From IMG/VR virus record IMGVR_UViG_2925891887_000001: a DNA stretch of 64,000 nucleotides. The stretch is one strand, 5' to 3'. Source of the DNA: a virus (Duplodnaviria; Heunggongvirae; Uroviricota; Caudoviricetes). Numbering within the stretch: the stretch's first letter is position 1; each line of letters starts with the position of its first letter. A program made the translations under genes and the position numbers. Positions 1 to 64,000 of the stretch are shown one piece after another. The notes under the pieces are model-generated. The model did not search any database and was not told where the DNA came from. It worked only from the letters and a program-made list of their open reading frames with translations.

Positions 1-447
1 TTCATCAATAAACAATACCTTCCCACTGGTATTCCCTTCAGTCTTAGCATAAGTGACAATAGGTTCTTCATTGCCAACTCTGATGTTCACTTGGCAACCC
101 GTTGTAGCCATTTCATCACAATAGAGTGTACCGTCTTGAATTTCTAAAACAATTCCAGATGGCTTCATGGCCTCGTTAGAGCTTACATTAGCGTTTTCTG
201 GTACTGCGGTCCCGTTAATTTGCAACCGTAATCTTTCTGTTCCTGCATGAAGTATTGTTTCTTCTGCGTTATCTGAGAATCTATACCAGACTGGTTGAAT
301 CAGACCTCGTGATTTGTATTTTAGTACGTCTTCAGAAGTATACATGCTGTACGTTTTTTGCATGTCAGAGACGAAATCTGATAATGCGTTGGCGGAAAAC
401 GCCGGGAGGCATATACAAGCAAGGAATAACGAAAGTTTCATTTTCAT
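1..447 (-). CDS. Secreted protein, partial (C-terminus beyond window start)
   Basis: Minus-strand frame open from window edge to ATG near 445-447; N-terminus MKMKLSLFLACICLPAFSA looks like a signal peptide. Not in ORF track because no stop lies inside the window. Confidence 0.45.
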   Translation of the reverse strand, partial: MKMKLSLFLACICLPAFSANALSDFVSDMQKTYSMYTSEDVLKYKSRGLIQPVWYRFSDNAEETILHAGTERLRLQINGTAVPENANVSSNEAMKPSGIVLEIQDGTLYCDEMATTGCQVNIRVGNEEPIVTYAKTEGNTSGKVLFIDE

Positions 448-462
448 ATCATGATAATCCAA

Positions 463-951
463 TTATTTAACATCACACTTTCTAATTTTTTCTATTTGTT
501 CTAATTTTTCATGATCATCATTTAGATTTCCTTTGACTATCTCCGTTTCAAGTTTGCTGATTAGCATGTTAAGTGCGTTGTAGTTATTGCATTTTACTTT
601 GTAGGCGTAGTATGACCTTGTCCCTGGTTTTTGTACACCCATATCATTAAAGTTAGAGCTTAAAGTATAACCTTCAAGTTCAACCCCTTTTATTGTTGGA
701 AGAATTATATTTAATGGTTCTAATTTAAATGGGTAGATATAAATATGTGATATGAAGTACTCTTCTGAAGAGATTTTCTTCATGTCTTTTGTGATTGAAA
801 CTGAATATTTACGGTCCCGAGCGATATAAAATTTTGTACATTTGTACGGCTCTAAGTTGAATAGATAATATCTGTCTTTAAAAAGAACATCTTTTCCATG
901 TGATATTTTATGTCGTAAAGAGTTAATTATTTTGTTTATAGAAATACTCAT
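463..951 (-). CDS. Hypothetical protein, low-GC
   Basis: 162-aa ORF in track; visibly AT-rich, Lys/Asn/Ile/Tyr-rich; no recognisable motif. Confidence 0.45.
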   Translation of the reverse strand: MSISINKIINSLRHKISHGKDVLFKDRYYLFNLEPYKCTKFYIARDRKYSVSITKDMKKISSEEYFISHIYIYPFKLEPLNIILPTIKGVELEGYTLSSNFNDMGVQKPGTRSYYAYKVKCNNYNALNMLISKLETEIVKGNLNDDHEKLEQIEKIRKCDVK

Positions 952-1096
952 CTACAGTATCCGACCTTAGTTATCAATTGAAAAGCCTACAAATATCGTT
1001 CAGCCAATCAAGAAATTTTTTCAGCCGGAGGTATGTACTTCAAAAAATGTGATGAATGTCACATGCAGGTGCTCTCATACACCTGCATGTAGACTA

Positions 1097-1673
1097 TTAA
1101 TCATTCAATAATCTATATTTTCTTTTGATTAAATCTTCACCTTTTTTGGTGAACACAAAACCAAATTGCGATTTTTTGTTCAGCCTAAGGACTCTGTTAT
1201 CCAACGCATCGGTTGATGGAATCAATGTTTGATCATCTATCCAATTAAGTAGCGTAAGAAAGTTCAGCAGCCTCAACGTTGTTGTGCGAAGCTCTTTCGA
1301 TATATTTTCAATGCTGGCAATTCGTCTTTCTTTTTTCTCAGGTGGTACAGATAATTGTTCTTGAGGTTTCGTGGGTAGATAATCAATTTCGTTTGCTGAA
1401 TCGAATGATATGTGTGGCGTAATTTTGCTAAAAAAGCCTTTCGCTGACTCACTTGATAATAAACCAGACCTATTCATATCGTTTGTTATTCTGTACAGGA
1501 GTGGACTGTGTTTCATTTCAGGATAACGTTGATAAAAGTTAAGCAATTCAAAAGCAGCATTAGCACCAACAAGAAAATCAGAAGGATCGCTGACTTTCCA
1601 GAAAGAATGATTTTTCTTAGCGCCAGTGGTGTCAACAAATGATAATTCTTTTAACCAACTCATGATGTGCTCC
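1097..1673 (-). CDS. Hypothetical protein
   Basis: ORF track 1097-1696; start moved to ATG (MSWLKEL) preceded by AAAGGAG on minus strand; inverted repeat at about 1059-1090 lies just downstream. Confidence 0.45.
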
Positions 1674-1728
1674 TTTCTAACAAGTGAGCACATCATAGAA
1701 TTAGTAGATAGGGGGTAAATATGAAATG

Positions 1729-2007
1729 TTACGGCAACCTGCTCAGTATTTCCTCTAGATCTTTTTTTGTCATATTGGAGTTCTCATAGATGCGCATGAT
1801 TTTCTCACGCGTCTTAGCGGAAACCCCAACGGCAGATGTGACTTTGTCAAATTCAGCCATAGTCATCGTCTCCAGAATGGCATTGATAACTTCAGCCTTA
1901 GACATCTTGATTTTTTTCTCTTTGAGTTTTATTTGAAATTTTCCAAGTTTTTCATTGGCCTTATCAGACAATGCCACTTGGCAATAAGTTGTTTTCTTTT
2001 CGCTCAT
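1729..2007 (-). CDS. Hypothetical small protein
   Basis: 92-aa ORF tightly packed between neighbours; Lys/Glu-rich. Confidence 0.4.
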   Translation of the reverse strand: MSEKKTTYCQVALSDKANEKLGKFQIKLKEKKIKMSKAEVINAILETMTMAEFDKVTSAVGVSAKTREKIMRIYENSNMTKKDLEEILSRLP

Positions 2008-2009
2008 AA

Positions 2010-3569
2010 CTAATCTCGTTTCAGAACTCCAAAATCGAATGCGCCATCAACAGGCAATACACCTTCTGCAAAGCCAGGTGTGGTGTCGATGATGTGTTTT
2101 CGCTCATAAGAGTGAGACAACAGGTATTTGTTGCTAATGTCAATGAAATCAGTGATAAAACACACGTTTGCCTGATTCTTCTTGGCTCGTAAGCCACGAC
2201 CGACACGTTGTCTCATTTCAACTTCTGCTTTCCCACCACCAGCAAGAATGACCGCACCAACGCTTGGCACATCAACACCGACATCCAGAATAGTCGAGCC
2301 TATTAAAACATCTATGTCGCCAGACGCTAAACTGTTCAGCTTTGCTTGCCTTGTCGACTGGTTCGATTCCCCATAAATGAAGTCAACTCTAAGGCCGGAC
2401 TCTTTCATCATTTCCATCAGGATTTGCCCGTGGCGTTTAAGACGAACCAGAGTCATACAATTGAGAGAATGTTGCTTATAGAGCAATGCTTCGCGAACAA
2501 TGGCCTCATTACGTCCCAAATTATACACGATCCCCAACTGATAAGCCTTTTGGTAGGCAGTGCTCATACCTACTCTAAAATTGAGGTGTTTGTTGGCAAG
2601 TTCTGCCTTGATTCTGGCCTCGTCCGGCTTGTAGGCAACTTTATGATAAAGGAAGTATGGCTTTGCCAGAATGCCTCTATCAATCAGGTACTTTTCCGTG
2701 ACTTTTATTTCAATTCGCCCGGCCACTGCCATCAGACGCATGTTGGCTTCCGTAGAATCCTTCATGAACGGCGTTGCCGTAAGCGCCAGGCGATAGTCTG
2801 CGTTCGCACATAATCTGGCAATGTCATAGAAATTAGAGCCTGAAGACTCATGCGCCTCTTCCAGAATAAGAAGAGAGACACTTGAAAGGAAGCGTTTCAC
2901 CAAGTCCCGACGTTTGAGGTGGTAGCTCTTCTTATCTGGAGTTGCATCGCGTGGTGGTTCTTCAAGGAAACTTGCCAGAGTTTGAACTGTAGCGACGTTG
3001 ATATGTCGTGATACCTGGAACTCACCCGAGCCAATGACTCCAACCTTTTGGTCTTTTAACCACGGTTCGCCATTTTCGGCGCGGTAGTCGATGGATCTCT
3101 GGAAGTTTTCGGCCATCTGAAACATCAGAACAGAGCGGGTTGTTAAAAATAATGTCATTCGACCGATACGTGCAGCTGCTTTGCAGGCAACATTAGATTT
3201 CCCGCCACCAGTAGCGATCTGCGCAATCATCATTCCCTCTCGAACCAGTGTTTCCACAGTCTGATCCTGATATGCATAATCAGGATTGTATGGGAATGGG
3301 TTGACCGCCGGATTTGGCTTTCCAAGCGCCGGAGCTTTGTCTTTGCGGATATGAACACATTTGATGCCCGCCTTGTTCAAGTTCGCCGCTACAGGCTTGG
3401 CAAAGCCAGCAGGGAACGAGTTTTTACTCCAGTTGAACATCGTGCTTGTGCCCTTCCAGTCGCCAGTCTCGACTTCGTAGCTCAACATCTGTTGCACCAG
3501 TTGCTTTACCTTGTCATCTGCGCCAGAAATAAGTGCATTTACTGCGTTAGATACAATCCGAACAGTCAT
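2010..3569 (-). CDS. Superfamily 2 DNA/RNA helicase (DEAD/DEAH-like)
   Basis: Walker A TGGGKS, motif II LILEEAHE, motif III LTATP, motif VI QRVGRGLR in the 519-aa translation. Confidence 0.75.
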   Translation of the reverse strand: MTVRIVSNAVNALISGADDKVKQLVQQMLSYEVETGDWKGTSTMFNWSKNSFPAGFAKPVAANLNKAGIKCVHIRKDKAPALGKPNPAVNPFPYNPDYAYQDQTVETLVREGMMIAQIATGGGKSNVACKAAARIGRMTLFLTTRSVLMFQMAENFQRSIDYRAENGEPWLKDQKVGVIGSGEFQVSRHINVATVQTLASFLEEPPRDATPDKKSYHLKRRDLVKRFLSSVSLLILEEAHESSGSNFYDIARLCANADYRLALTATPFMKDSTEANMRLMAVAGRIEIKVTEKYLIDRGILAKPYFLYHKVAYKPDEARIKAELANKHLNFRVGMSTAYQKAYQLGIVYNLGRNEAIVREALLYKQHSLNCMTLVRLKRHGQILMEMMKESGLRVDFIYGESNQSTRQAKLNSLASGDIDVLIGSTILDVGVDVPSVGAVILAGGGKAEVEMRQRVGRGLRAKKNQANVCFITDFIDISNKYLLSHSYERKHIIDTTPGFAEGVLPVDGAFDFGVLKRD

Positions 3570-3633
3570 AAACCTCTTTCCTTAGTGCCTTTTGTATGTT
3601 ATTTGGCTATTATAATAAGTAAGTGATTACTTA

Positions 3634-4332
3634 ATGGATTGTAGCAATAAAATGGATGTAAAAATCACGATTTTGCAGGTTGATGTTGCCAACCTTCGCC
3701 CGAATACCTGGAACACCAATTCGGTTGGTGCGCAGAATTTCGAAAAACTGAAAGGTTCTATCGAAAAATTGGGCTTTTTTAAGCCAATTTTGGCTCGTGA
3801 ACTTGAAGATGGATTTTTTGAAATCCTCGGCGGCGAACATCGCTGGCGTGCCGCTATTGAGCAAGGAATTTCAACGGTTCCGGTGCTTTCTGTGGGCAAA
3901 ATTAGCGATGTCGTAGCTAAACAGATGTCACTGGTGGACAACGAGCGATACGGTGAAGACGACCAAATCGCATTGCAACGCTTCATTGAAGAAATTCAGT
4001 CAGAGCTTGACTATCAACTGTCTGAAATCGCCCCGTATGACGACGAAATCTCGATGGTTTTAGCAAAAGAGGCGGCAATCGACCTTGAAGCACTGGAGGC
4101 GTTGTCTCGTGGTAGTGATGAGCCTGTCGATACCGACAAACGAGAGAAAACCGAACGTGTGGGTGCGGAACATCAGACCATGCGCTTCAAAGTAACTTTC
4201 GATGCGTCAGATCGTGTTGCAGAAACCATAAAAAACATCATTAAAGAGCAGGCTATTAACACCGGTAATGAAATGGAGAACGCTGGTGAGGCTCTGGTGT
4301 GGCTGGTCGACTACTACAAGGAGCGTATGTAA
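3634..4332 (+). CDS. ParB-like nuclease domain protein
   Basis: N-terminal ParB/Srx-like segment (ARELEDGFFEILGGEHRWRAAIEQGISTVPV); start could instead be the ATG near 3652. Confidence 0.55.
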   Translation: MDCSNKMDVKITILQVDVANLRPNTWNTNSVGAQNFEKLKGSIEKLGFFKPILARELEDGFFEILGGEHRWRAAIEQGISTVPVLSVGKISDVVAKQMSLVDNERYGEDDQIALQRFIEEIQSELDYQLSEIAPYDDEISMVLAKEAAIDLEALEALSRGSDEPVDTDKREKTERVGAEHQTMRFKVTFDASDRVAETIKNIIKEQAINTGNEMENAGEALVWLVDYYKERM

Positions 4333-5000
4333 TGACCAAAAAGTTTGAAATCGTATATCGCGACCCGGCAGATCTTATTCCCTATGAGATGAATGCCAAA
4401 AAGCATGATGAACAGCAGATCCGAGATCTGGCCGCAGCCATTAAAAAGCGCGGATTTGACCAGCCAATTACGGTCGATAAGAACGACGTAATTATTACTG
4501 GCCACGGCCGCCGTGAGGCTGCAATTTTTGCTGGACTTGAGCGCGTACCGGTTATTGTTCGCGATGATCTCAGTGATGACGAGGTTCGTGCGAAGCGCCT
4601 TGAAGATAACCGACTTGCCAGCATTGATTACGATGCAATTAAGCTACAGAAAGAGCTTGAGTCGCTTGTTCTGGACGATATCGAGGTTTTCGGCTTTGAA
4701 GAGCGTGAGTTGAATGTTCTCGTTGGCAGTATGACAGAAGAAATGGACACCGACTCGCTAGTTATCGATCTTGGCGAAGAAACTAAACGACAGAAGGATG
4801 AACACACCGTGATCAGTCGTGAAGTTGCAGCGGAAGAAGTACGTGTTGTCGACGTATTGGGCTTTAAAACGCTCCCTGCTGGCTCTGCCATTGTTGTTGG
4901 TGATTTGCTTGCCCACATGGAAGAAATGACGGGAGAAAGCGGGGTAGACGCATTTGTGGCATATGCGGAGAAGATCTCTTCCGGGGAGATGGCTGCATGA
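4332..5000 (+). CDS. ParB-like nuclease domain protein (second copy)
   Basis: ParB N-terminal-like motif (ITGHGRREAAIFAGLERVPVIV); ATG overlaps upstream stop (TAATG) with AAGGAG upstream; track ORF begins 4299. Confidence 0.55.
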   Translation: MTKKFEIVYRDPADLIPYEMNAKKHDEQQIRDLAAAIKKRGFDQPITVDKNDVIITGHGRREAAIFAGLERVPVIVRDDLSDDEVRAKRLEDNRLASIDYDAIKLQKELESLVLDDIEVFGFEERELNVLVGSMTEEMDTDSLVIDLGEETKRQKDEHTVISREVAAEEVRVVDVLGFKTLPAGSAIVVGDLLAHMEEMTGESGVDAFVAYAEKISSGEMAA

Positions 5001-5635
5001 GCAAATACATCATCAACGTATCGTTTCAGACACGCGTAAATAAAACCACGCGCACGTTGGAAATCGCTGAGTCGTTCGGGCTTGGCCTGGACGAAAAAGA
5101 GTGGACGCTTTACGACAATCTGGAGCTGGAAGTGAAGCAGGGCGATGTGGTGTACATTACCGGCCAATCCGGTTCCGGCAAATCCGTTGTGCTGCGCGAG
5201 CTGCAACACCAGATGAAGGATGAAGGGCTATCTGTGGCCTCCATCGATGATTTTACCTTCGATAATGAGGTTAACGTCATTGACCAACTGGGCAAAACTA
5301 CCAGTGATGCGCTTGGGTTGTTATCTATGGCTGGTCTGAACGATGCATATCTGTTTGTTCGCAAGCCTTCTGAAATGTCAGACGGTCAGAAATATCGTCT
5401 CAAGATTGCCAAACTGATTGAGTCAGGCGCTAAAGTGTGGGCTGCTGACGAGTTCGGCGCTGTTCTCGACCGTGTAACCGCTCAGGTTGTGGCATCTAAC
5501 CTCCAGCGTGCCGCTCGAAAGGTTGGTGCGACGGTAATGGTGGCGACGACTCACGAAGACCTGAAGAACGCGCTGCGCCCGGATATGCAGATCACCAAGC
5601 ACTACAAAGAACGCGTGAAGGTGGAATATGCCTGA
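4997..5635 (+). CDS. ABC-type ATPase domain protein
   Basis: Walker A GQSGSGKS, ABC signature-like SDGQKYRL, Walker B VWAADEFGAVLD, H-loop TTHE; stand-alone 212 aa. Confidence 0.6.
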   Translation: MSKYIINVSFQTRVNKTTRTLEIAESFGLGLDEKEWTLYDNLELEVKQGDVVYITGQSGSGKSVVLRELQHQMKDEGLSVASIDDFTFDNEVNVIDQLGKTTSDALGLLSMAGLNDAYLFVRKPSEMSDGQKYRLKIAKLIESGAKVWAADEFGAVLDRVTAQVVASNLQRAARKVGATVMVATTHEDLKNALRPDMQITKHYKERVKVEYA

Positions 5636-5882
5636 TTTGAAGATCGTAGAGCTGAAGCCATCGAAAGAGACTGATAACAACAACGTGGAAGTCATCCGCC
5701 TGCTGGAAGAAGCACTTCAGCACGCCAGAGAAGGAAAAAGCCAGAGCCTGGCGCTGTTGATGATCAACAACGACGGCAGTGTTCTTGATTGCTGGCATAA
5801 CGGCGGGCGCCCGTATGTCATGGTAGGGGCGATGGAGTCTCTTCGCCTGGATTTCATCAATGCCAATATCGAGCGCAGGTGA
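5628..5882 (+). CDS. Hypothetical protein
   Basis: 84-aa ORF overlapping neighbours (operon-like coupling). Confidence 0.4.
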   Translation: MPDLKIVELKPSKETDNNNVEVIRLLEEALQHAREGKSQSLALLMINNDGSVLDCWHNGGRPYVMVGAMESLRLDFINANIERR

Positions 5883-6778
5883 TCGAGATGGCAGATATCA
5901 TCATCAAACGCTACCGCCCTGAAGAGTTTCCGCGTCATCTGGACTTTCTGGAGCGAATGACTGTCACAAAGGGAACTGTAGAGGACTGGCACGCTCTTAA
6001 GTCGCTTCACTACAAAACAGACGGCAAACCTTTCGCGCCAACTTACTATCGCTGCGAACTTGATGACCGTCTGGTGGGCGTCGTGGTTATGGCTTACCCG
6101 AAACTACTGCTGGCACCTCGCCACCGCATGTTTCCTAAGTTGAAACCAACCACTAATACCACCGTGGCTAACCAGTACTGGGGTCGGTACGTGAATAACA
6201 ACTTTGCGGTGATCAGTCGCTCAGTTGTGGATACTCAGTATCGTGGCGTAGGCGTCTCTTATCGAATGATTAACCTGGTTAGCAGGATGCATGACCGGCC
6301 AATCATTGAGATCCAGTCCTCGATGAGCAAATACAATCCCTTCGCCATGAAAGCAGGGTTTAAGTTCATCCGCCCTGAGCGACCGAAGAGCTATGAAAGT
6401 GCACTGCGTGTATTCCAGCGCCATTTCCGTTCCGACCCGGGTGATAACGAGGCGATCGTCAAAGAGTTGTTCGCAATGAGCGAGTCTCGTCGTCGCCGTG
6501 CACTGCGTGATCTGGTGGCGGACTACCACAAGAACAGTTCCCTGGCAAAAGCTGGGCGGAATCGTGGCACGACGATTCAGGACATTGCCGACAGTCTGGT
6601 GGACGAGGCCAGCATTGTGAAGCTGCTCAAGGACATTCACAACCTGAGCTTTACGTCTCCGTTGTATGGTGTGTACCGAAACCCTGACTTTGGCCGTCGA
6701 CTGCCTGACACGCTGCCACTGCTGGCATTCGACAAACAACCTTTGGATAAACCGTTAGAAATTGCTTTACCGGCATAA
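5879..6778 (+). CDS. GNAT-like acetyltransferase domain protein (tentative)
   Basis: R-x-x-G-x-G-like motif YRGVGVSYRMI typical of GNAT acetyl-CoA binding; 299 aa. Confidence 0.35.
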   Translation: MIEMADIIIKRYRPEEFPRHLDFLERMTVTKGTVEDWHALKSLHYKTDGKPFAPTYYRCELDDRLVGVVVMAYPKLLLAPRHRMFPKLKPTTNTTVANQYWGRYVNNNFAVISRSVVDTQYRGVGVSYRMINLVSRMHDRPIIEIQSSMSKYNPFAMKAGFKFIRPERPKSYESALRVFQRHFRSDPGDNEAIVKELFAMSESRRRRALRDLVADYHKNSSLAKAGRNRGTTIQDIADSLVDEASIVKLLKDIHNLSFTSPLYGVYRNPDFGRRLPDTLPLLAFDKQPLDKPLEIALPA

Positions 6779-6787
6779 GGATTTGCC

Positions 6788-7054
6788 ATGACGTTAACCG
6801 ATAAACAAAAGGACATCATCAAAACGCTCAATCTCGGTTATGAGCGAGGTCATCTACTTGACCTGGACGAATTGCTTGAAGTTTTGCCGTACAAGACAAC
6901 CAAGCAAAGTATCCAGTTCTCAATTCGCGCTCTGATAAAAAAGGGGCTGGTGGAGAAAGGGCATACGCGCCAACGCAGTGACAATCGCTATCACCGCCGA
7001 ACTCTTGGGTTAACTACTTTAGGTCGAGCCAAAGCGAAGTTACTGGTGATGTAA
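6788..7054 (+). CDS. Small putative DNA-binding protein
   Basis: 88 aa, basic C-terminus, winged-helix-like segment (SIQFSIRALIKKGLVEKG). Confidence 0.35.
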   Translation: MTLTDKQKDIIKTLNLGYERGHLLDLDELLEVLPYKTTKQSIQFSIRALIKKGLVEKGHTRQRSDNRYHRRTLGLTTLGRAKAKLLVM

Positions 7055-7135
7055 TCGGTCTGGGAGCTTATTTAAAGACCTGCTTCTGTATATATAAATA
7101 ATAAGTAACTTATTAAATATATACGGAAGCAGGCT
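7055..7135. repeat. Near-perfect palindrome (~58 bp core); one copy of an inverted pair with 41728-41810
   Basis: gacctgcttctgtatatataaataataagtaacttattaaatatatacggaagcaggc; reverse complement recurs at 41728-41785 with about 2 mismatches, and the tttaaaga flank is also shared. Confidence 0.8.
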
Positions 7136-7249
7136 TCGTAAGACATGCCAGACCTAATTAAACACCCCAGAAAACAAGTTGGTTAGCAGATGCAGTAAAC
7201 AAGTTGTTTTAGAGCGCATGGACGCGCTCTGTGTGTTTTAGAGGGATCT

Positions 7250-7882
7250 ATGACGGTCGAAAAAGACGAGGTAAAAACTCGCCTGACACCAGCGGAGTGG
7301 GCCGAAGCTGAAGCCAAATGGACGTCAGGCGAATATACACTCTCAAAGCTGGAGGAAGAGTACGGCATTCGTCGTGAAACACTCTCCAGACATTTCAAAA
7401 AGCGAGGATTAGAGAAAGGCGCGGACTCTGTTGGGAAGATGGTTCGTGAGTCTCTTAAATCTGACGCAGAGCTTCGCGCTAAAGCCCGTGCGGAAAAGAT
7501 AGAAGAACGTCGTACACGTTATGACGGCTGGGCGTATGCGTTGGGGCAGATGGTGATGGTCGAAGTCACTACGGCCAAACGTGAGGGTAAGCCTTTAGGG
7601 GCGATTGAGGATTCTCTCAAGAGCTTACAGAGAGCCAGTAATACCCTTGCAAAATGCTTTGAAGTTTCGTCCAAAGCATTGGGCATGGATCATGCGGAAA
7701 ATGACGAGGAAGAAATTCCGAACCTGGTATTTGGTGAGCTTACGCCTTCCCAGGTGGCGAAATTACGTCAGGAAGACGACGAGCCTGAAATCATCGATGA
7801 CGAATTGCTTGAGACGTTGGAAGAAGAAGCTCTAAGCGAATTTGATGCGACAGATGATGGAAGTGAAGGGGAGGACGAATAA
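7250..7882 (+). CDS. Terminase small subunit (putative)
   Basis: Immediately upstream of large terminase; N-terminal HTH-like segment (YGIRRETLSRHF), acidic C-terminus; GAGG RBS. Confidence 0.6.
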   Translation: MTVEKDEVKTRLTPAEWAEAEAKWTSGEYTLSKLEEEYGIRRETLSRHFKKRGLEKGADSVGKMVRESLKSDAELRAKARAEKIEERRTRYDGWAYALGQMVMVEVTTAKREGKPLGAIEDSLKSLQRASNTLAKCFEVSSKALGMDHAENDEEEIPNLVFGELTPSQVAKLRQEDDEPEIIDDELLETLEEEALSEFDATDDGSEGEDE

Positions 7883-9138
7883 TGGCAATCCCGTCCTCGC
7901 TCAGTCTTGTGCAACTGCATTCTGGACAGATGAAAGTCTTCCAGTCTCCGCATCGATTTAAAGTTGTTTGTGCTGGTCGACGCTGGGGAAAATCCCGGTT
8001 GTCGATCTCCACTATTATTCGTGCGGCGGCAAAGGAAAAAAAGCAAAGGGTCTGGTATGTCGCTCCTACTTACCAGATGGCTCGCCAGATTTTGTGGGAC
8101 GATCTACAGGAAGTTCTGCCTCGTAAGTGGGTTAGGAAAAAGAACGACACCACGATGACAATCGTGTTGAAGAACGGTTCGGAGATCGCCCTCAAAGGTG
8201 CTGATAAGCCTGACACTCTGCGCGGCGTAGCGTTGCATTTTGTAGTGCTTGATGAATTTCAGGATATGAAGGCTGACACCTGGTACAAGGTGTTACGACC
8301 TACTCTTTCATCGACACGCGGCGGTGCACTGATCATTGGTACGCCAAAAGGCTTCTCGGAATTTCACAAACTGTGGACTATAGGCCAGAACGTAGAGCTG
8401 CAAAGAAAGGGACAGTGGAAGAGCTGGCAGTTTGTAACTGCCGATTCTCCGTTTGTGCCTACGGCGGAAATTGAAGCTGCTAAGAACGATATGGACCCCA
8501 AATCGTTCGCTCAGGAGTACCTGGCCAGCTTTGAGAACATGTCCGGGCGCGTTTACTACCCGTTCGATCGTAACGTGCATGTAAAACCGCTTCAGTTCAA
8601 CCCTCGGTTGCCTATATGGGTAGGGCAGGACTTCAACATTGACCCGATGTCTTCAGTAATTTTGCAACCTCAGCCAAATGGTGAGCTATGGGCAATTGAT
8701 GAATTGGTGCTCTTTTCCTCTAACACGGCAGAAGTTTGTGATGAGCTTGAGAGACGCTTCTGGCGCTGGAAATCACAGGTAACGGTATTTCCAGATCCGG
8801 CAGGTGCTTATCGCCAACATGCTCGTGGGGAGTCTGACGTAGACATATTCAAAGAGAAGGGATTCTTACGTGTCGATTATTCGAAAAAGCACCCGCCAAT
8901 TGCGGATCGTGTTAATGCTGTTAACCGAATGCTGATGTCCGCATCTGGAGATATCCGGCTGTATATCGATCCGAAGTGCAAGCATTTGATTGATTCACTG
9001 GAAAAAGTCATCTACAAGCCTGGAACACGAGATATGGATAAGACAGGTGGCATTGAGCATAGTGCAGACGCATTGGGCTATCCAGTACATCGTAGGTATC
9101 CAGTCAAAAACCGTGTTATTCTTGGTGGTTCTCGATAG
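7882..9138 (+). CDS. Terminase large subunit
   Basis: Walker A VVCAGRRWGKS, Walker B-like VLDEFQDM, C-terminal nuclease-like region; 418 aa. Confidence 0.85.
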   Translation: MAIPSSLSLVQLHSGQMKVFQSPHRFKVVCAGRRWGKSRLSISTIIRAAAKEKKQRVWYVAPTYQMARQILWDDLQEVLPRKWVRKKNDTTMTIVLKNGSEIALKGADKPDTLRGVALHFVVLDEFQDMKADTWYKVLRPTLSSTRGGALIIGTPKGFSEFHKLWTIGQNVELQRKGQWKSWQFVTADSPFVPTAEIEAAKNDMDPKSFAQEYLASFENMSGRVYYPFDRNVHVKPLQFNPRLPIWVGQDFNIDPMSSVILQPQPNGELWAIDELVLFSSNTAEVCDELERRFWRWKSQVTVFPDPAGAYRQHARGESDVDIFKEKGFLRVDYSKKHPPIADRVNAVNRMLMSASGDIRLYIDPKCKHLIDSLEKVIYKPGTRDMDKTGGIEHSADALGYPVHRRYPVKNRVILGGSR

Positions 9139-9164
9139 GTAAGTAATTATCTAAGGTTATTCAA

Positions 9165-10739
9165 ATGGAATTGAACGACAAACAAATTAAGGATCTGGTG
9201 GCGCGACGCCACCCGGAATACGAAAAGAAAAAAGAACATTGGGACTTCCTCGCCAGCACTTACGCTGGCGGGCGTGGTTGGTTTACAGACAATATCTTTC
9301 GTTACTTTAAAGAGGGAGATCAGGAGTTTAAGGAGCGAGTTGAACGTGCTTATCGCTTCAACCACACTCGTGAGGTGGTAAACCTCATCAACAAATATCT
9401 CTTTAAAGAAGACATTCATAGAAATATCGAAGAGGCACCAGAGCAGATCCGCAATTTCTGGAAACGTGCGACTCGCCAGAATGCCTCTATTGACTCATTT
9501 ATGGCCGCTATTGATTTGCAGTCGTCTATTTACGGTCGCATATGGGTTGTTGTCGATAGCACGATGAGTGGTGATGTTGAGTCAGTAGCTGACGAGAAAA
9601 AGAAAGATGCTCGCGCCTACGCCTACTGGATTTCACCTCAGCAAATGCTGGATGTGGCATGGGACGACGACGGGAATATGTTGTGGGCGTTAATTGTGGA
9701 AGTCGCTCGTGATGACGCAGATCCTTTTACTTCTACAGGTCAGGAATACCAACGTTATCGTCTGTGGACACAAAACGAGTGGTATCTGTTCCGTGAGGAA
9801 GTGAAGAAGGGCGCTGGTGGAGCAGGTCGCCGTCAGGCAAAAGTTATTTTAGAGGATAGCGGTGAGCATAATCTCGGCGTAGTTCCTGTGTTTCCTGTTG
9901 ATTGTATTGGAGAAAGTGAATCACCGTATTTCAGCCCATCGTTGATCGATGATATCGCTTATCTTGATCGTGCGGTTGCAAACTATCTGTCAAACCTTGA
10001 TGCCATTATTCAGGATCAGACATTTAGCCAGTTGGCTATACCGGTACAGTCGCTTTTACCTGGTGATGAAAACCACACTAAAGTGCTTGAAATGGGCACA
10101 AAGCGAGTCTTCACCTACGATTCTGAAGGTGGAAACCAGCCGTTTTATCTGTCACCAGACCCGAAACAAGCTCAGATGATCATCACTACGATTAAGACGG
10201 TGATTAACGAAATCTACCATTCAGTTGGTGTAGCTGGTGAGCGAACGAAGCAGGACAACGCACAGGGAATCGATAATTCATCTGGTGCCGCAAAAATGTA
10301 TGACTTCCAGCGTGTAAATAGCTTGCTTGTCACAAAAGCAGAGCGTCTGGAAAGGGCTGAACGCCAAATCATGCTACTGGTTGCGAAATGGATGGGGGCA
10401 GATCTGGACGAAGACCACTCTTTAATTGCGTATCCAGAAAGTTTCGATATTCGTGGCCTTACTGATGAATTTTCTGTTGCCGAGAAACTGTCATTACTTC
10501 AGGCACCGGACTCTGTACGTCGTCACCAGATGGAAATGCTTATTGAGAAGATTTTCCCGAACATTACTGAGGCGATGAAAAAGGAATTTGATAAAGATCT
10601 CTTGAATTTTCCTCCAAAAAATGATCTAAATACCCTTGAAAATAAGTCAGTACTTACTTATGATCGTGGTGCAGCCCAAGAAAGCGGGCAAGATCAACCC
10701 CGAGGGAATGGGGACTCATCTACTCAAGAGAACGAGTGA
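9165..10739 (+). CDS. Portal protein
   Basis: 524-aa protein directly after terminase; size and position typical of portal. Confidence 0.7.
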   Translation: MELNDKQIKDLVARRHPEYEKKKEHWDFLASTYAGGRGWFTDNIFRYFKEGDQEFKERVERAYRFNHTREVVNLINKYLFKEDIHRNIEEAPEQIRNFWKRATRQNASIDSFMAAIDLQSSIYGRIWVVVDSTMSGDVESVADEKKKDARAYAYWISPQQMLDVAWDDDGNMLWALIVEVARDDADPFTSTGQEYQRYRLWTQNEWYLFREEVKKGAGGAGRRQAKVILEDSGEHNLGVVPVFPVDCIGESESPYFSPSLIDDIAYLDRAVANYLSNLDAIIQDQTFSQLAIPVQSLLPGDENHTKVLEMGTKRVFTYDSEGGNQPFYLSPDPKQAQMIITTIKTVINEIYHSVGVAGERTKQDNAQGIDNSSGAAKMYDFQRVNSLLVTKAERLERAERQIMLLVAKWMGADLDEDHSLIAYPESFDIRGLTDEFSVAEKLSLLQAPDSVRRHQMEMLIEKIFPNITEAMKKEFDKDLLNFPPKNDLNTLENKSVLTYDRGAAQESGQDQPRGNGDSSTQENE

Positions 10740-10760
10740 TAAGTAACAAAAGGAATTTTT

Positions 10761-11648
10761 ATGAATCTGTGGCAAATGCTTTTGGCCCGTCGTGGTCTGA
10801 TGGATGTCGCTGAAGCGCATGAGCGTGGAGGCGCTGGCGGTGTAGCTGCTGATAATGAGCAGAGCACACAAGATCCTGACAAACAGGGTGAACAAAAAGA
10901 GCAGCCGAAGGGCGATGACGAATACGCTGGCATGACTCAGGAAGAGTTACTGGCCGAACTTCGTAAAACCAAGAAAGCTGGTGCTGAACTGCTGAAGGAG
11001 AACATGAAGCGCAAAGAGAAAGAGCGCACATTGGCCGATCAGCTTGCTCAGTACGGTGATATCGACCCGGCGCGTGCTCGCCAGCTTTTAGAAGCTGAAC
11101 AGGCCGCAGAAAATGCACGTCGTGAGGCGGAGCAAGCTGAACTGGAGCGTCGTGGTGAGTTCGATGCTGTTAAAAAACAGATGATCGAAGCACACCAGGC
11201 AGAGCTGGCACAGCGTGACGAACGTTATACAGCACTGGAAAGTGAAAACGCATCACTGAAATCTCAATTAGTCGAGATGACCGTGGGCGCTTCCTTCAGT
11301 AACTCTCTCTTCCTACGTGACAAAGTTCTGATGACCCCGGCAAAAGCCCGCGTGATCTACGGTTCTCATTTTGAAGTGGGTGAAGACGGTAGCGTAGTGG
11401 GTTATGACAAACCGGCAGGTCATAAAGAACGAGCTGTTCTGGTTGACGGTGAAGGTAAGCCGTTGCCGTTTGAATCCGCGATTGAACGCATTGTGCGGGC
11501 AGATCCGGAAGCTGACGCATTGATGCGTAGCGAAGCCAAGCAGGGTGTAGGCTCACATTCCAAATCGACCTACACAATATCCCAACCGAAGAACAAGTCG
11601 ACTATGGATAAGTTGGCCTCCGGTCTGGGGAAAATTGGACTTAAGTAA
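10761..11648 (+). CDS. Scaffolding protein (putative)
   Basis: Charged, coiled-coil-like sequence (EAEQAAENARREAEQAELERRGE) between portal and capsid genes. Confidence 0.55.
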   Translation: MNLWQMLLARRGLMDVAEAHERGGAGGVAADNEQSTQDPDKQGEQKEQPKGDDEYAGMTQEELLAELRKTKKAGAELLKENMKRKEKERTLADQLAQYGDIDPARARQLLEAEQAAENARREAEQAELERRGEFDAVKKQMIEAHQAELAQRDERYTALESENASLKSQLVEMTVGASFSNSLFLRDKVLMTPAKARVIYGSHFEVGEDGSVVGYDKPAGHKERAVLVDGEGKPLPFESAIERIVRADPEADALMRSEAKQGVGSHSKSTYTISQPKNKSTMDKLASGLGKIGLK

Positions 11649-11673
11649 CATCTAAATCAAAGGGAATTGATAG

Positions 11674-12549
11674 ATGCCATTACTGCGTGAAGAAGCTGAA
11701 AAGCTGTCTAACAACGAACTTGAACAGGGTGTGATCGAAACTATCATCGATCGCGATGACCTGTTTGCCATCCTGCCTTTTATGAAAATTAATTCAAAGG
11801 CATATCTGTACAACCGTGAAAAAACGCTGAGCGAAGCTACTTTCATTGATGTGAACGACACCATCACCGAAGGTGCAGCAACCTTCGAAGAGAAAGTTGC
11901 GAAGCTGCGCATTCTGGCTGGCGACGTTGACGTCGACAAATTCCTGGCTACCACTATGGCTGATACCAACAACCAGCTGGCTATCCAGGTTCGTCAGAAA
12001 GTCAAAGGTCTGGCTCGTGCCTTCCGTCGCAATCTGATTGTTGGCGACTCCACCACTAACAACAAGGCGTTTGACGGCATTCCACGCCTGATGCACGCAG
12101 ATCAGAAGATCGATATCGCCGGTGCATCTATGACTTTCTCCATGTTCGACGAACTGGTCGATGCGGTGAAAGATCTTGGTGCTGACTGCATCATGATGCG
12201 TTCAGAGCACCTGCGTGCTTACCGTGCGCTGCTGCGTACAGTAAACGTAGGTCCGTCTGAAATCATGATGGAGAACTTCGGTCGTCCGATGCTGTGCCAT
12301 AACGACGTTCCGTTTATCGTAAACGACTTCATTCCGACCGATGCTGGCAAAGCAAGCATCTACTGCCTGCATCTGTCAGAAGAGAACGGCGTTACTGGTC
12401 TGTATGGCGGCGACAACGCAGGTATCGTTGTTGAAAACATTGGTACTGTACAGAACAAAGACGCAGTACGTACCCGTGTGAAGTGGTACTGCTCTCTGGC
12501 GAATAAGCACGATAAGGCTATCGCTGCACTGACCAATGTAAAAATTTAA
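11674..12549 (+). CDS. Major capsid protein
   Basis: 291-aa protein after scaffold, followed by a strong intrinsic terminator. Confidence 0.65.
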   Translation: MPLLREEAEKLSNNELEQGVIETIIDRDDLFAILPFMKINSKAYLYNREKTLSEATFIDVNDTITEGAATFEEKVAKLRILAGDVDVDKFLATTMADTNNQLAIQVRQKVKGLARAFRRNLIVGDSTTNNKAFDGIPRLMHADQKIDIAGASMTFSMFDELVDAVKDLGADCIMMRSEHLRAYRALLRTVNVGPSEIMMENFGRPMLCHNDVPFIVNDFIPTDAGKASIYCLHLSEENGVTGLYGGDNAGIVVENIGTVQNKDAVRTRVKWYCSLANKHDKAIAALTNVKI

Positions 12550-12583
12550 TCAGTGTTGTAGATAAGTAATTATCTATGTTTAA

Positions 12584-12609
12584 GGGTGGGCTATACGCCC
12601 ACCCTTTTT
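12584..12609 (+). terminator. Rho-independent terminator after capsid gene
   Basis: gggtgggc-tata-gcccaccc stem-loop followed by TTTTT. Confidence 0.75.
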
Positions 12610-12622
12610 GTAGGAGCAAGAA

Positions 12623-13543
12623 ATGCCAGAACAAAAGATGAAGATTACGGAAGAGGCATTTTCGGATTTTACGGGGCATATGTGCCGCGCCGGATTTACC
12701 AATTCTATCTCCGATGAACCTTTAACCGAGCGGCAACAAAGTCAGCTATCTGCTTGTTTGCAGGCGGTTCCCTTCTCCCAATCCGTAAACATAACTCCGG
12801 CTTCACCATCAGTTTTGGTTGGGAAAACTGTTCAACTTAGTGCAGGTATTAGTATGGGTAAGAGTGCCAGTTCATTTACCTGGAAGTCAGCCAATGATCA
12901 AATTGCAACCGTTAACGGCACTGGATTAGTAACTGGCGTAGCCCCAGGCAAAGTGAAAATTACCGCAACTGATCAGGAAACCCAGCTTTCCGCGTCAGTG
13001 GAAGTCACCGTAAATCCGGTAGCCGTTAAATCCGTAACGGTAACGCCAGACTCAACCTCTGTTGAGAAAGGGAAATCAGTCAGTCTGAAAGCGAATGTTC
13101 AGCCGTCAAATGCGACGAATAAGGCAGTTACCTGGTCTTCCAAAAATGAAGACAAGGCAACGGTAGACCAGAGCGGGAACGTTACTGGTGTAGAAGTTGG
13201 CACTGCGACGATTGAGATCGTTTCCCAAGATGGCAGCAAAAAGGCAACTGCAACGGTGGAAGTAACTGCGCCTGTTGTGGCTGTTACCGGCGTCGAAATC
13301 GACCCAAATAGCACAACCGTTGAGGCAAACAAAACTGTTCAGCTGACCGCAAATGTCGAGCCGGCAGGAGCCACAAATAAAACCGTTACTTGGGAATCCA
13401 AAAATACCGAGTTTGCAACGGTGGACAGCGAAACCGGTGTTGTAACTGGTGTTGCGGCTGGTACTGCCACAATCGAGGTTACTACCCAAGATGGTAGCCA
13501 CAAAGCGACAGCGACCGTAGAGGTCACTGCCGCACAGGAATAA
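12623..13543 (+). CDS. Ig-like (Big_2) repeat protein, probable head decoration protein
   Basis: Three tandem Big_2-like units (VTWSSKNEDKATVDQSGNVTGV...; VTWESKNTEFATVDSETGVVTGV...); position after capsid gene. Confidence 0.6.
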   Translation: MPEQKMKITEEAFSDFTGHMCRAGFTNSISDEPLTERQQSQLSACLQAVPFSQSVNITPASPSVLVGKTVQLSAGISMGKSASSFTWKSANDQIATVNGTGLVTGVAPGKVKITATDQETQLSASVEVTVNPVAVKSVTVTPDSTSVEKGKSVSLKANVQPSNATNKAVTWSSKNEDKATVDQSGNVTGVEVGTATIEIVSQDGSKKATATVEVTAPVVAVTGVEIDPNSTTVEANKTVQLTANVEPAGATNKTVTWESKNTEFATVDSETGVVTGVAAGTATIEVTTQDGSHKATATVEVTAAQE

Positions 13544-13587
13544 CCGATATTGGGCGGCGAAAGCCGCCCAAGAGGAGAGAAAGCGTT

Positions 13588-14022
13588 ATGAAACCAGCAA
13601 AAATTGTTTTATTAGAACCGCAATTTTCCGGTTATTCGGGAATGCTGTGTGGCGTTCAGTTCGAGAACGGGGTATCCGTAGCGGAGTTGCCTTTTATCGA
13701 TCAGCAAAGGATTTGTGCCTCAATGCGAGCATCAACAGTCGAGGGCAAAAATGTTTCTCCGTCTGCCGCATACAGTGATCGTGGCGAGTTGACCGCAGAC
13801 CTGATTACCGAGCCAGCAGCACCTGGCATTGTGCCAATGAAACGTGGGACACCAGATGAACCGGCCAAACAGATCCAGACTTTCACACGAGAAGAGTTGG
13901 AGTCAATTGCAGACAATGAAGGCATTGCCGGTCTACGTGTGATTGGTAATCAGGTTGGTGTCAAAGCGAAAGGAATTGTCGAGATGATTGAAGGCATCCT
14001 GAAAGCACAAGGCGGTGAGTAA
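13588..14022 (+). CDS. Hypothetical head/connector protein
   Basis: 144-aa ORF in head-tail joining region. Confidence 0.4.
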   Translation: MKPAKIVLLEPQFSGYSGMLCGVQFENGVSVAELPFIDQQRICASMRASTVEGKNVSPSAAYSDRGELTADLITEPAAPGIVPMKRGTPDEPAKQIQTFTREELESIADNEGIAGLRVIGNQVGVKAKGIVEMIEGILKAQGGE

Positions 14023-14855
14023 TGGCGCAGATCGACTCGTATCGTAGCGGTGAAGCTGTTTCCCTTTCATTTGCCTTCAACGTGCTGGATATCGAATCTG
14101 CTACCTACACAGTAAAGGACAGCACCGGGGCTATTCTCGTTGATGGCGAGCCGCTAGAAATTACCAGCGGTCAAATGTCGATTCCGGTTGTCGTGTCGGC
14201 TGAATATAACCAGCTCTCTGAGAAAGAGCGAGATCTGCGGTACGTCATTGTGAAGGCTGTTGCATCGGGTCTGACGCATGAAGAGCGGCAAATGTATGTT
14301 CTGCTGAATAGTTTTGAACTGTCGATACCAGAACAGTCGTTTGCAACTGTCGCTGATGCTCAAATGCAGGCGATCGATATGCTGAATGGGGACACTTTGC
14401 TGTCGGATGGTGAAGGCTTAATGCGCAAGCGTCTCATTGAGGCTACCAGACGAATTAAAACTTTACCGTTCTCAATCCGCAAAATTCTACGTATCGACTT
14501 TGACCGATACGATCGCCCTCAAAATATGCTGAATGTGTATGACATTCCGTGGGGAGCAGATGGAGCGTACCGGCATGATTTAGTCGATTGGGAAAAGATG
14601 ACGCAGGAGAAGTTTGAAGAGTTCCCTGACTACTTCAAAGAAGCGTTGATGCTTGCCGTTGTCAACGAAGCGTGTGAGATCGCAAATGGCAATGATGTAG
14701 CCGCAGCACGAGAGGATGGCATTTTGTCAGAGTCCATCGGTGAAACAACCAACATGTACCGTACCGGTAAAGCTGCAAACGTGCATGTGGCTCGTAGTAC
14801 CTGGCGCTTGCTGGTCAGTTACATCAACAACCGTATGATTGTTCGCCGTGCGTAA
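14022..14855 (+). CDS. Hypothetical head-tail connector protein
   Basis: 277-aa ORF with start overlapping upstream stop. Confidence 0.4.
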   Translation: MAQIDSYRSGEAVSLSFAFNVLDIESATYTVKDSTGAILVDGEPLEITSGQMSIPVVVSAEYNQLSEKERDLRYVIVKAVASGLTHEERQMYVLLNSFELSIPEQSFATVADAQMQAIDMLNGDTLLSDGEGLMRKRLIEATRRIKTLPFSIRKILRIDFDRYDRPQNMLNVYDIPWGADGAYRHDLVDWEKMTQEKFEEFPDYFKEALMLAVVNEACEIANGNDVAAAREDGILSESIGETTNMYRTGKAANVHVARSTWRLLVSYINNRMIVRRA

Positions 14856-14934
14856 CGCCAGTCGCATTATTTACTTTTGGTCGAAAGGGTTTTTGGCCAG
14901 TAATGAGAGCGACCGACAACAACAGGGAGAGAGC

Positions 14935-15279
14935 ATGAATATTTCATGGCAAACAGAAATTGCGATCTACCGCTTTGGCGCAAAGAACGTTTACGGTGAG
15001 GCGCAATTACAATTCGTCAGGAAGACGAATGTCGGCGTGGTTAAGTTCGAACAGAGTAATGAGAAATCGTCAGTTCGTGCTGATAGCTCTGGTAGTCGTG
15101 GTAAGGCGAGTCTGGAGCTGTTTGATGCTGTGTTAGTAGTCCCTTTAGAAGCGGCTGTACAACTTGATGATGTACTGATCCTTGAAGGTCAAAAATTAAA
15201 GGTGTCCAGTGTTCATCGCCGCTGGGGGCTACGAGGAAGACCTGGGCATCTTGAAGTAGGGGCGAATATATGGGTCTGA
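14935..15279 (+). CDS. Head-tail joining protein (putative)
   Basis: Track ORF 14839-15279; likely start at ATG (MNISWQ) preceded by GGGAGAGAG. Confidence 0.4.
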   Translation: MNISWQTEIAIYRFGAKNVYGEAQLQFVRKTNVGVVKFEQSNEKSSVRADSSGSRGKASLELFDAVLVVPLEAAVQLDDVLILEGQKLKVSSVHRRWGLRGRPGHLEVGANIWV

Positions 15280-15743
15280 AATACGATGCGCATCAGTTCA
15301 AACGTGCGGGGAATAGACTCAACAACAGCCAGAAAGCATTTAAGCGATATCTTATTCGGGACATGGAAAAGCTGGCGCGTTTGGTTGAGCGCCTCAGCCG
15401 TGCAATGGCCCCGCTGGAAACCGGATCTCTGGAGACAGCCATCTTTGCCAGGGTGATTAAAGAAGGTTATTCAGGGCTGCGCATTGAGCTTTCTGTGTCT
15501 GGAGCAAAACCACGTCAGGGGCATCCGGGCGTAGAAGTCGGTGACTATGCTAAGTACATGGAGCTGGGTAAATACCGACTCGGTTATCTTTCTCGAATGA
15601 AGAACGTGACAAACCCACCAATTGCCGGTGTTAAACCCCGTGTTGGGCCACACTTTCTGGAAAGAGCGGTGGAAATTAGCGAGAAGCAGTTCTCAGAAGC
15701 GATTCTTGAGGCTGCCAGAAAAGCCGGATTTACGAGAGGTTAA
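15270..15743 (+). CDS. Head-tail joining / tail completion protein (putative)
   Basis: 157-aa ORF; position only. Confidence 0.4.
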   Translation: MGLKYDAHQFKRAGNRLNNSQKAFKRYLIRDMEKLARLVERLSRAMAPLETGSLETAIFARVIKEGYSGLRIELSVSGAKPRQGHPGVEVGDYAKYMELGKYRLGYLSRMKNVTNPPIAGVKPRVGPHFLERAVEISEKQFSEAILEAARKAGFTRG

Positions 15744-15744
15744 T

Positions 15745-16128
15745 GTGTTTATTGAAGCGTTTGCAAGTTTGATGCAGAAGGCAAAGATTGGCACGGTCGG
15801 GACTGACATTTTCTGTCACTACTTGCCTGCCAATGTGAAATCTGGCGTCCTGCTTATTAACCCAAATACCGGTATCAGCATCGATCATGAGCTACAGGGC
15901 TTTTACCACGAATCATTCACAATAATTGTGCGTGGTTCGTCAATTACTACGACGGTTGAGAAAGCCAATAAAATCATTGAGATGTTTCCAGTAGAGGAAA
16001 CGGAATCTGGTGGTGTTTATTTTCGACTGGTACGACCGATGGCGATGCCAATCATTTATCCCAAAAATGATGGGGCATTAATAGAAGCAGGCATTCCTAT
16101 TGAATTTGCTGGCTATTTATTGAATTAA
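15745..16128 (+). CDS. Tail terminator/completion protein (putative)
   Basis: Track ORF from 15622; probable GTG start after GAGAGG RBS, coupled to upstream stop. Confidence 0.4.
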   Translation: MFIEAFASLMQKAKIGTVGTDIFCHYLPANVKSGVLLINPNTGISIDHELQGFYHESFTIIVRGSSITTTVEKANKIIEMFPVEETESGGVYFRLVRPMAMPIIYPKNDGALIEAGIPIEFAGYLLN

Positions 16129-16202
16129 CTCAATTGGTAAGTATATACTTACTATTAGCGCAATGAATGCGTAGAATTAACGGAAAAAGGAGTTTTCCAT
16201 CA

Positions 16203-16949
16203 ATGTCTAATACCCATGTAAAAAACATCAAACTTGGTGCCTGTAAGGTGTCGTTTGGTGGTGTGGATTTGGGTTACACCAAAGGTGGTGTTCAGGTTGA
16301 AATCGCAACCGAAACGCTGAAAGTGACCGTAGACCAGCTGGGCCAGACCACGATCTCCGAGCTGATCCAGGGCCGCAACATCACCATTACTGCGCCGCTG
16401 GCTGAATCCGTGTTGAAAAACATGGTCGATCTGATGCCAGGTTCCACGCTGAGTTCTGGCGAAGATACCGTAACCATCACGTCTGCGCAGGGAGTGAACC
16501 TGATCGACGTTGCGAAAGAGTTGGTGCTGACCCCGCAGGATGCGACGGATTATGTTCTGACCATCCCTAAAGCAGCAACCGCGGGTAACTTCACCATGAC
16601 CTACCAGTCTGACGACGTTCGCGTGTTCTCAGTTGAGTTTTCCGCTTACCCGGACGACGCTGGCGTGTTGGGGAAAATGAGCCTCCCAAAGCCGGTTGAG
16701 AGCGTCACGCTGACCCCGTCTTCACCGACCGTAAAAGTGGGCACTAAAGTTCAATTGAGCGCAACCTTCACCCCGGCCGATGCAACCAATAAGACTGGCG
16801 TGTGGAGCTCTGATGCGACTGATAAAGCGACCGTAGATCAGAACGGACTGGTAACTGGTAAAGCTGTCGGTTCAGCCAATATCACCTTCACAACTAATGA
16901 CGGTGCCAAGAAGGCGACCAAAGCCGTCTCTGTAACTGCCGCAAGCTAA
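16203..16949 (+). CDS. Major tail protein with C-terminal Ig-like (Big_2) domain
   Basis: ATG after AAAAAGGAG; lambda gpV-like N-terminus (KLGACKVSFGGVDLGYTKGG); C-terminal Big_2-like domain. Confidence 0.75.
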   Translation: MSNTHVKNIKLGACKVSFGGVDLGYTKGGVQVEIATETLKVTVDQLGQTTISELIQGRNITITAPLAESVLKNMVDLMPGSTLSSGEDTVTITSAQGVNLIDVAKELVLTPQDATDYVLTIPKAATAGNFTMTYQSDDVRVFSVEFSAYPDDAGVLGKMSLPKPVESVTLTPSSPTVKVGTKVQLSATFTPADATNKTGVWSSDATDKATVDQNGLVTGKAVGSANITFTTNDGAKKATKAVSVTAAS

Positions 16950-17011
16950 ATTGTGATAACCCAAGAGGCCCATGGATGGGCCTCTGTATGAGTTTAAAAG
17001 GATTTTAACCA

Positions 17012-17329
17012 ATGACCAAATTACTCGATCTCGATTCCATTCTGCCTCCGAAGAAAAGCATCAAATTTGGCGGTCAGGAATATCCCATCGTTGAAATGAC
17101 GGTAGGTCTGTTCGTTTCCATCAAGCAGATGGAAGGCAAAGATCTCATGAACATGTCTCCTGTTGAGCAAGTGACAGCTTATGCAGATCTGGTTCGTAAG
17201 GTTATCCCTTCAGTACCTGACGAAGTTCTTGAAAAACTGACTGTTCCGCAACTCCAGCAGATCTTCACCTTCGCTATGGAAGTGATTGATGAAGAAAACG
17301 AAAAAGCGGCTGGCGAAGGGGCAAAGTAA
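17012..17329 (+). CDS. Tail assembly chaperone (gpG-like)
   Basis: 105-aa acidic protein just upstream of tape measure gene. Confidence 0.6.
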   Translation: MTKLLDLDSILPPKKSIKFGGQEYPIVEMTVGLFVSIKQMEGKDLMNMSPVEQVTAYADLVRKVIPSVPDEVLEKLTVPQLQQIFTFAMEVIDEENEKAAGEGAK

Positions 17330-17679
17330 TTTCCCGCGATGAATCCGGGACAAGGACCGTCTCAATAGATCTCGGATTCTATTTCAGTCGTGTAGTTGCT
17401 CACTACGCCGTGTCGCCATTAGAGCTACTGAACGTTCCTCTCACGATGTTCTGGATGCTCAGTCGCAATATAGACCGTCTGCGTGCGGAAGAGGATGTCC
17501 GCAACTTACAAGTCGCTCGTGCGTCCCAGGCGGATGGCGAGGCTGTGAAGGCGTTCATGGAGGGTTTGCAACTCAGGATTGGAAGACCAGTCGTAACAGA
17601 TAAAGTCTACGATCCAAGCCAGGATAAGGCAGACCCTGACGCCAAAGAGCAACTGATGCAAATATTTGGCAGAGGATGA
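17293..17679 (+). CDS. Tail assembly chaperone frameshift extension (gpT-like), candidate -1 frameshift product
   Basis: The -1 frame is open from about 17293 through 17679, overlapping the end of the G-like ORF; A-rich run gaaaaag at 17300-17306 is a candidate slip site. Confidence 0.4.
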   Translation, partial: RKRKSGWRRGKVISRDESGTRTVSIDLGFYFSRVVAHYAVSPLELLNVPLTMFWMLSRNIDRLRAEEDVRNLQVARASQADGEAVKAFMEGLQLRIGRPVVTDKVYDPSQDKADPDAKEQLMQIFGRG

Positions 17680-17686
17680 CAAGGGA

Positions 17687-20600
17687 ATGTCACAAAACGT
17701 AGAGTTTATCCTGTCGCTGGAAGACAAACAGTTTACAGCGTCAATCGATCGTGCGGGGAAACTGCTTACTCGATTTGGTGAGCAGGTAACAAAGCCTGCT
17801 CAAAAAATCCAAACCTTTGAACGCTCTTTGGGTTCGGTCGCCCGTATCATTGGCGTTCTGGAAAGCAAGCTCGATTCTACGGCAGATAAACTACAGGATG
17901 TAGCTGCCGGTTTTGAGCTTGCTTCAGATGCTACGCGTAAAATGCGTGGCAACATCACCAGCCTCAATTCTGGTCTTAAAGCCCTGATTGAGCGCGTCGA
18001 TACGACAACTTCTTCAGTAGATAAACTCACCGCGTCATTACGTAAAGTGCAATCAGAGCTAAATGATTTCTCTGATTGGGCGACCTATGCAAGCAAAAGC
18101 GCAAGCCGCTTTGGTACGGAGGTCAAAGAAGCCTCTGCGTCCGTGAGTGGCATGAATACGCGCCTTAATACCACGACGAAGCGACTCAGTAATTGGGGTG
18201 TCTCAACGAGTCAGGCTGCCGAGGGACTGAAAAAGGTTCGTGAGCAGATGGACGAAGTTATCGGACGTCAGCAACTGATTAGCAAGCCGGTACGCGTTCG
18301 TACATCTGGAGGTAGCGATGGTGGCAGCGGGCGGCGTAGCGGCTCTGGCCATAGCGGTAAAAGTAACGAAGGAGGTATGTTCTCTGGCCTTCGTGGCAAC
18401 ATTTTCCTGCTTGGCGAGATCGGAGATGCAGCCAGAACGGTTACTGACATCATGTTTGGGTGGCAGAAGCCTATTGTTGAAGCTGCGGCCGAAATGGAAC
18501 GTATGCGGGTGATGCTTCGAGGGTTGAATAAGGAGAAGTCCAACCCGGGCCAGGCTGCCGCTGATGATATGAAGTACATCGTAGACATGGCTCAAAATGC
18601 GCCGTTCGCGATGCAGGCGTTAACAGACTCCTTCGTGAAGTTTCGTTCTGCTGGCTTAGATCCAACCGATGGTTCTCTGAAGGCGCTGGTGGACTCCGTT
18701 GCTCGTTTTGGTGGTGATAGTGAGCTGTTGAAACGTGCGGCTGTGGCCGTTCAGCAGATGTCCGGTAAGGGCGTTGTGTCAATGGAAGAGCTACGTCAGC
18801 AATTAGGTGAAGCCGTTCCTAACGCGATGCAGGCAATGGCAGACGCCGCAGGCATCACTATGGGGGAACTGACTAAAGCCGTTGCCAGCGGTACGGTTGA
18901 GGCAAAACAGGCGTTGTCTCTGATGTTTGTTGGTCTGCGTGCGGAGAATGAGAACGCAGCGAAAGACATGATGCAAACCTACACAGGTGCGCTGGCGCAA
19001 CTTCAGACGTCATTCACGTTATTTGCTGATCGGGTTGGTCAGGCCGGATATCTGGATTCTCTATCGAAGGGGATGAAAGAACTGGCTTCAATCATGAATA
19101 GCGCCGAAGGGATTTCGTTTGCCAATTCTTTAGGTTCGGGGTTAACAACGGCAATCGATGGGTTGCGTCAGCTTGCTCAATGGTTAGCAAAGAACCAAGA
19201 GCTGGTAATTAATCTCGGTAAGGTCGTGGCCGCGATGGTTGCGTTCAAACTGATGCGAGCAGGGATCATGGGGGTAGTTGGCGCTGGGAGCCAGATGGTT
19301 AGCACCTTTGCCACGATGGCGACCGCCATACAGACTCCATTTAACCTCGGCGCTACAGCAGTAACTCGATTCAATCGTGCGGCACGTATGGGGCTGGCTC
19401 CGATCCCCTCTCTTATTTTCGCCATCCGTGGGGCGATTACGGGGCTTAAAGGCGCTTTTGCTGGATTAACGGCGTTCATTGCAGCAAACCCTATAGGGGC
19501 AGCATTTACAGTTGCCACAGTAGCTGTTGCTGGCCTAATCACGTACATGACCATGCTCCGCAGCGAAACTTCAAAGGTCGTTGACGAGATTAGGAAAATA
19601 CCAGAGGCGATGACGGCGGCCAAACGTGCACAGATGGCGGAGTATAAAGCGCGTCTTGAGCAACAAATCACGCAAAAGGAACAAGAGTTAAAATCTGGCG
19701 AAAAGGTGGTTTATGGGCCGGGTATGGCCGGAACTACAGTAAAGATTAATCAGGATGAACGTAAGCGTATAGAAAATGAGCTAAATGACCTTCGTGAGAA
19801 ACGCGATAAAACTACTGGGGCAATTGAACGCGGAGACACTGCTGTAGCCAAACGTCTTGCAAAAGATGCGGCAGAATCACAGATAGAGAAAATACGGGAA
19901 GAGAATAGAGACTTTGCGGCAACATTCGCTAAAGCTCGTCAAGAGGCTCTGGATAAGATCCAGAAAATCAATGATGACGGTTCACTTTCAGATGACGAAA
20001 AGAACAAGCTATTGGCACCGTTACGTGAAACGGTAAACAAAAGCTATCTGGAGCCTGCGCAAAAACTGGTTGATTCACTTTCTTCTCGTAAGAATGCGAC
20101 CGAGAAGCAAATTGCGACTCTTAATGATCAGCTTGAAAAAGCCAAAAAGGATGGAAATACCGAGCAGATCCAGAAACTGCAAGGCAGTATTCGTGGTTAT
20201 CAGGAGCATTTGGAAGCCGTTGCTCAGGAGCTGACTCAGGCAGAGTTCGAGAGAGATAACGCGGCCAAAACTGGTAAGGGCGTAATGTCAAACCAGGGGA
20301 CTGTTCTTGGGTTAGGTACAACTGATAAAGCTGCTCAGAAGGCGCTGGCGCAATATATGCGAAACCAGATGGATTCTGCGACTTATCAGCGTACTTTGCC
20401 TGACGGCACTCCGATGATGGACTTCGAAGGTAAGCCGATTATTGGGCCTAAACAACTCAAGACGCAGCTTAATTTGCAGAAAGCATCCAGCGCCAGCTCT
20501 CTGGAGAAAATGAGCGATGAAGAGCGTGCCGCAGCCATTGCTGCACTGACTAAAGCTCGTGAACAGGATGCCGCAGCCGCCGAGAAAGCAGCCCAACGAT

Positions 20601-22261
20601 CAGCTAACGCCTCGCAGCGTGCGGCCAAGAAGGAACAGGCAGCGCAACAGAAACTGGCAGCCGGATACCAGAAGGCTCTGGACAAAGCCGATCAGCTTAT
20701 GGGGCAAATGGGTGAAAGCTCTAAGGCTACGGTATCGTTTGATCAGTCTCTTCGCGATACAACGAAATCGCTGACAGATTTGGCTAATGCGGTTCCTAAC
20801 GAGTTCATCACTCAAGAGATGATCGACAAGGCGAAAAAACGTCTTGAAGACCTCAAAAATGCGACACCTGAATATCGCGAGATGTTTAATCGCCGCAATG
20901 TTGAGCAGATGATCTCCACCTGGGCACCGGAGGCGGATTCCATTATTAGTGCTGGCTATACGCCGTCTCGCGAAGAGAAAGTTGCTGATTTCGAAGACAC
21001 CTACAACCGCAATCTCAAAGCGTTGATAGAACTTCGTGATAAGGCGTCTGATCCTAAAGTTGTGGCGCTTTATACAAAGAAAATCAATCAACTGATTGCT
21101 GCTGGCAATACCGCGCTTATTAAAGAGACGGGGACTGCGACGCAGAAGTTGGCACTGGAATACGAAAACCTGGCAGAGCAGATCGAAAGCACCTGGACTG
21201 ATTTGTTTAGTGGCTTAACTGATGTCCTGACTGATTTCGTTATTAACGGGAAGATGAGCTTCTCCAGCCTATCTCAGTCCATTTTGAAAGATATCACCAA
21301 TATGGTCGTGAAGTCGCAAATCACGCTGCCTCTAATGAACATGTTGGGGATGGGAACCACCGCAGCTGGTAGTTCACAGAGTGGCAATTTGCTCACTGGA
21401 GTTGCTTCTGCCGTTGCCAATCAAGGTGTACGAATGGGCAACACTGTTAATGGCGACAAGTCGGTAGGAGAAGCCACGAAGGAGACGTCCAGTTCGGTAA
21501 CTGGATTGGGGCAAACAACACAGCAGACCACCAGCGCAATTGGCACAGCAACAAATGCGATTGGTAGCTGGGTATCGGGGCTATTTGATAGCACCGAAGC
21601 CAAAGATGCTGAGACAAAAGCAGTGAAGGACTCCATCTTCTCGATGCAGAACCTCAGCTCTGTTACCGGCGCTCTGTCTGCCGCGTTTGCAATGCTTGGA
21701 GCTAATGCTTCCGGCTCTGGTAATAAGTGGTTGAATTTCGGCGCGACAGTTGCATCTGGTTTGGTTTCAGTATGGGCTGGTGGTGGATTCGATGGATTGA
21801 TGTCCGGTTCTTCTGGCTCAACTTCCGGGTTCAACAATCTGACCAGTTCTGCTGCCGATGGCACGAATGGTATTCCTGCAATTCCGAAGTTTGCAAATGG
21901 TGGCATATTCGGAAAAGACGGCGTGATCCCGCTCCGGGCATACCAGAAAGGCGGTATCGCCAACTCACCTCAATTGGCGTTGTTTGGGGAAGGCGATATG
22001 AATGAGGCGTATGTTCCATTGCCTGATGGCCGAACAATCCCTGTAACGCTCAGTACCGATGGTATGAGTGGAGGCGGAAATGTTCTTTCTCCTGTATCAA
22101 TTGAGATCAACGTCCATAGTGACGGTAGCACGACAGAATCCGGCGATACAGAAAGCATATGGAACAATGCCGCTCAACGGATGAAAGCAATCGCGCTTGA
22201 GACTATCGCTCAAGAGAAACGCCCTGGCGGATCACTCAACCCAAACACTCAACGTAACTAA
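17687..22261 (+). CDS. Tape measure protein
   Basis: About 1525 aa, coiled-coil rich, hydrophobic Gly/Ala segments; track start 17666 is TTG, ATG at 17687 has a better RBS. Confidence 0.85.
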   Translation: MSQNVEFILSLEDKQFTASIDRAGKLLTRFGEQVTKPAQKIQTFERSLGSVARIIGVLESKLDSTADKLQDVAAGFELASDATRKMRGNITSLNSGLKALIERVDTTTSSVDKLTASLRKVQSELNDFSDWATYASKSASRFGTEVKEASASVSGMNTRLNTTTKRLSNWGVSTSQAAEGLKKVREQMDEVIGRQQLISKPVRVRTSGGSDGGSGRRSGSGHSGKSNEGGMFSGLRGNIFLLGEIGDAARTVTDIMFGWQKPIVEAAAEMERMRVMLRGLNKEKSNPGQAAADDMKYIVDMAQNAPFAMQALTDSFVKFRSAGLDPTDGSLKALVDSVARFGGDSELLKRAAVAVQQMSGKGVVSMEELRQQLGEAVPNAMQAMADAAGITMGELTKAVASGTVEAKQALSLMFVGLRAENENAAKDMMQTYTGALAQLQTSFTLFADRVGQAGYLDSLSKGMKELASIMNSAEGISFANSLGSGLTTAIDGLRQLAQWLAKNQELVINLGKVVAAMVAFKLMRAGIMGVVGAGSQMVSTFATMATAIQTPFNLGATAVTRFNRAARMGLAPIPSLIFAIRGAITGLKGAFAGLTAFIAANPIGAAFTVATVAVAGLITYMTMLRSETSKVVDEIRKIPEAMTAAKRAQMAEYKARLEQQITQKEQELKSGEKVVYGPGMAGTTVKINQDERKRIENELNDLREKRDKTTGAIERGDTAVAKRLAKDAAESQIEKIREENRDFAATFAKARQEALDKIQKINDDGSLSDDEKNKLLAPLRETVNKSYLEPAQKLVDSLSSRKNATEKQIATLNDQLEKAKKDGNTEQIQKLQGSIRGYQEHLEAVAQELTQAEFERDNAAKTGKGVMSNQGTVLGLGTTDKAAQKALAQYMRNQMDSATYQRTLPDGTPMMDFEGKPIIGPKQLKTQLNLQKASSASSLEKMSDEERAAAIAALTKAREQDAAAAEKAAQRSANASQRAAKKEQAAQQKLAAGYQKALDKADQLMGQMGESSKATVSFDQSLRDTTKSLTDLANAVPNEFITQEMIDKAKKRLEDLKNATPEYREMFNRRNVEQMISTWAPEADSIISAGYTPSREEKVADFEDTYNRNLKALIELRDKASDPKVVALYTKKINQLIAAGNTALIKETGTATQKLALEYENLAEQIESTWTDLFSGLTDVLTDFVINGKMSFSSLSQSILKDITNMVVKSQITLPLMNMLGMGTTAAGSSQSGNLLTGVASAVANQGVRMGNTVNGDKSVGEATKETSSSVTGLGQTTQQTTSAIGTATNAIGSWVSGLFDSTEAKDAETKAVKDSIFSMQNLSSVTGALSAAFAMLGANASGSGNKWLNFGATVASGLVSVWAGGGFDGLMSGSSGSTSGFNNLTSSAADGTNGIPAIPKFANGGIFGKDGVIPLRAYQKGGIANSPQLALFGEGDMNEAYVPLPDGRTIPVTLSTDGMSGGGNVLSPVSIEINVHSDGSTTESGDTESIWNNAAQRMKAIALETIAQEKRPGGSLNPNTQRN

Positions 22262-22459
22262 CTATCGACTGCCCCGACCGGGGCAGTCTCACAAGGATGT
22301 GAGATGGAAAGACAAACGTTTAATTGGTATCCAGATTACGAATCTGAAAAGAGCGTAAAACCGAATGTAACGGTACTTAATTTTGGTGATGACTACGAGC
22401 AGCGACAGGCTCAAGGTCTTAATCGTATTAAAGAAGAATGGTCGGGTAATGACTCCAAC

Positions 22460-22963
22460 TTATTGATAGTGTTTTATGTTCAGATAATGCCCGATGACTT
22501 TGTCATGCAGCTCCACCGATTTTGAGAACGACAGCGACTTCCGTCCCAGCCGTGCCAGGTGCTGCCTCAGATTCAGGTTATGCCGCTCAATTCGCTGCGT
22601 ATATCGCTTGCTGATTACGTGCAGCTTTCCCTTCAGGCGGGATTCATACAGCGGCCAGCCATCCGTCATCCATATCACCACGTCAAAGGGTGACAGCAGG
22701 CTCATAAGACGCCCCAGCGTCGCCATAGTGCGTTCACCGAATACGTGCGCAACAACCGTCTTCCGGAGCCTGTCATACGCGTAAAACAGCCAGCGCTGGC
22801 GCGATTTAGCCCCGACATAGCCCCACTGTTCGTCCATTTCCGCGCAGACGATGACGTCACTGCCCGGCTGTATGCGCGAGGTTACCGACTGCGGCCTGAG
22901 TTTTTTAAGTGACGTAAAATCGTGTTGAGGCCAACGCCCATAATGCGGGCAGTTGCCCGGCAT
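22460..22963 (-). CDS. insB: IS1 InsB (transposase C-terminal ORF)
   Basis: 167-aa translation ...[36 protein letters not shown]... recognised as IS1 InsB. Confidence 0.95.
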
Positions 22964-23157
22964 CCAACGCCATTCATGGCCATATCAATGATTTTCTGGT
23001 GCGTACCGGGTTGAGAAGCGGTGTAAGTGAACTGCAGTTGCCATGTTTTACGGCAGTGAGAGCAGAGATAGCGCTGATGTCCGGCGGTGCTTTTGCCGTT
23101 ACGCACCACCCCGTCAGTAGCTGAACAGGAGGGACAGCTGATAGAAACAGAAGCCAC
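22882..23157 (-). CDS. insA: IS1 InsA
   Basis: 91-aa translation [43 protein letters not shown]... recognised as IS1 InsA. Confidence 0.95.
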
Positions 23158-23498
23158 TGGAGCACCTCAAAAACACCATCATACACTAAATCAGTAAGTT
23201 GGCAGCATCACCGAATGGTCGTTAACCTTTACCAGATCATACAACGAAATTAATGCAATCGATGACTTCCTGACTGAGCGAGCAGGCGTTGAGTCGTTCT
23301 ATTGGGTTAATCCAAGAGGAAAACGGATTGTAGTTGTATGTGACAGTCATACGGTCAAGCGATATCAGGGGTACTGTGTCTTAACTGCTACATTCAGACA
23401 AGTATTTGAGGCTTAAGTATCTGGATAAGTAAGTACTAATTTACTATCATTGTGGCGCTGACAGGATGTTAGCGCCTACTTATTTCAAGGATGAAACA

Positions 23499-24197
23499 AT
23501 GGGAATTAAAGCTGATATTCAGAGCTTATCTCCCTCTGCACTCATTGAGTTGTTCGTACTGGATATGTCGAACACAACTTCAGGGGGGAAGTTATTCTTC
23601 CACGCCGGAACAAACGAACTGATGCAACCTGTCGTCTGGCAAGGAGTGACATACGAGCCGTGGCCAATCAAAGCATCAGGCTTTGACAAAACTGGCCAGG
23701 GAACGTTGCCACGTCCAAAAATTCAGGTATCGAACTTTGCCGGAACCGTCTCTGCGGAAGTTCAGGCGAACGACGATCTTGTTGGCTGCCGCATTATTCG
23801 CAAGATGACGCTGGCTCGCTTCCTCGATGCCGTTAATTTTAAAGACGGCAACCCAACAGCAGATCCAAACCAACATTTCCCGGATGAAATGTGGTTTATC
23901 GAACAGAAAACGCTCGAAACTCATCAGGTTGTCGAGTTTGAGTTGTCCAGTGTGTTCGATTTGATGGGGGTGCAACTGCCGTATCGTCAGATCATTAAAA
24001 ACACCTGCCCGTGGAAATACCGAGGGCCAGAATGCGGCTATACCGGTCCATATTTCGACAAAAATAACCAGCAGACGTCTATGTCTGGTGCTGATTACTG
24101 CACAAAACGTTATGACGCCTGTAATGCGCGTCGGAATTATTTTGCCAACGGAGTGATCCATTTTGGCGGGTTTATTGGAGCTACGCGATATGGGTAA
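23499..24197 (+). CDS. Minor tail protein L (lambda gpL-like)
   Basis: Clear gpL-like segments (KMTLARFLDAVNF; NTCPWKYRGPECGYTGP; FGGFIG); ATG after AAGGA; track ORF begins 23466. Confidence 0.9.
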   Translation: MGIKADIQSLSPSALIELFVLDMSNTTSGGKLFFHAGTNELMQPVVWQGVTYEPWPIKASGFDKTGQGTLPRPKIQVSNFAGTVSAEVQANDDLVGCRIIRKMTLARFLDAVNFKDGNPTADPNQHFPDEMWFIEQKTLETHQVVEFELSSVFDLMGVQLPYRQIIKNTCPWKYRGPECGYTGPYFDKNNQQTSMSGADYCTKRYDACNARRNYFANGVIHFGGFIGATRYG

Positions 24198-24987
24198 TAA
24201 AGCAATCCCTGAGCTTGGCTCTGATGTTATGCAGCAAATCTATCTCTGCGCCATAAATCGCTACCCTAATGAAGCGTGTGGCTTTCTGGTGAGAACTAAT
24301 GGCGACAAATATCGCTTTATGGAAGCGCGAAATGTTTCGGAGAACCCGCAGAACACTTTTGTAATGCACGTTGACGACATTATAGCGGCAGAGGATGCAG
24401 GTGACGTAATCGCAATCTGGCATTCACATACTGATGAATCAGCAGAAGCATCTGATGCCGATCGTGCAGGCTGTGAAGCGACGGAAGTTCCGTGGATGAT
24501 TCTGGCTATTCGCAAGAATGTTGAGGGAGATGCCCCTTTCCATTTTAGCGAGATGAATGTGATCACACCTGATGGTTTCGAAATGCCATACCTGGGTAGA
24601 CCGTATGTATTTGGCGTATTCGATTGCTGGATGTTGTGTCGGGACTATTTGAAGCGTGAGTTTAACGTCGAGCTTAACCCGAACGCACACCTGCATATTC
24701 CATCGTGGTACACCGGCGATAACGACATTCTCGACCAGAACTACCGAAACGAAGGGTTGGTACGGCTTGCGCCTGGAACAGAGCCTCAACGTGGGGACGT
24801 CTTCTTTATTCAATACGGGAAAATGCCAGATCACTGCGCGGTTTATATCGGCGATGGAATGATTCTTCATCACCAGATCGACCGTCTTAGTTGTCGTGCT
24901 TATTACGGCGGAATGTATCAGAAACATACGACGCATCACTTGCGTCACAGAGACTTGCTCAAGGGAGATGAGACGTGTCTGAGTTAG
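24163..24987 (+). CDS. Tail assembly protein K (MPN/JAMM + NlpC/P60 domains)
   Basis: JAMM motif IWHSHTDESAEASD and C-terminal NlpC/P60-like Cys/His region; start may be 24190 or later. Confidence 0.85.
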   Translation: MAGLLELRDMGNKAIPELGSDVMQQIYLCAINRYPNEACGFLVRTNGDKYRFMEARNVSENPQNTFVMHVDDIIAAEDAGDVIAIWHSHTDESAEASDADRAGCEATEVPWMILAIRKNVEGDAPFHFSEMNVITPDGFEMPYLGRPYVFGVFDCWMLCRDYLKREFNVELNPNAHLHIPSWYTGDNDILDQNYRNEGLVRLAPGTEPQRGDVFFIQYGKMPDHCAVYIGDGMILHHQIDRLSCRAYYGGMYQKHTTHHLRHRDLLKGDETCLS

Positions 24988-25568
24988 TTCATGTGCAGCT
25001 TGGCGGACCTATGGCTAAACATTTTGGTCGCCACTGGCATCTAAAGGTGCGCAATACAAAACAGGCTCTGGATTTAATTGAAGCCAACAAGCCTGGGTTT
25101 AAAGCATGGATGAAGCGCAATATCAAAACCTATGACAGTTACCACATCCAGATCACCAATAAACAGGGCCACAAGTGGTCTGTTGACGAAAGTGAATATC
25201 AGATGATGGGGCAGTCTGACAACATTGCCAAAATCCGCATTACACCTGTTCCGCGAGGAAGCGGTGGATCTGCTTTTGGGTGGTTTCAGACGGTAGTAGG
25301 GGCCGCTTTGTTGGTTGTATCGGCGGTAGTGATGCCTGCTTTAGCACCTCTCGGTTTGTCACTGATGATGGGCGGCATATCACAAATCATATCGCCGCAA
25401 GCCACTAACGAAAGTGTGAGACAGGCAGATAACTCGAACTCTTATTATTTCGACGGCCCTCAAAATACAGAAAACCAGGGCAACCCAGTACAACTTATCT
25501 ATGGCGAGGAAATTCTGGTTGGCTCACAGGTTGTGAGTTCTTCAATCACGATTGACCAGCTAATGTAA
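24975..25568 (+). CDS. Tail assembly protein I (lambda gpI-like)
   Basis: Position between K and J; C-terminal hydrophobic segment (FGWFQTVVGAALLVVSAVVMPALAPLGLSLMMGG). Confidence 0.75.
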   Translation: MSELVHVQLGGPMAKHFGRHWHLKVRNTKQALDLIEANKPGFKAWMKRNIKTYDSYHIQITNKQGHKWSVDESEYQMMGQSDNIAKIRITPVPRGSGGSAFGWFQTVVGAALLVVSAVVMPALAPLGLSLMMGGISQIISPQATNESVRQADNSNSYYFDGPQNTENQGNPVQLIYGEEILVGSQVVSSSITIDQLM

Positions 25569-25585
25569 ACAAGGATTTTTTGAAC

Positions 25586-28500
25586 ATGGAACAGTTCAAG
25601 AAGAAAAAGCTACCGCTGTTTATTGCCGGTGCGGGTGGTAAAAAAAGCAGCAAAAGCTCTAGTCGTACACCGGTTGAAGCCGACGATACCGTAAATTCTC
25701 GTGCAATGGCCGCTATCCTCGATCTTCTTGGGGAAGGGGTAATTGGCGGCTTAGTAAATGGCGCAAGATCTATTTTTATCGACGATCTGCCGATTGTAAA
25801 TGAAGACGGTTCCTCCAACTTCAGCGGAATCACATGGGATTTTCGCGACGGTTCACAAGACCAGACTCCAATGTCTGGCTTTGATTTCGTTGAAACGCCT
25901 AAATCCGTCAATATCCAGTTAAAAAAAACACATTATGTAACGGTTTCAATCGATAACGATGAAGCTGATCGGGTTCGTGTCATCATGAAGTTTCCTTCTT
26001 TGCGAAGCATAGATAAAAAAACTGGTGACACGAACGGTACGACTGTTGAGTACAAGTTCCAGATAGCAAATGGCGACTCAACATTTGTAGATGTGGTCGC
26101 GGAAGGTGAAAAAAGCGTTGGCATTAAGCTAACAGCAAAGAAGACCGGCGTTTATTACCGTAGCTACGAGCTGAAGCTGCCTAAGCCTGGACGCGCATAC
26201 AAGGTTCGTGTAGTCCGTATTACCGATGATAACAGTAGCCAGTATCTCTATAACGATACATGGGTGGATTCAATCGGGGAAATTGTCGATACACCGATGA
26301 ACTATCCAAACTCTGTTTTGGTTGGATTGAAGGTAAACTCTGAGCAATTCGGCAGCACCATGCCATCTCGCTCTTATCTGGTGCGTGGCCTAAAAATTCG
26401 AGTACCTTCAAACTATAACGAGTCCAGTAACACTTACGCTGGGGTATGGGATGGCACTTTTAAGCTGTTGTCTTCTTCGAACCCCGCGTGGATTCTCTTT
26501 GATTTGCTGACCAATGCTCGATATGGCCTTGGTCAGTATGTGTCGGAATCTATGATTGACCTTGGCCAGTTGTACCAGATTGGTCGATATTGTGACGAAG
26601 AGGTCGATGATGGCTTTGGTGGCAAAGAGAAACGCTTTGCAATCAATACGCAGATCACCAGTCGACAGGACGCATACCGGCTAATTCAGGATATTGCCGG
26701 AGCATTCCGCGGCATGGTGTTTTGGGCTGGTGGGATGGTTAACATCATGCAGGATAGCCCATCAGATCCGGTAATGATGTTTACCAACTCTAACGTCAAA
26801 GATGGATTGTTTACCTATAAAGGTTCTGCGCGTAAAGATCGCCCATCCGTTGCGCTCGTAACCTACAACAACAAGGAGGACGGTTATAAGCAAAACATCG
26901 AGTACGTCGAAGATCAGGACGCAATGCGCCGTTATGGTGAGCGTAAAACAGAAGTCGTAGCATTTGGCTGTACAAGCCGAGGGCAGGCTCACCGAGTTGG
27001 TTTGTGGCTTTTATATACCGCCAGAATGGAGTCGGATGTAATTACATTTACTGCCGGCTTAGACGCGTCATTTCTGATGCCTGGTGAAACCGTTCTGATT
27101 CAGAACAAATATCGCGCAGGCAAACGTAACTCAGGTCGAATTGTGGCGTTTACCAAAAACAGCGTCACACTCGATGCGCCTGTGTCGTTAGCCAAAGGCG
27201 GCTGCTTTATTCGAATACTGAATCAGGAAGGCAAAATCGTTGAACGCGATGTTCTTGAAACTGGCGAAAATATAACAAAAGTTACGTTTTCAAAAGCCCT
27301 GTCTTCGGCTGAAACGCCTGTTTTGAACGGCGTCTGGACTATTACAGAACCAGACCTCGAACCTATGCGCGTTCGCATCGTTAACATCGCGCAGGGGGAA
27401 ACGCCGGGTAGCTTTGACATCACCGCTGTTGAGAACAATCCGTCTAAATATGAGGCAATCGACAATGGTGCAACGCTGATCCCACAGAATACGACGGTAT
27501 TGGACCCAACTTACTCCAAGCCATCTAATCTGCAAATCACTGAAGGGACTTATCTCTCAAGCCCGGGCAACCTGTCAGTAAAACTGACTGCAACATGGGA
27601 AGGGAAATCTCCAGAGTATTGGATCAGTTGGCGACGTTCTGATGAAAACAATGTATCGAACTGGCAATCGGCGCGTGTAACCGAAGAGCAATACGAAATC
27701 GTTAATGTCGCGGAGAATGGACGCTACGACTTCCAGCTGTATGCGGTTTCATTCAACGGTAAAAAAACAGAGATTATCAGTACCGTTTATCAGGTGTTGG
27801 GCACAATGACACCGCCGGATGCCCCAACGTCATTAACGGCCGTTGGAGACTATCGTAATGTGATACTGAATTGGGTTAATCCAGATTCGGTAGACCTTGA
27901 TCACATTAATGTTTACGCATCCCAGACCAACAATCTGGATACGGCGAAACTGATCGCAGAGTCTGCAAGCACCACCTTTACACATGCTGGTCTTGGGGAT
28001 AGCGAAACGTGGTATTACTGGGTTCGAGCATCGAACAAGCGAGGTATGTTAAGTCCTCCGAACTCAAACTTGGGTACAGAGGCGACAACTCGCGATGTAC
28101 TGTCGTTCCTGACTGGCAAAATTACATCTTCCGAGCTTGGTCAGGCTCTGCTTGAGGACATCAACAGCAAAGCCTCTCAAGAAGCAGTTGACGAGTTAAA
28201 TGAGCATATCAACCAGAGCGTCGAATCTTTGGAGGGGGCGGTAAACGACGTTAAGGAAGATATAGCTGAATTAGATAAGCAGTTCAGCGATAACCTCGCG
28301 GATTTTGAAATAAAATTCAACGAGCGTAGCGATGCTTTGGAGAACGCACAAACCGAGCTTAAAGGTGAGGTTTCGGCAACGATCGACAAGGTCAATGAAG
28401 CGTTTGAAAAAATTGATGCTACTGATGCTGCAATTGTTGAAATCGAAAACACCGTATCTGAACACGATAAAGCTCTCGCTAATACAGTCGAGGCAATAAA

Positions 28501-30313
28501 GGCTGCAAGAGATGAAGCGGCGGCTCTTATTGCTAAGGAAAGCGAGGCTCGTGTTGAAGGCGATGCTGCAAACGCTAAACAACTGGAAGTGTTGCAGTCA
28601 ACGGTAGAGGAAAGCTCCGCTGCCGTTGAAGAAATGAAAAAGACGGTTGCAGAGGTCGATCGTGCCAGTGCAGAACTGACTACGAACATTGAAGCGTTAG
28701 CTAAAACAAATATTGACCTGGCTCTTCGTCAAGATGAAGACCAGCACAAGCAGATGGTCAATAACGCGAAGATCGCAACAACACAGAAAACCTTTGCTGA
28801 TGATATGTCCGCAATGGCCACGAAGGTTGAGGAAATTCGCGTAGAAATTGGCGAAGACATTAAGGCCAGTATTCTGGAAGAGTCCACCGCTCGTGCCGAT
28901 GGCGATGAAGCGTTGGCAAAGCGTGTCACTCAGCTGCAATCTAAGTTTGAAGGAGATATCAGCGCGGCGATTAGTACAGAGCAGGAGGCTCGTACATCTG
29001 CCGATGAAGCTCTGACGACACAAATCACTCAGCTTGAGTCGAAAGTAAGCAACGATATCGTCGCAGCTATTAAGGAAGAGCAAGAAGCCCGAGCAACGGA
29101 AGATTCGGCTCTGGCAAGCCAGATCACCCAACTTCAGGCAAAAGTTGATGATGATATTTCTGCTGCAATACGCAGTGAGCAGGAGGCCCGAGCAAGCGGG
29201 GACTCTGCGTTAGCCAAACAAATAAACCAGCTTCAGTCAAAGGTTGACGGTGATATATCCGCTGCCATCACTCAGGAGCAGGAGGCCAGAGCAAGTGCTG
29301 ACCAGGCGCTCTCACGAGAAATTAACAGCCTGCGAGCACAAACCGGAACTGATATTGCCGCAGCGGTTGCTGTAGAGACAAAAGCAAGGACTGATGCCGA
29401 TAGTGCATTGTCTACCCAGATTACGTCTCTTACAGCAAAAGCTAATGATCTCAAGGCGTCTCTTGCCAGAGAAACAACGGCTCGTGCAGATGGTGATACC
29501 GCTTTAACAAAAGAGGTTTCAAGTTTAAAAGCACAGACAGCGAAAGATATTAGTGCGGCCGTTGCAGTTGAAACGCAGGCTCGAACTGATGCTGACTCGG
29601 CGTTGTCGTCTCAGATCACCAAGCTGACCTCTCAATACAAAGAGGATATTAAAGCGGCTGTAGCAACCGAAACGAAAACGCGTACAGAGCAAGATGCTGC
29701 ATTGGCGACTCAAATCACAAACTTAGAGTCTCAAACGGCAGCCAACATTTCCGCGGCGGTCACAACTGAAACGAAAGCGAGAACGCAGGCAGATAATGCT
29801 CTGAGTGGGCGAATCGATACTCTGAAAGCAGAGGTGAATGGAAATACCGCGACAATTCAACAGCAGGCAACAGCTATTGCTGATACCAACAAAAAAGTGT
29901 CAACCGCGTGGACGTTGAAAATGGAGACTTCAACGAGCGGAGGGCAGAAGTATGTTGCCGGTATTGCGCTTGGTATTGACACCACTGGGCTATCTCAGTT
30001 TTTGGTTCAGGCGGACAGGTTTGGTTTGGTCAACTCTGTTAACGGGAAGATCACAACGCCATTTGTTATCGAAAACAGTATCGCCTATATGAATGGAGCG
30101 TATATCAAGGATGGCACAATCACCAATGCAAAAGTAGGCGATCTGCAATCTACCAATTTTGTTAGCGGTAGATCTGGATGGCGGTTCGGCAAAAATGGAA
30201 CGCTTGAGATCAACGGTAATAGCGGCGGCAATGGGCGATTGGTTATAAATGGTCAGCGGATTGACGTTTATGACGATAACAACGTCCTACGAGTAAGAAT
30301 TGGCCGTCTGTGA
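25586..30313 (+). CDS. Tail tip / host specificity protein J (central fibre)
   Basis: gpJ-like N-terminus (GGKKSSKSSSRTPVEADDTVNSRAMAAILDLLGEGVIGG), FN3-like region, then about 9-10 tandem 33-aa repeats; track start 25580 is TTG, ATG at 25586. Confidence 0.9.
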   Translation: MEQFKKKKLPLFIAGAGGKKSSKSSSRTPVEADDTVNSRAMAAILDLLGEGVIGGLVNGARSIFIDDLPIVNEDGSSNFSGITWDFRDGSQDQTPMSGFDFVETPKSVNIQLKKTHYVTVSIDNDEADRVRVIMKFPSLRSIDKKTGDTNGTTVEYKFQIANGDSTFVDVVAEGEKSVGIKLTAKKTGVYYRSYELKLPKPGRAYKVRVVRITDDNSSQYLYNDTWVDSIGEIVDTPMNYPNSVLVGLKVNSEQFGSTMPSRSYLVRGLKIRVPSNYNESSNTYAGVWDGTFKLLSSSNPAWILFDLLTNARYGLGQYVSESMIDLGQLYQIGRYCDEEVDDGFGGKEKRFAINTQITSRQDAYRLIQDIAGAFRGMVFWAGGMVNIMQDSPSDPVMMFTNSNVKDGLFTYKGSARKDRPSVALVTYNNKEDGYKQNIEYVEDQDAMRRYGERKTEVVAFGCTSRGQAHRVGLWLLYTARMESDVITFTAGLDASFLMPGETVLIQNKYRAGKRNSGRIVAFTKNSVTLDAPVSLAKGGCFIRILNQEGKIVERDVLETGENITKVTFSKALSSAETPVLNGVWTITEPDLEPMRVRIVNIAQGETPGSFDITAVENNPSKYEAIDNGATLIPQNTTVLDPTYSKPSNLQITEGTYLSSPGNLSVKLTATWEGKSPEYWISWRRSDENNVSNWQSARVTEEQYEIVNVAENGRYDFQLYAVSFNGKKTEIISTVYQVLGTMTPPDAPTSLTAVGDYRNVILNWVNPDSVDLDHINVYASQTNNLDTAKLIAESASTTFTHAGLGDSETWYYWVRASNKRGMLSPPNSNLGTEATTRDVLSFLTGKITSSELGQALLEDINSKASQEAVDELNEHINQSVESLEGAVNDVKEDIAELDKQFSDNLADFEIKFNERSDALENAQTELKGEVSATIDKVNEAFEKIDATDAAIVEIENTVSEHDKALANTVEAIKAARDEAAALIAKESEARVEGDAANAKQLEVLQSTVEESSAAVEEMKKTVAEVDRASAELTTNIEALAKTNIDLALRQDEDQHKQMVNNAKIATTQKTFADDMSAMATKVEEIRVEIGEDIKASILEESTARADGDEALAKRVTQLQSKFEGDISAAISTEQEARTSADEALTTQITQLESKVSNDIVAAIKEEQEARATEDSALASQITQLQAKVDDDISAAIRSEQEARASGDSALAKQINQLQSKVDGDISAAITQEQEARASADQALSREINSLRAQTGTDIAAAVAVETKARTDADSALSTQITSLTAKANDLKASLARETTARADGDTALTKEVSSLKAQTAKDISAAVAVETQARTDADSALSSQITKLTSQYKEDIKAAVATETKTRTEQDAALATQITNLESQTAANISAAVTTETKARTQADNALSGRIDTLKAEVNGNTATIQQQATAIADTNKKVSTAWTLKMETSTSGGQKYVAGIALGIDTTGLSQFLVQADRFGLVNSVNGKITTPFVIENSIAYMNGAYIKDGTITNAKVGDLQSTNFVSGRSGWRFGKNGTLEINGNSGGNGRLVINGQRIDVYDDNNVLRVRIGRL
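28870..29830 (+). repeat. Tandem 99-bp (33-aa) coding repeats inside gene J
   Basis: Repeated unit DISAAIxxEQEARxxADxALxxQITQLxSKVxx, about 9-10 copies. Confidence 0.8.
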
Positions 30314-30406
30314 TGGTGGAAAAAAAATTTTATATCGGTAAAAATAGGTAGGTATATACTTAATGGCGGGCAAGGATAGCCCGCCAAATCAAGGAGCATA
30401 TTCAAC

Positions 30407-33400
30407 ATGTGGTACAGGGAAGGTACTATCACATTTACACAGGGCAGCAATACTCTGGTTGGGGCAGGGACAGCCTGGAACGTAACAGCTAATGGTGTGT
30501 TGCCGGGGATGATCGTCATTGGCCCCGACAATAAGCTGTATGAGATCAAGCGCGTAACCAGTGATACGAACATTGTTCTCTCAGAACCTTATACCGGCGA
30601 AACTCAGTCTGAAGTTCCGTGCCGAATCATTACGACCTATGAAGGCGACTTAACACAGTTTAGCGCGCGCTTTACTGCGCTAATGTCGCGTATGTCGGCT
30701 GATTCCAAGTCCATACGCAGTTGGTTGACTGCGCTGGATGAGGTGACAATCGAGCGTGAAGACGGTACAGAAGTGACCGTTAAGCCGCTAATGCAGATCG
30801 TCAACGAGCACAACGAAAACGTTGAGTGGTATAAAAATAACACTGACGCGATTGATGCTGCTGGCGACAAAGCTCGTGAGGCGGCGGCCAGTGCTGCCGC
30901 AGCAGCAAAAAGCGCCAATGCCGCTGGAGAAAAAGCCTCTCAAGCGTCTCAAAGTGCATCCGCTGCGGCATCCTCACAAAGTGCCGCAAGTGCGAGTGCA
31001 ACTGCTGCGAAAAAATCTGAAACGAATGCTGCAGCGTCACAAAAATCTGCAGCCACTTCTGCATCCACCGCGACCACGAAGGCGTCAGAAGCTGCCACCT
31101 CAGCCCGGGATGCGGCGGCCTCAAAAGAGGCAGCGAAATCATCAGAAACGAGCGCAGCCTCGAGCGCCAGTAATGCCGCTTCCTCGGCAACGGCGGCAGG
31201 AAATTCCGCGAAGGCGGCAAAAACGTCCGAGACGAACGCCAGGTCTTCTGAAACGGCAGCGGGACAGAGCGCCTCGGCTGCGGCAGGCTCAAAAACAGCG
31301 GCTGCGTCGTCTGCCAGTGCCGCGTCAACAAGTGCCGGGCAGGCCTCAGCCAGTGCCACCGCCGCCGGAAAATCGGCAGAAAGTGCCGCATCGTCTGCTT
31401 CAACTGCCACAACGAAGGCTGGCCAAGCCACTGAACAGGCCAGCGCAGCAGCGAGGTCTGCTTCCGCAGCGAAGACATCCGAAACGAACGCGAAAGCGTC
31501 GGAAACCCGTGCAGAATCCTCAAAAACGGCAGCCGCATCGTCCGCCAGTTCGGCGGCGTCATCGGCATCATCGGCGTCTGCTTCAAAAGATGAGGCGACC
31601 AGACAGGCGTCAGCAGCGAAGGGCAGCGCCACGACGGCATCCACGAAAGCAACAGAGGCGGCAGGCAGTGCGACGGCAGCATCTCAGAGCAAAACTGCTG
31701 CTGAATCCGCTGCGACCCGTGCGGAAGCTGCTGCTGATCGTGCTGAAGAGATTGCCGGTGCAGTTGCGATGGAAGACGCAAGCCTTACAACTAAAGGTGT
31801 TGTGAAACTTAGCAGTGCTGTCGACAGCACCAGTGAATCGCTGGCCGCAACGCCAAAAGCAGTTAAAGCAGCCAATGACAATGCGAATAGCAGGGTGCCA
31901 TCTAACCGAAAAGTTAACGGTAAAGCACTGACTGCGGATATCAAATTAACGCCGAAAGATATTGGTACTTTAAATTCAGTAACGATGTCTTTCTCTGGCG
32001 GGGCAGGGTGGTTCAAACTGGCTACGGTTACCATGCCACAAGCGAGTTCCATCGTTTACATCGCATTGATTGGTGGCGCTGGTTACAACGTCGGCTCCCC
32101 ACATCAGGCAGGCATTTCAGAACTGGTTCTACGAGCAGGCAATGGAAACCCCAAAGGGATTACAGGTGCTTTGTGGAAGCGTACAGCTGTCGGATTAACG
32201 AATTTCGCCTGGATCAACACATCCGGCGATACATATGATATTTACGTTGAGATTGGCAATTATGCGACTCGTGTAAATATCCATTGGGATTGTACTGCAA
32301 ATGCGACAGTTTCTATTTATACCTCGCCAACATATTCAGCGAGTAAGCCTTCCAGCGTTACCGATGGTGTTGTTTATACGATGTATAGCACACATCAGAA
32401 ACCGACGCCGTTAGATATTGGAGCACTGCCAACAACCGGAGGAACAGTTTCAGGTCCGTTGTCTGTTACAGGTGGATTAACTGGTTCATTGAATGGTAAT
32501 GCAAGTACAGCCACGAAATTGCAGACGGCAAGATCTATCGGTGGAGTTGTTTTCGACGGTTCTGCAAATATTAACCTTCCAGGTGTAAACACTACGGGTA
32601 ATCAGAACACCACTGGTAATGCTGCAACTGCTACAAAACTTCAGACTGCAAGAAAAATATCCGGTGTTCCATTTGATGGTTCTACTGATATCACTTTAAC
32701 CGCTGCGCATGTTGCCGCTTTCGCAAGAAGGGCAACAGGGTCATATGCGGATGCTGATGGTGGCGTGCCGTGGAATGCTGAATCTGGTGCTTACAATGTA
32801 ACTAGAACAGGCGACACCTATATTCTTGCCAACTTTTATACCGGTGTAGGTAGTTGCCGGACCCTGCAGATGAAGGCGCATTACAGAAATGGAGGTCTGT
32901 TCTACCGTTCCTCAAGAGATGGCTATGGTTTTGAAAGTGGTTGGGAGCAGGTTTACACGACTGGATTTATGCCTCAGCCGGCTGATATAAACGCGCCAAC
33001 CGCTGCCGCTGGATGGTTAAATAGTGGTAACGGAACGGCATTTACGACTGCTCAATTTATAACTTGGCTAAATAATCAGGGGGCATTTACAAACAAACAT
33101 TGGATCGCACGGTGCTCATGGACTTACGCCAACAATAATTATATAGACGACACTGGTTGCGGTAGGATCGATCTATCTGGTTCCGTGATTGAGGTGTTTA
33201 GTAATAAGGCAACAAGCCACTACACTATTCGTGTTACAACGACAACAACATCGGGTCATGGTGGTGTTAACAATGCGGAATTTATTTATGTGTACAATGG
33301 AAGTGATTATGCACCAGGCTGGCGTCGTTCTTATAACACTAGAAACAAACCAACAGCTTCTGATGTAGGAGCATTACCGCTTTCAGGTGGCACATTATCT

Positions 33401-34705
33401 GGAGGGTTAACATCTTCTGGTGAGATCATTTCAAAATATGCAAATGGTTTCCGCATTGCTTACGGTAAGTTTGGGTTCTTTATCCGTAATGATGGGGTGA
33501 ACACATATTTCCTGCTAACAGCATCAGGAGACACATTAGGTTCATGGAACGGTTTGCGACCTATTACAATTAATAATACCAGCGGTGCTGTATCAATTGG
33601 TAATGGACTAAATGTGACTGGTGGCGTAAATGGTAGTTTGAACGGTAATGCTTCAACAGCTACGAAGTTGCAAACAGCGAGAAACATCAATGGTGTTAAG
33701 TTTGATGGTTCAGGCGATATCAATATTAATACATTGGTATCTCGTGGCCGAGTTACGGCGTTAAGCGGCTCTACTCAAGGCACTGCTGGCATTCAAATGT
33801 ATGAGGCGTACAACAATAGCTACCCGACCACGTATGGCAACGTATTGCACATGAAAGGTGCGAGTGCTGCTGGTGAGGGCGAGTTGCTTATTGGCTGGAG
33901 TGGTACGAGCGGTGCACATGCGCCAGTTTTCATTCGCTCACGAAGAGATAACACAGGTGCAGCATGGTCAGCGTGGGCGCAGGTATATACCGCTAAGGAT
34001 TCAATCCCTGGTGTGAATACAACTGGTAATCAGAACACTACTGGTAATGCCGCAACCGCCACAAAATTGCAGACAGCAAGGAAAATTGCTGGTGTGGCGT
34101 TTGATGGCTCTGCCGATATAACTTTGACTGCGGCTAACCTTAATGCTTACACGAAAACAGAGGTAGCAAACCTTCTAAGTTCCTATGCAAGCAGATCATC
34201 ACTGACAGGCTATAGTGGCAACCTGGATATTGTTGCTGAAACACTGGTTGTCAAATCAGGCGGTAGTGGAGGGTTTGCTATATGGGATATTGGCACAACT
34301 ACTAGCGGTGCCAATATGTACATTGATCCAAACCCAGGTATCAATACAGTTTGGCGTTCAACGTCTTCAAGGCGCTATAAAAAGGATATTGAAACATTAC
34401 AAGATCGATATGCTGATGAACTTTTGTCATTAAGACCTGTTTGGTATCGTTCAATTTGTCGAGGTGACCGAAAGGATTGGGGGTATTACGGCCTTATTGC
34501 TGAAGAGGTTGGTGAGATTGCCCCGCAATATGTCCATTGGCGTGAACCAACAAATAATGATTCTCCAGAAGATATTTCCTCAAATGGTATGGTCGCTGAA
34601 GGAGTGATGTATGAGCGTTTGGTTGTACCACTCATTTATCATATTCAGCAATTGACCAAAAGGGTTGAGGAGCTTGAAACGAAGTTAAATTCACCTAAAG
34701 AATAA
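30407..34705 (+). CDS. Side tail fibre protein with C-terminal intramolecular chaperone (peptidase S74-like) domain
   Basis: Stf-like Ala/Ser/Thr low-complexity region (KTSETNAKASE...), three copies of NGNASTATKLQTAR-x-I-x-GV-x-FDGS, and C-terminal chaperone-like segment (SRRYKKDIETLQDRYADELLSLRPVWYR). Confidence 0.85.
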   Translation: MWYREGTITFTQGSNTLVGAGTAWNVTANGVLPGMIVIGPDNKLYEIKRVTSDTNIVLSEPYTGETQSEVPCRIITTYEGDLTQFSARFTALMSRMSADSKSIRSWLTALDEVTIEREDGTEVTVKPLMQIVNEHNENVEWYKNNTDAIDAAGDKAREAAASAAAAAKSANAAGEKASQASQSASAAASSQSAASASATAAKKSETNAAASQKSAATSASTATTKASEAATSARDAAASKEAAKSSETSAASSASNAASSATAAGNSAKAAKTSETNARSSETAAGQSASAAAGSKTAAASSASAASTSAGQASASATAAGKSAESAASSASTATTKAGQATEQASAAARSASAAKTSETNAKASETRAESSKTAAASSASSAASSASSASASKDEATRQASAAKGSATTASTKATEAAGSATAASQSKTAAESAATRAEAAADRAEEIAGAVAMEDASLTTKGVVKLSSAVDSTSESLAATPKAVKAANDNANSRVPSNRKVNGKALTADIKLTPKDIGTLNSVTMSFSGGAGWFKLATVTMPQASSIVYIALIGGAGYNVGSPHQAGISELVLRAGNGNPKGITGALWKRTAVGLTNFAWINTSGDTYDIYVEIGNYATRVNIHWDCTANATVSIYTSPTYSASKPSSVTDGVVYTMYSTHQKPTPLDIGALPTTGGTVSGPLSVTGGLTGSLNGNASTATKLQTARSIGGVVFDGSANINLPGVNTTGNQNTTGNAATATKLQTARKISGVPFDGSTDITLTAAHVAAFARRATGSYADADGGVPWNAESGAYNVTRTGDTYILANFYTGVGSCRTLQMKAHYRNGGLFYRSSRDGYGFESGWEQVYTTGFMPQPADINAPTAAAGWLNSGNGTAFTTAQFITWLNNQGAFTNKHWIARCSWTYANNNYIDDTGCGRIDLSGSVIEVFSNKATSHYTIRVTTTTTSGHGGVNNAEFIYVYNGSDYAPGWRRSYNTRNKPTASDVGALPLSGGTLSGGLTSSGEIISKYANGFRIAYGKFGFFIRNDGVNTYFLLTASGDTLGSWNGLRPITINNTSGAVSIGNGLNVTGGVNGSLNGNASTATKLQTARNINGVKFDGSGDININTLVSRGRVTALSGSTQGTAGIQMYEAYNNSYPTTYGNVLHMKGASAAGEGELLIGWSGTSGAHAPVFIRSRRDNTGAAWSAWAQVYTAKDSIPGVNTTGNQNTTGNAATATKLQTARKIAGVAFDGSADITLTAANLNAYTKTEVANLLSSYASRSSLTGYSGNLDIVAETLVVKSGGSGGFAIWDIGTTTSGANMYIDPNPGINTVWRSTSSRRYKKDIETLQDRYADELLSLRPVWYRSICRGDRKDWGYYGLIAEEVGEIAPQYVHWREPTNNDSPEDISSNGMVAEGVMYERLVVPLIYHIQQLTKRVEELETKLNSPKE
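32582..32708 (+). repeat. ~125-bp direct repeat within tail fibre gene (copy 1)
   Basis: ggtgtaaacactacgggtaatcagaacaccactggtaatgctgc... recurs with few mismatches at about 34010-34136. Confidence 0.8.
34010..34136 (+). repeat. ~125-bp direct repeat within tail fibre gene (copy 2)
   Basis: Near-identical to 32582-32708; encodes GVNTTGNQNTTGNAATATKLQTARKI-GV-FDGS-DITLTAA. Confidence 0.8.
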
Positions 34706-34765
34706 ACAACTTCAATCGGGGCTGGAGCTAAACCAGCCCCTGCTTAAAAGTATAAGGATATATTT

Positions 34766-35020
34766 ATGAGCTATGGTGCACAGGTTTGGTCGCCATCAAG
34801 ACAGGAGATGGTCAATGCGTTGGCCCCTGTTTATTACCTCGATTATTTTACTCCCTCTGGTTCAGGAAGTAGAACATATGAGGTTGAGGCGGGATTGGGA
34901 ATCGACTATTACATAATGGACGTAACCAATGGAAAGTACACAAGTCTTACGGTTTCTGGAAATACCATTTCGTGGTCTGGAGCTAGTGGTAATTTAAACA
35001 TATTGGTTTTTCAAAAATAA
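34766..35020 (+). CDS. Hypothetical protein (tail fibre accessory?)
   Basis: 84-aa ORF immediately downstream of tail fibre gene. Confidence 0.35.
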   Translation: MSYGAQVWSPSRQEMVNALAPVYYLDYFTPSGSGSRTYEVEAGLGIDYYIMDVTNGKYTSLTVSGNTISWSGASGNLNILVFQK

Positions 35021-35628
35021 TGTACGGAAGCAAGATATATCGATCTGACGGGAAGGTCTGGATGTCTCCTTCTTTGTCTCCTATCGTTTTTCAGAGAAAG
35101 CAGGTTGTTTCTTTGTCCGGCGGGACAGAGTTTAACACCAAAATATCTCCAGATCGTTCACCGATTATTTTTGTTGCCTATTCGAAAGCTGTTTCATTAA
35201 TAGCCAACAGAATAGTGCGTAACAACCAGGTGATTTACAGTTTCGGAGGTCAGGGTAGCGACTCTAGTGCCACGATATACGTATTTTCGAAAGGTATAGC
35301 CAAAAAAGAAACTTGGGGCATGAGTTTTTTCAATGCACAAGGGGAGGAAATCTATAATACGGCAAATATCCCACTTTCATTTACCTTTCTTAATAATACG
35401 GAGTGGAACAGCTCTGGAGGGCATGTTTTTGATTACCCTCCAGCGATAATCCCAACATATGCGAATGTGTTCGCTGTTCCAGTACCGGGCGGAGCCATGA
35501 CAATGGTTTATGGATATGCGGCATATGGAAATACTGTTAGCTCGATATTCGTAAACCAACTTAATGGCGGCCATAGTTTTAGCGTAAATGGCAGAGTACC
35601 GGTAATAAATAGAAATCTGTATAACTGA
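35020..35628 (+). CDS. Hypothetical protein (tail fibre accessory?)
   Basis: 202-aa ORF coupled to upstream ORF (ATG overlaps stop). Confidence 0.35.
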   Translation: MYGSKIYRSDGKVWMSPSLSPIVFQRKQVVSLSGGTEFNTKISPDRSPIIFVAYSKAVSLIANRIVRNNQVIYSFGGQGSDSSATIYVFSKGIAKKETWGMSFFNAQGEEIYNTANIPLSFTFLNNTEWNSSGGHVFDYPPAIIPTYANVFAVPVPGGAMTMVYGYAAYGNTVSSIFVNQLNGGHSFSVNGRVPVINRNLYN

Positions 35629-35635
35629 TGAGTAG

Positions 35636-35869
35636 ATGATGAAAAGATTATTTCTAACAATAGCTGTTGTTCTCTCTCTTACTGGCTGCCAGAAATTGCC
35701 GACACCTATATGTTACGGTGAGGCTATCATTGGTGGACAGGAGACAGTCATACCCATATATGCTGTTAAAAAAGTGAACGACTATACCTTATACAAAGCG
35801 GGTAGCATCTATAACTGGCGATGGGTAGGAGTAGGTGCTTTCTCATCAGTCCGTTGCAATGCTGAATGA
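35636..35869 (+). CDS. Small lipoprotein, Cor/Llp-like superinfection-exclusion candidate
   Basis: 77 aa; signal peptide plus lipobox (MMKRLFLTIAVVLSLTGC); sits just downstream of receptor-binding genes. Confidence 0.5.
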   Translation: MMKRLFLTIAVVLSLTGCQKLPTPICYGEAIIGGQETVIPIYAVKKVNDYTLYKAGSIYNWRWVGVGAFSSVRCNAE

Positions 35870-35950
35870 TAGGTAAGTACACACCTACAACAAAAGGGTG
35901 AAATGTGATATAAATCCGCCATCCCGATTTGACTTTTCATGGAGGAAAAC

Positions 35951-36274
35951 ATGTCGAACGAGATGGCGGGCGTTACAACAGAGCAAGTTGAGCGTATTGC
36001 CGCGATCGTTGCTCGGGAGGTTGTTGGCAAATTAGGTAAAGAGCTACGTGAAGAAATTGGCCAGGAGGTCAACGATCAGCTGAAAACCTACTTTGGTGAT
36101 ATGACCCCGGCGCAACATAGTATTCAACACTCCAACCTGGACAAACTCCTTAACCGGTTAGATTCCATCTCAAGTGGGTTCTTTGGCGGCATTGTTTCTA
36201 AAATAACGTCGTTCATTATTACCGCACTGCTTTTGGGGTTAGCCGCGTATGGCGTAAAAAATGGACTGCAATAA
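35951..36274 (+). CDS. Holin-like small membrane protein (putative)
   Basis: ATG after GGAGG; one C-terminal transmembrane segment (ITSFIITALLLGLAAYGV); directly upstream of lysis genes. Confidence 0.35.
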   Translation: MSNEMAGVTTEQVERIAAIVAREVVGKLGKELREEIGQEVNDQLKTYFGDMTPAQHSIQHSNLDKLLNRLDSISSGFFGGIVSKITSFIITALLLGLAAYGVKNGLQ

Positions 36275-36287
36275 CAGGAGATCAAGG

Positions 36288-36980
36288 ATGAAGACTCCGA
36301 GAGGTATTCGTAATAATAACCCCGGTAATCTTGATAAAGGATCACCGTGGCAAGGTCTGGTTGCGAATCCAGACGAACCGCGCTTTTGCACGTTTAAAGA
36401 CCCTGTTTGGGGGATTCGTGCACTGGCGGTGACTCTAATTACCTACCACGACAAGCGTCGCGCAAAAGACGGCTCAAGTATCGATACCATTCGTGAAGTT
36501 ATTGAACGTTGGGCACCGCCGAATGAAAACAACACTGACGCCTACATTAATGAGGTGTCTAAAGCCGTTGGTGTAACCGCAGACATGATTATCGATCTGC
36601 ATGATTACGACATTCTTCGACCTTTGGTTGAGGCAATCATTCGCCATGAGAATGGGCGAGGTCCGCTAAAAACGCTGAACACCTGGTATGCGGCAGAAGT
36701 TATTGAGGAAGGTCTGCGTCGAGCTGGCGTCGTTAAGCCGGTGAAAACCGTGAAGGCTGTTCCTGTAACTAAAGAAACAGCAGGCGCAACTGTTACAGCA
36801 GGTATTGGTCTGGCGCAGCTGGCCGATGTTATGCCGCAGGTTTCCGCTGCTATGGATAAAGCACAAGGTCATATCTCTAGCGGGGATACAGTACGCATCA
36901 TCTTCGGTATTGCCACTATTGTTGTGGCTGGATTTATCGCCTGGTCGCAGGTAAGAAGACACCAGAAAGGGATGGTCTAA
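36288..36980 (+). CDS. Lysis cassette protein, endolysin candidate with C-terminal membrane anchor
   Basis: Sits between holin-like gene and Rz/Rz1; conserved-looking N-terminal motif RNNNPGNLDKGSPWQG; C-terminal TM (IIFGIATIVVAGFIAW). Enzymatic class not resolved. Confidence 0.4.
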   Translation: MKTPRGIRNNNPGNLDKGSPWQGLVANPDEPRFCTFKDPVWGIRALAVTLITYHDKRRAKDGSSIDTIREVIERWAPPNENNTDAYINEVSKAVGVTADMIIDLHDYDILRPLVEAIIRHENGRGPLKTLNTWYAAEVIEEGLRRAGVVKPVKTVKAVPVTKETAGATVTAGIGLAQLADVMPQVSAAMDKAQGHISSGDTVRIIFGIATIVVAGFIAWSQVRRHQKGMV

Positions 36981-36981
36981 T

Positions 36982-37233
36982 ATGCTAGGCAGCCTGATGA
37001 CAAAGCTAAAAGTTGCTTTGATTACGCTGGCTGCCGTTCTTTTCGTTCTGGTCGGCGCTTACACGATGGGCGGAAATGCGGCGCGACGAGCAATGGAAGA
37101 GAAGGCAAAACAGGAAGACAGAAAACGACTTCAAAGCACAGTGGATGTCAAAAATGAAACGGTTAATGAAGTGCGGCAAAAAGATGCCTCTGGTGTTCAT
37201 CGCGAGCTGTTTGATAAATGGGTGCGTGATTAA
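36982..37233 (+). CDS. Rz-like inner-membrane spanin (i-spanin)
   Basis: N-terminal TM (LKVALITLAAVLFVLVGAY) then charged coiled-coil region; 83 aa. Confidence 0.6.
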   Translation: MLGSLMTKLKVALITLAAVLFVLVGAYTMGGNAARRAMEEKAKQEDRKRLQSTVDVKNETVNEVRQKDASGVHRELFDKWVRD

Positions 37234-37381
37234 GACGCAGGCTCCAGGCGTGCTATTCTGCGATGCTGCAAATCCTATCTATGTGAGTAGAGAGGATTTT
37301 ATGACTGAGGAAACGGAGCGACAGTTGCTTATCCACAATACGATAGGTGAAAGGCTGTGTGAGTGGGGGCACCTGAACTGA
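37145..37381 (+). CDS. Rz1-like outer-membrane lipoprotein spanin (o-spanin), overlapping Rz in +1 frame
   Basis: Alternate-frame ORF begins inside Rz and extends past its stop; signal peptide with lipobox (MKRLMKCGKKMPLVFIASC); exact start among several in-frame ATGs unresolved. Confidence 0.55.
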   Translation: MSKMKRLMKCGKKMPLVFIASCLINGCVIKTQAPGVLFCDAANPIYVSREDFMTEETERQLLIHNTIGERLCEWGHLN

Positions 37382-37605
37382 GTCGATGATTGATGAGTGG
37401 TCTCAGTTTACCTTTTATCCTAAAGATGGCATCTTCACTCATATACACGCCTGTTCACTCAAGCTCATGTTGAATCATTTAGTAATTTGATGTAGATTTA
37501 TTAGGCATCCACGTAAGTGGGCACATACAGGCTACGCATCCTCGTAGCCTTCAACCCCGAGAGGGGTGCCGCAATGACACTTGTGTTAACGGCTAAGGTG
37601 GATAT

Positions 37606-38025
37606 ATGCTAAATTATCATGACAATACGCGTTCTATGCAGACGATCCGCACCAATACTGCGGTCATCGACAGCTTTCCTATGCGTATTCACAACAGTGA
37701 AGACGCAGTAGAAGTGCGACGTATGTTGTGCCGTGAATCAGCTAACCGCCAGCACTTCATCGTCACTTTTAAGAGCGATGTGGCGCGTGCCGAAAAGATC
37801 TCTAATTCTACGTCACTGGTTAAACCGTTGGCCGAGGTTGTCGCTAACGGTAAACGAACCTCTTTTGTTTTAGATGTTGCTGAACAATATCCTGACTTGA
37901 AGTGTTTAGATCGTGATATTTCTTCACGAATCAAACAAGTTGTAGAGTCTTTTATGAAGAAATTCTGTAAAATCGATGATATGGAACCATCAACGGCACA
38001 GAATACTTCATGGCACCATCTCTAA
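37606..38025 (+). CDS. Hypothetical protein
   Basis: 139-aa ORF from track. Confidence 0.35.
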   Translation: MLNYHDNTRSMQTIRTNTAVIDSFPMRIHNSEDAVEVRRMLCRESANRQHFIVTFKSDVARAEKISNSTSLVKPLAEVVANGKRTSFVLDVAEQYPDLKCLDRDISSRIKQVVESFMKKFCKIDDMEPSTAQNTSWHHL

Positions 38026-38783
38026 TTGGTCAGGCGAACAGATTAATCCCTGAAATAGAAGACTACAGCAAGGTCTTGTCTGAAATGCCGAGAGCGACGA
38101 GAATTATCGCTCTCGGTGAGTTCTATTTTATCTCCCGAGGTTTCGATCTAATTCGATTTACCGAATACGAGCTTGTTGATTCGGCCTATGAACGCTGTAT
38201 TGTTGGCGAGTGTCTTGAGTCATGTGATCCTGATTACCAAGAGCAGGAAGTTAAGCGACTCAAACGTGCTGGTTACACACCTCTTGAGATAGGAGCAGAA
38301 ATTGAATCCTACAAGTTGCATGTGGGGCAGCCAGTCCAAACAGTCTTCCGCGTGGCCTACTGCGAGTTTCCAATCAAGGATAAATCTGGAGTAAAAGTCA
38401 GCGCCAAGCAGATTAGAGGGGTTTTTACTCATGCTGATTATATGGGATTAGGCATCGCAAGTTTTGCTTACCTTTATCTCGTAGATAAGTATCAGTACTT
38501 GGTTTGCGATACGTTACAGACGGTAAAAGGCGCAACTCTTTGGGCTGTGAGTATGCGCAAACATGGACTGGTCGAAATTTACGATACGAAGAACGAAAAT
38601 TTTATAGAGGAATTGGGTGAGGATGCCTGTGGCGTAAGTGGTTTTATTCCGTGGGATATCGGTAAGTCTGACGGAGGCCAGATGCGAAGACGTGAAGAGT
38701 GGGGGACTAATAAAATCAATCTCACCCCAGGTGCTTGTACTCATATAGTGAACATTCTGACTAAACGATCTATGAATCAATAA
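38010..38783 (+). CDS. Hypothetical protein
   Basis: 257-aa ORF from track; followed by intrinsic terminator. Confidence 0.35.
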   Translation: MAPSLIGQANRLIPEIEDYSKVLSEMPRATRIIALGEFYFISRGFDLIRFTEYELVDSAYERCIVGECLESCDPDYQEQEVKRLKRAGYTPLEIGAEIESYKLHVGQPVQTVFRVAYCEFPIKDKSGVKVSAKQIRGVFTHADYMGLGIASFAYLYLVDKYQYLVCDTLQTVKGATLWAVSMRKHGLVEIYDTKNENFIEELGEDACGVSGFIPWDIGKSDGGQMRRREEWGTNKINLTPGACTHIVNILTKRSMNQ

Positions 38784-38805
38784 ACCCGCTACGGCGGGTT
38801 TTTTG
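38784..38805 (+). terminator. Rho-independent terminator
   Basis: acccgc-tacg-gcgggt stem followed by TTTTT. Confidence 0.7.
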
Positions 38806-38932
38806 TTATTAAGCCCCCCCTATGTACCTATCATTAAACCTTTACACCGCAGCCGTAGGCATTTAGGCTATATCACATATAAGAAAACAAGTTGTTTCAG
38901 ACGATAATTATATACGCAAAGGGAACTCTCCA

Positions 38933-39601
38933 ATGACCAAGATCTTTGTGGTTGGCGGCACAAAGGGCGGGCCTGGCAAATCCACCGTTGCCCAGCAAAT
39001 TGCCGTTTGCCTGAAAGTCAAAAAGAAGAAGAAGGTTTATATTACCGATATAGATATTCAGCGCACGACAACGAGCTGGTGTGAAGACCGTCGACAGAAC
39101 GAAGACCTTGAGCTGATTCCTTTCGCATACGTTCAGGATGACATCATTAAGCACCTAAAATCGCTTCAGGGTAGAGCTGAGTTTGTAGTGGTAGATGCTG
39201 GTGGCTTCGACTCCGAAATTCAGCGACAAGCGATGCTGATGGCTGACGTTATCATTATCCCGCTGCGTCCTAAGCGTCGTGATTTGAAATCTTTACGTGA
39301 CATCGATCCTATTATCGACAATGTTCGCAATGTAAACGATAAAGTGAAGGTCCGCGCGGTCATGAACCAGTGCCCGGCTTTGCCATCACAAGTGTCTCGC
39401 ATTCTGGCGGCTAAAGAGATTGTTGAGACGTTTGGCATCGAGTCTGCGCCAGTCAATCTATATAACCGCAACGTCTATGATGATGCGGAAGAGTCTGGTC
39501 GTTCTATCTTTGAAATGACCGGTAGCGAGCGCGACAAAAAGGCGGAAGCCGAGTTTGAAGAATTTGTAGATTATCTGTTGAGTCTGGAGGAAGAAGAATA
39601 A
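38933..39601 (+). CDS. ParA/ParF-like partition ATPase (type Ib)
   Basis: Deviant Walker A GGTKGGPGKST, small size (222 aa), acidic C-terminus. Confidence 0.8.
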   Translation: MTKIFVVGGTKGGPGKSTVAQQIAVCLKVKKKKKVYITDIDIQRTTTSWCEDRRQNEDLELIPFAYVQDDIIKHLKSLQGRAEFVVVDAGGFDSEIQRQAMLMADVIIIPLRPKRRDLKSLRDIDPIIDNVRNVNDKVKVRAVMNQCPALPSQVSRILAAKEIVETFGIESAPVNLYNRNVYDDAEESGRSIFEMTGSERDKKAEAEFEEFVDYLLSLEEEE

Positions 39602-39960
39602 TGTCCATGAAAATGGGTGACCTAGCAAAGCGCAAAGAGCCTGATGCACCGGCTAAGAACACAACTCCTTTGCGCCAACCAGTCAGACCACAGGGACGCC
39701 CGACTCGTGGCAAAGAGAAAATTAAAAGCCGCACAATGTCACTGGAGGACGAATACTTCGAACTGCTGGAGATGATGAAGTTCATCCCTCGCTTCGAGAA
39801 GTTCACTCGTTCTGACGTGATTCGTGCTGCTATTTTCCATCTTGCGGAGAAGACACCGCAGGAAATCGAGGACATCGTGAAACTTAACGAGGCGATCACA
39901 GCTGCCGATGTCACGATGCGTACCGATGAAATTAAACGCGAGTTGATGAAGAAAGGGTGA
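39601..39960 (+). CDS. Partition centromere-binding protein (ParG/RHH-like), putative
   Basis: Small basic protein coupled to ParA (start overlaps stop); unstructured basic N-terminus, C-terminal helix-rich region. Confidence 0.5.
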   Translation: MSMKMGDLAKRKEPDAPAKNTTPLRQPVRPQGRPTRGKEKIKSRTMSLEDEYFELLEMMKFIPRFEKFTRSDVIRAAIFHLAEKTPQEIEDIVKLNEAITAADVTMRTDEIKRELMKKG

Positions 39961-40011
39961 TTATATTGGGCGTTTGTTACGCCCAATATATGAGTTGAAG
40001 GATAGACACCA

Positions 40012-41718
40012 ATGGAATCGATAGAAGTATTTTTAAAAAATTTTTTGGACTCAGATCATCGGGTTGCTGTCATAAAAGGAAATTGGGGAGTAGGTAAAAC
40101 GCATTATTGGAATAGCTTTTATACTAAACATTCTAAAAAATTAGATTTTAATGCATATTCATATGTTTCTTTGTTTGGAATAAATTCTATTGGAGACATT
40201 AAAAAAGCTCTTTATCATTGTGCCACACCAATTAATGAAAAGAAATATAAAGAACTGATTTTATCTGAAACGGATCGAACTATGATTCGTTATAGAAATG
40301 GGTTTTGGGGATGGTTGAAATACAACTCCTTGTCAAAATTTATAATACATTTTGGAAAGAACGATTTTTTTGGGTTCAAAACTGATAATCTGCTGTCATC
40401 TCTTGAGTATAAATTTGTTAATAATTATTTGGTTTGCATTGATGATATTGAACGAAAAGGTAGTGCGCTAGAAATTAAAGAGATTATGGGGGTAATTGAT
40501 GAGTTGGCAAGAAGAAAAAATTGCAAGGTTGTTCTAATATTAAATGAAGATAACTTACATGAAGAAACTGCACAACAACAGTTTTTAGAGTATAGAGAAA
40601 AAATAATTGATGTGGAAATAAAATACGATCCCACGCCTGAGAAAAACTTAAGAAAAGTTTTTTATGAGACTGACCCTGATTTTCTTTTGTTAAAAAACCT
40701 AGCAAATGATTTAAACATCAAAAACATTAGAATATTAAATAAAATAAAATCATCTCTAGTTATATTTAGAGATGTGCTAAAGTTAGCAGAGGATAAGGTT
40801 AGAGAAAGTTTTATTAATAGATTGGTCTTATTTTCAGTGGTTTACTATTTTGGTGTTCCTAGCGTTGATTATGCTTCATTTAAGGAGTCAATCAAAAATA
40901 TACATGCATTCGACTATATGTTAGATGATAAAGATGAAAAGGAAGAAGTTAACTCTGTATATTCATTTGTTAATAGCCTTGATGTTATTTATGAACGAGC
41001 AGAAAGTGCTTTCGATGATGATATAGATTTTTACCTTAAGAACGGTTATGTTTCTTCTGAAAGCAATATTCTAAATATAATAAAAGAAAAAAATGAACAA
41101 TATAGAGATAATAGGGTTTTATGTGAGGTTTATAAAATTTGGGATGTTTTTAGAAACTCTTTTAAAGATAATGAATCAGAGTTTATTTTTCAAATTGAGC
41201 GCGTAATTAACGATAGTCTGTTGCGTATACCAATTGGACAGTTCGTAGGTTTAATAAATGTCCTAATTAAATTGGATAGAGATTGTAATAATATTATAGA
41301 GGCATATGCAGATGCTTTTGTTAATAAAGACAATGCGTATGCTACATTTAATTCTTTGCGAGTAGAGATCTTCGGAAATGAAGAATTAGGTTTCAGAATT
41401 GAAAAAAAATTGAAAGATAGAAATCCAGATGACTATAACTTAGATAAAATTATAAAAAAAATAGCTGGTGGAAGATTTAACCATAGTGATGTGAATATTC
41501 TTAACAGTTTTTCTAAAGATGATTACGTAAACTGGATATTATCCTGTGATCAGGATGCTTTGAATTTAGTAGAAGAGACTATGCTCAAGTTCAAGGGTAT
41601 GCAACACCCGACAGACGAACAGAAGAGCATCACTGATAAAGCAATAGAAGCTTTGGAGGAAGTTGCTTCAAAATCAACACTTAATAAGCTGCGTGTTAAT
41701 AAAATACTCAATCATTAA
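40012..41718 (+). CDS. KAP-family P-loop NTPase-like protein, low-GC cargo gene
   Basis: Walker A GNWGVGKT and Walker B LVCIDDIER about 120 aa later (KAP-like spacing); strongly AT-rich versus flanks; bracketed by hairpin 39962-39990 and palindrome 41728-41785. Confidence 0.55.
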   Translation: MESIEVFLKNFLDSDHRVAVIKGNWGVGKTHYWNSFYTKHSKKLDFNAYSYVSLFGINSIGDIKKALYHCATPINEKKYKELILSETDRTMIRYRNGFWGWLKYNSLSKFIIHFGKNDFFGFKTDNLLSSLEYKFVNNYLVCIDDIERKGSALEIKEIMGVIDELARRKNCKVVLILNEDNLHEETAQQQFLEYREKIIDVEIKYDPTPEKNLRKVFYETDPDFLLLKNLANDLNIKNIRILNKIKSSLVIFRDVLKLAEDKVRESFINRLVLFSVVYYFGVPSVDYASFKESIKNIHAFDYMLDDKDEKEEVNSVYSFVNSLDVIYERAESAFDDDIDFYLKNGYVSSESNILNIIKEKNEQYRDNRVLCEVYKIWDVFRNSFKDNESEFIFQIERVINDSLLRIPIGQFVGLINVLIKLDRDCNNIIEAYADAFVNKDNAYATFNSLRVEIFGNEELGFRIEKKLKDRNPDDYNLDKIIKKIAGGRFNHSDVNILNSFSKDDYVNWILSCDQDALNLVEETMLKFKGMQHPTDEQKSITDKAIEALEEVASKSTLNKLRVNKILNH

Positions 41719-41727
41719 TAGATTATG

Positions 41728-41810
41728 ACCTGCTTCCGTATGTATTTAATAAGTTACTTATTATTTGTATATACAGAAGCAGGTCTTTTAAAGACGCCCA
41801 CCAGAACAAG
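41728..41810. repeat. Near-perfect palindrome; inverted copy of element at 7055-7135
   Basis: gacctgcttccgtatgtatttaataagttacttattatttgtatatacagaagcaggtc; reverse complement matches 7078-7135 with about 2 mismatches. Confidence 0.8.
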
Positions 41811-41890
41811 TCCCTTCCGTTTCCACTTCCAAAAACTGCCACCAGTCGCTATCATCCGCTCATTGTGATAAGTAAGTAACTACCTACCAG

Positions 41891-42640
41891 GTGAGCCACA
41901 TGAGCCAAATCTTTTTCGATACCATCGACAACGACCAGTACGACTTCATGACAGAGTGGAATACCGCTGTTATGGACAAGTGGGTTGCTGAAAACATTGG
42001 TTTGTCGCGCTGCAAAGACGAGGCTGAACTGTTTGAGACGAAGTGGTTTGATTACCGCGATATGCATCCTCTCATGGCCACCTGTCTGTTTACGGAGGCA
42101 TACAAACGTCAGTACTCAAATATCATGCTGACGCACGGTCGTGAACACTTTGAAACAGCTCCGTTCACCACCGGGTTAAAACGCTTGCCTTATCAGGAGT
42201 TGTCGACTGCTAATAAAACGTCGCTATGGAAAGCACGCCAGTTTGCGGATCGCTATTGCTGCTCATACGACTACTTTATCTCCACTGTTCTTTCCGCAGC
42301 TGCACGACGTCTGTGGGACAAGCTGCCTCGCCCACAGCATTTGTGGCAGCCAGAACTGATTGAGATATTTGAAGAGAAATTAGCCAGACGCGCAACAACC
42401 CGTCTGGATGACTCTCTGGTTAGCTTTAAGCATATGGGAGACATGCAGTTCAACCCGATTCAGGAAAGCTATTTTGAGTGGATTCTGGAGCGTTTGCGCA
42501 CCATCCCTCGCAGTAAGCGCATACGCGCAATTTTCTCCGCTATCTGGCTAATGGAAATCGTTCCAGAGCGCCTTATTTCCGCCCACTTTCCAGAAGAACT
42601 GGAAGAAGCACGGCGGTTTATTGATCCCCTATCTAATTAA
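41891..42640 (+). CDS. Hypothetical protein (replication module)
   Basis: 249-aa ORF immediately upstream of DnaB-like helicase. Confidence 0.35.
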   Translation: MSHMSQIFFDTIDNDQYDFMTEWNTAVMDKWVAENIGLSRCKDEAELFETKWFDYRDMHPLMATCLFTEAYKRQYSNIMLTHGREHFETAPFTTGLKRLPYQELSTANKTSLWKARQFADRYCCSYDYFISTVLSAAARRLWDKLPRPQHLWQPELIEIFEEKLARRATTRLDDSLVSFKHMGDMQFNPIQESYFEWILERLRTIPRSKRIRAIFSAIWLMEIVPERLISAHFPEELEEARRFIDPLSN

Positions 42641-42683
42641 CTAATACTAGAAAACAATTTGTTTAAAAAACAAAGGAAAGCAC

Positions 42684-44024
42684 ATGACCGAACTTTGCCA
42701 TACAGGACGCGGGCTGTCCGAAGAGTTTGATGAAGATTTCCAGAACAGACTGACGGCATATTTTTGTCGTGATCACGAGTTTCTTACTCGTGCGGGAGAT
42801 CTGGTTGTGCCTAGCCAATTTGCCAATGCGGCCAATGCCATATTGGTTAATATGGTTTCGGGCTATTACCGTATGTACAAGAGCGCGCCCTCTTCATCTG
42901 CAATTCTGGATATGCTTAAGCGTGCGAAACGCGATAAGACTATCCGTGAGGAACTATTCGCCGATGTTGTTGTTGCGTTTAAGCGCATCCTTGCAGAAAA
43001 ATTGTCCGATACCTCGTACATGGTTGACCAGGTATCAACCTTCGCAAAAAGCGTAGCGTTTGATGATGCTCTGATTAAGGCTGCTGAACTGAAAGAGAAG
43101 GGCGACTTTCAGGGGGCGATGGCAATCATGGCCAAGGTTCAGCAGATTGGATCGAACGAAGCGACCGGAATCTATGACTACTACACCTCCGCAAGTGAGC
43201 GATTGAAAGCGCGTGAATATGAGGCTTCAGAGGAGTATGTACCAAACAGTATTACAACTGGACTCCCTCTTCTCGATAGGTTGCTGTACCAAAAAGGCTG
43301 GGCAAAGCGCGAAATGGTGCTCTTCATGGGGTTCGCTAAATCCGGTAAATCGACCGCAATGGGTGAGTTTTCCATAAACGCAACGCTTGCTGGCTACAAT
43401 GTTCTGTATCTCTCGCTGGAGGTTCACACCAACATTTTGTCCGACCGTTTTGATGCAAGATTGTCGGAGACGGAAATGTCCAAGTTGGTGGAACGGCGCG
43501 ATGAAGTTCATCGTAAGTTGGCAGAGTTGGGAGCCTCTAAGGGGATTGGTAGTTTGTGGGTTGTTGAGCGTCCGTCAGGAAGTATGTCACCGGCAGATCT
43601 GGACCGTATGCTTAACAGCATGAAAGCCAACGGCATGGTGCCTGACATGGTTGTTGTCGACTACGCAGATTTGATGCGTGCCAGTTATGACCTTCGTGAT
43701 GATCGCGCCAACATTCGTAGTATCTACACCGATTTACGTGCTCTTTATGACAAGCATAACGTTGCTGGGATCACGGCATCGCAGACAAACCGTGAAGGTG
43801 GCGCGTCAGAAGTTGCCACAATGATGCACGCTGCCGACAACATCGAAAAAGTACGTATTGCTGACCTGGTAATAACGATCAACAAAACCGAAGAAGAAGA
43901 AGCGAAAGGAGAGGCTCGTCTCTACTTTGCCGGTTCACGTAACCAGCAGGGAGGGATCAGCATTCGCGTTAAACAAAACCTCGAACAAATGCGCTTCATT
44001 GAGCGAATCTTAGACGTTACCTAA
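42684..44024 (+). CDS. DnaB-like replicative DNA helicase
   Basis: Walker A GFAKSGKST, RecA-like C-terminal domain with DYADLM and arginine finger region; 446 aa. Confidence 0.8.
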   Translation: MTELCHTGRGLSEEFDEDFQNRLTAYFCRDHEFLTRAGDLVVPSQFANAANAILVNMVSGYYRMYKSAPSSSAILDMLKRAKRDKTIREELFADVVVAFKRILAEKLSDTSYMVDQVSTFAKSVAFDDALIKAAELKEKGDFQGAMAIMAKVQQIGSNEATGIYDYYTSASERLKAREYEASEEYVPNSITTGLPLLDRLLYQKGWAKREMVLFMGFAKSGKSTAMGEFSINATLAGYNVLYLSLEVHTNILSDRFDARLSETEMSKLVERRDEVHRKLAELGASKGIGSLWVVERPSGSMSPADLDRMLNSMKANGMVPDMVVVDYADLMRASYDLRDDRANIRSIYTDLRALYDKHNVAGITASQTNREGGASEVATMMHAADNIEKVRIADLVITINKTEEEEAKGEARLYFAGSRNQQGGISIRVKQNLEQMRFIERILDVT

Positions 44025-44105
44025 AAAATAAGCGTGGAGAACACCTCCACGCTTGATTCATTGGTGAAACAACTTTTCTTTTGCCAAACCACAAAAGAAA
44101 AACAC

Positions 44106-45287
44106 ATGAGCCTTTATGTTATATCAACATTTAGGTTGGTCACAATATTGCCTGTTAAAAGTGGAATTATCGTGAGCGAGCTGAAAGAGCTAATTGCCGA
44201 ATTAGATTTTGAACAATGGTTGGATACTGAAGGTATCGTTTATCGACGTGGAGGCGTGAGTGCTCGCGGTCGTGAAGTGAATATCAAAGAGTGTCCGGTA
44301 TGCGGCAGCTCCAACTGGAAGGTATATTTCAATCTGACCAGTGGCGTCGGCAAATGCTTCGCTGGTGATCATCCCGAAGAGATTCAGTTCAATAAGCTGG
44401 TCTTCCTCAAGCACTACAGCGGTAAATCACGACGACAGTTCGAGGAATATGTGCAGAACGCTCTTCTTTCCCAGGGGTGGACACCAAAGAAAGAAGAGCT
44501 AGTGCTTGCAAGCACAGTCGAGTTAGAGGGGCCAGTTGCACTCCCTCGTCATTACGAGCTTCCTATAGATGGCCGTCTTCCAGACTATCTGGTTGAACGA
44601 AACATATCACCTGAAATGGCAAAGTATTTTGACCTACGATACTGCGTCGAAGGCAAGCACGCTTATGTAGATCCGTATACAGATCAGGTAAAAGGGCAGA
44701 TATTCGATATGCGAATACTGATACCGGTTTACGATCTGGATGGGGTAATGAAGACATTTCAGGGACGAGACATTACCGGTACAGCAGAACGCCGCTACCT
44801 CTTTCCTATGCAGCTTCCAGCTTCAGGTAAATTTCTCTACAACGGCCATAATGCAGTCGGCAAACAGACTGTAGTTGTCTGTGAGGGTTCGTTCGATGTT
44901 ATGGGGGTCAAACGAGCTATTTTCGACGAAGAAACATTACGTGATTACGTGGAGCCAATAGGAACGTTCGGGATGCATCTATCTGGCAACACCACTCAGG
45001 ATGCAGAAGATCAGTTGGGCGCGTTCCTGACGCTCAAGGCGCGTGGATTACGTAATGTGATCATGATGTGGGATAGTGAAAAGCAAGCTATACGAAACAC
45101 GATGGCCGCAGCCAGGCGACTGACCAGTATTGGTCTTAATGTCAAAGTTGCGTGTTTGGGCGAGGAAGGACTCGACCCCGGCGATGCGACACCGGGGCAG
45201 ATTATCAAAGCCTACTATTGCGCAAAACCTTATTCACGACAGCTTGAACTTTTAAGCAAGGTAAAAGGTATAGCAGCATTAGTTTGA
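44106..45287 (+). CDS. DNA primase (zinc finger + TOPRIM)
   Basis: Zn-binding-like CPVCGSS...KCFAGDH; TOPRIM motifs VVVCEGSFDVMGV and MWDSE; track ORF starts 44034 but includes a hairpin, so start is probably 44106 or 44173. Confidence 0.7.
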   Translation: MSLYVISTFRLVTILPVKSGIIVSELKELIAELDFEQWLDTEGIVYRRGGVSARGREVNIKECPVCGSSNWKVYFNLTSGVGKCFAGDHPEEIQFNKLVFLKHYSGKSRRQFEEYVQNALLSQGWTPKKEELVLASTVELEGPVALPRHYELPIDGRLPDYLVERNISPEMAKYFDLRYCVEGKHAYVDPYTDQVKGQIFDMRILIPVYDLDGVMKTFQGRDITGTAERRYLFPMQLPASGKFLYNGHNAVGKQTVVVCEGSFDVMGVKRAIFDEETLRDYVEPIGTFGMHLSGNTTQDAEDQLGAFLTLKARGLRNVIMMWDSEKQAIRNTMAAARRLTSIGLNVKVACLGEEGLDPGDATPGQIIKAYYCAKPYSRQLELLSKVKGIAALV

Positions 45288-46532
45288 ACCAGTATTAGTC
45301 ACGTAAACATTGACCGAAAATGATTTAACTTCTGTGTTGAAGTTGTCAGTCATTACCGCGAGGTAGGCATTCTTGGTATCTCTGAATTGCTTCAGGATGA
45401 TTTGAACGTTATCGGTGCAAACAAACGAGGTAGCCAGATTGCCTCCTTTCTCTGAAAAATCCTTCAAGAAGGTGCAGTCAACTTTGCCATCATTAGCGGT
45501 GAAGACGGCATCATCACCCTGCCAGGTAAATGTTGCGTTAACGCCTTTATCAATGGATTTAGCAATAAGTCGCTGAGTGTCAGATTTGGCATTTTGCTGT
45601 TTTGAAGGCGAACGGAACGTACCTTTTGCTTTCATTGCAGCAACGTTTTCGCAGCCCGTTTCGTCATCTTTATCGCAAGCAGCTTGGTAAAGCTCTGATG
45701 CTTTCCGATAATCCTGTTTGACGCCCAATCCCTTAAGATACATGTAACCAAGGTGGTTCATGGCATAATCATTTCCTAAGCTGATTGCTTGTTCTAAAAG
45801 ACTTCTGGCCTTCGAATAGTCTTTTTTTATACCTTCTCCATGCATCAACTTGTATCCAAGCGCGCTCATGGCGTTATTATTTCCTAATTCAGCTGCTTTC
45901 AAGTACCACTTAATTGCCTCTTTATTGTTGCGCTTAACAGCAACACCATCGTCGTACATAGAGCCTAGCCCATACATTCCTGCGGCATTTCCACTATCCG
46001 CAGCCTTTTTATAAGATTTAAATGCTTTCTTGTAATCTTTCGGAACTCCCTTACCGTATTGATATAAATATCCCATATAGGCAAGCGAAGGTATATCACC
46101 AGCTTCTACTGCTAGTTTGTGATATTTTAAAGCAGCTTCTGGGTCCTCCTTTCCAGTCCAACCTCGTTCGTATATAACGGCAAGATTATGGTAAGCACTG
46201 CCGTTGCGAGCATTTCCTGCTAGTTTGTAGTACTCAACGGCCTTATTTAGATCTTTATCTACTCCCTTCCCAATTGTGTACATAACCCCAAGCGCATAAT
46301 ATGCTACTTTATCTCCCTTTTCTGCGGCGAGATCGATCCACTTCTTGGCCTCTACTAAATCCTCATCAAAGCCATTAGCCCCATCCAAATAATTTGTCCC
46401 TAACGCACTTTGTGCTGTGGTATCTCCTGCGGTGGCGGCGTCGATCAGCGTTTGTTTATTATCTGCGTTAACGTATCCAGGGCCGAAAAGCAAAGCTAAT
46501 GCCAGCAACGATGAAGGTTTTATGAGTTTCAT
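45279..46532 (-). CDS. Sel1-repeat (TPR-like) secreted protein
   Basis: Signal peptide (MKLIKPSSLLALALLFGPGYVNA), then at least 8 Sel1-like repeats (A..YxLGxMYxxGxGVxxDxxxAxxWYxKAA); only minus-strand gene in this block. Confidence 0.7.
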   Translation of the reverse strand: MKLIKPSSLLALALLFGPGYVNADNKQTLIDAATAGDTTAQSALGTNYLDGANGFDEDLVEAKKWIDLAAEKGDKVAYYALGVMYTIGKGVDKDLNKAVEYYKLAGNARNGSAYHNLAVIYERGWTGKEDPEAALKYHKLAVEAGDIPSLAYMGYLYQYGKGVPKDYKKAFKSYKKAADSGNAAGMYGLGSMYDDGVAVKRNNKEAIKWYLKAAELGNNNAMSALGYKLMHGEGIKKDYSKARSLLEQAISLGNDYAMNHLGYMYLKGLGVKQDYRKASELYQAACDKDDETGCENVAAMKAKGTFRSPSKQQNAKSDTQRLIAKSIDKGVNATFTWQGDDAVFTANDGKVDCTFLKDFSEKGGNLATSFVCTDNVQIILKQFRDTKNAYLAVMTDNFNTEVKSFSVNVYVTNTGSN

Positions 46533-46759
46533 ATTTTATGTTCTGTTGATATAGGATGAACAGTTTAGACGCGGCAAGCGTCAAGTGTGCGAAAAGGGTA
46601 CTTAAATTTAGTTAATCTGTCAGCTTTGATAATTTATGAACTGTAAAGTTGATGTGATATTAATCACTGATGGAAATAATGAGCTATGGAATTATTGTGA
46701 CACGGCTCGTGTTTTGGTTAACTAATACCTACGATAAATATAAATAAAGGGAAGTCAAA

Positions 46760-47173
46760 ATGAGCAAAAAGAAGTTGATTTTAACAGGTGCTTTATTGTC
46801 GTTGTTTGCATTAGTTGGGTGTAAGCCTACAGACGAGAAGGCTATTACTCTGGGCCAACAGGCAATTGCGGATGATATGAAAGATCCCACGTCGGTGATG
46901 TTTAGGAAAGATAAGTTTGTCAGGACTGATCATGATGATGGGAGTGTGACAGGCTTTGTGTGTGGTGAATTAAACGCCAAAAATGGCTTTGGTGCATACG
47001 TGGGCTATCACTCATATGTTGTTGAACTCGAAATGAAGCCAAAGGGCATGTTTTCAAAAGGGGTGGTATACAAAATCCTATCGAAGTCGTTGGCACCTAA
47101 TGATCCTCATGATTTACAGCGTTATAAGCAGGTCTACAGAAAGATGTGCAACAGTGAGGCTGTAGCTCATTAA
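46760..47173 (+). CDS. Lipoprotein, hypothetical
   Basis: Signal peptide plus lipobox (LSLFALVGC); 137 aa. Confidence 0.5.
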   Translation: MSKKKLILTGALLSLFALVGCKPTDEKAITLGQQAIADDMKDPTSVMFRKDKFVRTDHDDGSVTGFVCGELNAKNGFGAYVGYHSYVVELEMKPKGMFSKGVVYKILSKSLAPNDPHDLQRYKQVYRKMCNSEAVAH

Positions 47174-47298
47174 AGGTGAATGCTGGGCTGAGGATATGCC
47201 CGGCATCTTAGTATAAAGAACTATTGCACCTAAAATGATAAGTAGATACATACTTAAGTTTTTGTAAGAATACTTTCATCCGTTAGCTAGGAGTTGGT

Positions 47299-48081
47299 AT
47301 GAAAGAAGAAATTAAGAGATTAGCCTGCAACATCATTGATAAAACTGGTTTAGAAATCAGCGAGAGCAATCGGCTAGACATCATTGAAAAAGCCGTCAAT
47401 ACGGCAATGGATCATATCGCCACTCGTTTGGTCGAGATCCCTCTACCGGGGCTACCTTATCTGAAGGTTAAGTTGTGCGTATGGGACGAACCTGCACATG
47501 CACGACGTTCTGCATTAGTTGTTTTTGTACGCAAAGAAAACTTACGAACTCTAAAAGTGCAGGTTGGGGCGTGGTTTGATGGCAGAGTCATCTATACAGA
47601 TACCATTATCTGTCCTCCAGGTGACGAACATATTGAAGCCGTTATTCGAGAATCAATTCGAGCTATGCGTAGTTTAGCTTTGCTGGAAGACAAGCAAAAC
47701 TTTGAAGATTACTTGCTGTCGGTAAAAGCTGAACCAACATTGTCTCTGAAAGCCGATTTCGTCACCCCGACAAATCTGTTGGAGGTTTTGATTAATAAAG
47801 GGGCTAATGATGCTGTAAACCTAATCAGGGAGAGCGAATATTCGACTCTTTGGGACATGTGCAAAAGCCAGTTGGATCTTGTGCATATCATTGTTGATGC
47901 GGGTAAGGCGTGTGATGGCGTAATGGCGGAATTTGCTGGGAAGATGGTCAGGATTGCTAACGAATTACCGATGATAGAGCAAGAGGCCAAATCATACGCC
48001 ACCAATCATGTCACAGAGCTTCTTGCCCCCTATCGCTTAGAAAGCGATCAGCGCAAGATGATTAGCTGGGGAAGTTGGTAA
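47299..48081 (+). CDS. Hypothetical protein
   Basis: 260-aa ORF from track; preceded by GATAAGTA motif. Confidence 0.35.
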   Translation: MKEEIKRLACNIIDKTGLEISESNRLDIIEKAVNTAMDHIATRLVEIPLPGLPYLKVKLCVWDEPAHARRSALVVFVRKENLRTLKVQVGAWFDGRVIYTDTIICPPGDEHIEAVIRESIRAMRSLALLEDKQNFEDYLLSVKAEPTLSLKADFVTPTNLLEVLINKGANDAVNLIRESEYSTLWDMCKSQLDLVHIIVDAGKACDGVMAEFAGKMVRIANELPMIEQEAKSYATNHVTELLAPYRLESDQRKMISWGSW

Positions 48082-48148
48082 GCTCTCTGTGTGTCGTTTT
48101 TTACGCAAATAATGATAAGTAAGCACAAGATTATTTCTGGCGGTAATT

Positions 48149-48619
48149 GTGAAAGCTGATTTGTCAAAAGTCCCTTCTATTTCAGGAAATAACGGTTATT
48201 CACTTCGTTGTGAGGAAGTAAAGATAAACGGTGAGTCGGCATATTGCAGCTACTCCGTTTGCCAGCACACCATTCTTGCCTTCAAAGAAAACCGTCTTCC
48301 TCGAACGTCTTTCCAGTCGTGCGCAACCGCTATTAAAGCAGGCAAATGCAAGGCGTTAAAAATGATGGTTGAAGAGATTCGTAAAGGAGAATCTCTGTAT
48401 TTCGAAGATATGACCGCACTCATTAAGGAGGTTGAAGAACGGAATAAACAAGCCAGAACTATAAAACGAAAACGTGACAGTGTAACGATTAATAGCATGG
48501 TTAAGAAGAGCGCCACATCACAAACAGCGATCACTGACGTGTATGCGGCGTTGATTGAAGAAACAACAAAAGAAACACATGAGCAAATCGATCAACATAT
48601 GGAGGCAAAACAACAATGA
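48149..48619 (+). CDS. Hypothetical Cys-rich protein
   Basis: 156 aa with N-terminal Cys cluster; coupled to ligase gene. Confidence 0.35.
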   Translation: MKADLSKVPSISGNNGYSLRCEEVKINGESAYCSYSVCQHTILAFKENRLPRTSFQSCATAIKAGKCKALKMMVEEIRKGESLYFEDMTALIKEVEERNKQARTIKRKRDSVTINSMVKKSATSQTAITDVYAALIEETTKETHEQIDQHMEAKQQ

Positions 48620-49938
48620 AAAAGTTGATCGCACTTAAGCATAAGCTGGACGAAATGAAAGCTATAGGAACCAATGCAAAAAAAGAGGCATTGGCCAACA
48701 TGGATGACTTTGAACAAAGCATGGTTTCATTGATGCTCAACCCTTTCATCCGTTTTGGGGTAAAGAAATACAAAGTGGCAGAGCCGCTTAGTGAGTCCAT
48801 CCCAAGTGACGTAAAAGCCATTGATGTACTGAATAAGCTGGCCTCTCGCGAGCTAACGGGGAACGCAGCAATAGCAGCTGTTGAGTCTATCGTGGCGTCA
48901 ATGTGCGCCGATGGGCAGGACGTGTTCCGTCGTTTCCTCTTAAAAGACCCGAAAGCAGGTGTTGGGATTAGCCTATGCAACAAGGTTTTTGAAAATCCCA
49001 TTCCGAAATTCGAGGTGCAGCTGGCGTCACCGTATAAAGAAAAAGGCGACAAATACCCCTTCAAGCCAAATCCTAAAGCAAAATGGCCGATGATTGGCAG
49101 TCTTAAGCTCGATGGTTTGCGAGTAATTTGCGAGGTTATTGTTGACGAGGAAGAGGTTAACTTCCTTTCTCGTACTGGTAATCCAATCACGTCTCTCGAT
49201 CACCTAAAGCCAGCAATGCTCGAATTAGGCAAACTTTCAGGCCACAAACACATCTTCTTCGATGGTGAAGGAACAGCCGGTTCATTTAACCAGTCCGTAT
49301 CTGCATTGCGCAAAAAGAACGTGCAGGCAATTGGCGCTATTTATCATGTTTTCGACTTCTTCCTACCGGAATGGCGAGCACAGGCTAAATCCAAAGAGTA
49401 TGCAAAGACAGGTATGAAGCTGAAAGAGCGCCTGGCTATTCTCGTGGCGTTGTTCAAAAACGATCGCAGTGAAGGCTACACACAAGACATTCACCTGCAT
49501 CCGTTCTATATCATCCATAGCCACGAAGACTTCATCGAACGCTTCATGAAACGCCTGGACGATAATGAAGAAGGGGAGATGGGCAAAGATCCGAACTCTG
49601 TTTACGAGTTTAAACGTACCCGCAGCTGGTGGAAGTTAAAAGACGAAGATTCAGAAGATGGTGAAATTATCGATTTTGAGCCGGGCGATCCGGACTCTGG
49701 TTTTGCCAACACGCTTGGAAAAATTGTTATTCGTCTTGAAAACGGCGTCATCGTTCGTGCGAGCGGTATTAAGCATAAATATCTGGACGAGATCTGGAAC
49801 AACAAAGAGAAGTACCGTGGTCGTATTGTTGAGGTTCATTGTCACGAGAAAACACCGGATGGCAGCTTACGCCACCCCCGACTGAAATGGCCGCGTTGCT
49901 TACGCGATACAGAAGATCGAATCGGAGATAAAGAATGA
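48616..49938 (+). CDS. ATP-dependent DNA ligase
   Basis: Motif I KLDGLR (adenylation lysine), motif III-like FFDGEG, motif V-like WWKLK; 440 aa. Confidence 0.75.
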   Translation: MKKLIALKHKLDEMKAIGTNAKKEALANMDDFEQSMVSLMLNPFIRFGVKKYKVAEPLSESIPSDVKAIDVLNKLASRELTGNAAIAAVESIVASMCADGQDVFRRFLLKDPKAGVGISLCNKVFENPIPKFEVQLASPYKEKGDKYPFKPNPKAKWPMIGSLKLDGLRVICEVIVDEEEVNFLSRTGNPITSLDHLKPAMLELGKLSGHKHIFFDGEGTAGSFNQSVSALRKKNVQAIGAIYHVFDFFLPEWRAQAKSKEYAKTGMKLKERLAILVALFKNDRSEGYTQDIHLHPFYIIHSHEDFIERFMKRLDDNEEGEMGKDPNSVYEFKRTRSWWKLKDEDSEDGEIIDFEPGDPDSGFANTLGKIVIRLENGVIVRASGIKHKYLDEIWNNKEKYRGRIVEVHCHEKTPDGSLRHPRLKWPRCLRDTEDRIGDKE

Positions 49939-50114
49939 TGCTCGGCTGGATGATTGCATTTTTAGCAGTTGGTTTTTTCATAGGTATTGTGGTGATGTCC
50001 AGTTGCATCAATGACTACATTAAAAGCGGTGTTATAGAAAGACGCGGTCGTATTTATCGCATTGTAGAAATAACCAACACCCTGAAGGAGATTAAGGATG
50101 ATCGTATTAAGTAA
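49935..50114 (+). CDS. Small membrane protein (59 aa), not in ORF track
   Basis: ATG overlaps ligase stop; one TM helix (LGWMIAFLAVGFFIGIVVM) then basic tail RRGRIYRIVEIT; paralogous to 50310-50462. Confidence 0.4.
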   Translation: MMLGWMIAFLAVGFFIGIVVMSSCINDYIKSGVIERRGRIYRIVEITNTLKEIKDDRIK

Positions 50115-50313
50115 ACGGGAGAAGGAAACGCTTCATGAAATCAGTAAGTGGCCGGAGTTCCCTGAGTACTGGAAGCCTAAAACGCGAGCTAAGTTAGAGC
50201 GTTTAGGGTTGGTTGCAAACGTTTCTGAAACGTGGTGTTCGGCCAACTACCAGTTAACTGATAAAGGGAAAGTATTGCTACAGCAATTAGTAGAATCAGG
50301 AGTGTTAAAATGA
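50098..50313 (+). CDS. Hypothetical small protein
   Basis: 71-aa ORF from track. Confidence 0.35.
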   Translation: MIVLSKREKETLHEISKWPEFPEYWKPKTRAKLERLGLVANVSETWCSANYQLTDKGKVLLQQLVESGVLK

Positions 50314-50462
50314 TTCCATACATCTCATTAGCTTTTATGGGTGGCTTCCTTATCGGCTTCGGCATCTGTCGTGATTTAGTTAAGCAGGAACTTAAAACCA
50401 AAACACTGTGCATCGGAAAGCGTGTGTATCGGGTAGTTCATGAAACAAAGGTGAAAAAATGA
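50310..50462 (+). CDS. Small membrane protein (50 aa), not in ORF track
   Basis: One TM helix (ISLAFMGGFLIGFGIC) then basic tail GKRVYRVVHET; same architecture as 49935-50114. Confidence 0.4.
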   Translation: MIPYISLAFMGGFLIGFGICRDLVKQELKTKTLCIGKRVYRVVHETKVKK

Positions 50463-50749
50463 GCAATTTAACTTCTTGGGAATGGTGGTTGGCCACCTAT
50501 TTCTTAGCGGCCGGAGTCGCATTCGCCTTTTACGTAGGTCAGTTAGTCGTAAAACTGTTGCTGATTAAATTTGCTAGTCATAAACGTATCGATGATGGTC
50601 TGTGGCGTCTTGGCGCCCTGGTGGAAACTCGCTACGGGCAACTTAAGGAGAACGAAACCATTACTATCCAAGCGAAACGATTCACTGCCACCATTACAAG
50701 AACACCTAGTCGTAGAGTGGCCTTGATCAAAAAAGTCACAACCGAATAA
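50459..50749 (+). CDS. Small membrane protein
   Basis: 96 aa with N-terminal TM (WWLATYFLAAGVAFAFYVGQLVV). Confidence 0.4.
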   Translation: MSNLTSWEWWLATYFLAAGVAFAFYVGQLVVKLLLIKFASHKRIDDGLWRLGALVETRYGQLKENETITIQAKRFTATITRTPSRRVALIKKVTTE

Positions 50750-51527
50750 AAACATATTGATAAGTATTTACTTACTTATCTTTTGTGTATAAGATGACTT
50801 TGTTTTCGTTGAGACGCGACTGTTTGAACTTAAATACAAGTGCAAACGAAGAAGTCTATCTGGCAGTAGCCTAATAAGCCAAACACCAGCGAGGTCAGTT
50901 TCCAGCCTCGTTACCGAAATGGGACACACTGAGCGAGTGTGATTGCAGAACGCAGGAGGGAACATTCATGTTCCCTCCGATGAAGTAACAGAATGGGCGG
51001 TTGGTATATTTTCAACTCCATATGACTCCCGGATTCTTAGCCACTGACCGCCCATCCTGTTACGTCATTTTGTTCAATTATGTCGTTTATACTGGGTTAA
51101 AAAGCGGCGACGTAGCCCGGCTGGTATGGTTAGCCAGCACACAACGTTGAGGCCATTACATTTTTATCAATTCTAAGGTTCTATTCACAGAGATACCGGC
51201 GAGCGTTGATATGTAACATGTTGGGCAAACATTCAATCGGAGTAGTGGCCTCAACGTTGTGAAGACGGGATTGTTGTGTAGGTTTAACCACTGTTGCCAT
51301 TGGTGCCTGTTTTCACAACAAATGATTCCATACATCACATTGTATAAATTACAAAGTAGGTGCTGTCCTCAGAAACATCATCTACTTAAAGATTTTGCCT
51401 TCTACTATTGAGCGAAGTCGAAAGCGTCTGGCACTAACGAAAAGTGCAAGTAGCGGTGCGTTTCCTGGCAGAAACTAAACCGTCGCGATTGGCACTGTTG
51501 AGTAATAAATACTGGCAGTGCTGAATT

Positions 51528-51602
51528 GATGGTGTAGCTCAGCGGTAGAGCAGTTGGCTGTTAACCAACTGGTCGGTGGTTCGAATCCACCCACCATCGC
51601 CA
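51528..51602 (+). tRNA. tRNA-Asn (anticodon GTT)
   Basis: Manual fold: acceptor gatggtg/caccatc, D-arm tagctcagcggtagagca, anticodon loop ctGTTaa, T-loop ggttcgaatcc, encoded CCA. Confidence 0.8.
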
Positions 51603-51607
51603 ATTTA

Positions 51608-51694
51608 GGGGAGTTAGTCCGTAGAGGTAGCGGTGTAGACTGTAAATCTACTGTCATGGCGACTCGGGTGGTTCGACTCCATCACTCCCCACCA
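51608..51694 (+). tRNA. tRNA-Tyr (anticodon GTA), long variable arm
   Basis: Acceptor ggggagt/actcccc, anticodon loop ctGTAaa, long variable arm, T-loop ttcgact, encoded CCA; D-arm pairing weak. Confidence 0.7.
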
Positions 51695-51698
51695 AATT

Positions 51699-51774
51699 GC
51701 CGGTTTAGCTCAGTTGGTAGAGCAGTCGCTTTGTAAGCGAATGGCCAGCGGTTCAAGTCCGTTAACCGGCACCA
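51699..51774 (+). tRNA. tRNA-Thr (anticodon TGT), tentative isotype
   Basis: Acceptor gccggtt/aaccggc, D-arm tagctcagttggtagagca, anticodon loop ttTGTaa, T-loop ttcaagt, encoded CCA. Confidence 0.7.
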
Positions 51775-52094
51775 ACACAACAGGTAAGAGCATTGGGCGA
51801 ATCGGCGATACTGACCCACAAGGCCGTAAATCGATAGAGTCAGACCAGTGCTCTTACCGTTGTGAGGAAGTGCAGCTCTTTGAAGCAACCAGAAGATAAG
51901 CATCTGGCTTCACAACACAACGATAATATCATTACGGTTAATCGTCGTTCATGTGCACAATGACTGGTCGAAAGGTAGTGATCTTACCGTTGTGATGAAT
52001 GCACAGGCTGATGTGCCGCAACTACAGTAGTGCGCGCTTTGCGGGGCTTGCTACAACCCTGTGTCGGAGTTCAGCACCGACCATCACAATAGCT

Positions 52095-52181
52095 GGAGAG
52101 TAGGGAGCATGGTGCTCAAGCGGTCTTGAAAACCGTCCCATTGTGCAAACGATGATGGTTCGATTCCATTACTCTCCGCCA
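52095..52181 (+). tRNA. tRNA-Ser (anticodon TGA), atypical D-arm
   Basis: Acceptor ggagagt/actctcc, anticodon loop ctTGAaa, long variable arm, T-loop ttcgatt, CCA; D-arm lacks canonical GG. Confidence 0.55.
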
Positions 52182-52335
52182 GACACAGCGTTGAGCGGTT
52201 TGGCCTTTTAATCAACTCGATTAAGACTCCGCTAACATAAACCAGACCGCTCAACGCTGTGATAGATAATTACGGCAGACGTTCTTAACCATAGCTTGCT
52301 AACATCCTAGCAACACTTTTTTCAGCGCAAAATTC

Positions 52336-52358
52336 AAAGGGGCTTCGGCCCCTTTTTT
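52336..52358. terminator. Bidirectional rho-independent terminator
   Basis: aaaggggc-ttcg-gcccctttttt; serves plus-strand tRNA cluster and minus-strand gene ending at 52374. Confidence 0.8.
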
Positions 52359-52373
52359 GTTGAACAGTGCAAT

Positions 52374-53636
52374 TTACTTTGCATAGTCGCCCAATTTTAA
52401 TATTTCGCGCTTATATTCATTAACCATGCTACTGGATTCAGTATAAATTCGATTTAAAAGATTATCGTTATCTTTATTTTCATTTATCTTAATTAGTGCT
52501 AATTTATATTCATAGTCATCAAATGCCACAATTAAATGGTGGCCTGGGATTATATCTTCGTCACTCTTAAAGTATATATCTTCAAGTATGTAATCTAGTT
52601 GATTAGATTTTCTTTTCTCGATGTAATCTTCAGCCATAGCTATTACATCATTCCTGTCATTTAACCTGTTTTTTTCGGAAGGCACATCTTCGTAATGTTG
52701 CACGATTGAACAACCAATAAGGCGTGGGATGTAAACGTCAAAATGAGTAACTCTATCATTCGCGGTTTTAAGTAGTTCCTCAAAGTAGTTTCTTACATGT
52801 AAAGGCAACTTCTCAAAGTAATCATTAATTATAGGAGAACAAGGAGTTTTATAATTCATAAGAACCGACGGTACGAGCTTTGGGTGTCGAAACATCCAGT
52901 CCCTTTTAACGTCCGATGGAACATAATAACTTTTAATGATATTATCAAAATAATTTATCATTCGAGATTTGAATATTTTGTTGAATCTAAGGTTTATGAA
53001 TGTATCCAGATAAGGCATATTTGAATAAGCATCATCAAAAAATATTTCATCATTGAAAAAATCATATTTATTCAATAAACAACACAGTTTTTCCGAATTA
53101 ATATGTTCACAATAATCGATTTTTAATCCAAAGATAGCAATGATCAACTTCATCTGAGGTGGGATTTTAAAAATTAATTGTGACACATACGCTCTTTTTT
53201 CCTTGAGACATTCCCCATCAATATAAAATGAACCATCCACATACTCAAATATATTAATAATATGCTTCACATACTGTATTACCTCATGCTGTCTTACCAA
53301 TGGATAATATAGTCTATGTAACTCATCGCTGTTTAAATTAATTTTGTGTTTATCGATAATTTGTTTTGCAAGAAGACATAACTCATCATGTTGATTTAAT
53401 AAGGAATCAAACCATTGTTTAAATGCACTCTTTCGCATTTCGAACAATGATTCAGTTGTTAATTGAAGGGCTGAAAAAGCTGCTTTTGCACTTTTTCTCG
53501 CTTCGTAGGCATTCCATGCTGTTGCTATAAAAGCAAATGCTGTAGCCAATGTTCCAACAGTTTGACCATTTAAAACAACCCAATCCCAAAAAATGACGGT
53601 GAGCAGTAGTATAATAATGAAAATTAAAAAAGGCAT
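52374..53636 (-). CDS. Hypothetical membrane protein, low-GC cargo gene
   Basis: 420 aa; N-terminal hydrophobic segments (FLIFIIILLLTVIFWDWVV; LATAFAFIATAW); strongly AT-rich; only minus-strand gene here. Confidence 0.5.
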   Translation of the reverse strand: MPFLIFIIILLLTVIFWDWVVLNGQTVGTLATAFAFIATAWNAYEARKSAKAAFSALQLTTESLFEMRKSAFKQWFDSLLNQHDELCLLAKQIIDKHKINLNSDELHRLYYPLVRQHEVIQYVKHIINIFEYVDGSFYIDGECLKEKRAYVSQLIFKIPPQMKLIIAIFGLKIDYCEHINSEKLCCLLNKYDFFNDEIFFDDAYSNMPYLDTFINLRFNKIFKSRMINYFDNIIKSYYVPSDVKRDWMFRHPKLVPSVLMNYKTPCSPIINDYFEKLPLHVRNYFEELLKTANDRVTHFDVYIPRLIGCSIVQHYEDVPSEKNRLNDRNDVIAMAEDYIEKRKSNQLDYILEDIYFKSDEDIIPGHHLIVAFDDYEYKLALIKINENKDNDNLLNRIYTESSSMVNEYKREILKLGDYAK

Positions 53637-53810
53637 GTATGTATTTCACTCTACTAACTATAAAATATTAGGCTAATGTTAACCAAACAATGCCTTAATT
53701 AATAGATTGATCGAGGCTTTAATAGCTTTATAATGCAGACTTTAAAGATAAGTATGCACATACCTATCTTCTTTGTAAGTAAAGTTGCATATCAATTCTA
53801 TGAGGTAACA

Positions 53811-54056
53811 ATGACGATCACTATCTACGGACGAGATAACTGCTCATACTGCAAACGTGCGGTCGAGCTGGCGAAGCAACTAAAGGGACATGGCTACGGT
53901 GATTATGAGTACATCGACATCACCACTGCCGGTATCGACAAGGAAAAACTAAGTGAAATTGTTGGTAAACCGGTAGAGACTATCCCCCAAGTGCTGATCG
54001 ATGGCCAACCGATTGGCGGATACACAGAACTGGCTGCATACGTCAGCACCCTCTGA
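53811..54056 (+). CDS. Glutaredoxin (GrxA-like)
   Basis: CxxC active site (NCSYC) and strong resemblance to E. coli glutaredoxin 1 layout (KPVETIPQVLIDGQPIGGYTELAAYV); ATG after GAGGT; terminator at 54061-54083. Confidence 0.85.
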   Translation: MTITIYGRDNCSYCKRAVELAKQLKGHGYGDYEYIDITTAGIDKEKLSEIVGKPVETIPQVLIDGQPIGGYTELAAYVSTL

Positions 54057-54060
54057 TTTT

Positions 54061-54083
54061 AACGGCTCACAGGAGCCGTTTTT
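54061..54083 (+). terminator. Rho-independent terminator
   Basis: aacggctc-acag-gagccgtt followed by TTT. Confidence 0.7.
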
Positions 54084-54266
54084 ATTCCCACCAAACTCAC
54101 TCCCGTTTCCCTTAAAATTCAAAAAACAACGTCAAAATGATTCCATACCTACTATGTATGGAATCATTACTGAAAATGAGTTACTTTTACTCTTGATCCT
54201 ATAAGAATCTATGCCTAATATACTGTTTACTTATACAGTAAATCGGCGTAACTCGGTGATTGTCAT

Positions 54267-55370
54267 ATGAAAAATAGCTTTGACAGAGCACGCGCTGCGG
54301 AGAACACCTCAAAAGAGGCGATTGAGTATCTCGAAAGAGCATCTCAAATGCAGGCCGTTATGATCTCGCAGGTCAGCAATGACATGAGATTCTCGGACGC
54401 ATTCATGTTATTCACTCGCTTATCTCTGCTGATAACAAGACGTCGGCCAGAGATCGCTGTTCATTGTATTTTGATACATGTTTTGCCGCACATTGCCGAT
54501 GTAAAAGTAAGTGACATTAATAGGTTCATGGTGAACCAACTGGTCAACCCACTAATACTGGATGGCAAAATTGTTATGGGCCGCCGCGTTTTCTCTCTGA
54601 TGAAGCAGTTCCTTAGCTGGTGCGCCTTCCAGGGGATGATAGACGTGTCACCGTTAAACGATATGTCACTAAACAAAGTTGCCGGTGGCGCAAAGCCCAC
54701 ACCTCGCGAGCGGAAGCTGACCGACGCAGAGGTATGGGTGTTCTGGAATATATGGGACTACTTCAATGTGTGCGCTGGTACAAAATGGGCGGCCAGGCTG
54801 TGTCTTGTATCCGCAAGACGACCTGACGAAGTACTGCGGGCTAAAAAAAGTGAGTTCAATCTTAAGCGTGGGGTTTGGAATCAAGGCAAGAGGAACAAAT
54901 CTGCCCGTGAGCATTCGCTGCCTTTAAGCACATTAATGCGCACATGTATTGAAGAGTTGTTCGAATACGGTAAAGGCAGCCAGTGGCTCGTGCCTTCGAA
55001 TAAAAAAATCGGGAAAGACCTTCCTATGTCTAAAGTGGCAATAGCCCAGGCATTACGTCGTATCCTGGAACGACCAGAACTGATGGAGCTTGAGCCATTT
55101 ACACCCCGAGACTTGCGCCGTACTGCGCGTAGTTACTTCCCAGCATTAGGCATAAGCCAGGAGGTCTCACGCAAAATCATGAACCACAGTCTTGAGGGGA
55201 TAGATCGAGTCTACGACCGGCACGATTATATGGACGAGATGCGAGACGCCTTAGAAAGTTTCTCGACGTACATCGCATCAATCGTAGAGCAACCGGATTT
55301 AGACGAAATTGACCACAAATTCAAGGGAGATCGTCTATCAACAGAGCTTATTCGTGTAAATTTTTCATAG
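54267..55370 (+). CDS. Tyrosine recombinase / integrase family protein
   Basis: C-terminal catalytic region with conserved Arg (LVSARRPDEV), box II-like PRDLRRTARSY, then NHSLEGIDRVYDRHDY with candidate catalytic Tyr; 367 aa. Confidence 0.65.
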   Translation: MKNSFDRARAAENTSKEAIEYLERASQMQAVMISQVSNDMRFSDAFMLFTRLSLLITRRRPEIAVHCILIHVLPHIADVKVSDINRFMVNQLVNPLILDGKIVMGRRVFSLMKQFLSWCAFQGMIDVSPLNDMSLNKVAGGAKPTPRERKLTDAEVWVFWNIWDYFNVCAGTKWAARLCLVSARRPDEVLRAKKSEFNLKRGVWNQGKRNKSAREHSLPLSTLMRTCIEELFEYGKGSQWLVPSNKKIGKDLPMSKVAIAQALRRILERPELMELEPFTPRDLRRTARSYFPALGISQEVSRKIMNHSLEGIDRVYDRHDYMDEMRDALESFSTYIASIVEQPDLDEIDHKFKGDRLSTELIRVNFS

Positions 55371-55751
55371 AGACTTTATGGCCTCAACAACCTTTTGTGA
55401 TGCGCCTTTCTCTTTACCGAATCGCTCGTTATATGCAGCAAGAACCTGTTTTTCGTCCTCGTTAAGAGGAGCGGTGCCTTCTTTGTATAAAAATGCTGCG
55501 AGTTCAGGTTGGCGTTCTTCCAGCACCATCATCATAAGACGACTTGGCTCAATACCCAGCGCCAGCGCCAACGGACGAACCTTATCGATAGGCAAAGGAA
55601 TTTTGCCACTTTTAATTAAAGAAAGGTTGTTGGCATTTTTATAACCAATAAGTCTGGCTATTTGGGCCTGACTCATAGGTGAGGATTCAATCAGCCCTGC
55701 GATAAAAGCGGCATAGCGACTTTCTATAAATTCAATCTTGTTGTCAGACAT
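55365..55751 (-). CDS. XRE-family HTH transcriptional regulator (repressor-like)
   Basis: HTH segment SQAQIARLIGYKNANNLSLIKSG; 128 aa; divergent from 56002 ORF, with palindrome GGTAAGTGCTTACC about 32 bp upstream of its start. Confidence 0.65.
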   Translation of the reverse strand: MSDNKIEFIESRYAAFIAGLIESSPMSQAQIARLIGYKNANNLSLIKSGKIPLPIDKVRPLALALGIEPSRLMMMVLEERQPELAAFLYKEGTAPLNEDEKQVLAAYNERFGKEKGASQKVVEAIKSL

Positions 55752-56001
55752 TGTTACAACCTTTGCGCGTTCAATTCTCTCTGGTAAGTGCTTACCGATA
55801 TTACATCAAAGGTTAGGGTTGTAAAGCTATTATCATTTTTTCGATAGGCACTTAAAAGACCGGTTAAAGGCCATTGCACGGAGAAAAATTAGCCCAAAAC
55901 AGGTAAGAAAATTAACTTGCATATGATATGAATGTATTCAGTATTGATATAAATTTTAGTAGTATTCCTTACCATAGTATAAGTTAGAATGGATTGATTG
56001 A

Positions 56002-56214
56002 ATGAACACCACTATTTCCAGCCTAATCGCTCTTGAGATCGGACACGTACAGAAATTAGCTGATGAGTGTGTAGCTGACATCCTCACCGATCTACCGAAT
56101 GAGCAGATTCAGGTTGGTGTGAATGACACAACTGGCTTTATATTCGAACTTAACAACAAACGCTTCACGCTTCTCAATATCGGCTCCGGGTCTTTAGCCG
56201 TCAGAATCTGTTAA
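56002..56214 (+). CDS. Hypothetical small protein
   Basis: 70-aa ORF divergent from XRE regulator; followed by hairpin at about 56229-56263. Confidence 0.3.
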   Translation: MNTTISSLIALEIGHVQKLADECVADILTDLPNEQIQVGVNDTTGFIFELNNKRFTLLNIGSGSLAVRIC

Positions 56215-56312
56215 CCCCTCTTCTCCCTGCGCGAATGGCTTAGTTCCCTGTTCGCGCAGTGCTACATTAAACACACTAGTAAATAATTTGTTTTCATAAC
56301 AAAGGATTAGCC

Positions 56313-58421
56313 ATGTCTAAAAAACGTTCCATCAAAGAGGTTCAGGACTTCCGTGACAGTGTAAAACGAGTAGTCGCTCTCCTTTCAGGTAAAAACATCC
56401 CTGTTGCAGAACGAGGGGACGACGCTTATGTACGCTATAACGATGATGGAGAGCCAATTCTCGTAAACATCCCATCAATCCCGGATAACGCAACACCGGC
56501 ATTGATGAATGCTGTGCGCGGATTTCTCGATCATGAGGTTGCTCACATTTTGTTTACCGATATTCGTGTGTCCAACAAAATGAGAGAAAAAGGACGCGTT
56601 CCTTCCTGGTCGCTATGGAATGCCTTAGAAGACGTGTTCATCGAGCGAAAAATGGGTCAGGTCTTTAACGGAACAAGACGTAATCTGATGGCAACTCAGC
56701 GCCTTATAATCGAAAAAGTCTTTAAACCAAAGGCTTCAGAGGCTATTGCTTATTGTGGCAAAGATCAGCGCGCGCTTTTTCTAAACTTCTTTCTCTGTCC
56801 GGTTGTAAGAGCCTGGGATGGCCAAGCACCGTTCGTAGATTTCATGGATGAACATTGGCCTGTCATTGAGAAACCAATTTCATTATTAAAAGAACATGGT
56901 ATCGATGTGGCCGTGCGTAACATGTCTTGCACCGAGGATTGTGTAAAGGTGGCTGCGACCATAGCTAAGATCCTCAAAGACACTGAAAGTGAAAGCAAAG
57001 GTAAGGAGTCAGCTCCGGGAAAAACTTCCGATCCTTCAGACGCTGACCAGACGGATGCCTCTGGAGAAAACAATGAAGACAACGAAGATCATGAGACTCC
57101 CTCAGTGTTAGATAATCACAAATCTATCAAATCAGAATCACATAGTAAGTACAAACATGATAATAACAACAGTGATGATTCAGATAATTCTGAATCATCA
57201 GAAACAATATTCGATGATACAGAAAATGATAAAGAGGTATCAGATTCTGATGCTTCTGATAACGCGGCGTCAGAATCATTAACCGCTGACCACGAAAAAA
57301 GAAAAACGACAGAAGACGGCTCTTCAGATATCCCAACTCCGTCAAAAATGAGTCTGGAAGAGGCTTTAGAGGAGCTGGATAGCATAGAAGATGAAGTCGG
57401 AGGCATGACAGAAGATGCTCTATCCGAAACGATTAAAAGCGAGTTAACAGAAAGCTCGAAAAGCGAATACAGGCCATACAATCGCTCATACGACTTCATC
57501 GGCTCGATTGATCAGGCAGAAGCCCATATCAAACGGCTTATTAAAACATTCTCCGATATTGATTTGGGAGGATATCCAATCAGCCGCTATCGCATCGTTC
57601 CTGAAGGCAACCAGCTCTTCGACAAATATATTGAAAAGCATCTTTCGTCAGGTGTTTCGTCGACGCTGGCAAAAGACCTGGAGCGAGCAATAGCAAGCAG
57701 AAACAGAGTTCAGTTTATACCGGGCCAGCGTCGGGGGCGCATTCATGGTTCTAGTATCTACAGATTAGCAATGAATGATGCTCGCGTGTTTCGTAAAAAA
57801 GAAGAATCTAAAGCCGTTAACGCCTGTGTTCAACAAGTGATTGATTTATCAGGTTCAATGAGTGGTATAACGATTAAACTGGCTCTTGCAAGTGCATATA
57901 CCATCGCCGATGCCCTTGATCGAATAAATGTTCCCAACATTATCACTGGCTTCACTACATTTGGTAGTCATATGGCGGCAGGAGAACTTAAGGCTGTCAA
58001 GTATGAGTTCTCTCGCTTTGAATCTTTAATGCTACCTATCATCAAAAATTGGAATGAAAAGGTAAATTCTCGCGAAGTTCGCTCACGTATGGGGTGCGTA
58101 GGCTACACATTCCCACTTCTTAATAACGTGGATGGTGAAAGCATAGCCAGCCTTGCATCGTTATTTTCCGGTCGCATGGAGGACAGGAAGATCATGCTTG
58201 TTCTGAGTGATGGCGCGCCGTGGGCTGTTGGGAGAGGTTTTGACGCTCATTTGCGTTCAGTTGCGAAGCAAATTGAAACGCAGACTGATATTGATTTGAT
58301 GGCAATTGGCATCATGACTGACGCACCGGAGAGATTTTACTCAAATCATGCCCTGGTAACGAGCGTTGATAGTCTTGGTTCATCTGTAGTTACTGAACTA
58401 TCTCGTATCATTTTAAAGTGA
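56313..58421 (+). CDS. von Willebrand factor A domain protein (CobT-like) with long acidic linker
   Basis: MIDAS-type motif DLSGSMSG in C-terminal VWA region; central acidic, Ser/Asp/Glu-rich low-complexity stretch; 702 aa. Confidence 0.65.
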   Translation: MSKKRSIKEVQDFRDSVKRVVALLSGKNIPVAERGDDAYVRYNDDGEPILVNIPSIPDNATPALMNAVRGFLDHEVAHILFTDIRVSNKMREKGRVPSWSLWNALEDVFIERKMGQVFNGTRRNLMATQRLIIEKVFKPKASEAIAYCGKDQRALFLNFFLCPVVRAWDGQAPFVDFMDEHWPVIEKPISLLKEHGIDVAVRNMSCTEDCVKVAATIAKILKDTESESKGKESAPGKTSDPSDADQTDASGENNEDNEDHETPSVLDNHKSIKSESHSKYKHDNNNSDDSDNSESSETIFDDTENDKEVSDSDASDNAASESLTADHEKRKTTEDGSSDIPTPSKMSLEEALEELDSIEDEVGGMTEDALSETIKSELTESSKSEYRPYNRSYDFIGSIDQAEAHIKRLIKTFSDIDLGGYPISRYRIVPEGNQLFDKYIEKHLSSGVSSTLAKDLERAIASRNRVQFIPGQRRGRIHGSSIYRLAMNDARVFRKKEESKAVNACVQQVIDLSGSMSGITIKLALASAYTIADALDRINVPNIITGFTTFGSHMAAGELKAVKYEFSRFESLMLPIIKNWNEKVNSREVRSRMGCVGYTFPLLNNVDGESIASLASLFSGRMEDRKIMLVLSDGAPWAVGRGFDAHLRSVAKQIETQTDIDLMAIGIMTDAPERFYSNHALVTSVDSLGSSVVTELSRIILK

Positions 58422-58516
58422 ACAAAACAGCCTTAACGATAAGTAACCACTTACGATATATAATGATATATTTATATAAGAAGTTGAACGCTCATTAGAG
58501 AACAAAGGAAAAACGC

Positions 58517-59752
58517 ATGACGACTACTGCACTGCAAAATGAAAAAAATCCTTCTGATTACCTTGTTTGCAAGTGGTGCGGCAAATCATTTCACTATTTT
58601 AAGTCCCATGTAGCCAATGGTAATTGCGAGGGCATTCCTGAGTCAGTAAAAGATGCCGATCCTGACACCGTACTGAAAATGTACACAACGCAGTTTCCAG
58701 ATGAACCAACGCTATCGAAAAAGGCACTTGATGCAATTCAAGCTAAACGTGCCGAGCAAAAAAGCGAAATGGCCAAATCTTCTGGCTTGACCAGTAGCCC
58801 TGGCTACACAGGCACAGTTGAGTACAAGACAGATCTGGTCGCAGCTCACGAACTGCTAAACGTAACAGTGGAAGAACTCGGAACAAAACGTGGGACGCCG
58901 CTCATGGTTAGCGTCAACGTCAATACGCCGTATCCAGAGTTCGTTCCCGAAGTGAAGAAAGGCTACGTATATGGCGACTTCGAACTGATCAAAGATATTT
59001 TCATGATGCTTGAACTTGGCATACCTGGCTATTTGTGGGGTCATGCAGGAACAGGCAAATCGTCATTGCCTACACAGCTATGTGCTTTGCTCAATCGTCC
59101 GTTGATCCGTGCCCAACATACAGCATCAATGGAAGAGGCACATGTTACGGGGCAAATTCTGGCGCGTGATGGCTCTACGTATTTCGAACCTGGCTTGCTT
59201 GCGCTCGCAATGAAGCATGGCTGGGTTTACCTCGCGGATGAATACGACTTTGCGTTTCCACAAATTCTTGGCGTGTATCAGCCAGTGCTGGAAGGTGAAG
59301 CGTTGGTCATCAAAGAGGCAACTCCAGAATGGCGTCGCATTACTCCGCATGAACGGTTTGCTTTCATTGGCACTGGCAACACGAACGGATCTGGTGATGA
59401 AACCGGCTTGTACCAGGGTACAAACATCCAGAACGCCGCGAACTTTTCGCGTTTTGGCATCGTTTCGAATGTGAAATACATGAGCAAAGACGCAGAGATC
59501 AACATGTTGACAAATGCAGGCATCGTGGATGAATACGCTGAAAAGATGGTTAAGTTTGCCGGTATCGTTCGCGATGGATACGAAGAACACCTCATTAGTC
59601 AGCCAATTGGCCCTCGTGAACTTTTGTTGTCGGCCAAGATTGGAATGATGCGAGGCGACTTTGTGACAGGTATTGAGCGTTCTTTCATTAACAAACTCCC
59701 TTCAGCTTCTGCACAAGCGGCTCGTGAAGTTGTTCAAAAAATATTTGGTTAA
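58517..59752 (+). CDS. AAA+ ATPase (CobS/MoxR-like)
   Basis: Walker A GHAGTGKSS, Walker B VYLADEYDF; 411 aa; paired with downstream-facing VWA protein. Confidence 0.7.
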   Translation: MTTTALQNEKNPSDYLVCKWCGKSFHYFKSHVANGNCEGIPESVKDADPDTVLKMYTTQFPDEPTLSKKALDAIQAKRAEQKSEMAKSSGLTSSPGYTGTVEYKTDLVAAHELLNVTVEELGTKRGTPLMVSVNVNTPYPEFVPEVKKGYVYGDFELIKDIFMMLELGIPGYLWGHAGTGKSSLPTQLCALLNRPLIRAQHTASMEEAHVTGQILARDGSTYFEPGLLALAMKHGWVYLADEYDFAFPQILGVYQPVLEGEALVIKEATPEWRRITPHERFAFIGTGNTNGSGDETGLYQGTNIQNAANFSRFGIVSNVKYMSKDAEINMLTNAGIVDEYAEKMVKFAGIVRDGYEEHLISQPIGPRELLLSAKIGMMRGDFVTGIERSFINKLPSASAQAAREVVQKIFG

Positions 59753-59754
59753 TC

Positions 59755-59958
59755 GTGCGTAAAGGATGTTTCGGCTCTCTTATCGCTGCTTCTGAAACTG
59801 GTAAGGCTTGTCTGGTGTGTCCAGACAAGCCCGATTGTCACCAATCAGCAAAAGAAGTTGCGATTTCGATGCATGGGAAGTTCGTAGGCTTCCCCAATGA
59901 CAAAATCAAAAAAACCAGAAAGGTAAAAACACATGAAGGCACTGATGGTTCGAACTGA
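59755..59958 (+). CDS. Hypothetical small Cys-rich protein
   Basis: 67-aa ORF (GTG start) between CobS-like and polymerase genes; weak support. Confidence 0.25.
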   Translation: MRKGCFGSLIAASETGKACLVCPDKPDCHQSAKEVAISMHGKFVGFPNDKIKKTRKVKTHEGTDGSN

Positions 59959-62296
59959 CTTCTCACTTGGGGAGTCGGCTCTAAAAGCAGAAAACGCGGT
60001 GAAGATTGCCAGAGAAGCTGGCTACACCGCTGTAATTTCAGCAGATAGCATGAATATTGCGAGCGTTATTCCACTACAACGTGCCGCTGGTGACGACATG
60101 GCGGTTATTTGTGGTGTGAAACTAAACATTGTTGATGATCCCACATACGAGCACCGGGCTAAACTTGCTAAAGAATCTATGAGATGTATGGAATCATTAG
60201 AGCGAGGACGTAACTACTCGTTTACCGCTCTAATTAAAAATGAGAAAGGATATCGCGACATCTGCGAACTAATGACGGCGGCCAACACACGAGAACAGTT
60301 CTACTTTGTACCGCGTCTCTCGCTCGAACAGTTGGTTTCTACATATGCCAAAGGCAACATCATCCTGCTTACTTCCGACATCGGTAGCGTGTTCCAACGC
60401 AACGATTTTGCAAAAATCATAAGCACACTGATTACAGCGGGTGGAAAAGACAACTTCTATAGTGTGGTTTATCCGCACCCTACCCCATTCTACGACCAGA
60501 TTAACGTCCGGGCGATGAAAGTCGCCAGCGCATTGAAAATAGAGCCAGTGGCGTTCTATCCCGCTTATTACGAATCGATCGACGATGCAGACATTAAAGA
60601 CATTGCGCACATGGTTACGAACAACATCAAAATCGACCAGCCGCATCGTCTGCGTATCCCCCACCAGCGAGATAACGCCGTCAATGGTCGCCGCCATCTC
60701 CTTGAGGCGCTTAAAGCCTTCTCCGTTCGCATGGATGTGCCGGTAACAGCTGCAATGGCCTCAACAACGCAGGATACCATTATCGATGCCTGCACATGGC
60801 GCTGGCATGAATTGCCGCCAGCACTGCCAAAGATGGCAGACGACGAGCCTGCAACGCTGATGAAACTGGCTGTTGCAGGGCTGCGTAAACGTCTTACCAC
60901 AAAAGAGTTTGGCTACACACCACCTGCTTCTGAGAACAGGGTTTATGTTGAGCGGCTAAAGTACGAAATGGACACGCTGACTCGCCTGGGATTCTGTGGT
61001 TACTTCCTGATGGTGCGCGATCTGATGAATCATAGTCGTGAAACTGGCATTCCCGTTGGGCCTGGTCGTGGTTCCTCTGCCGGTTCTCTGGTGGCGTGGT
61101 GCATAGGCATAACCAACGTCGACCCAATCCGTCACGGTCTTCTGTTTGAGCGTTTCATCAACCCTGAGCGTCTCGACTTGCCGGATGCGGACTTGGACTT
61201 CAGCCAGGCACGTCGCCATGAGGTGATCGAGTATCTGAATGAACGCTACGGCGAAGATTACGTTGCAGGCATTCCGAACTTCACCTACCTGGGCGCAGCC
61301 TCTGCACTACGTGATACCGCTCGTATTTATGGTGTGGAGTCCGCAGATATGGCGGTATCAAAAGAGCTGAAGAACGTCGAGGATGATAGCCTTCCATTGG
61401 AGGAGCTGCGCGAACAACTGGCAAGTCTCGACAAATACGCAACAAAATATCCTGATGCATTCAATGCAGCCTGCAAGTTACAAAGCCTTATGCGTGGCTT
61501 TGGTAGACATGCGGCAGGGATGATCGTAGCAGGTGTTCCTCTGACAGAACGTACACCGGTTGAACGCCGTGGTGACGCGCGTTGTATCGCATTTGACAAG
61601 CGTTACTGCGAGGCTATGGGCCTAATTAAGCTGGACGTGCTTGGCCTGGCAACTCTCGATTTGCTCGATAGTGCAAAACGCTACATAAAAGAGAACACAG
61701 GTGAAGATATCAATCTTGATGCCATTTCTCTTGAAGATCGCAAGGTGCTGGATGGTTTTGCTGCAGGGTATACACAGGGCGTATTCCAGCTTGAATCAGG
61801 CCCAATGCGCAAGCTGCTTAAAGATTTAGGTGGTGGAATTGAGCCAATGAGCTTTAAAACGGTCGTCGCTACAACTGCGCTCTTCCGACCTGGCCCGATT
61901 CAATCCGGCATGTTGGACGATTATGTGTCCGTGGCCAAAGGCTTCATGGCCCCACATTCCTTACACCCAATGCTGGACGACATCTCTCGCGACACAAACG
62001 GAGTTCTGATTTATCAGGAACAGATCATGGCTGCTACGCGAATCTTGGCGGGGTTCTCAATGGCGGAAGCAGACTCGGTCAGGAAAGCGATCGGGAAAAA
62101 AGATATGGAGAAAATGAAATCCATTGGCGGCGACTTCATTAAGCGAGCGGAGGAAGGCTGGGTGACAGTGTCACTGGATGATGGTTCTACGAGAAAAATC
62201 CATAAAGCAGCACGCCTACTTTGTGCTGATGGTGAGCGTCGCACTTATGCCGAAGCAATGGCAATAAATGCCGACATAACGAGCTTCGATATTTGA
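59933..62296 (+). CDS. dnaE: DNA polymerase III alpha (DnaE-type), N-terminal segment ending at interruption
   Basis: Degenerate PHP-like N-terminus, palm motifs GPGRGSSAGSLVAWCIGIT and PDADLDF, FRPGP fingers motif; about 43 codons before the stop stop resembling DnaE. Confidence 0.85.
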   Translation: MKALMVRTDFSLGESALKAENAVKIAREAGYTAVISADSMNIASVIPLQRAAGDDMAVICGVKLNIVDDPTYEHRAKLAKESMRCMESLERGRNYSFTALIKNEKGYRDICELMTAANTREQFYFVPRLSLEQLVSTYAKGNIILLTSDIGSVFQRNDFAKIISTLITAGGKDNFYSVVYPHPTPFYDQINVRAMKVASALKIEPVAFYPAYYESIDDADIKDIAHMVTNNIKIDQPHRLRIPHQRDNAVNGRRHLLEALKAFSVRMDVPVTAAMASTTQDTIIDACTWRWHELPPALPKMADDEPATLMKLAVAGLRKRLTTKEFGYTPPASENRVYVERLKYEMDTLTRLGFCGYFLMVRDLMNHSRETGIPVGPGRGSSAGSLVAWCIGITNVDPIRHGLLFERFINPERLDLPDADLDFSQARRHEVIEYLNERYGEDYVAGIPNFTYLGAASALRDTARIYGVESADMAVSKELKNVEDDSLPLEELREQLASLDKYATKYPDAFNAACKLQSLMRGFGRHAAGMIVAGVPLTERTPVERRGDARCIAFDKRYCEAMGLIKLDVLGLATLDLLDSAKRYIKENTGEDINLDAISLEDRKVLDGFAAGYTQGVFQLESGPMRKLLKDLGGGIEPMSFKTVVATTALFRPGPIQSGMLDDYVSVAKGFMAPHSLHPMLDDISRDTNGVLIYQEQIMAATRILAGFSMAEADSVRKAIGKKDMEKMKSIGGDFIKRAEEGWVTVSLDDGSTRKIHKAARLLCADGERRTYAEAMAINADITSFDI

Positions 62297-62344
62297 GAAT
62301 TAATTTATAAGATAAGAAAACAATTTGTTTAGTGAGTCTTAGAA

Positions 62345-63079
62345 ATGCCGAGTACGAAGTACAAAATCACAGAAGAATGGTTACGTCAGCGTTACATGGT
62401 TGACCTGATGAGAAAAGAAGACATTGCCGCCGAAGCTGGTTGCAGCAAGGCAAATATTGACCGCTTATTAGCCAAATGGGGGATCAGGCGCGGAAGCGCG
62501 CGGATCTCCGCTACCCCAGCCTGGAATCGTGGCAAAAACAAAAATAATGACGAACGTATGAAGCGTCTCTCCGAAGCCCGGACTGGCACTGGCAACCCTA
62601 TGTATGGGAAAACCTCGTGGAATGCCGGTCTGCGTGCTGATATCGATGAGCGAGTGGCCACCGTTTCGAAAAAGCTAACCGGCAGAACAATCCGCGCGGA
62701 GACGAAGGAAAAGCTGGCGGCTGCCAAACGCGGAAAGATCGGAGAAGAAGCGAACAACTACAAAGGTGGCATCATCGTAAAAACCAACGGCTACATGATG
62801 CAGCTGGTTGGTAACAATGGCGTTTCGCAATACGAATACGTTCATCGATTGATAGCGAAAGAACGTCTCGGTCGGGAGCTACGTGACGATGAACATGTCC
62901 ACCATATTAACCGCGATACGATAGATAACGCCCCTGGGAATCTTGTAGCACTTCCAGAAGACGCCCACATTCGCCTGCATAGTGAAATGCGTGAAGAGAT
63001 ATGGAGCTGGGAGCGCCAACGGAACTGGCTGGCCTCCAATGGGTATGAGTTCGTGAAGATTGATGAGGTGACTGCATGA
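62345..63079 (+). CDS. HNH homing endonuclease with NUMOD-like motifs
   Basis: HNH motif EHVHHINRDTIDNAPGNLVALPEDAHIRLH; NUMOD3-like repeats (GKTSWNAGL; TIRAETKEKLAAAKRG); sits inside the polymerase gene. Confidence 0.8.
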   Translation: MPSTKYKITEEWLRQRYMVDLMRKEDIAAEAGCSKANIDRLLAKWGIRRGSARISATPAWNRGKNKNNDERMKRLSEARTGTGNPMYGKTSWNAGLRADIDERVATVSKKLTGRTIRAETKEKLAAAKRGKIGEEANNYKGGIIVKTNGYMMQLVGNNGVSQYEYVHRLIAKERLGRELRDDEHVHHINRDTIDNAPGNLVALPEDAHIRLHSEMREEIWSWERQRNWLASNGYEFVKIDEVTA

Positions 63080-64000
63080 AAATTACCGGTGTTGTCGAAG
63101 AGAGCAATGGCCTGACGCACGAACGAGCCGAAGAAATCTGGAATATGTTTGAGAAATCCGGCGCGTATGCCTTCAACAAATCACACTCTGTTGCTTACTC
63201 CTTAATCAGTTATCAATCTATGTGGTTGAAAACTCATTATCCCGCAGAGTTTTTCGCTGCTGCTCTCACTATTCTTGGCGAAGATAAACACCAGGGGCTG
63301 GTTAAAGATGCGCTGACCTATGGCATTCGCGTATTGCCACCAGACGTTAACGTGTCATCTAACCGAATCGAGATCCGCACGCTTGAAGATGGCAGCCAGG
63401 TGCTGTATGCGCCCTTCTCTGCTGTGAAGGGGTGTTCTGAGAATGGCTGCCAAGCCATCATGAGAGCGCGAGAAAAAGTTGGCGGCAAATTCGAGTCACT
63501 GGCGCAATTCGAAGAAGCTGTCGAGAAACGTGCCTGTAATAGTCGAGTGCGCGAATCGCTGCAAAAAGTAGGGGCGTTTGCATCCATCGAGCCAGGCAGT
63601 CTGCCAGCAACTGATCCAGAGCGCCTACGCGACCAGGCTGAATTGATGGGAAACCTTGTCATAGACGCAGTTAAAGCCTCACGTCCGTTTGAGATGAACC
63701 CCAAACGTTCGGCTGAAATTAACGTACTCATGACGCGGATGGCGGCTGAAATGGGCTTAGGTGATGAACTAATCCGCCCCAGCATTGGTATTAAGCCGAA
63801 AATCATGATCATTCTGGACAATGCGAACGGCAATGATGCTCGAACCGGTTACTTTATGGAGAACGGATACGACGACTTTAAGGCCAAGCTATTGACGGCT
63901 GGAGATTTACGCATGGGCGATCTCTATGTCACAGGTGTTTGCAAGAAGGTTAAAGACAAAGAAAAAGACTACACCAAAGACGAGATCGGCCAGTTCACCG
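63076..64000 (+). CDS. dnaE: DNA polymerase III alpha (DnaE-type), C-terminal segment, partial (runs off window)
   Basis: ATG overlaps HNH stop (ATGA) with GAGGTG 6 nt upstream; frame open to window end; carries the conserved AYAFNKSHSVAYSLISYQSMWLKTHYPAEF block. Confidence 0.8.
   Translation, partial: MKITGVVEESNGLTHERAEEIWNMFEKSGAYAFNKSHSVAYSLISYQSMWLKTHYPAEFFAAALTILGEDKHQGLVKDALTYGIRVLPPDVNVSSNRIEIRTLEDGSQVLYAPFSAVKGCSENGCQAIMRAREKVGGKFESLAQFEEAVEKRACNSRVRESLQKVGAFASIEPGSLPATDPERLRDQAELMGNLVIDAVKASRPFEMNPKRSAEINVLMTRMAAEMGLGDELIRPSIGIKPKIMIILDNANGNDARTGYFMENGYDDFKAKLLTAGDLRMGDLYVTGVCKKVKDKEKDYTKDEIGQFT

Follow-up and report, generated by a model that had tools for sequence, protein, structure and literature searches.

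In CbbQ/CbbO, NorQ/NorD, RavA/ViaA and BchI/BchD, as in the phage pair analyzed here, a MoxR-class ATPase is coupled with an adjacent adaptor bearing a VWA domain with a MIDAS. The clients of these machines are defined metalloenzymes. In contrast to what is predicted for the phage pair, none of the adaptors bears an active protease domain, and the ATPases lack a DNA-binding finger. BchD of Mg-chelatase also has an acidic linker. In cellular cobaltochelatase, the adaptor CobT is built from an M48-like N-domain, an acidic disordered linker, a shaft and a VWA domain with a MIDAS, the same build as that of the phage adaptor, and CobS has an AAA+ core whose CobS-specific motifs are common to the phage ATPase. 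T4-like jumbo phages encode a MoxR and metallopeptidase–vWA pair, for which a role in virion maturation has been proposed (Iyer et al. 2021, PMC7824862). By its published description, the jumbo-phage pair has the same three parts (a MoxR ATPase, a vWA co-chaperone and, at the N terminus of the vWA protein, a zincin peptidase), whereas a zinc finger and a DnaE link are not described for it (PMC7824862).

We analyzed a 64,000-nucleotide stretch of viral DNA (IMGVR_UViG_2925891887_000001), referred to as the window. By DNA identity and gene order, the element bearing the cobT-like and cobS-like genes is an SSU5-type phage-plasmid, 99.4% identical to CMS-2020a, 98.5% to Cyrano and 75% to SSU5. SSU5-like elements are plasmids of ∼110 kb, and the pair occurs in 218 of 5426 complete E. 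coli genomes (∼4%), plasmid-borne in all of them. Both ORFs lie on the plus strand where the initial annotation had placed them, at 56313–58421 (702 aa) and 58517–59752 (411 aa). The viral pair had already been annotated and catalogued before the present analysis. A literature search found no experimental study of viral CobS/CobT or of SSU5-type cobTS, in keeping with the earlier remark that the role of such pairs in phages is unknown.

The first ORF encodes a CobT-like adaptor made up of a putative zincin N-domain, an acidic linker and a C-domain with shaft and VWA/MIDAS. Against Pfam, it matched CobT over aa 9–293 (E = 1e-26) and CobT_C, the VWA domain of CobT, over aa 492–701 (E = 3e-82). 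It was assigned to PHROG 1576 (E = 5e-301), and its closest solved relatives are the cobaltochelatase CobT structures 21vt (E = 1e-15) and 9uka (E = 3e-13). The second ORF encodes a CobS-like MoxR-class AAA+ ATPase (PHROG 249) that matched Pfam AAA_5 over aa 173–293 (E = 2e-15); its closest solved relative is CobS 9ujv (E = 1e-25), and the MoxR relatives NorQ and CbbQ are also among its PDB matches. The ATPase has a Walker A motif (GHAGTGKSS, aa 175–183), a Walker B DE (aa 241–242) and the CobS motif TGNTNGSGDETGLYQG (aa 286–301). On comparison with three cellular CobS proteins and with PDB 9ujv, the complete CobS-type core is present, namely Walker A/B and T-[GA]-N-T-x-G-x-G-D...G-L-Y-x-G-T. 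The gene for the AAA_5/MoxR-type ATPase adjoins that of a VWA protein whose MIDAS is complete. Pfam and PDB scores of both proteins are far above chance, and sequence comparison identifies the pair as a MoxR-class AAA+ ATPase and a VWA adaptor, homologous to the CobS motor and CobT adaptor. Both the VWA and AAA+ assignment of the initial annotation and its proposal of CobT/CobS-like homology were upheld, the former by the HMM matches (CobT, CobT_C and AAA_5) and the latter by Pfam together with PDB 21vt/9uka and 9ujv.

The N-domain of the adaptor (aa 1–222; 56313–56978, plus strand) is predicted to have an M48-like zincin fold, with the motifs RGFLD (aa 69–73), HEVAH (aa 74–78; codons at nt 56532–56546) and N-x-x-E-D-x-x-x-E (aa 103–111). 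[quoted passage not shown] Three cellular CobT proteins have S-M-x-x-R in place of HExxH, in contrast to the intact motif of the phage adaptor. H74, E75, H78, E106 and E111 are unchanged in 127 of 127 top representatives (128 sequences), an invariance that pertains to top-scoring or pattern-selected sets. HExxH is also found in distant members, including ICP2, Gordonia phage Jams, CRP-810 and seven further loci (L139–L145). To call HExxH invariant would nonetheless be too strong, as repeated loss is seen both among cultured phages and in a sample anchored on CobS. The histidines are missing in 17 of the 74 members of that sample, and at least four related lineages have lost them while keeping synteny (SEISK in nickie, REVST in BUCTxx99, QEVAK, and HEVAR/KEVSS). 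Most viral members retain the complete predicted catalytic motif.

The acidic low-complexity linker spans aa 223–360 (56979–57392, plus strand), with 43 D/E, 12 K/R and 36 S/T among its 138 aa. This composition agrees with the earlier description of an acidic Ser/Asp/Glu-rich linker. The accompanying claim that the linker is unusually long did not hold: of 127 family representatives, 79% have a longer linker (median 173 aa), and of 120 close relatives 96% do (median 181 aa). The phage linker exceeds only that of cellular CobT, at about 90 residues (preprint 10.64898/2026.07.21.739949). An acidic disordered linker is a trait of the whole family, and Tandem Repeats Finder detected no tandem DNA repeat beneath this one. 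The C-domain follows at 57393–58421 (plus strand) and, by residue-level alignment to CobT 9uka/21vt, comprises a shaft-equivalent segment and the VWA domain. The former (aa 462–503; 57696–57821, plus strand) aligns without gaps to cellular CobT, its boundaries following the definition in preprint 10.64898/2026.07.21.739949. The MIDAS residues D511, S513, S515, N605 and D633 are unchanged across 44 sampled relatives.

The phage ATPase has an extra N-terminal region of ∼140 aa with a predicted finger of Ros/MucR type, whereas cellular CobS has no finger. This putative zinc-binding module (58556–58717, plus strand) reads C18-x2-C21-x9-H31-x5-C37, followed by Y..FP..P..S. Pfam ROS_MUCR is matched by 27 of 35 members of the ATPase family (best E = 1.6e-6), and the family profile matches Ros (PDB 2jsp, E = 2.9e-5). 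Most family members share with Ros/MucR the spacing C-x2-C-x9-H-x4-H and the segment T-x-E-x-Y. The finger in the window diverges from this pattern, being of C2HC type with 13 inserted residues, and by itself gives no match to ROS_MUCR; its last His is replaced, with N36 and C37 adjacent. Ros/MucR is a stand-alone transcription factor, whereas here the finger module, ∼60 aa long, belongs to the N-terminal part of an AAA+ ATPase. Nothing experimental on a MucR–CobS fusion was found in the literature.

Other features also bear on the comparison of the phage pair with cellular CobS/CobT. The R-G-x-x-D motif is shared; through its cellular equivalents R76 and D80, CobT binds the lid of CobS (preprint 10.64898/2026.07.21.739949). 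The lid residues E308, Q311 and R312 of CobS correspond to E404, Q407 and K408 of the phage ATPase, but every one of the five shaft-contacting residues of CobS (S102, I104, D110, I112 and R147) is changed, and the C-terminal helix alpha10 of CobS, which docks CobT_N, is missing. The CobS–CobT interfaces are thus presumed for the phage pair by homology, rather than conserved residue by residue. Gene order differs as well, with cobT preceding cobS in the phage and cobS preceding cobT in cells. Scores miss the NCBIfam equivalog cut-offs by a wide margin (68.1 bits versus 759 for TIGR01651 CobT, 86.6 versus 559 for TIGR01650 CobS). CobN was not found in the window or among the 126 annotated genes of Cyrano, and the phage ribonucleotide reductase is of class I, which is B12-independent. 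E. coli is not known to have CobN or a de novo corrin pathway. For B12 synthesis, E. coli requires heterologous cobN, cobS and cobT (PMC6249242). Because neither phage nor E. coli supplies CobN, cobalt chelation by the pair in this host is very unlikely.

Downstream of the pair lies dnaE, as the initial annotation had noted in placing the pair just upstream of the polymerase; only a 67-aa Cys4 ORF intervenes. The Cys4 protein (59755–59958, plus strand; PHROG 6337) has the pattern G-C-F-G ... C-x2-C-x5-C, and its gene overlaps the start of dnaE by 26 nt. The family, for which no Pfam or PDB relative was found, has a member in the cobS–dnaE interval of 41 of 46 IMG/VR loci, and 3 cultured phages carry one there too. 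The N-terminal part of the phage DnaE (Pol III alpha; 787 aa; 59933–62296, plus strand) shows Pfam PHP, DNA_pol3_alpha and finger domains. An Rfam scan of 55.5–64 kb gave no RNA family, and no intron was found within the split dnaE.

An initial search returned SSU5-like loci only, and related loci were then gathered from a distant starting sequence and, subsequently, by anchoring on CobS. The order cobT–cobS–dnaE is kept in all 46 informative distant IMG/VR loci, at 30–40% identity, and also in phages nickie, RHph_X66, BUCTxx99 and JGB6. Xanthomonas phage JGB6 was considered as a natural loss of the pair and rejected: the genes are present, frameshift-broken in the record. The pair of ICP2 is followed downstream by primase, helicase and PolA. 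At every locus examined, cobT and cobS are adjacent; in each lineage examined, they lie within the replication module. Phages with the conserved block include ones with alpha- and gamma-proteobacterial hosts. DnaE-type polymerases appear in 1177 phage records and the CobT-like adaptor in only 33–74, and some phages that lack DnaE also have related pairs. The link to DnaE may reflect inherited module order, not functional coupling.

On the other side of the pair, a 70-aa ORF (56002–56214, plus strand; PHROG 2627) heads the transcription unit; among the loci compared, it is confined to SSU5-like ones. A stable hairpin lies 3′ of it, at ∼56227–56259. Divergent from this unit is a gene for an HTH repressor (55365–55751, minus strand), with weak Pfam HTH matches that fall under the curated cut-offs. 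It is the counterpart of CYRAN_45, annotated as the putative master repressor of phage Cyrano. The cobT-like and cobS-like genes adjoin the lysis–lysogeny switch. The structural module occupies ∼7–35 kb of the window, with the pair outside it, and the three largest ORFs of the window encode the tape measure, tail tip and tail fibre. Expression counts in the lysogen average 7.8 (cobT), 6.7 (cobS) and 95.8 (repressor) (PMC9928086 S1 Table). The repressor is expressed in this state and cobT, cobS and dnaE are not, cobT and cobS being nearly silent.

We propose, with even confidence for and against, that the pair forms a MoxR/VWA machine which uses ATP to remodel a protein during lytic replication. 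This machine would probably have proteolytic activity and would probably be brought to DNA. The absence of a host B12 pathway, the intact protease motif, the zinc finger and the adjacency of dnaE make remodelling or cutting of a protein during phage replication the likelier function. The outline of such a machine is borrowed from the CobST mechanism (preprint 10.64898/2026.07.21.739949). By analogy with the solved CobST complex, the ATPase would assemble into a hexameric ring. In its ATP-bound state, the ring would grip the adaptor shaft (aa 462–503) preceding the VWA domain. The adaptor would clasp its client between the MIDAS face and the N-domain, and ATP-driven pulling would remodel the client. 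From its complete zincin metalloprotease signature (HExxH plus the downstream Glu), the N-domain is probably catalytically active and would then cut the client. The N-terminal Ros/MucR-type finger of the ATPase probably tethers the machine to DNA, so that it would act on a DNA-associated client in the lytic replication programme. The candidates for this client come from the phage DnaE replisome or from host proteins bound to DNA. With the HExxH histidines gone from several related lineages, the conserved function must comprise more than proteolysis.

A more specific form of this proposal holds that a DNA-tethered, ATP-driven VWA–zincin protease evicts or processes a DNA-bound protein at the DnaE replisome, analogous to Cdc48–Wss1/SPRTN, with CobST as its catalytically dead relative. 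We consider this specific form unlikely. The parallel with Cdc48/p97 and the DNA-dependent zincin proteases Wss1/SPRTN is one of function only, as those ATPases are not homologous to the phage ATPase.

The pair could instead encode a protease for host takeover or counter-defence, degrading a host nucleoid protein or defence factor, with the replication link reflecting early timing alone. The conflict zincins CapP, IrrE and ArdC among the fold matches and the proximity of the lysis–lysogeny switch fit this idea, and the acidic linker could conceivably mimic DNA. Conflict genes, however, tend to vary, whereas the block found here keeps 30–40% identity across phages whose hosts include alpha- and gamma-proteobacteria. 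Moreover, the PADLOC models gave only a marginal DrmE match for the adaptor (E = 0.001, 15.8 bits) and none for the ATPase. We therefore regard a counter-defence role as doubtful. A known anti-phage defence system, vWA–MoxR conflict systems included, was also considered and set aside, with no PADLOC assignment.

A MoxR–vWA role in the tail of the archaeal virus ATV has reportedly been shown. That the phage pair, as a MoxR–vWA pair with a peptidase domain, serves as a chaperone and protease in virion assembly, with structural proteins as the targets of processing or folding, would accord with its intact zincin motif and with the role proposed for the jumbo-phage pair (Iyer et al. 2021, PMC7824862). 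But this assembly role is improbable, given that the genes lie away from the structural module and within the replication module in every lineage examined, and that a finger of predicted DNA-binding type is fused to the ATPase. A further idea, that the pair inserts metal into or activates a phage metalloenzyme (e.g. the PHP domain of DnaE or the di-iron NrdB) without proteolysis, in the manner of NorQ/NorD, CbbQ/CbbO and the chelatases, draws on the NorQ and CbbQ matches and on the strict dnaE adjacency in the clade. Repeated HExxH loss with synteny kept also implies that a non-proteolytic role is enough in some lineages. Yet more than 1100 phage records have DnaE and at most 74 a detectable CobT-like adaptor, and most members carry the complete catalytic motif, leaving metal insertion a slim chance.

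Rhizobium and Pseudomonas, hosts of some related phages, have the aerobic B12 pathway, which is a point in favor of cobaltochelatase auxiliary metabolic genes that hijack host CobN to raise cobalamin synthesis. Despite clear CobS and CobT homology and published hypotheses to this effect for tailed viruses (PMC8651126) and ICP2 (PMC3037004), that reading is scarcely credible here, in view of the missing CobN and corrin pathway, the B12-independent reductase, the scores well under equivalog cut-offs, the silence of the genes in the lysogen, and a protease motif, zinc finger and reversed gene order that are not chelatase features.

Virome studies routinely score viral cobS/cobT as B12 'auxiliary metabolic genes'. 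For this element and every enterobacterial SSU5-type phage-plasmid this label is unfit, because both CobN and a substrate are missing. If the pair is indeed a replication-linked remodelling protease, a widespread annotation would change, and the conserved block would gain a function in a plasmid family that is common in the clinic and found in ∼4% of complete E. coli genomes. Such a protease would also be a candidate for the ancestor of the chelatase motor.

The element is an E. coli phage-plasmid of the SSU5 type: across the 4-kb region around the gene pair, identity is 99.4% with Escherichia phage CMS-2020a, 98.5% with phage Cyrano, which strain LF82 carries as a plasmid-prophage, and ~75% with Salmonella phage SSU5. 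The initial annotation described a CobT/CobS-like pair, a VWA protein and an AAA+ ATPase, and this assignment holds. Both ORFs have exactly the coordinates proposed, on the + strand, and Pfam, PHROG and structure matches agree. The first (56313–58421, 702 aa), here called the adaptor, is homologous to CobT: aa 9–293 match Pfam CobT (E = 1e-26), aa 492–701 match CobT_C, the CobT VWA domain (E = 3e-82), and the protein matches PHROG 1576 (E = 5e-301), with CobT 21vt and 9uka as closest solved structures. The second (58517–59752, 411 aa) matches AAA_5 and PHROG 249 ('porphyrin biosynthesis') and is homologous to the CobS motor (closest structure 9ujv, E = 1e-25). Its next-ranked structure matches, midasin, CbbQ and NorQ, place it in the MoxR class. 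The pair is common and already catalogued: among 5426 complete E. coli genomes, 218 carry it at ≥95% DNA identity, NCBI calls the first gene 'cobaltochelatase CobT-related protein' and the second 'AAA family ATPase', and one 90% protein cluster by itself contains 3307 sequences. All E. coli occurrences are plasmid-borne (listed examples, 109–114 kb).

Viral cobST clusters are also known, and the pair is a variant of the MoxR-VWA/CobST-type machine. Those of phage ICP2 were read as cobalamin genes in 2011 (PMC3037004), as were tailed-virus cobST generally in 2021, when the 'peptidase' annotation of cyanophage CobT was called a mistake (PMC8651126). A pairing of MoxR with a metallopeptidase-vWA protein was independently noted in jumbo phages by Iyer et al. 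(2021), who suggested a part in virion maturation (PMC7824862).

A role in cobalt chelation is very unlikely for this element. CobST works only via CobN (preprint 10.64898/2026.07.21.739949; PMC6249242), and B12 synthesis in E. coli requires heterologous cobN, cobS and cobT plus about 30 further genes (PMC6249242). CobN is absent among Cyrano's 126 annotated genes, and the largest ORFs of the window encode tail proteins. Moreover, Cyrano's ribonucleotide reductase is class I and B12-independent, and the NCBIfam equivalog scores of the pair are ~1/10 of the cut-offs. The pair is not functionally within the cobaltochelatase family. In the Cyrano record (OV696614, 12314–15753), the two genes carry the erroneous labels 'dimethylbenzimidazole phosphoribosyltransferase' and 'cobalamin synthetase', which come from Salmonella proteins that share the names CobT and CobS but are unrelated.

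Cryo-EM and crystal structures of cellular CobT show an N-domain resembling M48C peptidases, a disordered linker of ~90 residues, and a C-domain in which a 'shaft' (Q373–R413) that enters the CobS ring precedes a MIDAS-bearing VWA domain; the N- and C-domains together clamp CobN (preprint 10.64898/2026.07.21.739949). The phage adaptor shares this plan of N-domain, linker, shaft and VWA. Its N-domain carries an intact zincin motif, HEVAH at aa 74–78 and N-x-x-E-D-x-x-x-E at aa 103–111. Residues H74, E75, H78, E106, D107 and E111 were invariant across 128 aligned sequences (~35–45% identity) drawn from top-scoring or pattern-selected sets. Yet invariance is too strong a claim for the whole family: when sampling was anchored on the ATPase instead, HExxH was kept in 57 of 74 adaptors and missing in 17. 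These losses span at least four lineages (SEISK, QEVAK, HEVAR, KEVSS), and in the cultured phages nickie and BUCTxx99 both histidines are gone, with Glu retained. HExxH is present in very distant members (Vibrio phage ICP2, Gordonia phage Jams, Roseobacter phage CRP-810 and loci L139–L145). By contrast, cellular CobT proteins from Sinorhizobium, Cereibacter and Pandoraea all lack it throughout and have S-M-x-x-R at the aligned position. The adaptor's R-G-x-x-D, just before HExxH, aligns with CobT R76 and D80, which form salt bridges with the CobS lid (preprint 10.64898/2026.07.21.739949).

The acidic linker (aa 223–360; 43 D/E, 12 K/R, 36 S/T) had been described as unusually long, but its 138 aa lie below the median of 173 among representatives, 79% of which have a longer linker, and below that of 181 among close relatives, where 96% do. 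No DNA repeats underlie its coding sequence. The shaft-equivalent segment (aa 462–503) aligns gap-free with cellular CobT, and the MIDAS is intact, with D511, S513, S515, N605 and D633 invariant in 44 sampled family sequences. The N-domain profile at aa ~94–140 (about 56592–56732), covering the N-x-V-E-D-x-F-I-E helix, weakly matches anti-CRISPR AcrIIA26 (PDB 9zq6_B, E = 0.004), which may reflect chance or a shared fragment.

The AAA+ core of the ATPase aligns with cellular CobS and keeps Walker A, Walker B, the CobS-specific TGNTNGxGD...GLYQG motif and the C-terminal PR motif. Compared with cellular CobS, it has an extra N-terminal region of ~140 aa, of which the first ~60 residues form a module conserved in the family (I-x-C-x-I-C-G-x-x-V-H-x-I-x-x-H-L-x-x-x-H-P-x-x-T-x-E-x-Y...P..P..S). 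This is a Ros/MucR-type finger: Pfam ROS_MUCR is matched by 27 of 35 members (best E = 1.6e-6), and a profile of the family picks out the Ros zinc finger PDB 2jsp (E = 2.9e-5), the C-x2-C-x9-H-x4-H ligands falling at aligned positions. The second Cys is Asp in some members. In the window's own copy the finger reads C18-x2-C21-x9-H31-x5-C37, a variant that includes an insertion of 13 aa and alone gives no ROS_MUCR match. The module is missing from cellular CobS and from the ATPase of ICP2. The phage protein ends short of helix alpha10, the element that docks CobT_N in cellular CobS (preprint 10.64898/2026.07.21.739949). All five shaft-contact residues of cellular CobS differ, and lid residues E308, Q311 and R312 are kept as E404, Q407 and K408.

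Locally, the gene order is integrase, divergent HTH repressor, 70-aa ORF, cobT-like, cobS-like, 67-aa Cys4 protein and dnaE, and the + strand is free of terminator-like sites from cobT to dnaE. Synteny with dnaE is strict in the clade: of the IMG/VR loci that extend far enough downstream, 46 of 46 have the order cobT-cobS-dnaE, with a gap of 0.2–2.4 kb before dnaE. At ~30% identity, this arrangement recurs in Pseudomonas phage nickie, Rhizobium phage RHph_X66 and Stenotrophomonas phage BUCTxx99, and in Xanthomonas phage JGB6 once frameshifts are read through; in the public JGB6 annotation (7000–14386), the frameshifted cobT, cobS and dnaE are partly labelled DNA polymerase III. Genes for DnaB, primase and ligase are found upstream in those loci with a sufficiently long flank. 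ICP2, an unrelated podovirus, again has the pair at the head of a primase-helicase-polymerase A module. DnaE homologues occur in 1177 phage records versus only 33 (by N-domain) or 74 (by C-domain) for this adaptor type, so DnaE does not generally require the pair.

Two families recur in the cobS-dnaE gap. The Cys4 family (G-C-F-G-x12/13-C-x2-C-x5-C) is present in 41 of 46 loci and three cultured phages, and Pfam and PDB searches gave no relative. The spacing of its last three Cys is seen in some Fe-S cluster loops. The window's member (59755–59958; G-C-F-G...C-x2-C-x5-C) shares 26 nt with the start of dnaE and has 67 aa, versus often about 180–230 aa elsewhere. A sigma-70-like protein occurs in 19 IMG/VR loci and two cultured phages, and is missing from SSU5-like elements; in many non-enterobacterial relatives its gene lies between cobS and the Cys4 gene (10734–11378 in locus L087; 10190–10897 in L088). 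The searchable literature yielded no mention of an intact HExxH in most viral copies versus a dead site in cellular CobT, of a Ros/MucR finger on a CobS-like ATPase, or of a conserved cobT-cobS-Cys4-dnaE block.

The window's dnaE is split into ORFs at 59933–62296 and about 63076–64000 by a free-standing HNH/NUMOD3 endonuclease gene (62345–63079), whereas Cyrano's is intact (3507 nt). Identity with Cyrano falls from 96.9% on the upstream side of the insertion to 85.7% on the downstream side, a pattern expected of homing with co-conversion. An Rfam search found no intron in the split gene, and a two-ORF dnaE is also seen in several IMG/VR relatives. Elsewhere, a 568-aa KAP-family P-loop NTPase (40012–41718, +) in a 31% GC island (40–42 kb) matches PDC-S49, a candidate defence system in PADLOC (E = 2e-21), and probably represents anti-phage cargo of the phage-plasmid. 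An ORF of 420 aa whose N-terminus is hydrophobic (52374–53636, –) lies in a 36% GC stretch and has neither a Pfam nor a PADLOC match; region 52360–53800 has no Cyrano counterpart. A 417-aa protein with seven Sel1 repeats (45279–46532, –) is encoded on the opposite strand within the replication module.

Expression was assessed from mean normalised RNA counts of the LF82 lysogen in LB (PMC9928086, S1 Table). Counts were 95.8 for the repressor (CYRAN_45), 20.3 for the 70-aa ORF (CYRAN_46), 7.8 for cobT (CYRAN_47), 6.7 for cobS (CYRAN_48) and 10.1 for dnaE (CYRAN_49). With log2 values near the table floor of 2.32, the pair is nearly silent in lysogeny and is therefore not a lysogenic-conversion gene; it resembles repressed lytic genes. 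Between the 70-aa ORF and cobT lies a stable RNA hairpin (56227–56259; ~12 bp, without a U-tract); the 111 nt around it fold at –24.3 kcal/mol (z = –3.4). Inside macrophages, LF82 RNA-seq shows the 70-aa ORF up ~90-fold and cobT only ~6-fold, so the hairpin may attenuate read-through.

We propose that, upon ATP binding, a hexameric ATPase ring would grip the adaptor shaft, with a client clamped by the MIDAS face and the zincin domain, at the site of CobN in the chelatase. The client would be remodelled, and might also be cleaved where the copy has HExxH; the repeated loss of the histidines shows that a non-proteolytic role suffices in some lineages. The finger would recruit the machine to DNA, and the process would serve lytic replication.

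Follow-up and report, generated by a model that had tools for sequence, protein, structure and literature searches.

A probable two-cistron DnaE polymerase with a mobile HNH endonuclease gene in its spacer in an SSU5-like Escherichia coli phage-plasmid

Introduction

In a 64,000-nt stretch of viral DNA (IMG/VR record IMGVR_UViG_2925891887_000001; hereafter, the window), the gene for the DnaE polymerase stops, an HNH endonuclease gene follows, and the polymerase then resumes. This layout raises the question of how the polymerase is made. A preliminary description of the locus had offered two answers: two separately translated polypeptides, or one chain restored by a self-splicing group I intron. 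Our analysis points to the first. The window probably belongs to an SSU5-like E. coli phage-plasmid that has a two-cistron DnaE and, in the spacer between the cistrons, an endonuclease gene that is free-standing and mobile.

Results

The upstream cistron, dnaE-N, is a plus-strand ORF of 787 aa (59933-62296) that ends with a TGA at 62294-62296. It has Pfam matches to PHP, DNA_pol3_alpha and DNA_pol3_finger and contains the PHP domain, the palm (DNA_pol3_alpha) and most of the fingers, including most of a lineage-specific insert of ~50 aa. Alignments with intact relatives place the N-side part of this beta-rich fingers insert module (WVTVSL...NADIT) at 62156-62281 on the plus strand. Four extra tail codons, SFDI, and the stop follow on the same strand (62282-62296), as judged from alignment and from the length compared to Cyrano and CMS-2020a. 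The SFDI tail is absent from short intact alleles of 1168 aa, while longer intact forms have residues there; its counterpart in split alleles of the NUMOD4 type is DFGV.

The downstream cistron, dnaE-C, was delimited by ORF, Pfam and alignment. Its frame differs from that of dnaE-N, and it runs on the plus strand from an ATG at 63076 to the window end at 64000 and beyond; its full length of 389 aa was read from the 100%-identical plasmid pSTEC388_1. The head of dnaE-C, MKIT, has no equivalent in the short intact alleles and is followed by the remaining fingers with the FNKSH motif, HhH, and a UDG-like C-terminal domain. A Shine-Dalgarno-like GAGGTG (63065-63070, plus strand) lies inside the 3' end of the HNH gene, 5 nt upstream of ATG 63076, and the HNH stop overlaps the dnaE-C start codon as ATGA. 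This ribosome-binding site is retained as AAGGTG in both close endonuclease-less relatives (p1WJP83 and UViG_3300011827_000034), and the site and the start codon are conserved across every split lineage compared. Both dnaE pieces are complete ORFs with their own start and stop signals. Neither a plus-strand terminator nor a sigma-70 promoter consensus was found between the cistrons, which counts in support of their co-transcription.

The earlier coordinates (dnaE stop at 62296, a 244-aa HNH gene, restart at 63076) were confirmed, with two distances revised. The stop is 45 codons, rather than about 43, past the last residues taken as DnaE-like (...AEEG), and since 41 of these codons are homologous to intact relatives, they are not non-DnaE read-through. 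Also, dnaE-C begins 29 codons, rather than about 10, ahead of AYAFNKSH. A sequencing error, considered as a trivial cause of the split, is excluded: 5 complete E. coli plasmids carry the 1151-nt junction at 100% identity. In the E. coli complete-genome set, 22 of the 106 matching plasmids have it at 97-100% identity, and Enterobacter and Cronobacter plasmids contain it too.

Comparison with intact DnaE relatives, as had been suggested, mapped the insertion point to within the ~50-aa fingers module, which the intact relatives (1168-1178 aa) carry as well. Relative to the 1168-aa form, the break adds only 4 + 4 residues (SFDI and MKIT), and both flanks are homologous. The module is an insertion between residues 788 and 789 of Taq Pol III alpha, with no equivalent in solved Pol III alpha structures, and no 30-aa stretch of the protein is less conserved than the one that holds the break site. 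AF2 modelling of intact relatives (pLDDT about 86; a single chain, not the two-piece form) gives a small, ordered module made of beta strands, and the break maps to the turn at 786-787 of P0142. Due to this position at a predicted hairpin turn, the first strand of the C piece could complete the sheet formed by the N piece. Together, the low conservation, the lineage-specific insert and the hairpin turn suggest that the site tolerates a break.

Intact one-ORF DnaE of 1168-1178 aa was found in Cyrano, SSU5, CMS-2020a, PhiR41_1, p4_0.2 and many clusters. At least 10 diverged lineages share the same break, with an N piece of 784-790 aa that ends 3-7 residues past a conserved 'ADI' and a C piece of 386-389 aa; in a tree, these lineages are interleaved with intact forms. 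The HNH gene of the window occurs with split dnaE in 24 PLSDB plasmids, and an unrelated NUMOD4-HNH gene fills the same gap in 243. No endonuclease gene is present at the same break in Buttiauxella p1WJP83 (69-nt spacer), in IMG/VR UViG_3300011827_000034 (65-nt spacer with different endpoints) or in three deep lineages (70-, 84- and 72-nt spacers). The preliminary description had the gene interrupted by the HNH gene and named a stop and restart without an endonuclease as evidence against this. The HNH gene does sit at the break, but the split recurs with NUMOD4-HNH in its place and, in these five cases, with no endonuclease gene; the two-cistron option stands. These alleles suggest that the split is a lineage-wide two-cistron architecture in which the HNH gene is optional.

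A group I intron carrying the HNH ORF would restore a continuous dnaE mRNA. Phage group I introns often carry HNH ORFs, and precise excision of 62282-63087 gives an in-frame DnaE equal in length to that of Cyrano and CMS-2020a. However, only 48 nt of this 806-nt insert are non-coding, and the boundary bases are wrong for group I (62281 is G, not U, and 63087 is C, not G). A search for the group I core elements, conducted with Rfam on 61500-64000, matched neither group I nor group II introns at E<=10 and detected no catalytic core. The conserved ribosome-binding site and ATG of dnaE-C also argue against an intron, as do the alleles in which 65-84 nt spacers, or an unrelated endonuclease gene without shared non-coding sequence, keep the same stop and restart. 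The intron was therefore rejected as extremely improbable.

A continuous intein had rightly been excluded: Pfam on both halves gives only Pol III domains. DnaE is a classic split-intein host, and a split intein would act by protein trans-splicing to join the halves, as happens in cyanobacterial DnaE or in 'fractured' DnaE loci, for which an endonuclease gene between the halves is known (PMC2677866). We give this explanation next to no credence. Pfam found no intein or Hint domain in either half, and the residue after the extra MKIT head is Gly rather than Cys, Ser or Thr. The few extra residues have homologous counterparts in longer intact forms, and the flanking ~50 aa are present in mature intact proteins.

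Among split alleles, dN/dS was 0.03-0.05 for dnaE-N and 0.015-0.023 for dnaE-C, at a dS of about 1 (saturating), and about 0.2 for the HNH gene at a dS of 0.15-0.38. All three ORFs are under purifying selection, which is strong on both dnaE halves. The low values for the halves at saturating dS argue against pseudogenisation of dnaE, after which the element would use the host polymerase. The NCBI pipeline does call a pseudogene (incomplete or frameshifted) for the C piece in many RefSeq records and for the N piece in pSTEC388_1, and defective derivatives with dnaE deletions exist (P0136, P0149, P0166). However, hundreds of plasmids from at least five genera have retained both ORFs intact, and the conserved start signals of the C piece also speak against decay, making a broken dnaE very unlikely.

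The option of two separately translated polypeptides is supported by the ribosome-binding site and ATG of dnaE-C, by selection on both pieces and by recurrence across lineages. In this two-cistron reading, dnaE-N and dnaE-C would be translated separately and would reassemble without RNA or protein splicing. Since the HNH 3' end bears the dnaE-C ribosome-binding site and overlaps its start codon, translation of dnaE-C is probably coupled to that of the HNH gene.

The gene in the gap, HEG-A (62345-63079, plus strand), is a free-standing HNH homing-endonuclease gene of 244 aa, assigned by Pfam and PHROG 21964. Pfam matches are to HNH_3 (E=1e-7, residues 165-205, exceeding the curated cut-off) and NUMOD3 (E=2.7e-6), and PHROG HNH families are matched as well. 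An HTH-like region and NUMOD3 are N-terminal and HNH_3 is C-terminal; this order, with binding before HNH, is reversed in the NUMOD4-HNH gene at the same site. Homologues of HEG-A form only 5 clusters among 5.8e9 proteins, all at 88% identity or above. HEG-A is its own ORF between genes and lies within neither an intron nor an intein. Its presence is sporadic: it is in 22 of the 106 E. coli plasmids and is missing from otherwise near-identical backbones and from close split alleles. On these sequence grounds, HEG-A is a predicted nuclease that is selfish and dispensable for polymerase function, an optional, mobile tenant of the dnaE spacer.

Between the dnaE-N stop and HEG-A lies a 48-nt spacer, the HNH 5' region (62297-62344, plus strand), with in-frame TGA, TAG and TGA; it is conserved in Enterobacter, Cronobacter, Buttiauxella and the IMG/VR contig. 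It holds a copy of a palindromic intergenic motif, AGAAAACAAnTTGTTTAG (62315-62332; 4 exact core matches compared to 0.18 expected). Within the window, this motif is also found upstream of ParA-like, DnaB-like and CobT-like genes and of one unknown gene, and copies occur in the HEG-less dnaE spacers of lineages L016 and L017. The GGGAAAACACATG start region is common to the NUMOD4-type allele and the endonuclease-less L016 spacer.

The spacers bear on whether insertion of the HNH gene itself made the split by bringing a stop and a start, in which case the endonuclease-less splits would be deletion derivatives and NUMOD4-HNH a replacement. Two spacers have the look of deletions: that of Buttiauxella, which retains both the start codon of the HNH gene (ATG-TCA-TGA) and its final ~18 nt, and that of the IMG/VR contig, in which the same HNH 3' end is retained but the endpoints differ. 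Split alleles of both endonuclease types have homologous residues in the tail (xFxx-stop) and in the head (MKIx), and in the published model for fractured genes the invading element supplies the stop and start (PMC2677866). In contrast, the three deep lineages (60-78% identity) are split by unrelated 70-84 nt spacers without an endonuclease remnant. The 48-nt region carries the element's own recurring motif, and this motif and the GGGAAAACACATG region, both shared with endonuclease-less spacers, fit endonuclease genes landing in a pre-existing spacer, as has also been proposed for gene 43 of phages 25 and 44RR (PMC2988022). We regard origin of the split by HNH insertion as possible but less likely than not.

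The window's dnaE is a mosaic. Most mismatches to intact CMS-2020a (215 of 233) fall within about 61950-63290, a tract that includes the HNH gene and, from the mismatch distribution, derives by recombination from a different dnaE lineage. Outside it, dnaE is near-identical to the intact E. coli alleles CMS-2020a and p4_0.2; inside it, identity to Enterobacter and Buttiauxella split alleles is 95-98%. The same cassette, with different breakpoints, was found in at least three other E. coli backbones; a Klebsiella-type backbone (P0141/P0143) carries it too. For the window's backbone, the split state most likely arrived together with the HNH cassette by recombination. A tract that matches foreign split alleles can be read as the co-conversion signature of homing; endonuclease-initiated homing is one reading of this recombination, and replacement in the opposite direction could in principle have occurred. 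Under homing, the HNH enzyme would most likely cut endonuclease-less dnaE alleles of co-resident relatives, and repair would copy the HNH gene with about 350 nt upstream and 100-200 nt downstream. Because the copied tract includes the stop and restart, a single homing event would be enough to make an intact dnaE two-piece.

Discussion

Arrangements of this kind are known, but for the present polymerase and for the widespread SSU5-like plasmid family they have apparently not yet been described. Four systems are the closest parallels. In Aeromonas phage Aeh1, nrdA-a, mobE and nrdA-b are 'genes-in-pieces' (Friedrich et al. 2007, as reviewed in PMC2988022). As in the window, a free-standing HNH gene separates the two parts of an essential gene linked to replication, which relatives have in contiguous form; each part is translated on its own, with start/stop overlaps suggestive of translational coupling and a possible hairpin that sequesters the ribosome-binding site. 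Here, however, the host gene is a C-family (DnaE) polymerase on a phage-plasmid, the break lies in a lineage-specific insert module and not in a conserved core, and many relatives retain the split without any endonuclease gene.

Gene 43 (PolB) is split in the T4-related phages 25 (seg43) and 44RR (IC-UTS) (Petrov et al. 2006, as reviewed in PMC2988022). There too, a single locus encodes a replicative polymerase in two cistrons, with an endonuclease gene in the gap of one relative and only an untranslated spacer in that of another, and the same question arises of whether the endonuclease caused the split or invaded it. That polymerase belongs to family B and the present one to family C. Furthermore, the single plasmid family studied here combines intact alleles with splits that contain either of two unrelated HNH genes or one of at least five different empty spacers, and there is direct mosaic evidence of a cassette moving between backbones.

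The 'fractured genes' include three DnaE loci (Dassa et al. 2009, PMC2677866). They are similar in that the halves are still neighbours in their normal order, and the free-standing endonuclease gene that separates them overlaps the start of the downstream half with its 3' end; an endonuclease-less version of a locus was also observed. They differ in that split inteins ligate the halves, whereas no intein sequence is present here, and in that their endonucleases are GIY-YIG or Vsr-like rather than HNH. Cyanobacterial DnaE, which Wu, Hu and Liu reportedly described in 1998 as split with a naturally split DnaE intein, consists of two pieces of similar proportions. The cyanobacterial break lies at ...Y|CFNKSH, a motif that here follows the break by about 30 codons. 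The cyanobacterial pieces are at separate loci and undergo protein trans-splicing, whereas those described here are adjacent, lack an intein and presumably associate non-covalently.

A broader proposal can be made tentatively, with somewhat less than even confidence. In SSU5-type phage-plasmids, one-chain and two-chain forms of the C-family replicase may have long coexisted as a balanced polymorphism, the break falling at the hairpin turn of the lineage-specific finger module. The spacer would be a regulated intergenic region with the palindromic motif of the element itself and a landing pad for successive unrelated HNH genes. Homing would drive intact alleles to two-piece alleles across genera, a drive that is conceivable because the stop and restart lie inside the co-conversion tract. 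This would be the first natural intein-free two-subunit DnaE.

Among sequenced phage-plasmids of enterobacteria, hundreds to thousands have a two-piece dnaE, and many of these come from clinical isolates. Annotation pipelines call one piece, usually the C half, a pseudogene, or label the C half 'uracil-DNA glycosylase', with the result that pangenome and typing studies score the replication module wrongly. The break site and its small insert module could guide engineered split polymerases. Within one family, dnaE offers a natural series of intact alleles, split alleles with an empty spacer and split alleles with either of two endonuclease genes. This series is suited to testing how homing endonucleases create or exploit split essential genes, how well C-family polymerases tolerate a chain break in the fingers domain, and whether homing can spread a gene architecture.

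The polymerase locus and its two cistrons

The window is an SSU5-like phage-plasmid whose DnaE polymerase is encoded on the + strand by two cistrons. The upstream cistron, dnaE-N (59933-62296), encodes 787 aa with the Pfam domains PHP, DNA_pol3_alpha and DNA_pol3_finger and ends in TGA; CobT-like and AAA_5 genes lie upstream of it. A 48-nt spacer, which holds more stops in the dnaE-N frame, leads to an HNH ORF (62345-63079, + strand, 244 aa, Pfam HNH_3 and NUMOD3). The downstream cistron, dnaE-C (389 aa, Pfam HHH_6), begins at the ATG at 63076 in a frame unlike that of dnaE-N. This ATG overlaps the HNH stop as ATGA, and a GAGGTG is found 5 nt upstream. The ORF map and the sequence agree with the preliminary description on the positions of the polymerase stop, the HNH ORF and the restart, and on the GAGGTG, the overlap and the changed frame; the restart, described as about 10 codons before the AYAFNKSH block, is actually 29 codons before it. 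Since the junction is 100% identical in the E. coli plasmid pSTEC388_1 and in four further complete plasmids, a sequencing error is excluded.

A + strand scan for sigma-70 consensus sequences and terminators found none separating the dnaE cistrons, which fits a single transcript. An RNA hairpin is predicted at 62283-62361, where the dnaE-N 3' end and the spacer pair with the region just 5' of and over the HNH start. The support for this hairpin is marginal (z=-2.0; equal folding in 10/200 shuffles), and by analogy with mobE it could possibly sequester the ribosome-binding site.

Between split alleles, dN/dS (Nei-Gojobori) was 0.03-0.05 for dnaE-N and 0.015-0.023 for dnaE-C, with dS of about 0.7-1.7 for both. 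Selection of this kind suggests that both halves are functional. An ATG and an RBS-like sequence are retained for the C piece in every lineage. The HNH gene showed a dN/dS of about 0.2 and a lower dS (0.15-0.38) and, therefore, is younger than its backbones.

Intact relatives and the structure of the break site

A single continuous DnaE of 1168-1172 aa is encoded by phages Cyrano, SSU5, CMS-2020a and PhiR41_1 and by plasmid p4_0.2. The dnaE gene of Klebsiella phage pJN2-26 is also intact, although a split was expected. Based on length and alignment, homology to the 1168-aa DnaE stops at 62281 and restarts at 63088. The 806-nt insert consists only of the SFDI tail (four codons), the stop, the spacer, the HNH ORF and the MKIT head (four codons). 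The ORF tail of about 43 codons past ...AEEG had been placed beyond recognizable DnaE; about 45 codons past this point align with sequence that is also in intact DnaE proteins, so the tail is not read-through. The sequence after ...AEEG forms an insertion of about 50 aa that is specific to the lineage. On Thermus aquaticus Pol III alpha, the insertion maps between residues 788 and 789; it is missing from more distant relatives (1114-1130 aa). In the intact DnaE of SSU5 (around 3850-3952 of its locus), a Met (..KLP-MAAVRVTG..) occupies the exact position at which split alleles begin their C piece, and the flanks of this Met resemble the Enterobacter kobei split allele. The SSU5 sequence is compatible with re-fusion of a split allele.

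P0055 and P0142, intact relatives of 1168 and 1178 aa, were modelled with AlphaFold2 (mean pLDDT about 86, pTM 0.74). In both models, the insertion is a small ordered module (pLDDT about 78-92) with four short strands and a helix, ending in a strand that runs into the helix before FNKSH. The break falls at turn 786-787 of the P0142 model, which joins a short strand to strand 788-793, and the break region has the lowest conservation among 30-aa stretches of DnaE. These models of intact relatives suggest pairing between the N-piece tail and the strand at the C-piece head; such pairing would aid docking of the halves.

Splicing, inteins, bypassing and RecA chimeras

A group I intron carrying the HNH ORF, the alternative offered in the preliminary description, fails on several counts. 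An Rfam scan of 61500-64000 (E<=10) gave no intron family, only chance snoRNA and miRNA matches; the non-coding part of the insert is only 48 nt; and the boundary bases, G at 62281 and C at 63087, are not those of group I splice sites. Relatives with 65-84 nt spacers keep the stop and restart, and these spacers are too short for a self-splicing intron. From the sequence comparisons, we consider the relatives with an identical stop and restart but no HNH gene to be the decisive evidence against splicing. Pfam found no intein or Hint domain in the window ORFs, in agreement with the earlier exclusion of a continuous intein. A split intein was rejected as well, since the four plus four extra residues are too few. 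Ribosomal bypassing between matching codons (ATT...ATT in the window; GTT...GTT in the NUMOD4 type) was rejected because of the gap of about 790 nt, the translated ORF within it, and the RBS and ATG that the C piece has to itself.

DnaE variants in which a RecA match is embedded (P0136, P0149 and P0166) were candidates for a third break occupant, but they are deletion chimeras. In these proteins, which some E. coli plasmids encode (P0136 at 4001-7228 of locus L022), an N-terminal part of dnaE is joined to a RecA-like C-terminal part with an intein end (...SHN|T). The junctions of the three variants lie at three different dnaE positions, the partner is an intein-containing RecA-like gene, and the variants are phage-plasmid deletion derivatives. 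A restriction-modification module lies downstream of the chimera in L022. The intein-containing RecA-like gene was sought in the window and is missing there.

The same break with and without an endonuclease gene

In Buttiauxella, plasmid p1WJP83 carries a split dnaE with a 69-nt spacer and no HNH gene. Its spacer still contains the ATG of the HNH gene (ATG-TCA-TGA) and the final ~18 nt of that gene. Empty spacers were also sought by pattern scans, which gave no matches among genome contigs and one among viral contigs, UViG_3300011827_000034 from IMG/VR, whose empty 65-nt spacer has endpoints unlike those of p1WJP83. These two elements keep the 787-aa and 389-aa ORFs intact.

The same 787 + 389 aa break is found with a different occupant in 243 PLSDB plasmids in all, mostly from Klebsiella and Enterobacter and also from E. 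albertii. Their gap holds an unrelated 233-aa NUMOD4-HNH-HTH gene, with a TTG start overlapping the dnaE-N stop. Its product is 28% identical to the window HNH protein over the 57-aa HNH core only, and the domain order is reversed. In E. albertii p3RM15116 (4187-4887 of locus L009), this gene is frameshifted into two ORFs, while sister plasmids keep it intact; it appears to be an endonuclease gene in decay.

A homologue search with a 287-aa query gave fragments for the most part and no full-length proteins. With a full-length intact relative as the query, N pieces of 784-790 aa were detected in at least 10 diverged lineages, with identity down to 60%, all ending 3-7 residues past a conserved 'ADI'. 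Three of the lineages have dnaE-N, a spacer with a strong stem-loop, a dnaE-C starting MK[IV], and zero endonuclease genes. The spacers are 70 nt (L016, 5874-5943; 15-bp stem, z=-2.9), 84 nt (L017, 5871-5954) and 72 nt (L019, 5859-5930). Their stem-loops may act as attenuators, processing sites or coupling elements. Intact and split forms are interleaved in a tree from the first 720 DnaE residues. The reading of a polymerase gene interrupted by an HNH gene holds insofar as an HNH gene sits in the gap; the stop and restart also exist in relatives without an endonuclease gene, the very arrangement named beforehand as evidence against that reading.

Fragments of other lengths were seen in Acinetobacter baumannii contigs of ~110 kb (466-aa DnaE fragments; P0010, P0016) and in Enterobacter hormaechei contigs (706-aa N-terminal fragments; P0150, P0151). 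These hint at more breaks elsewhere in phage-plasmid dnaE genes.

Mobility of the endonuclease cassettes

Outside about 61950-63290, the window dnaE barely differs from the intact CMS-2020a and p4_0.2 alleles, and 215/233 mismatches to intact CMS-2020a lie within this tract. Within it, the window is 95-98% identical to Enterobacter, Buttiauxella and Cronobacter split alleles, compared to only 75-88% elsewhere. Flanking co-conversion is a signature expected from homing (PMC2988022). The HNH cassette is mobile, with the mosaic tract as this signature. Because the stop and restart fall within the tract, gain of the cassette makes an intact allele two-piece. The window cassette is also found in three more E. 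coli plasmids with other backbones and differing upstream and downstream partners, and P0141 and P0143 represent it within a Klebsiella-type backbone. The NUMOD4 cassette behaves in a similar way: in E. albertii it lies in an E. coli-type backbone, yet is 99% identical to Klebsiella copies. Among 5.8 billion proteins, the window HNH protein has only five clusters, all at >=88% identity, and its phage relatives are distant; therefore, it appears dedicated to the dnaE site.

Order of the split and the endonuclease gene

The Buttiauxella and IMG/VR spacers resemble deletions of the HNH gene, which would fit a split brought by its arrival. Other evidence points to endonuclease genes having landed in a spacer that was already there. 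A palindromic motif, AGAAAACAAnTTGTTTAG (core AAACA-N3-TGTTT; 62315-62332), lies in the 48 nt 5' of the HNH gene; it recurs at five other positions 5' of gene starts in the window (7169-7186, 7194-7211, 38882-38899, 42649-42666 and 56279-56296) and is also present in endonuclease-less spacers of two deep lineages. A start region, GGGAAAACACATG, is likewise common to the NUMOD4-type allele and an endonuclease-less spacer. The motif lies 15-65 nt 5' of + strand starts of unknown, ParA-like, DnaB-like helicase, CobT-like and HNH genes, and its frequency in the window is 4 for the exact core vs 0.18 expected, and 7 for the loose form vs 0.38 expected. These counts are far above chance, and AGAAAACAAnTTGTTTAG probably serves the replication and partition genes as an operator or a promoter-associated element. 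The dnaE locus parallels gene 43 of phages 25 and 44RR (PMC2988022), where both orders of split and endonuclease arrival are candidates.

Annotation and relation to known systems

Several database records annotate the C piece as a pseudogene, and pSTEC388_1 does so for the N piece. The NCBI pipeline also names the C piece 'uracil-DNA glycosylase' or 'helix-hairpin-helix domain-containing protein'. Its C-terminal ~120 aa (window, 63076-64000; locus L008, 2762-3931) have a weak UDG-superfamily Pfam match (E=0.005, below the curated cut-off). This UDG-like region replaces the bacterial OB/tau-binding end, hence the NCBI names or the pseudogene flag.

No account of a split dnaE in SSU5-like elements came up in full-text literature searches. 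The arrangement is of the same kind as the 'genes-in-pieces' Aeh1 nrdA/mobE, T4 39/60/mobA and split gene 43. Unlike 'fractured' DnaE (PMC2677866) and cyanobacterial DnaE, it is without any intein. Taken across these alleles, the dnaE split is a family-wide architecture, and the HNH gene an optional tenant of the gap.
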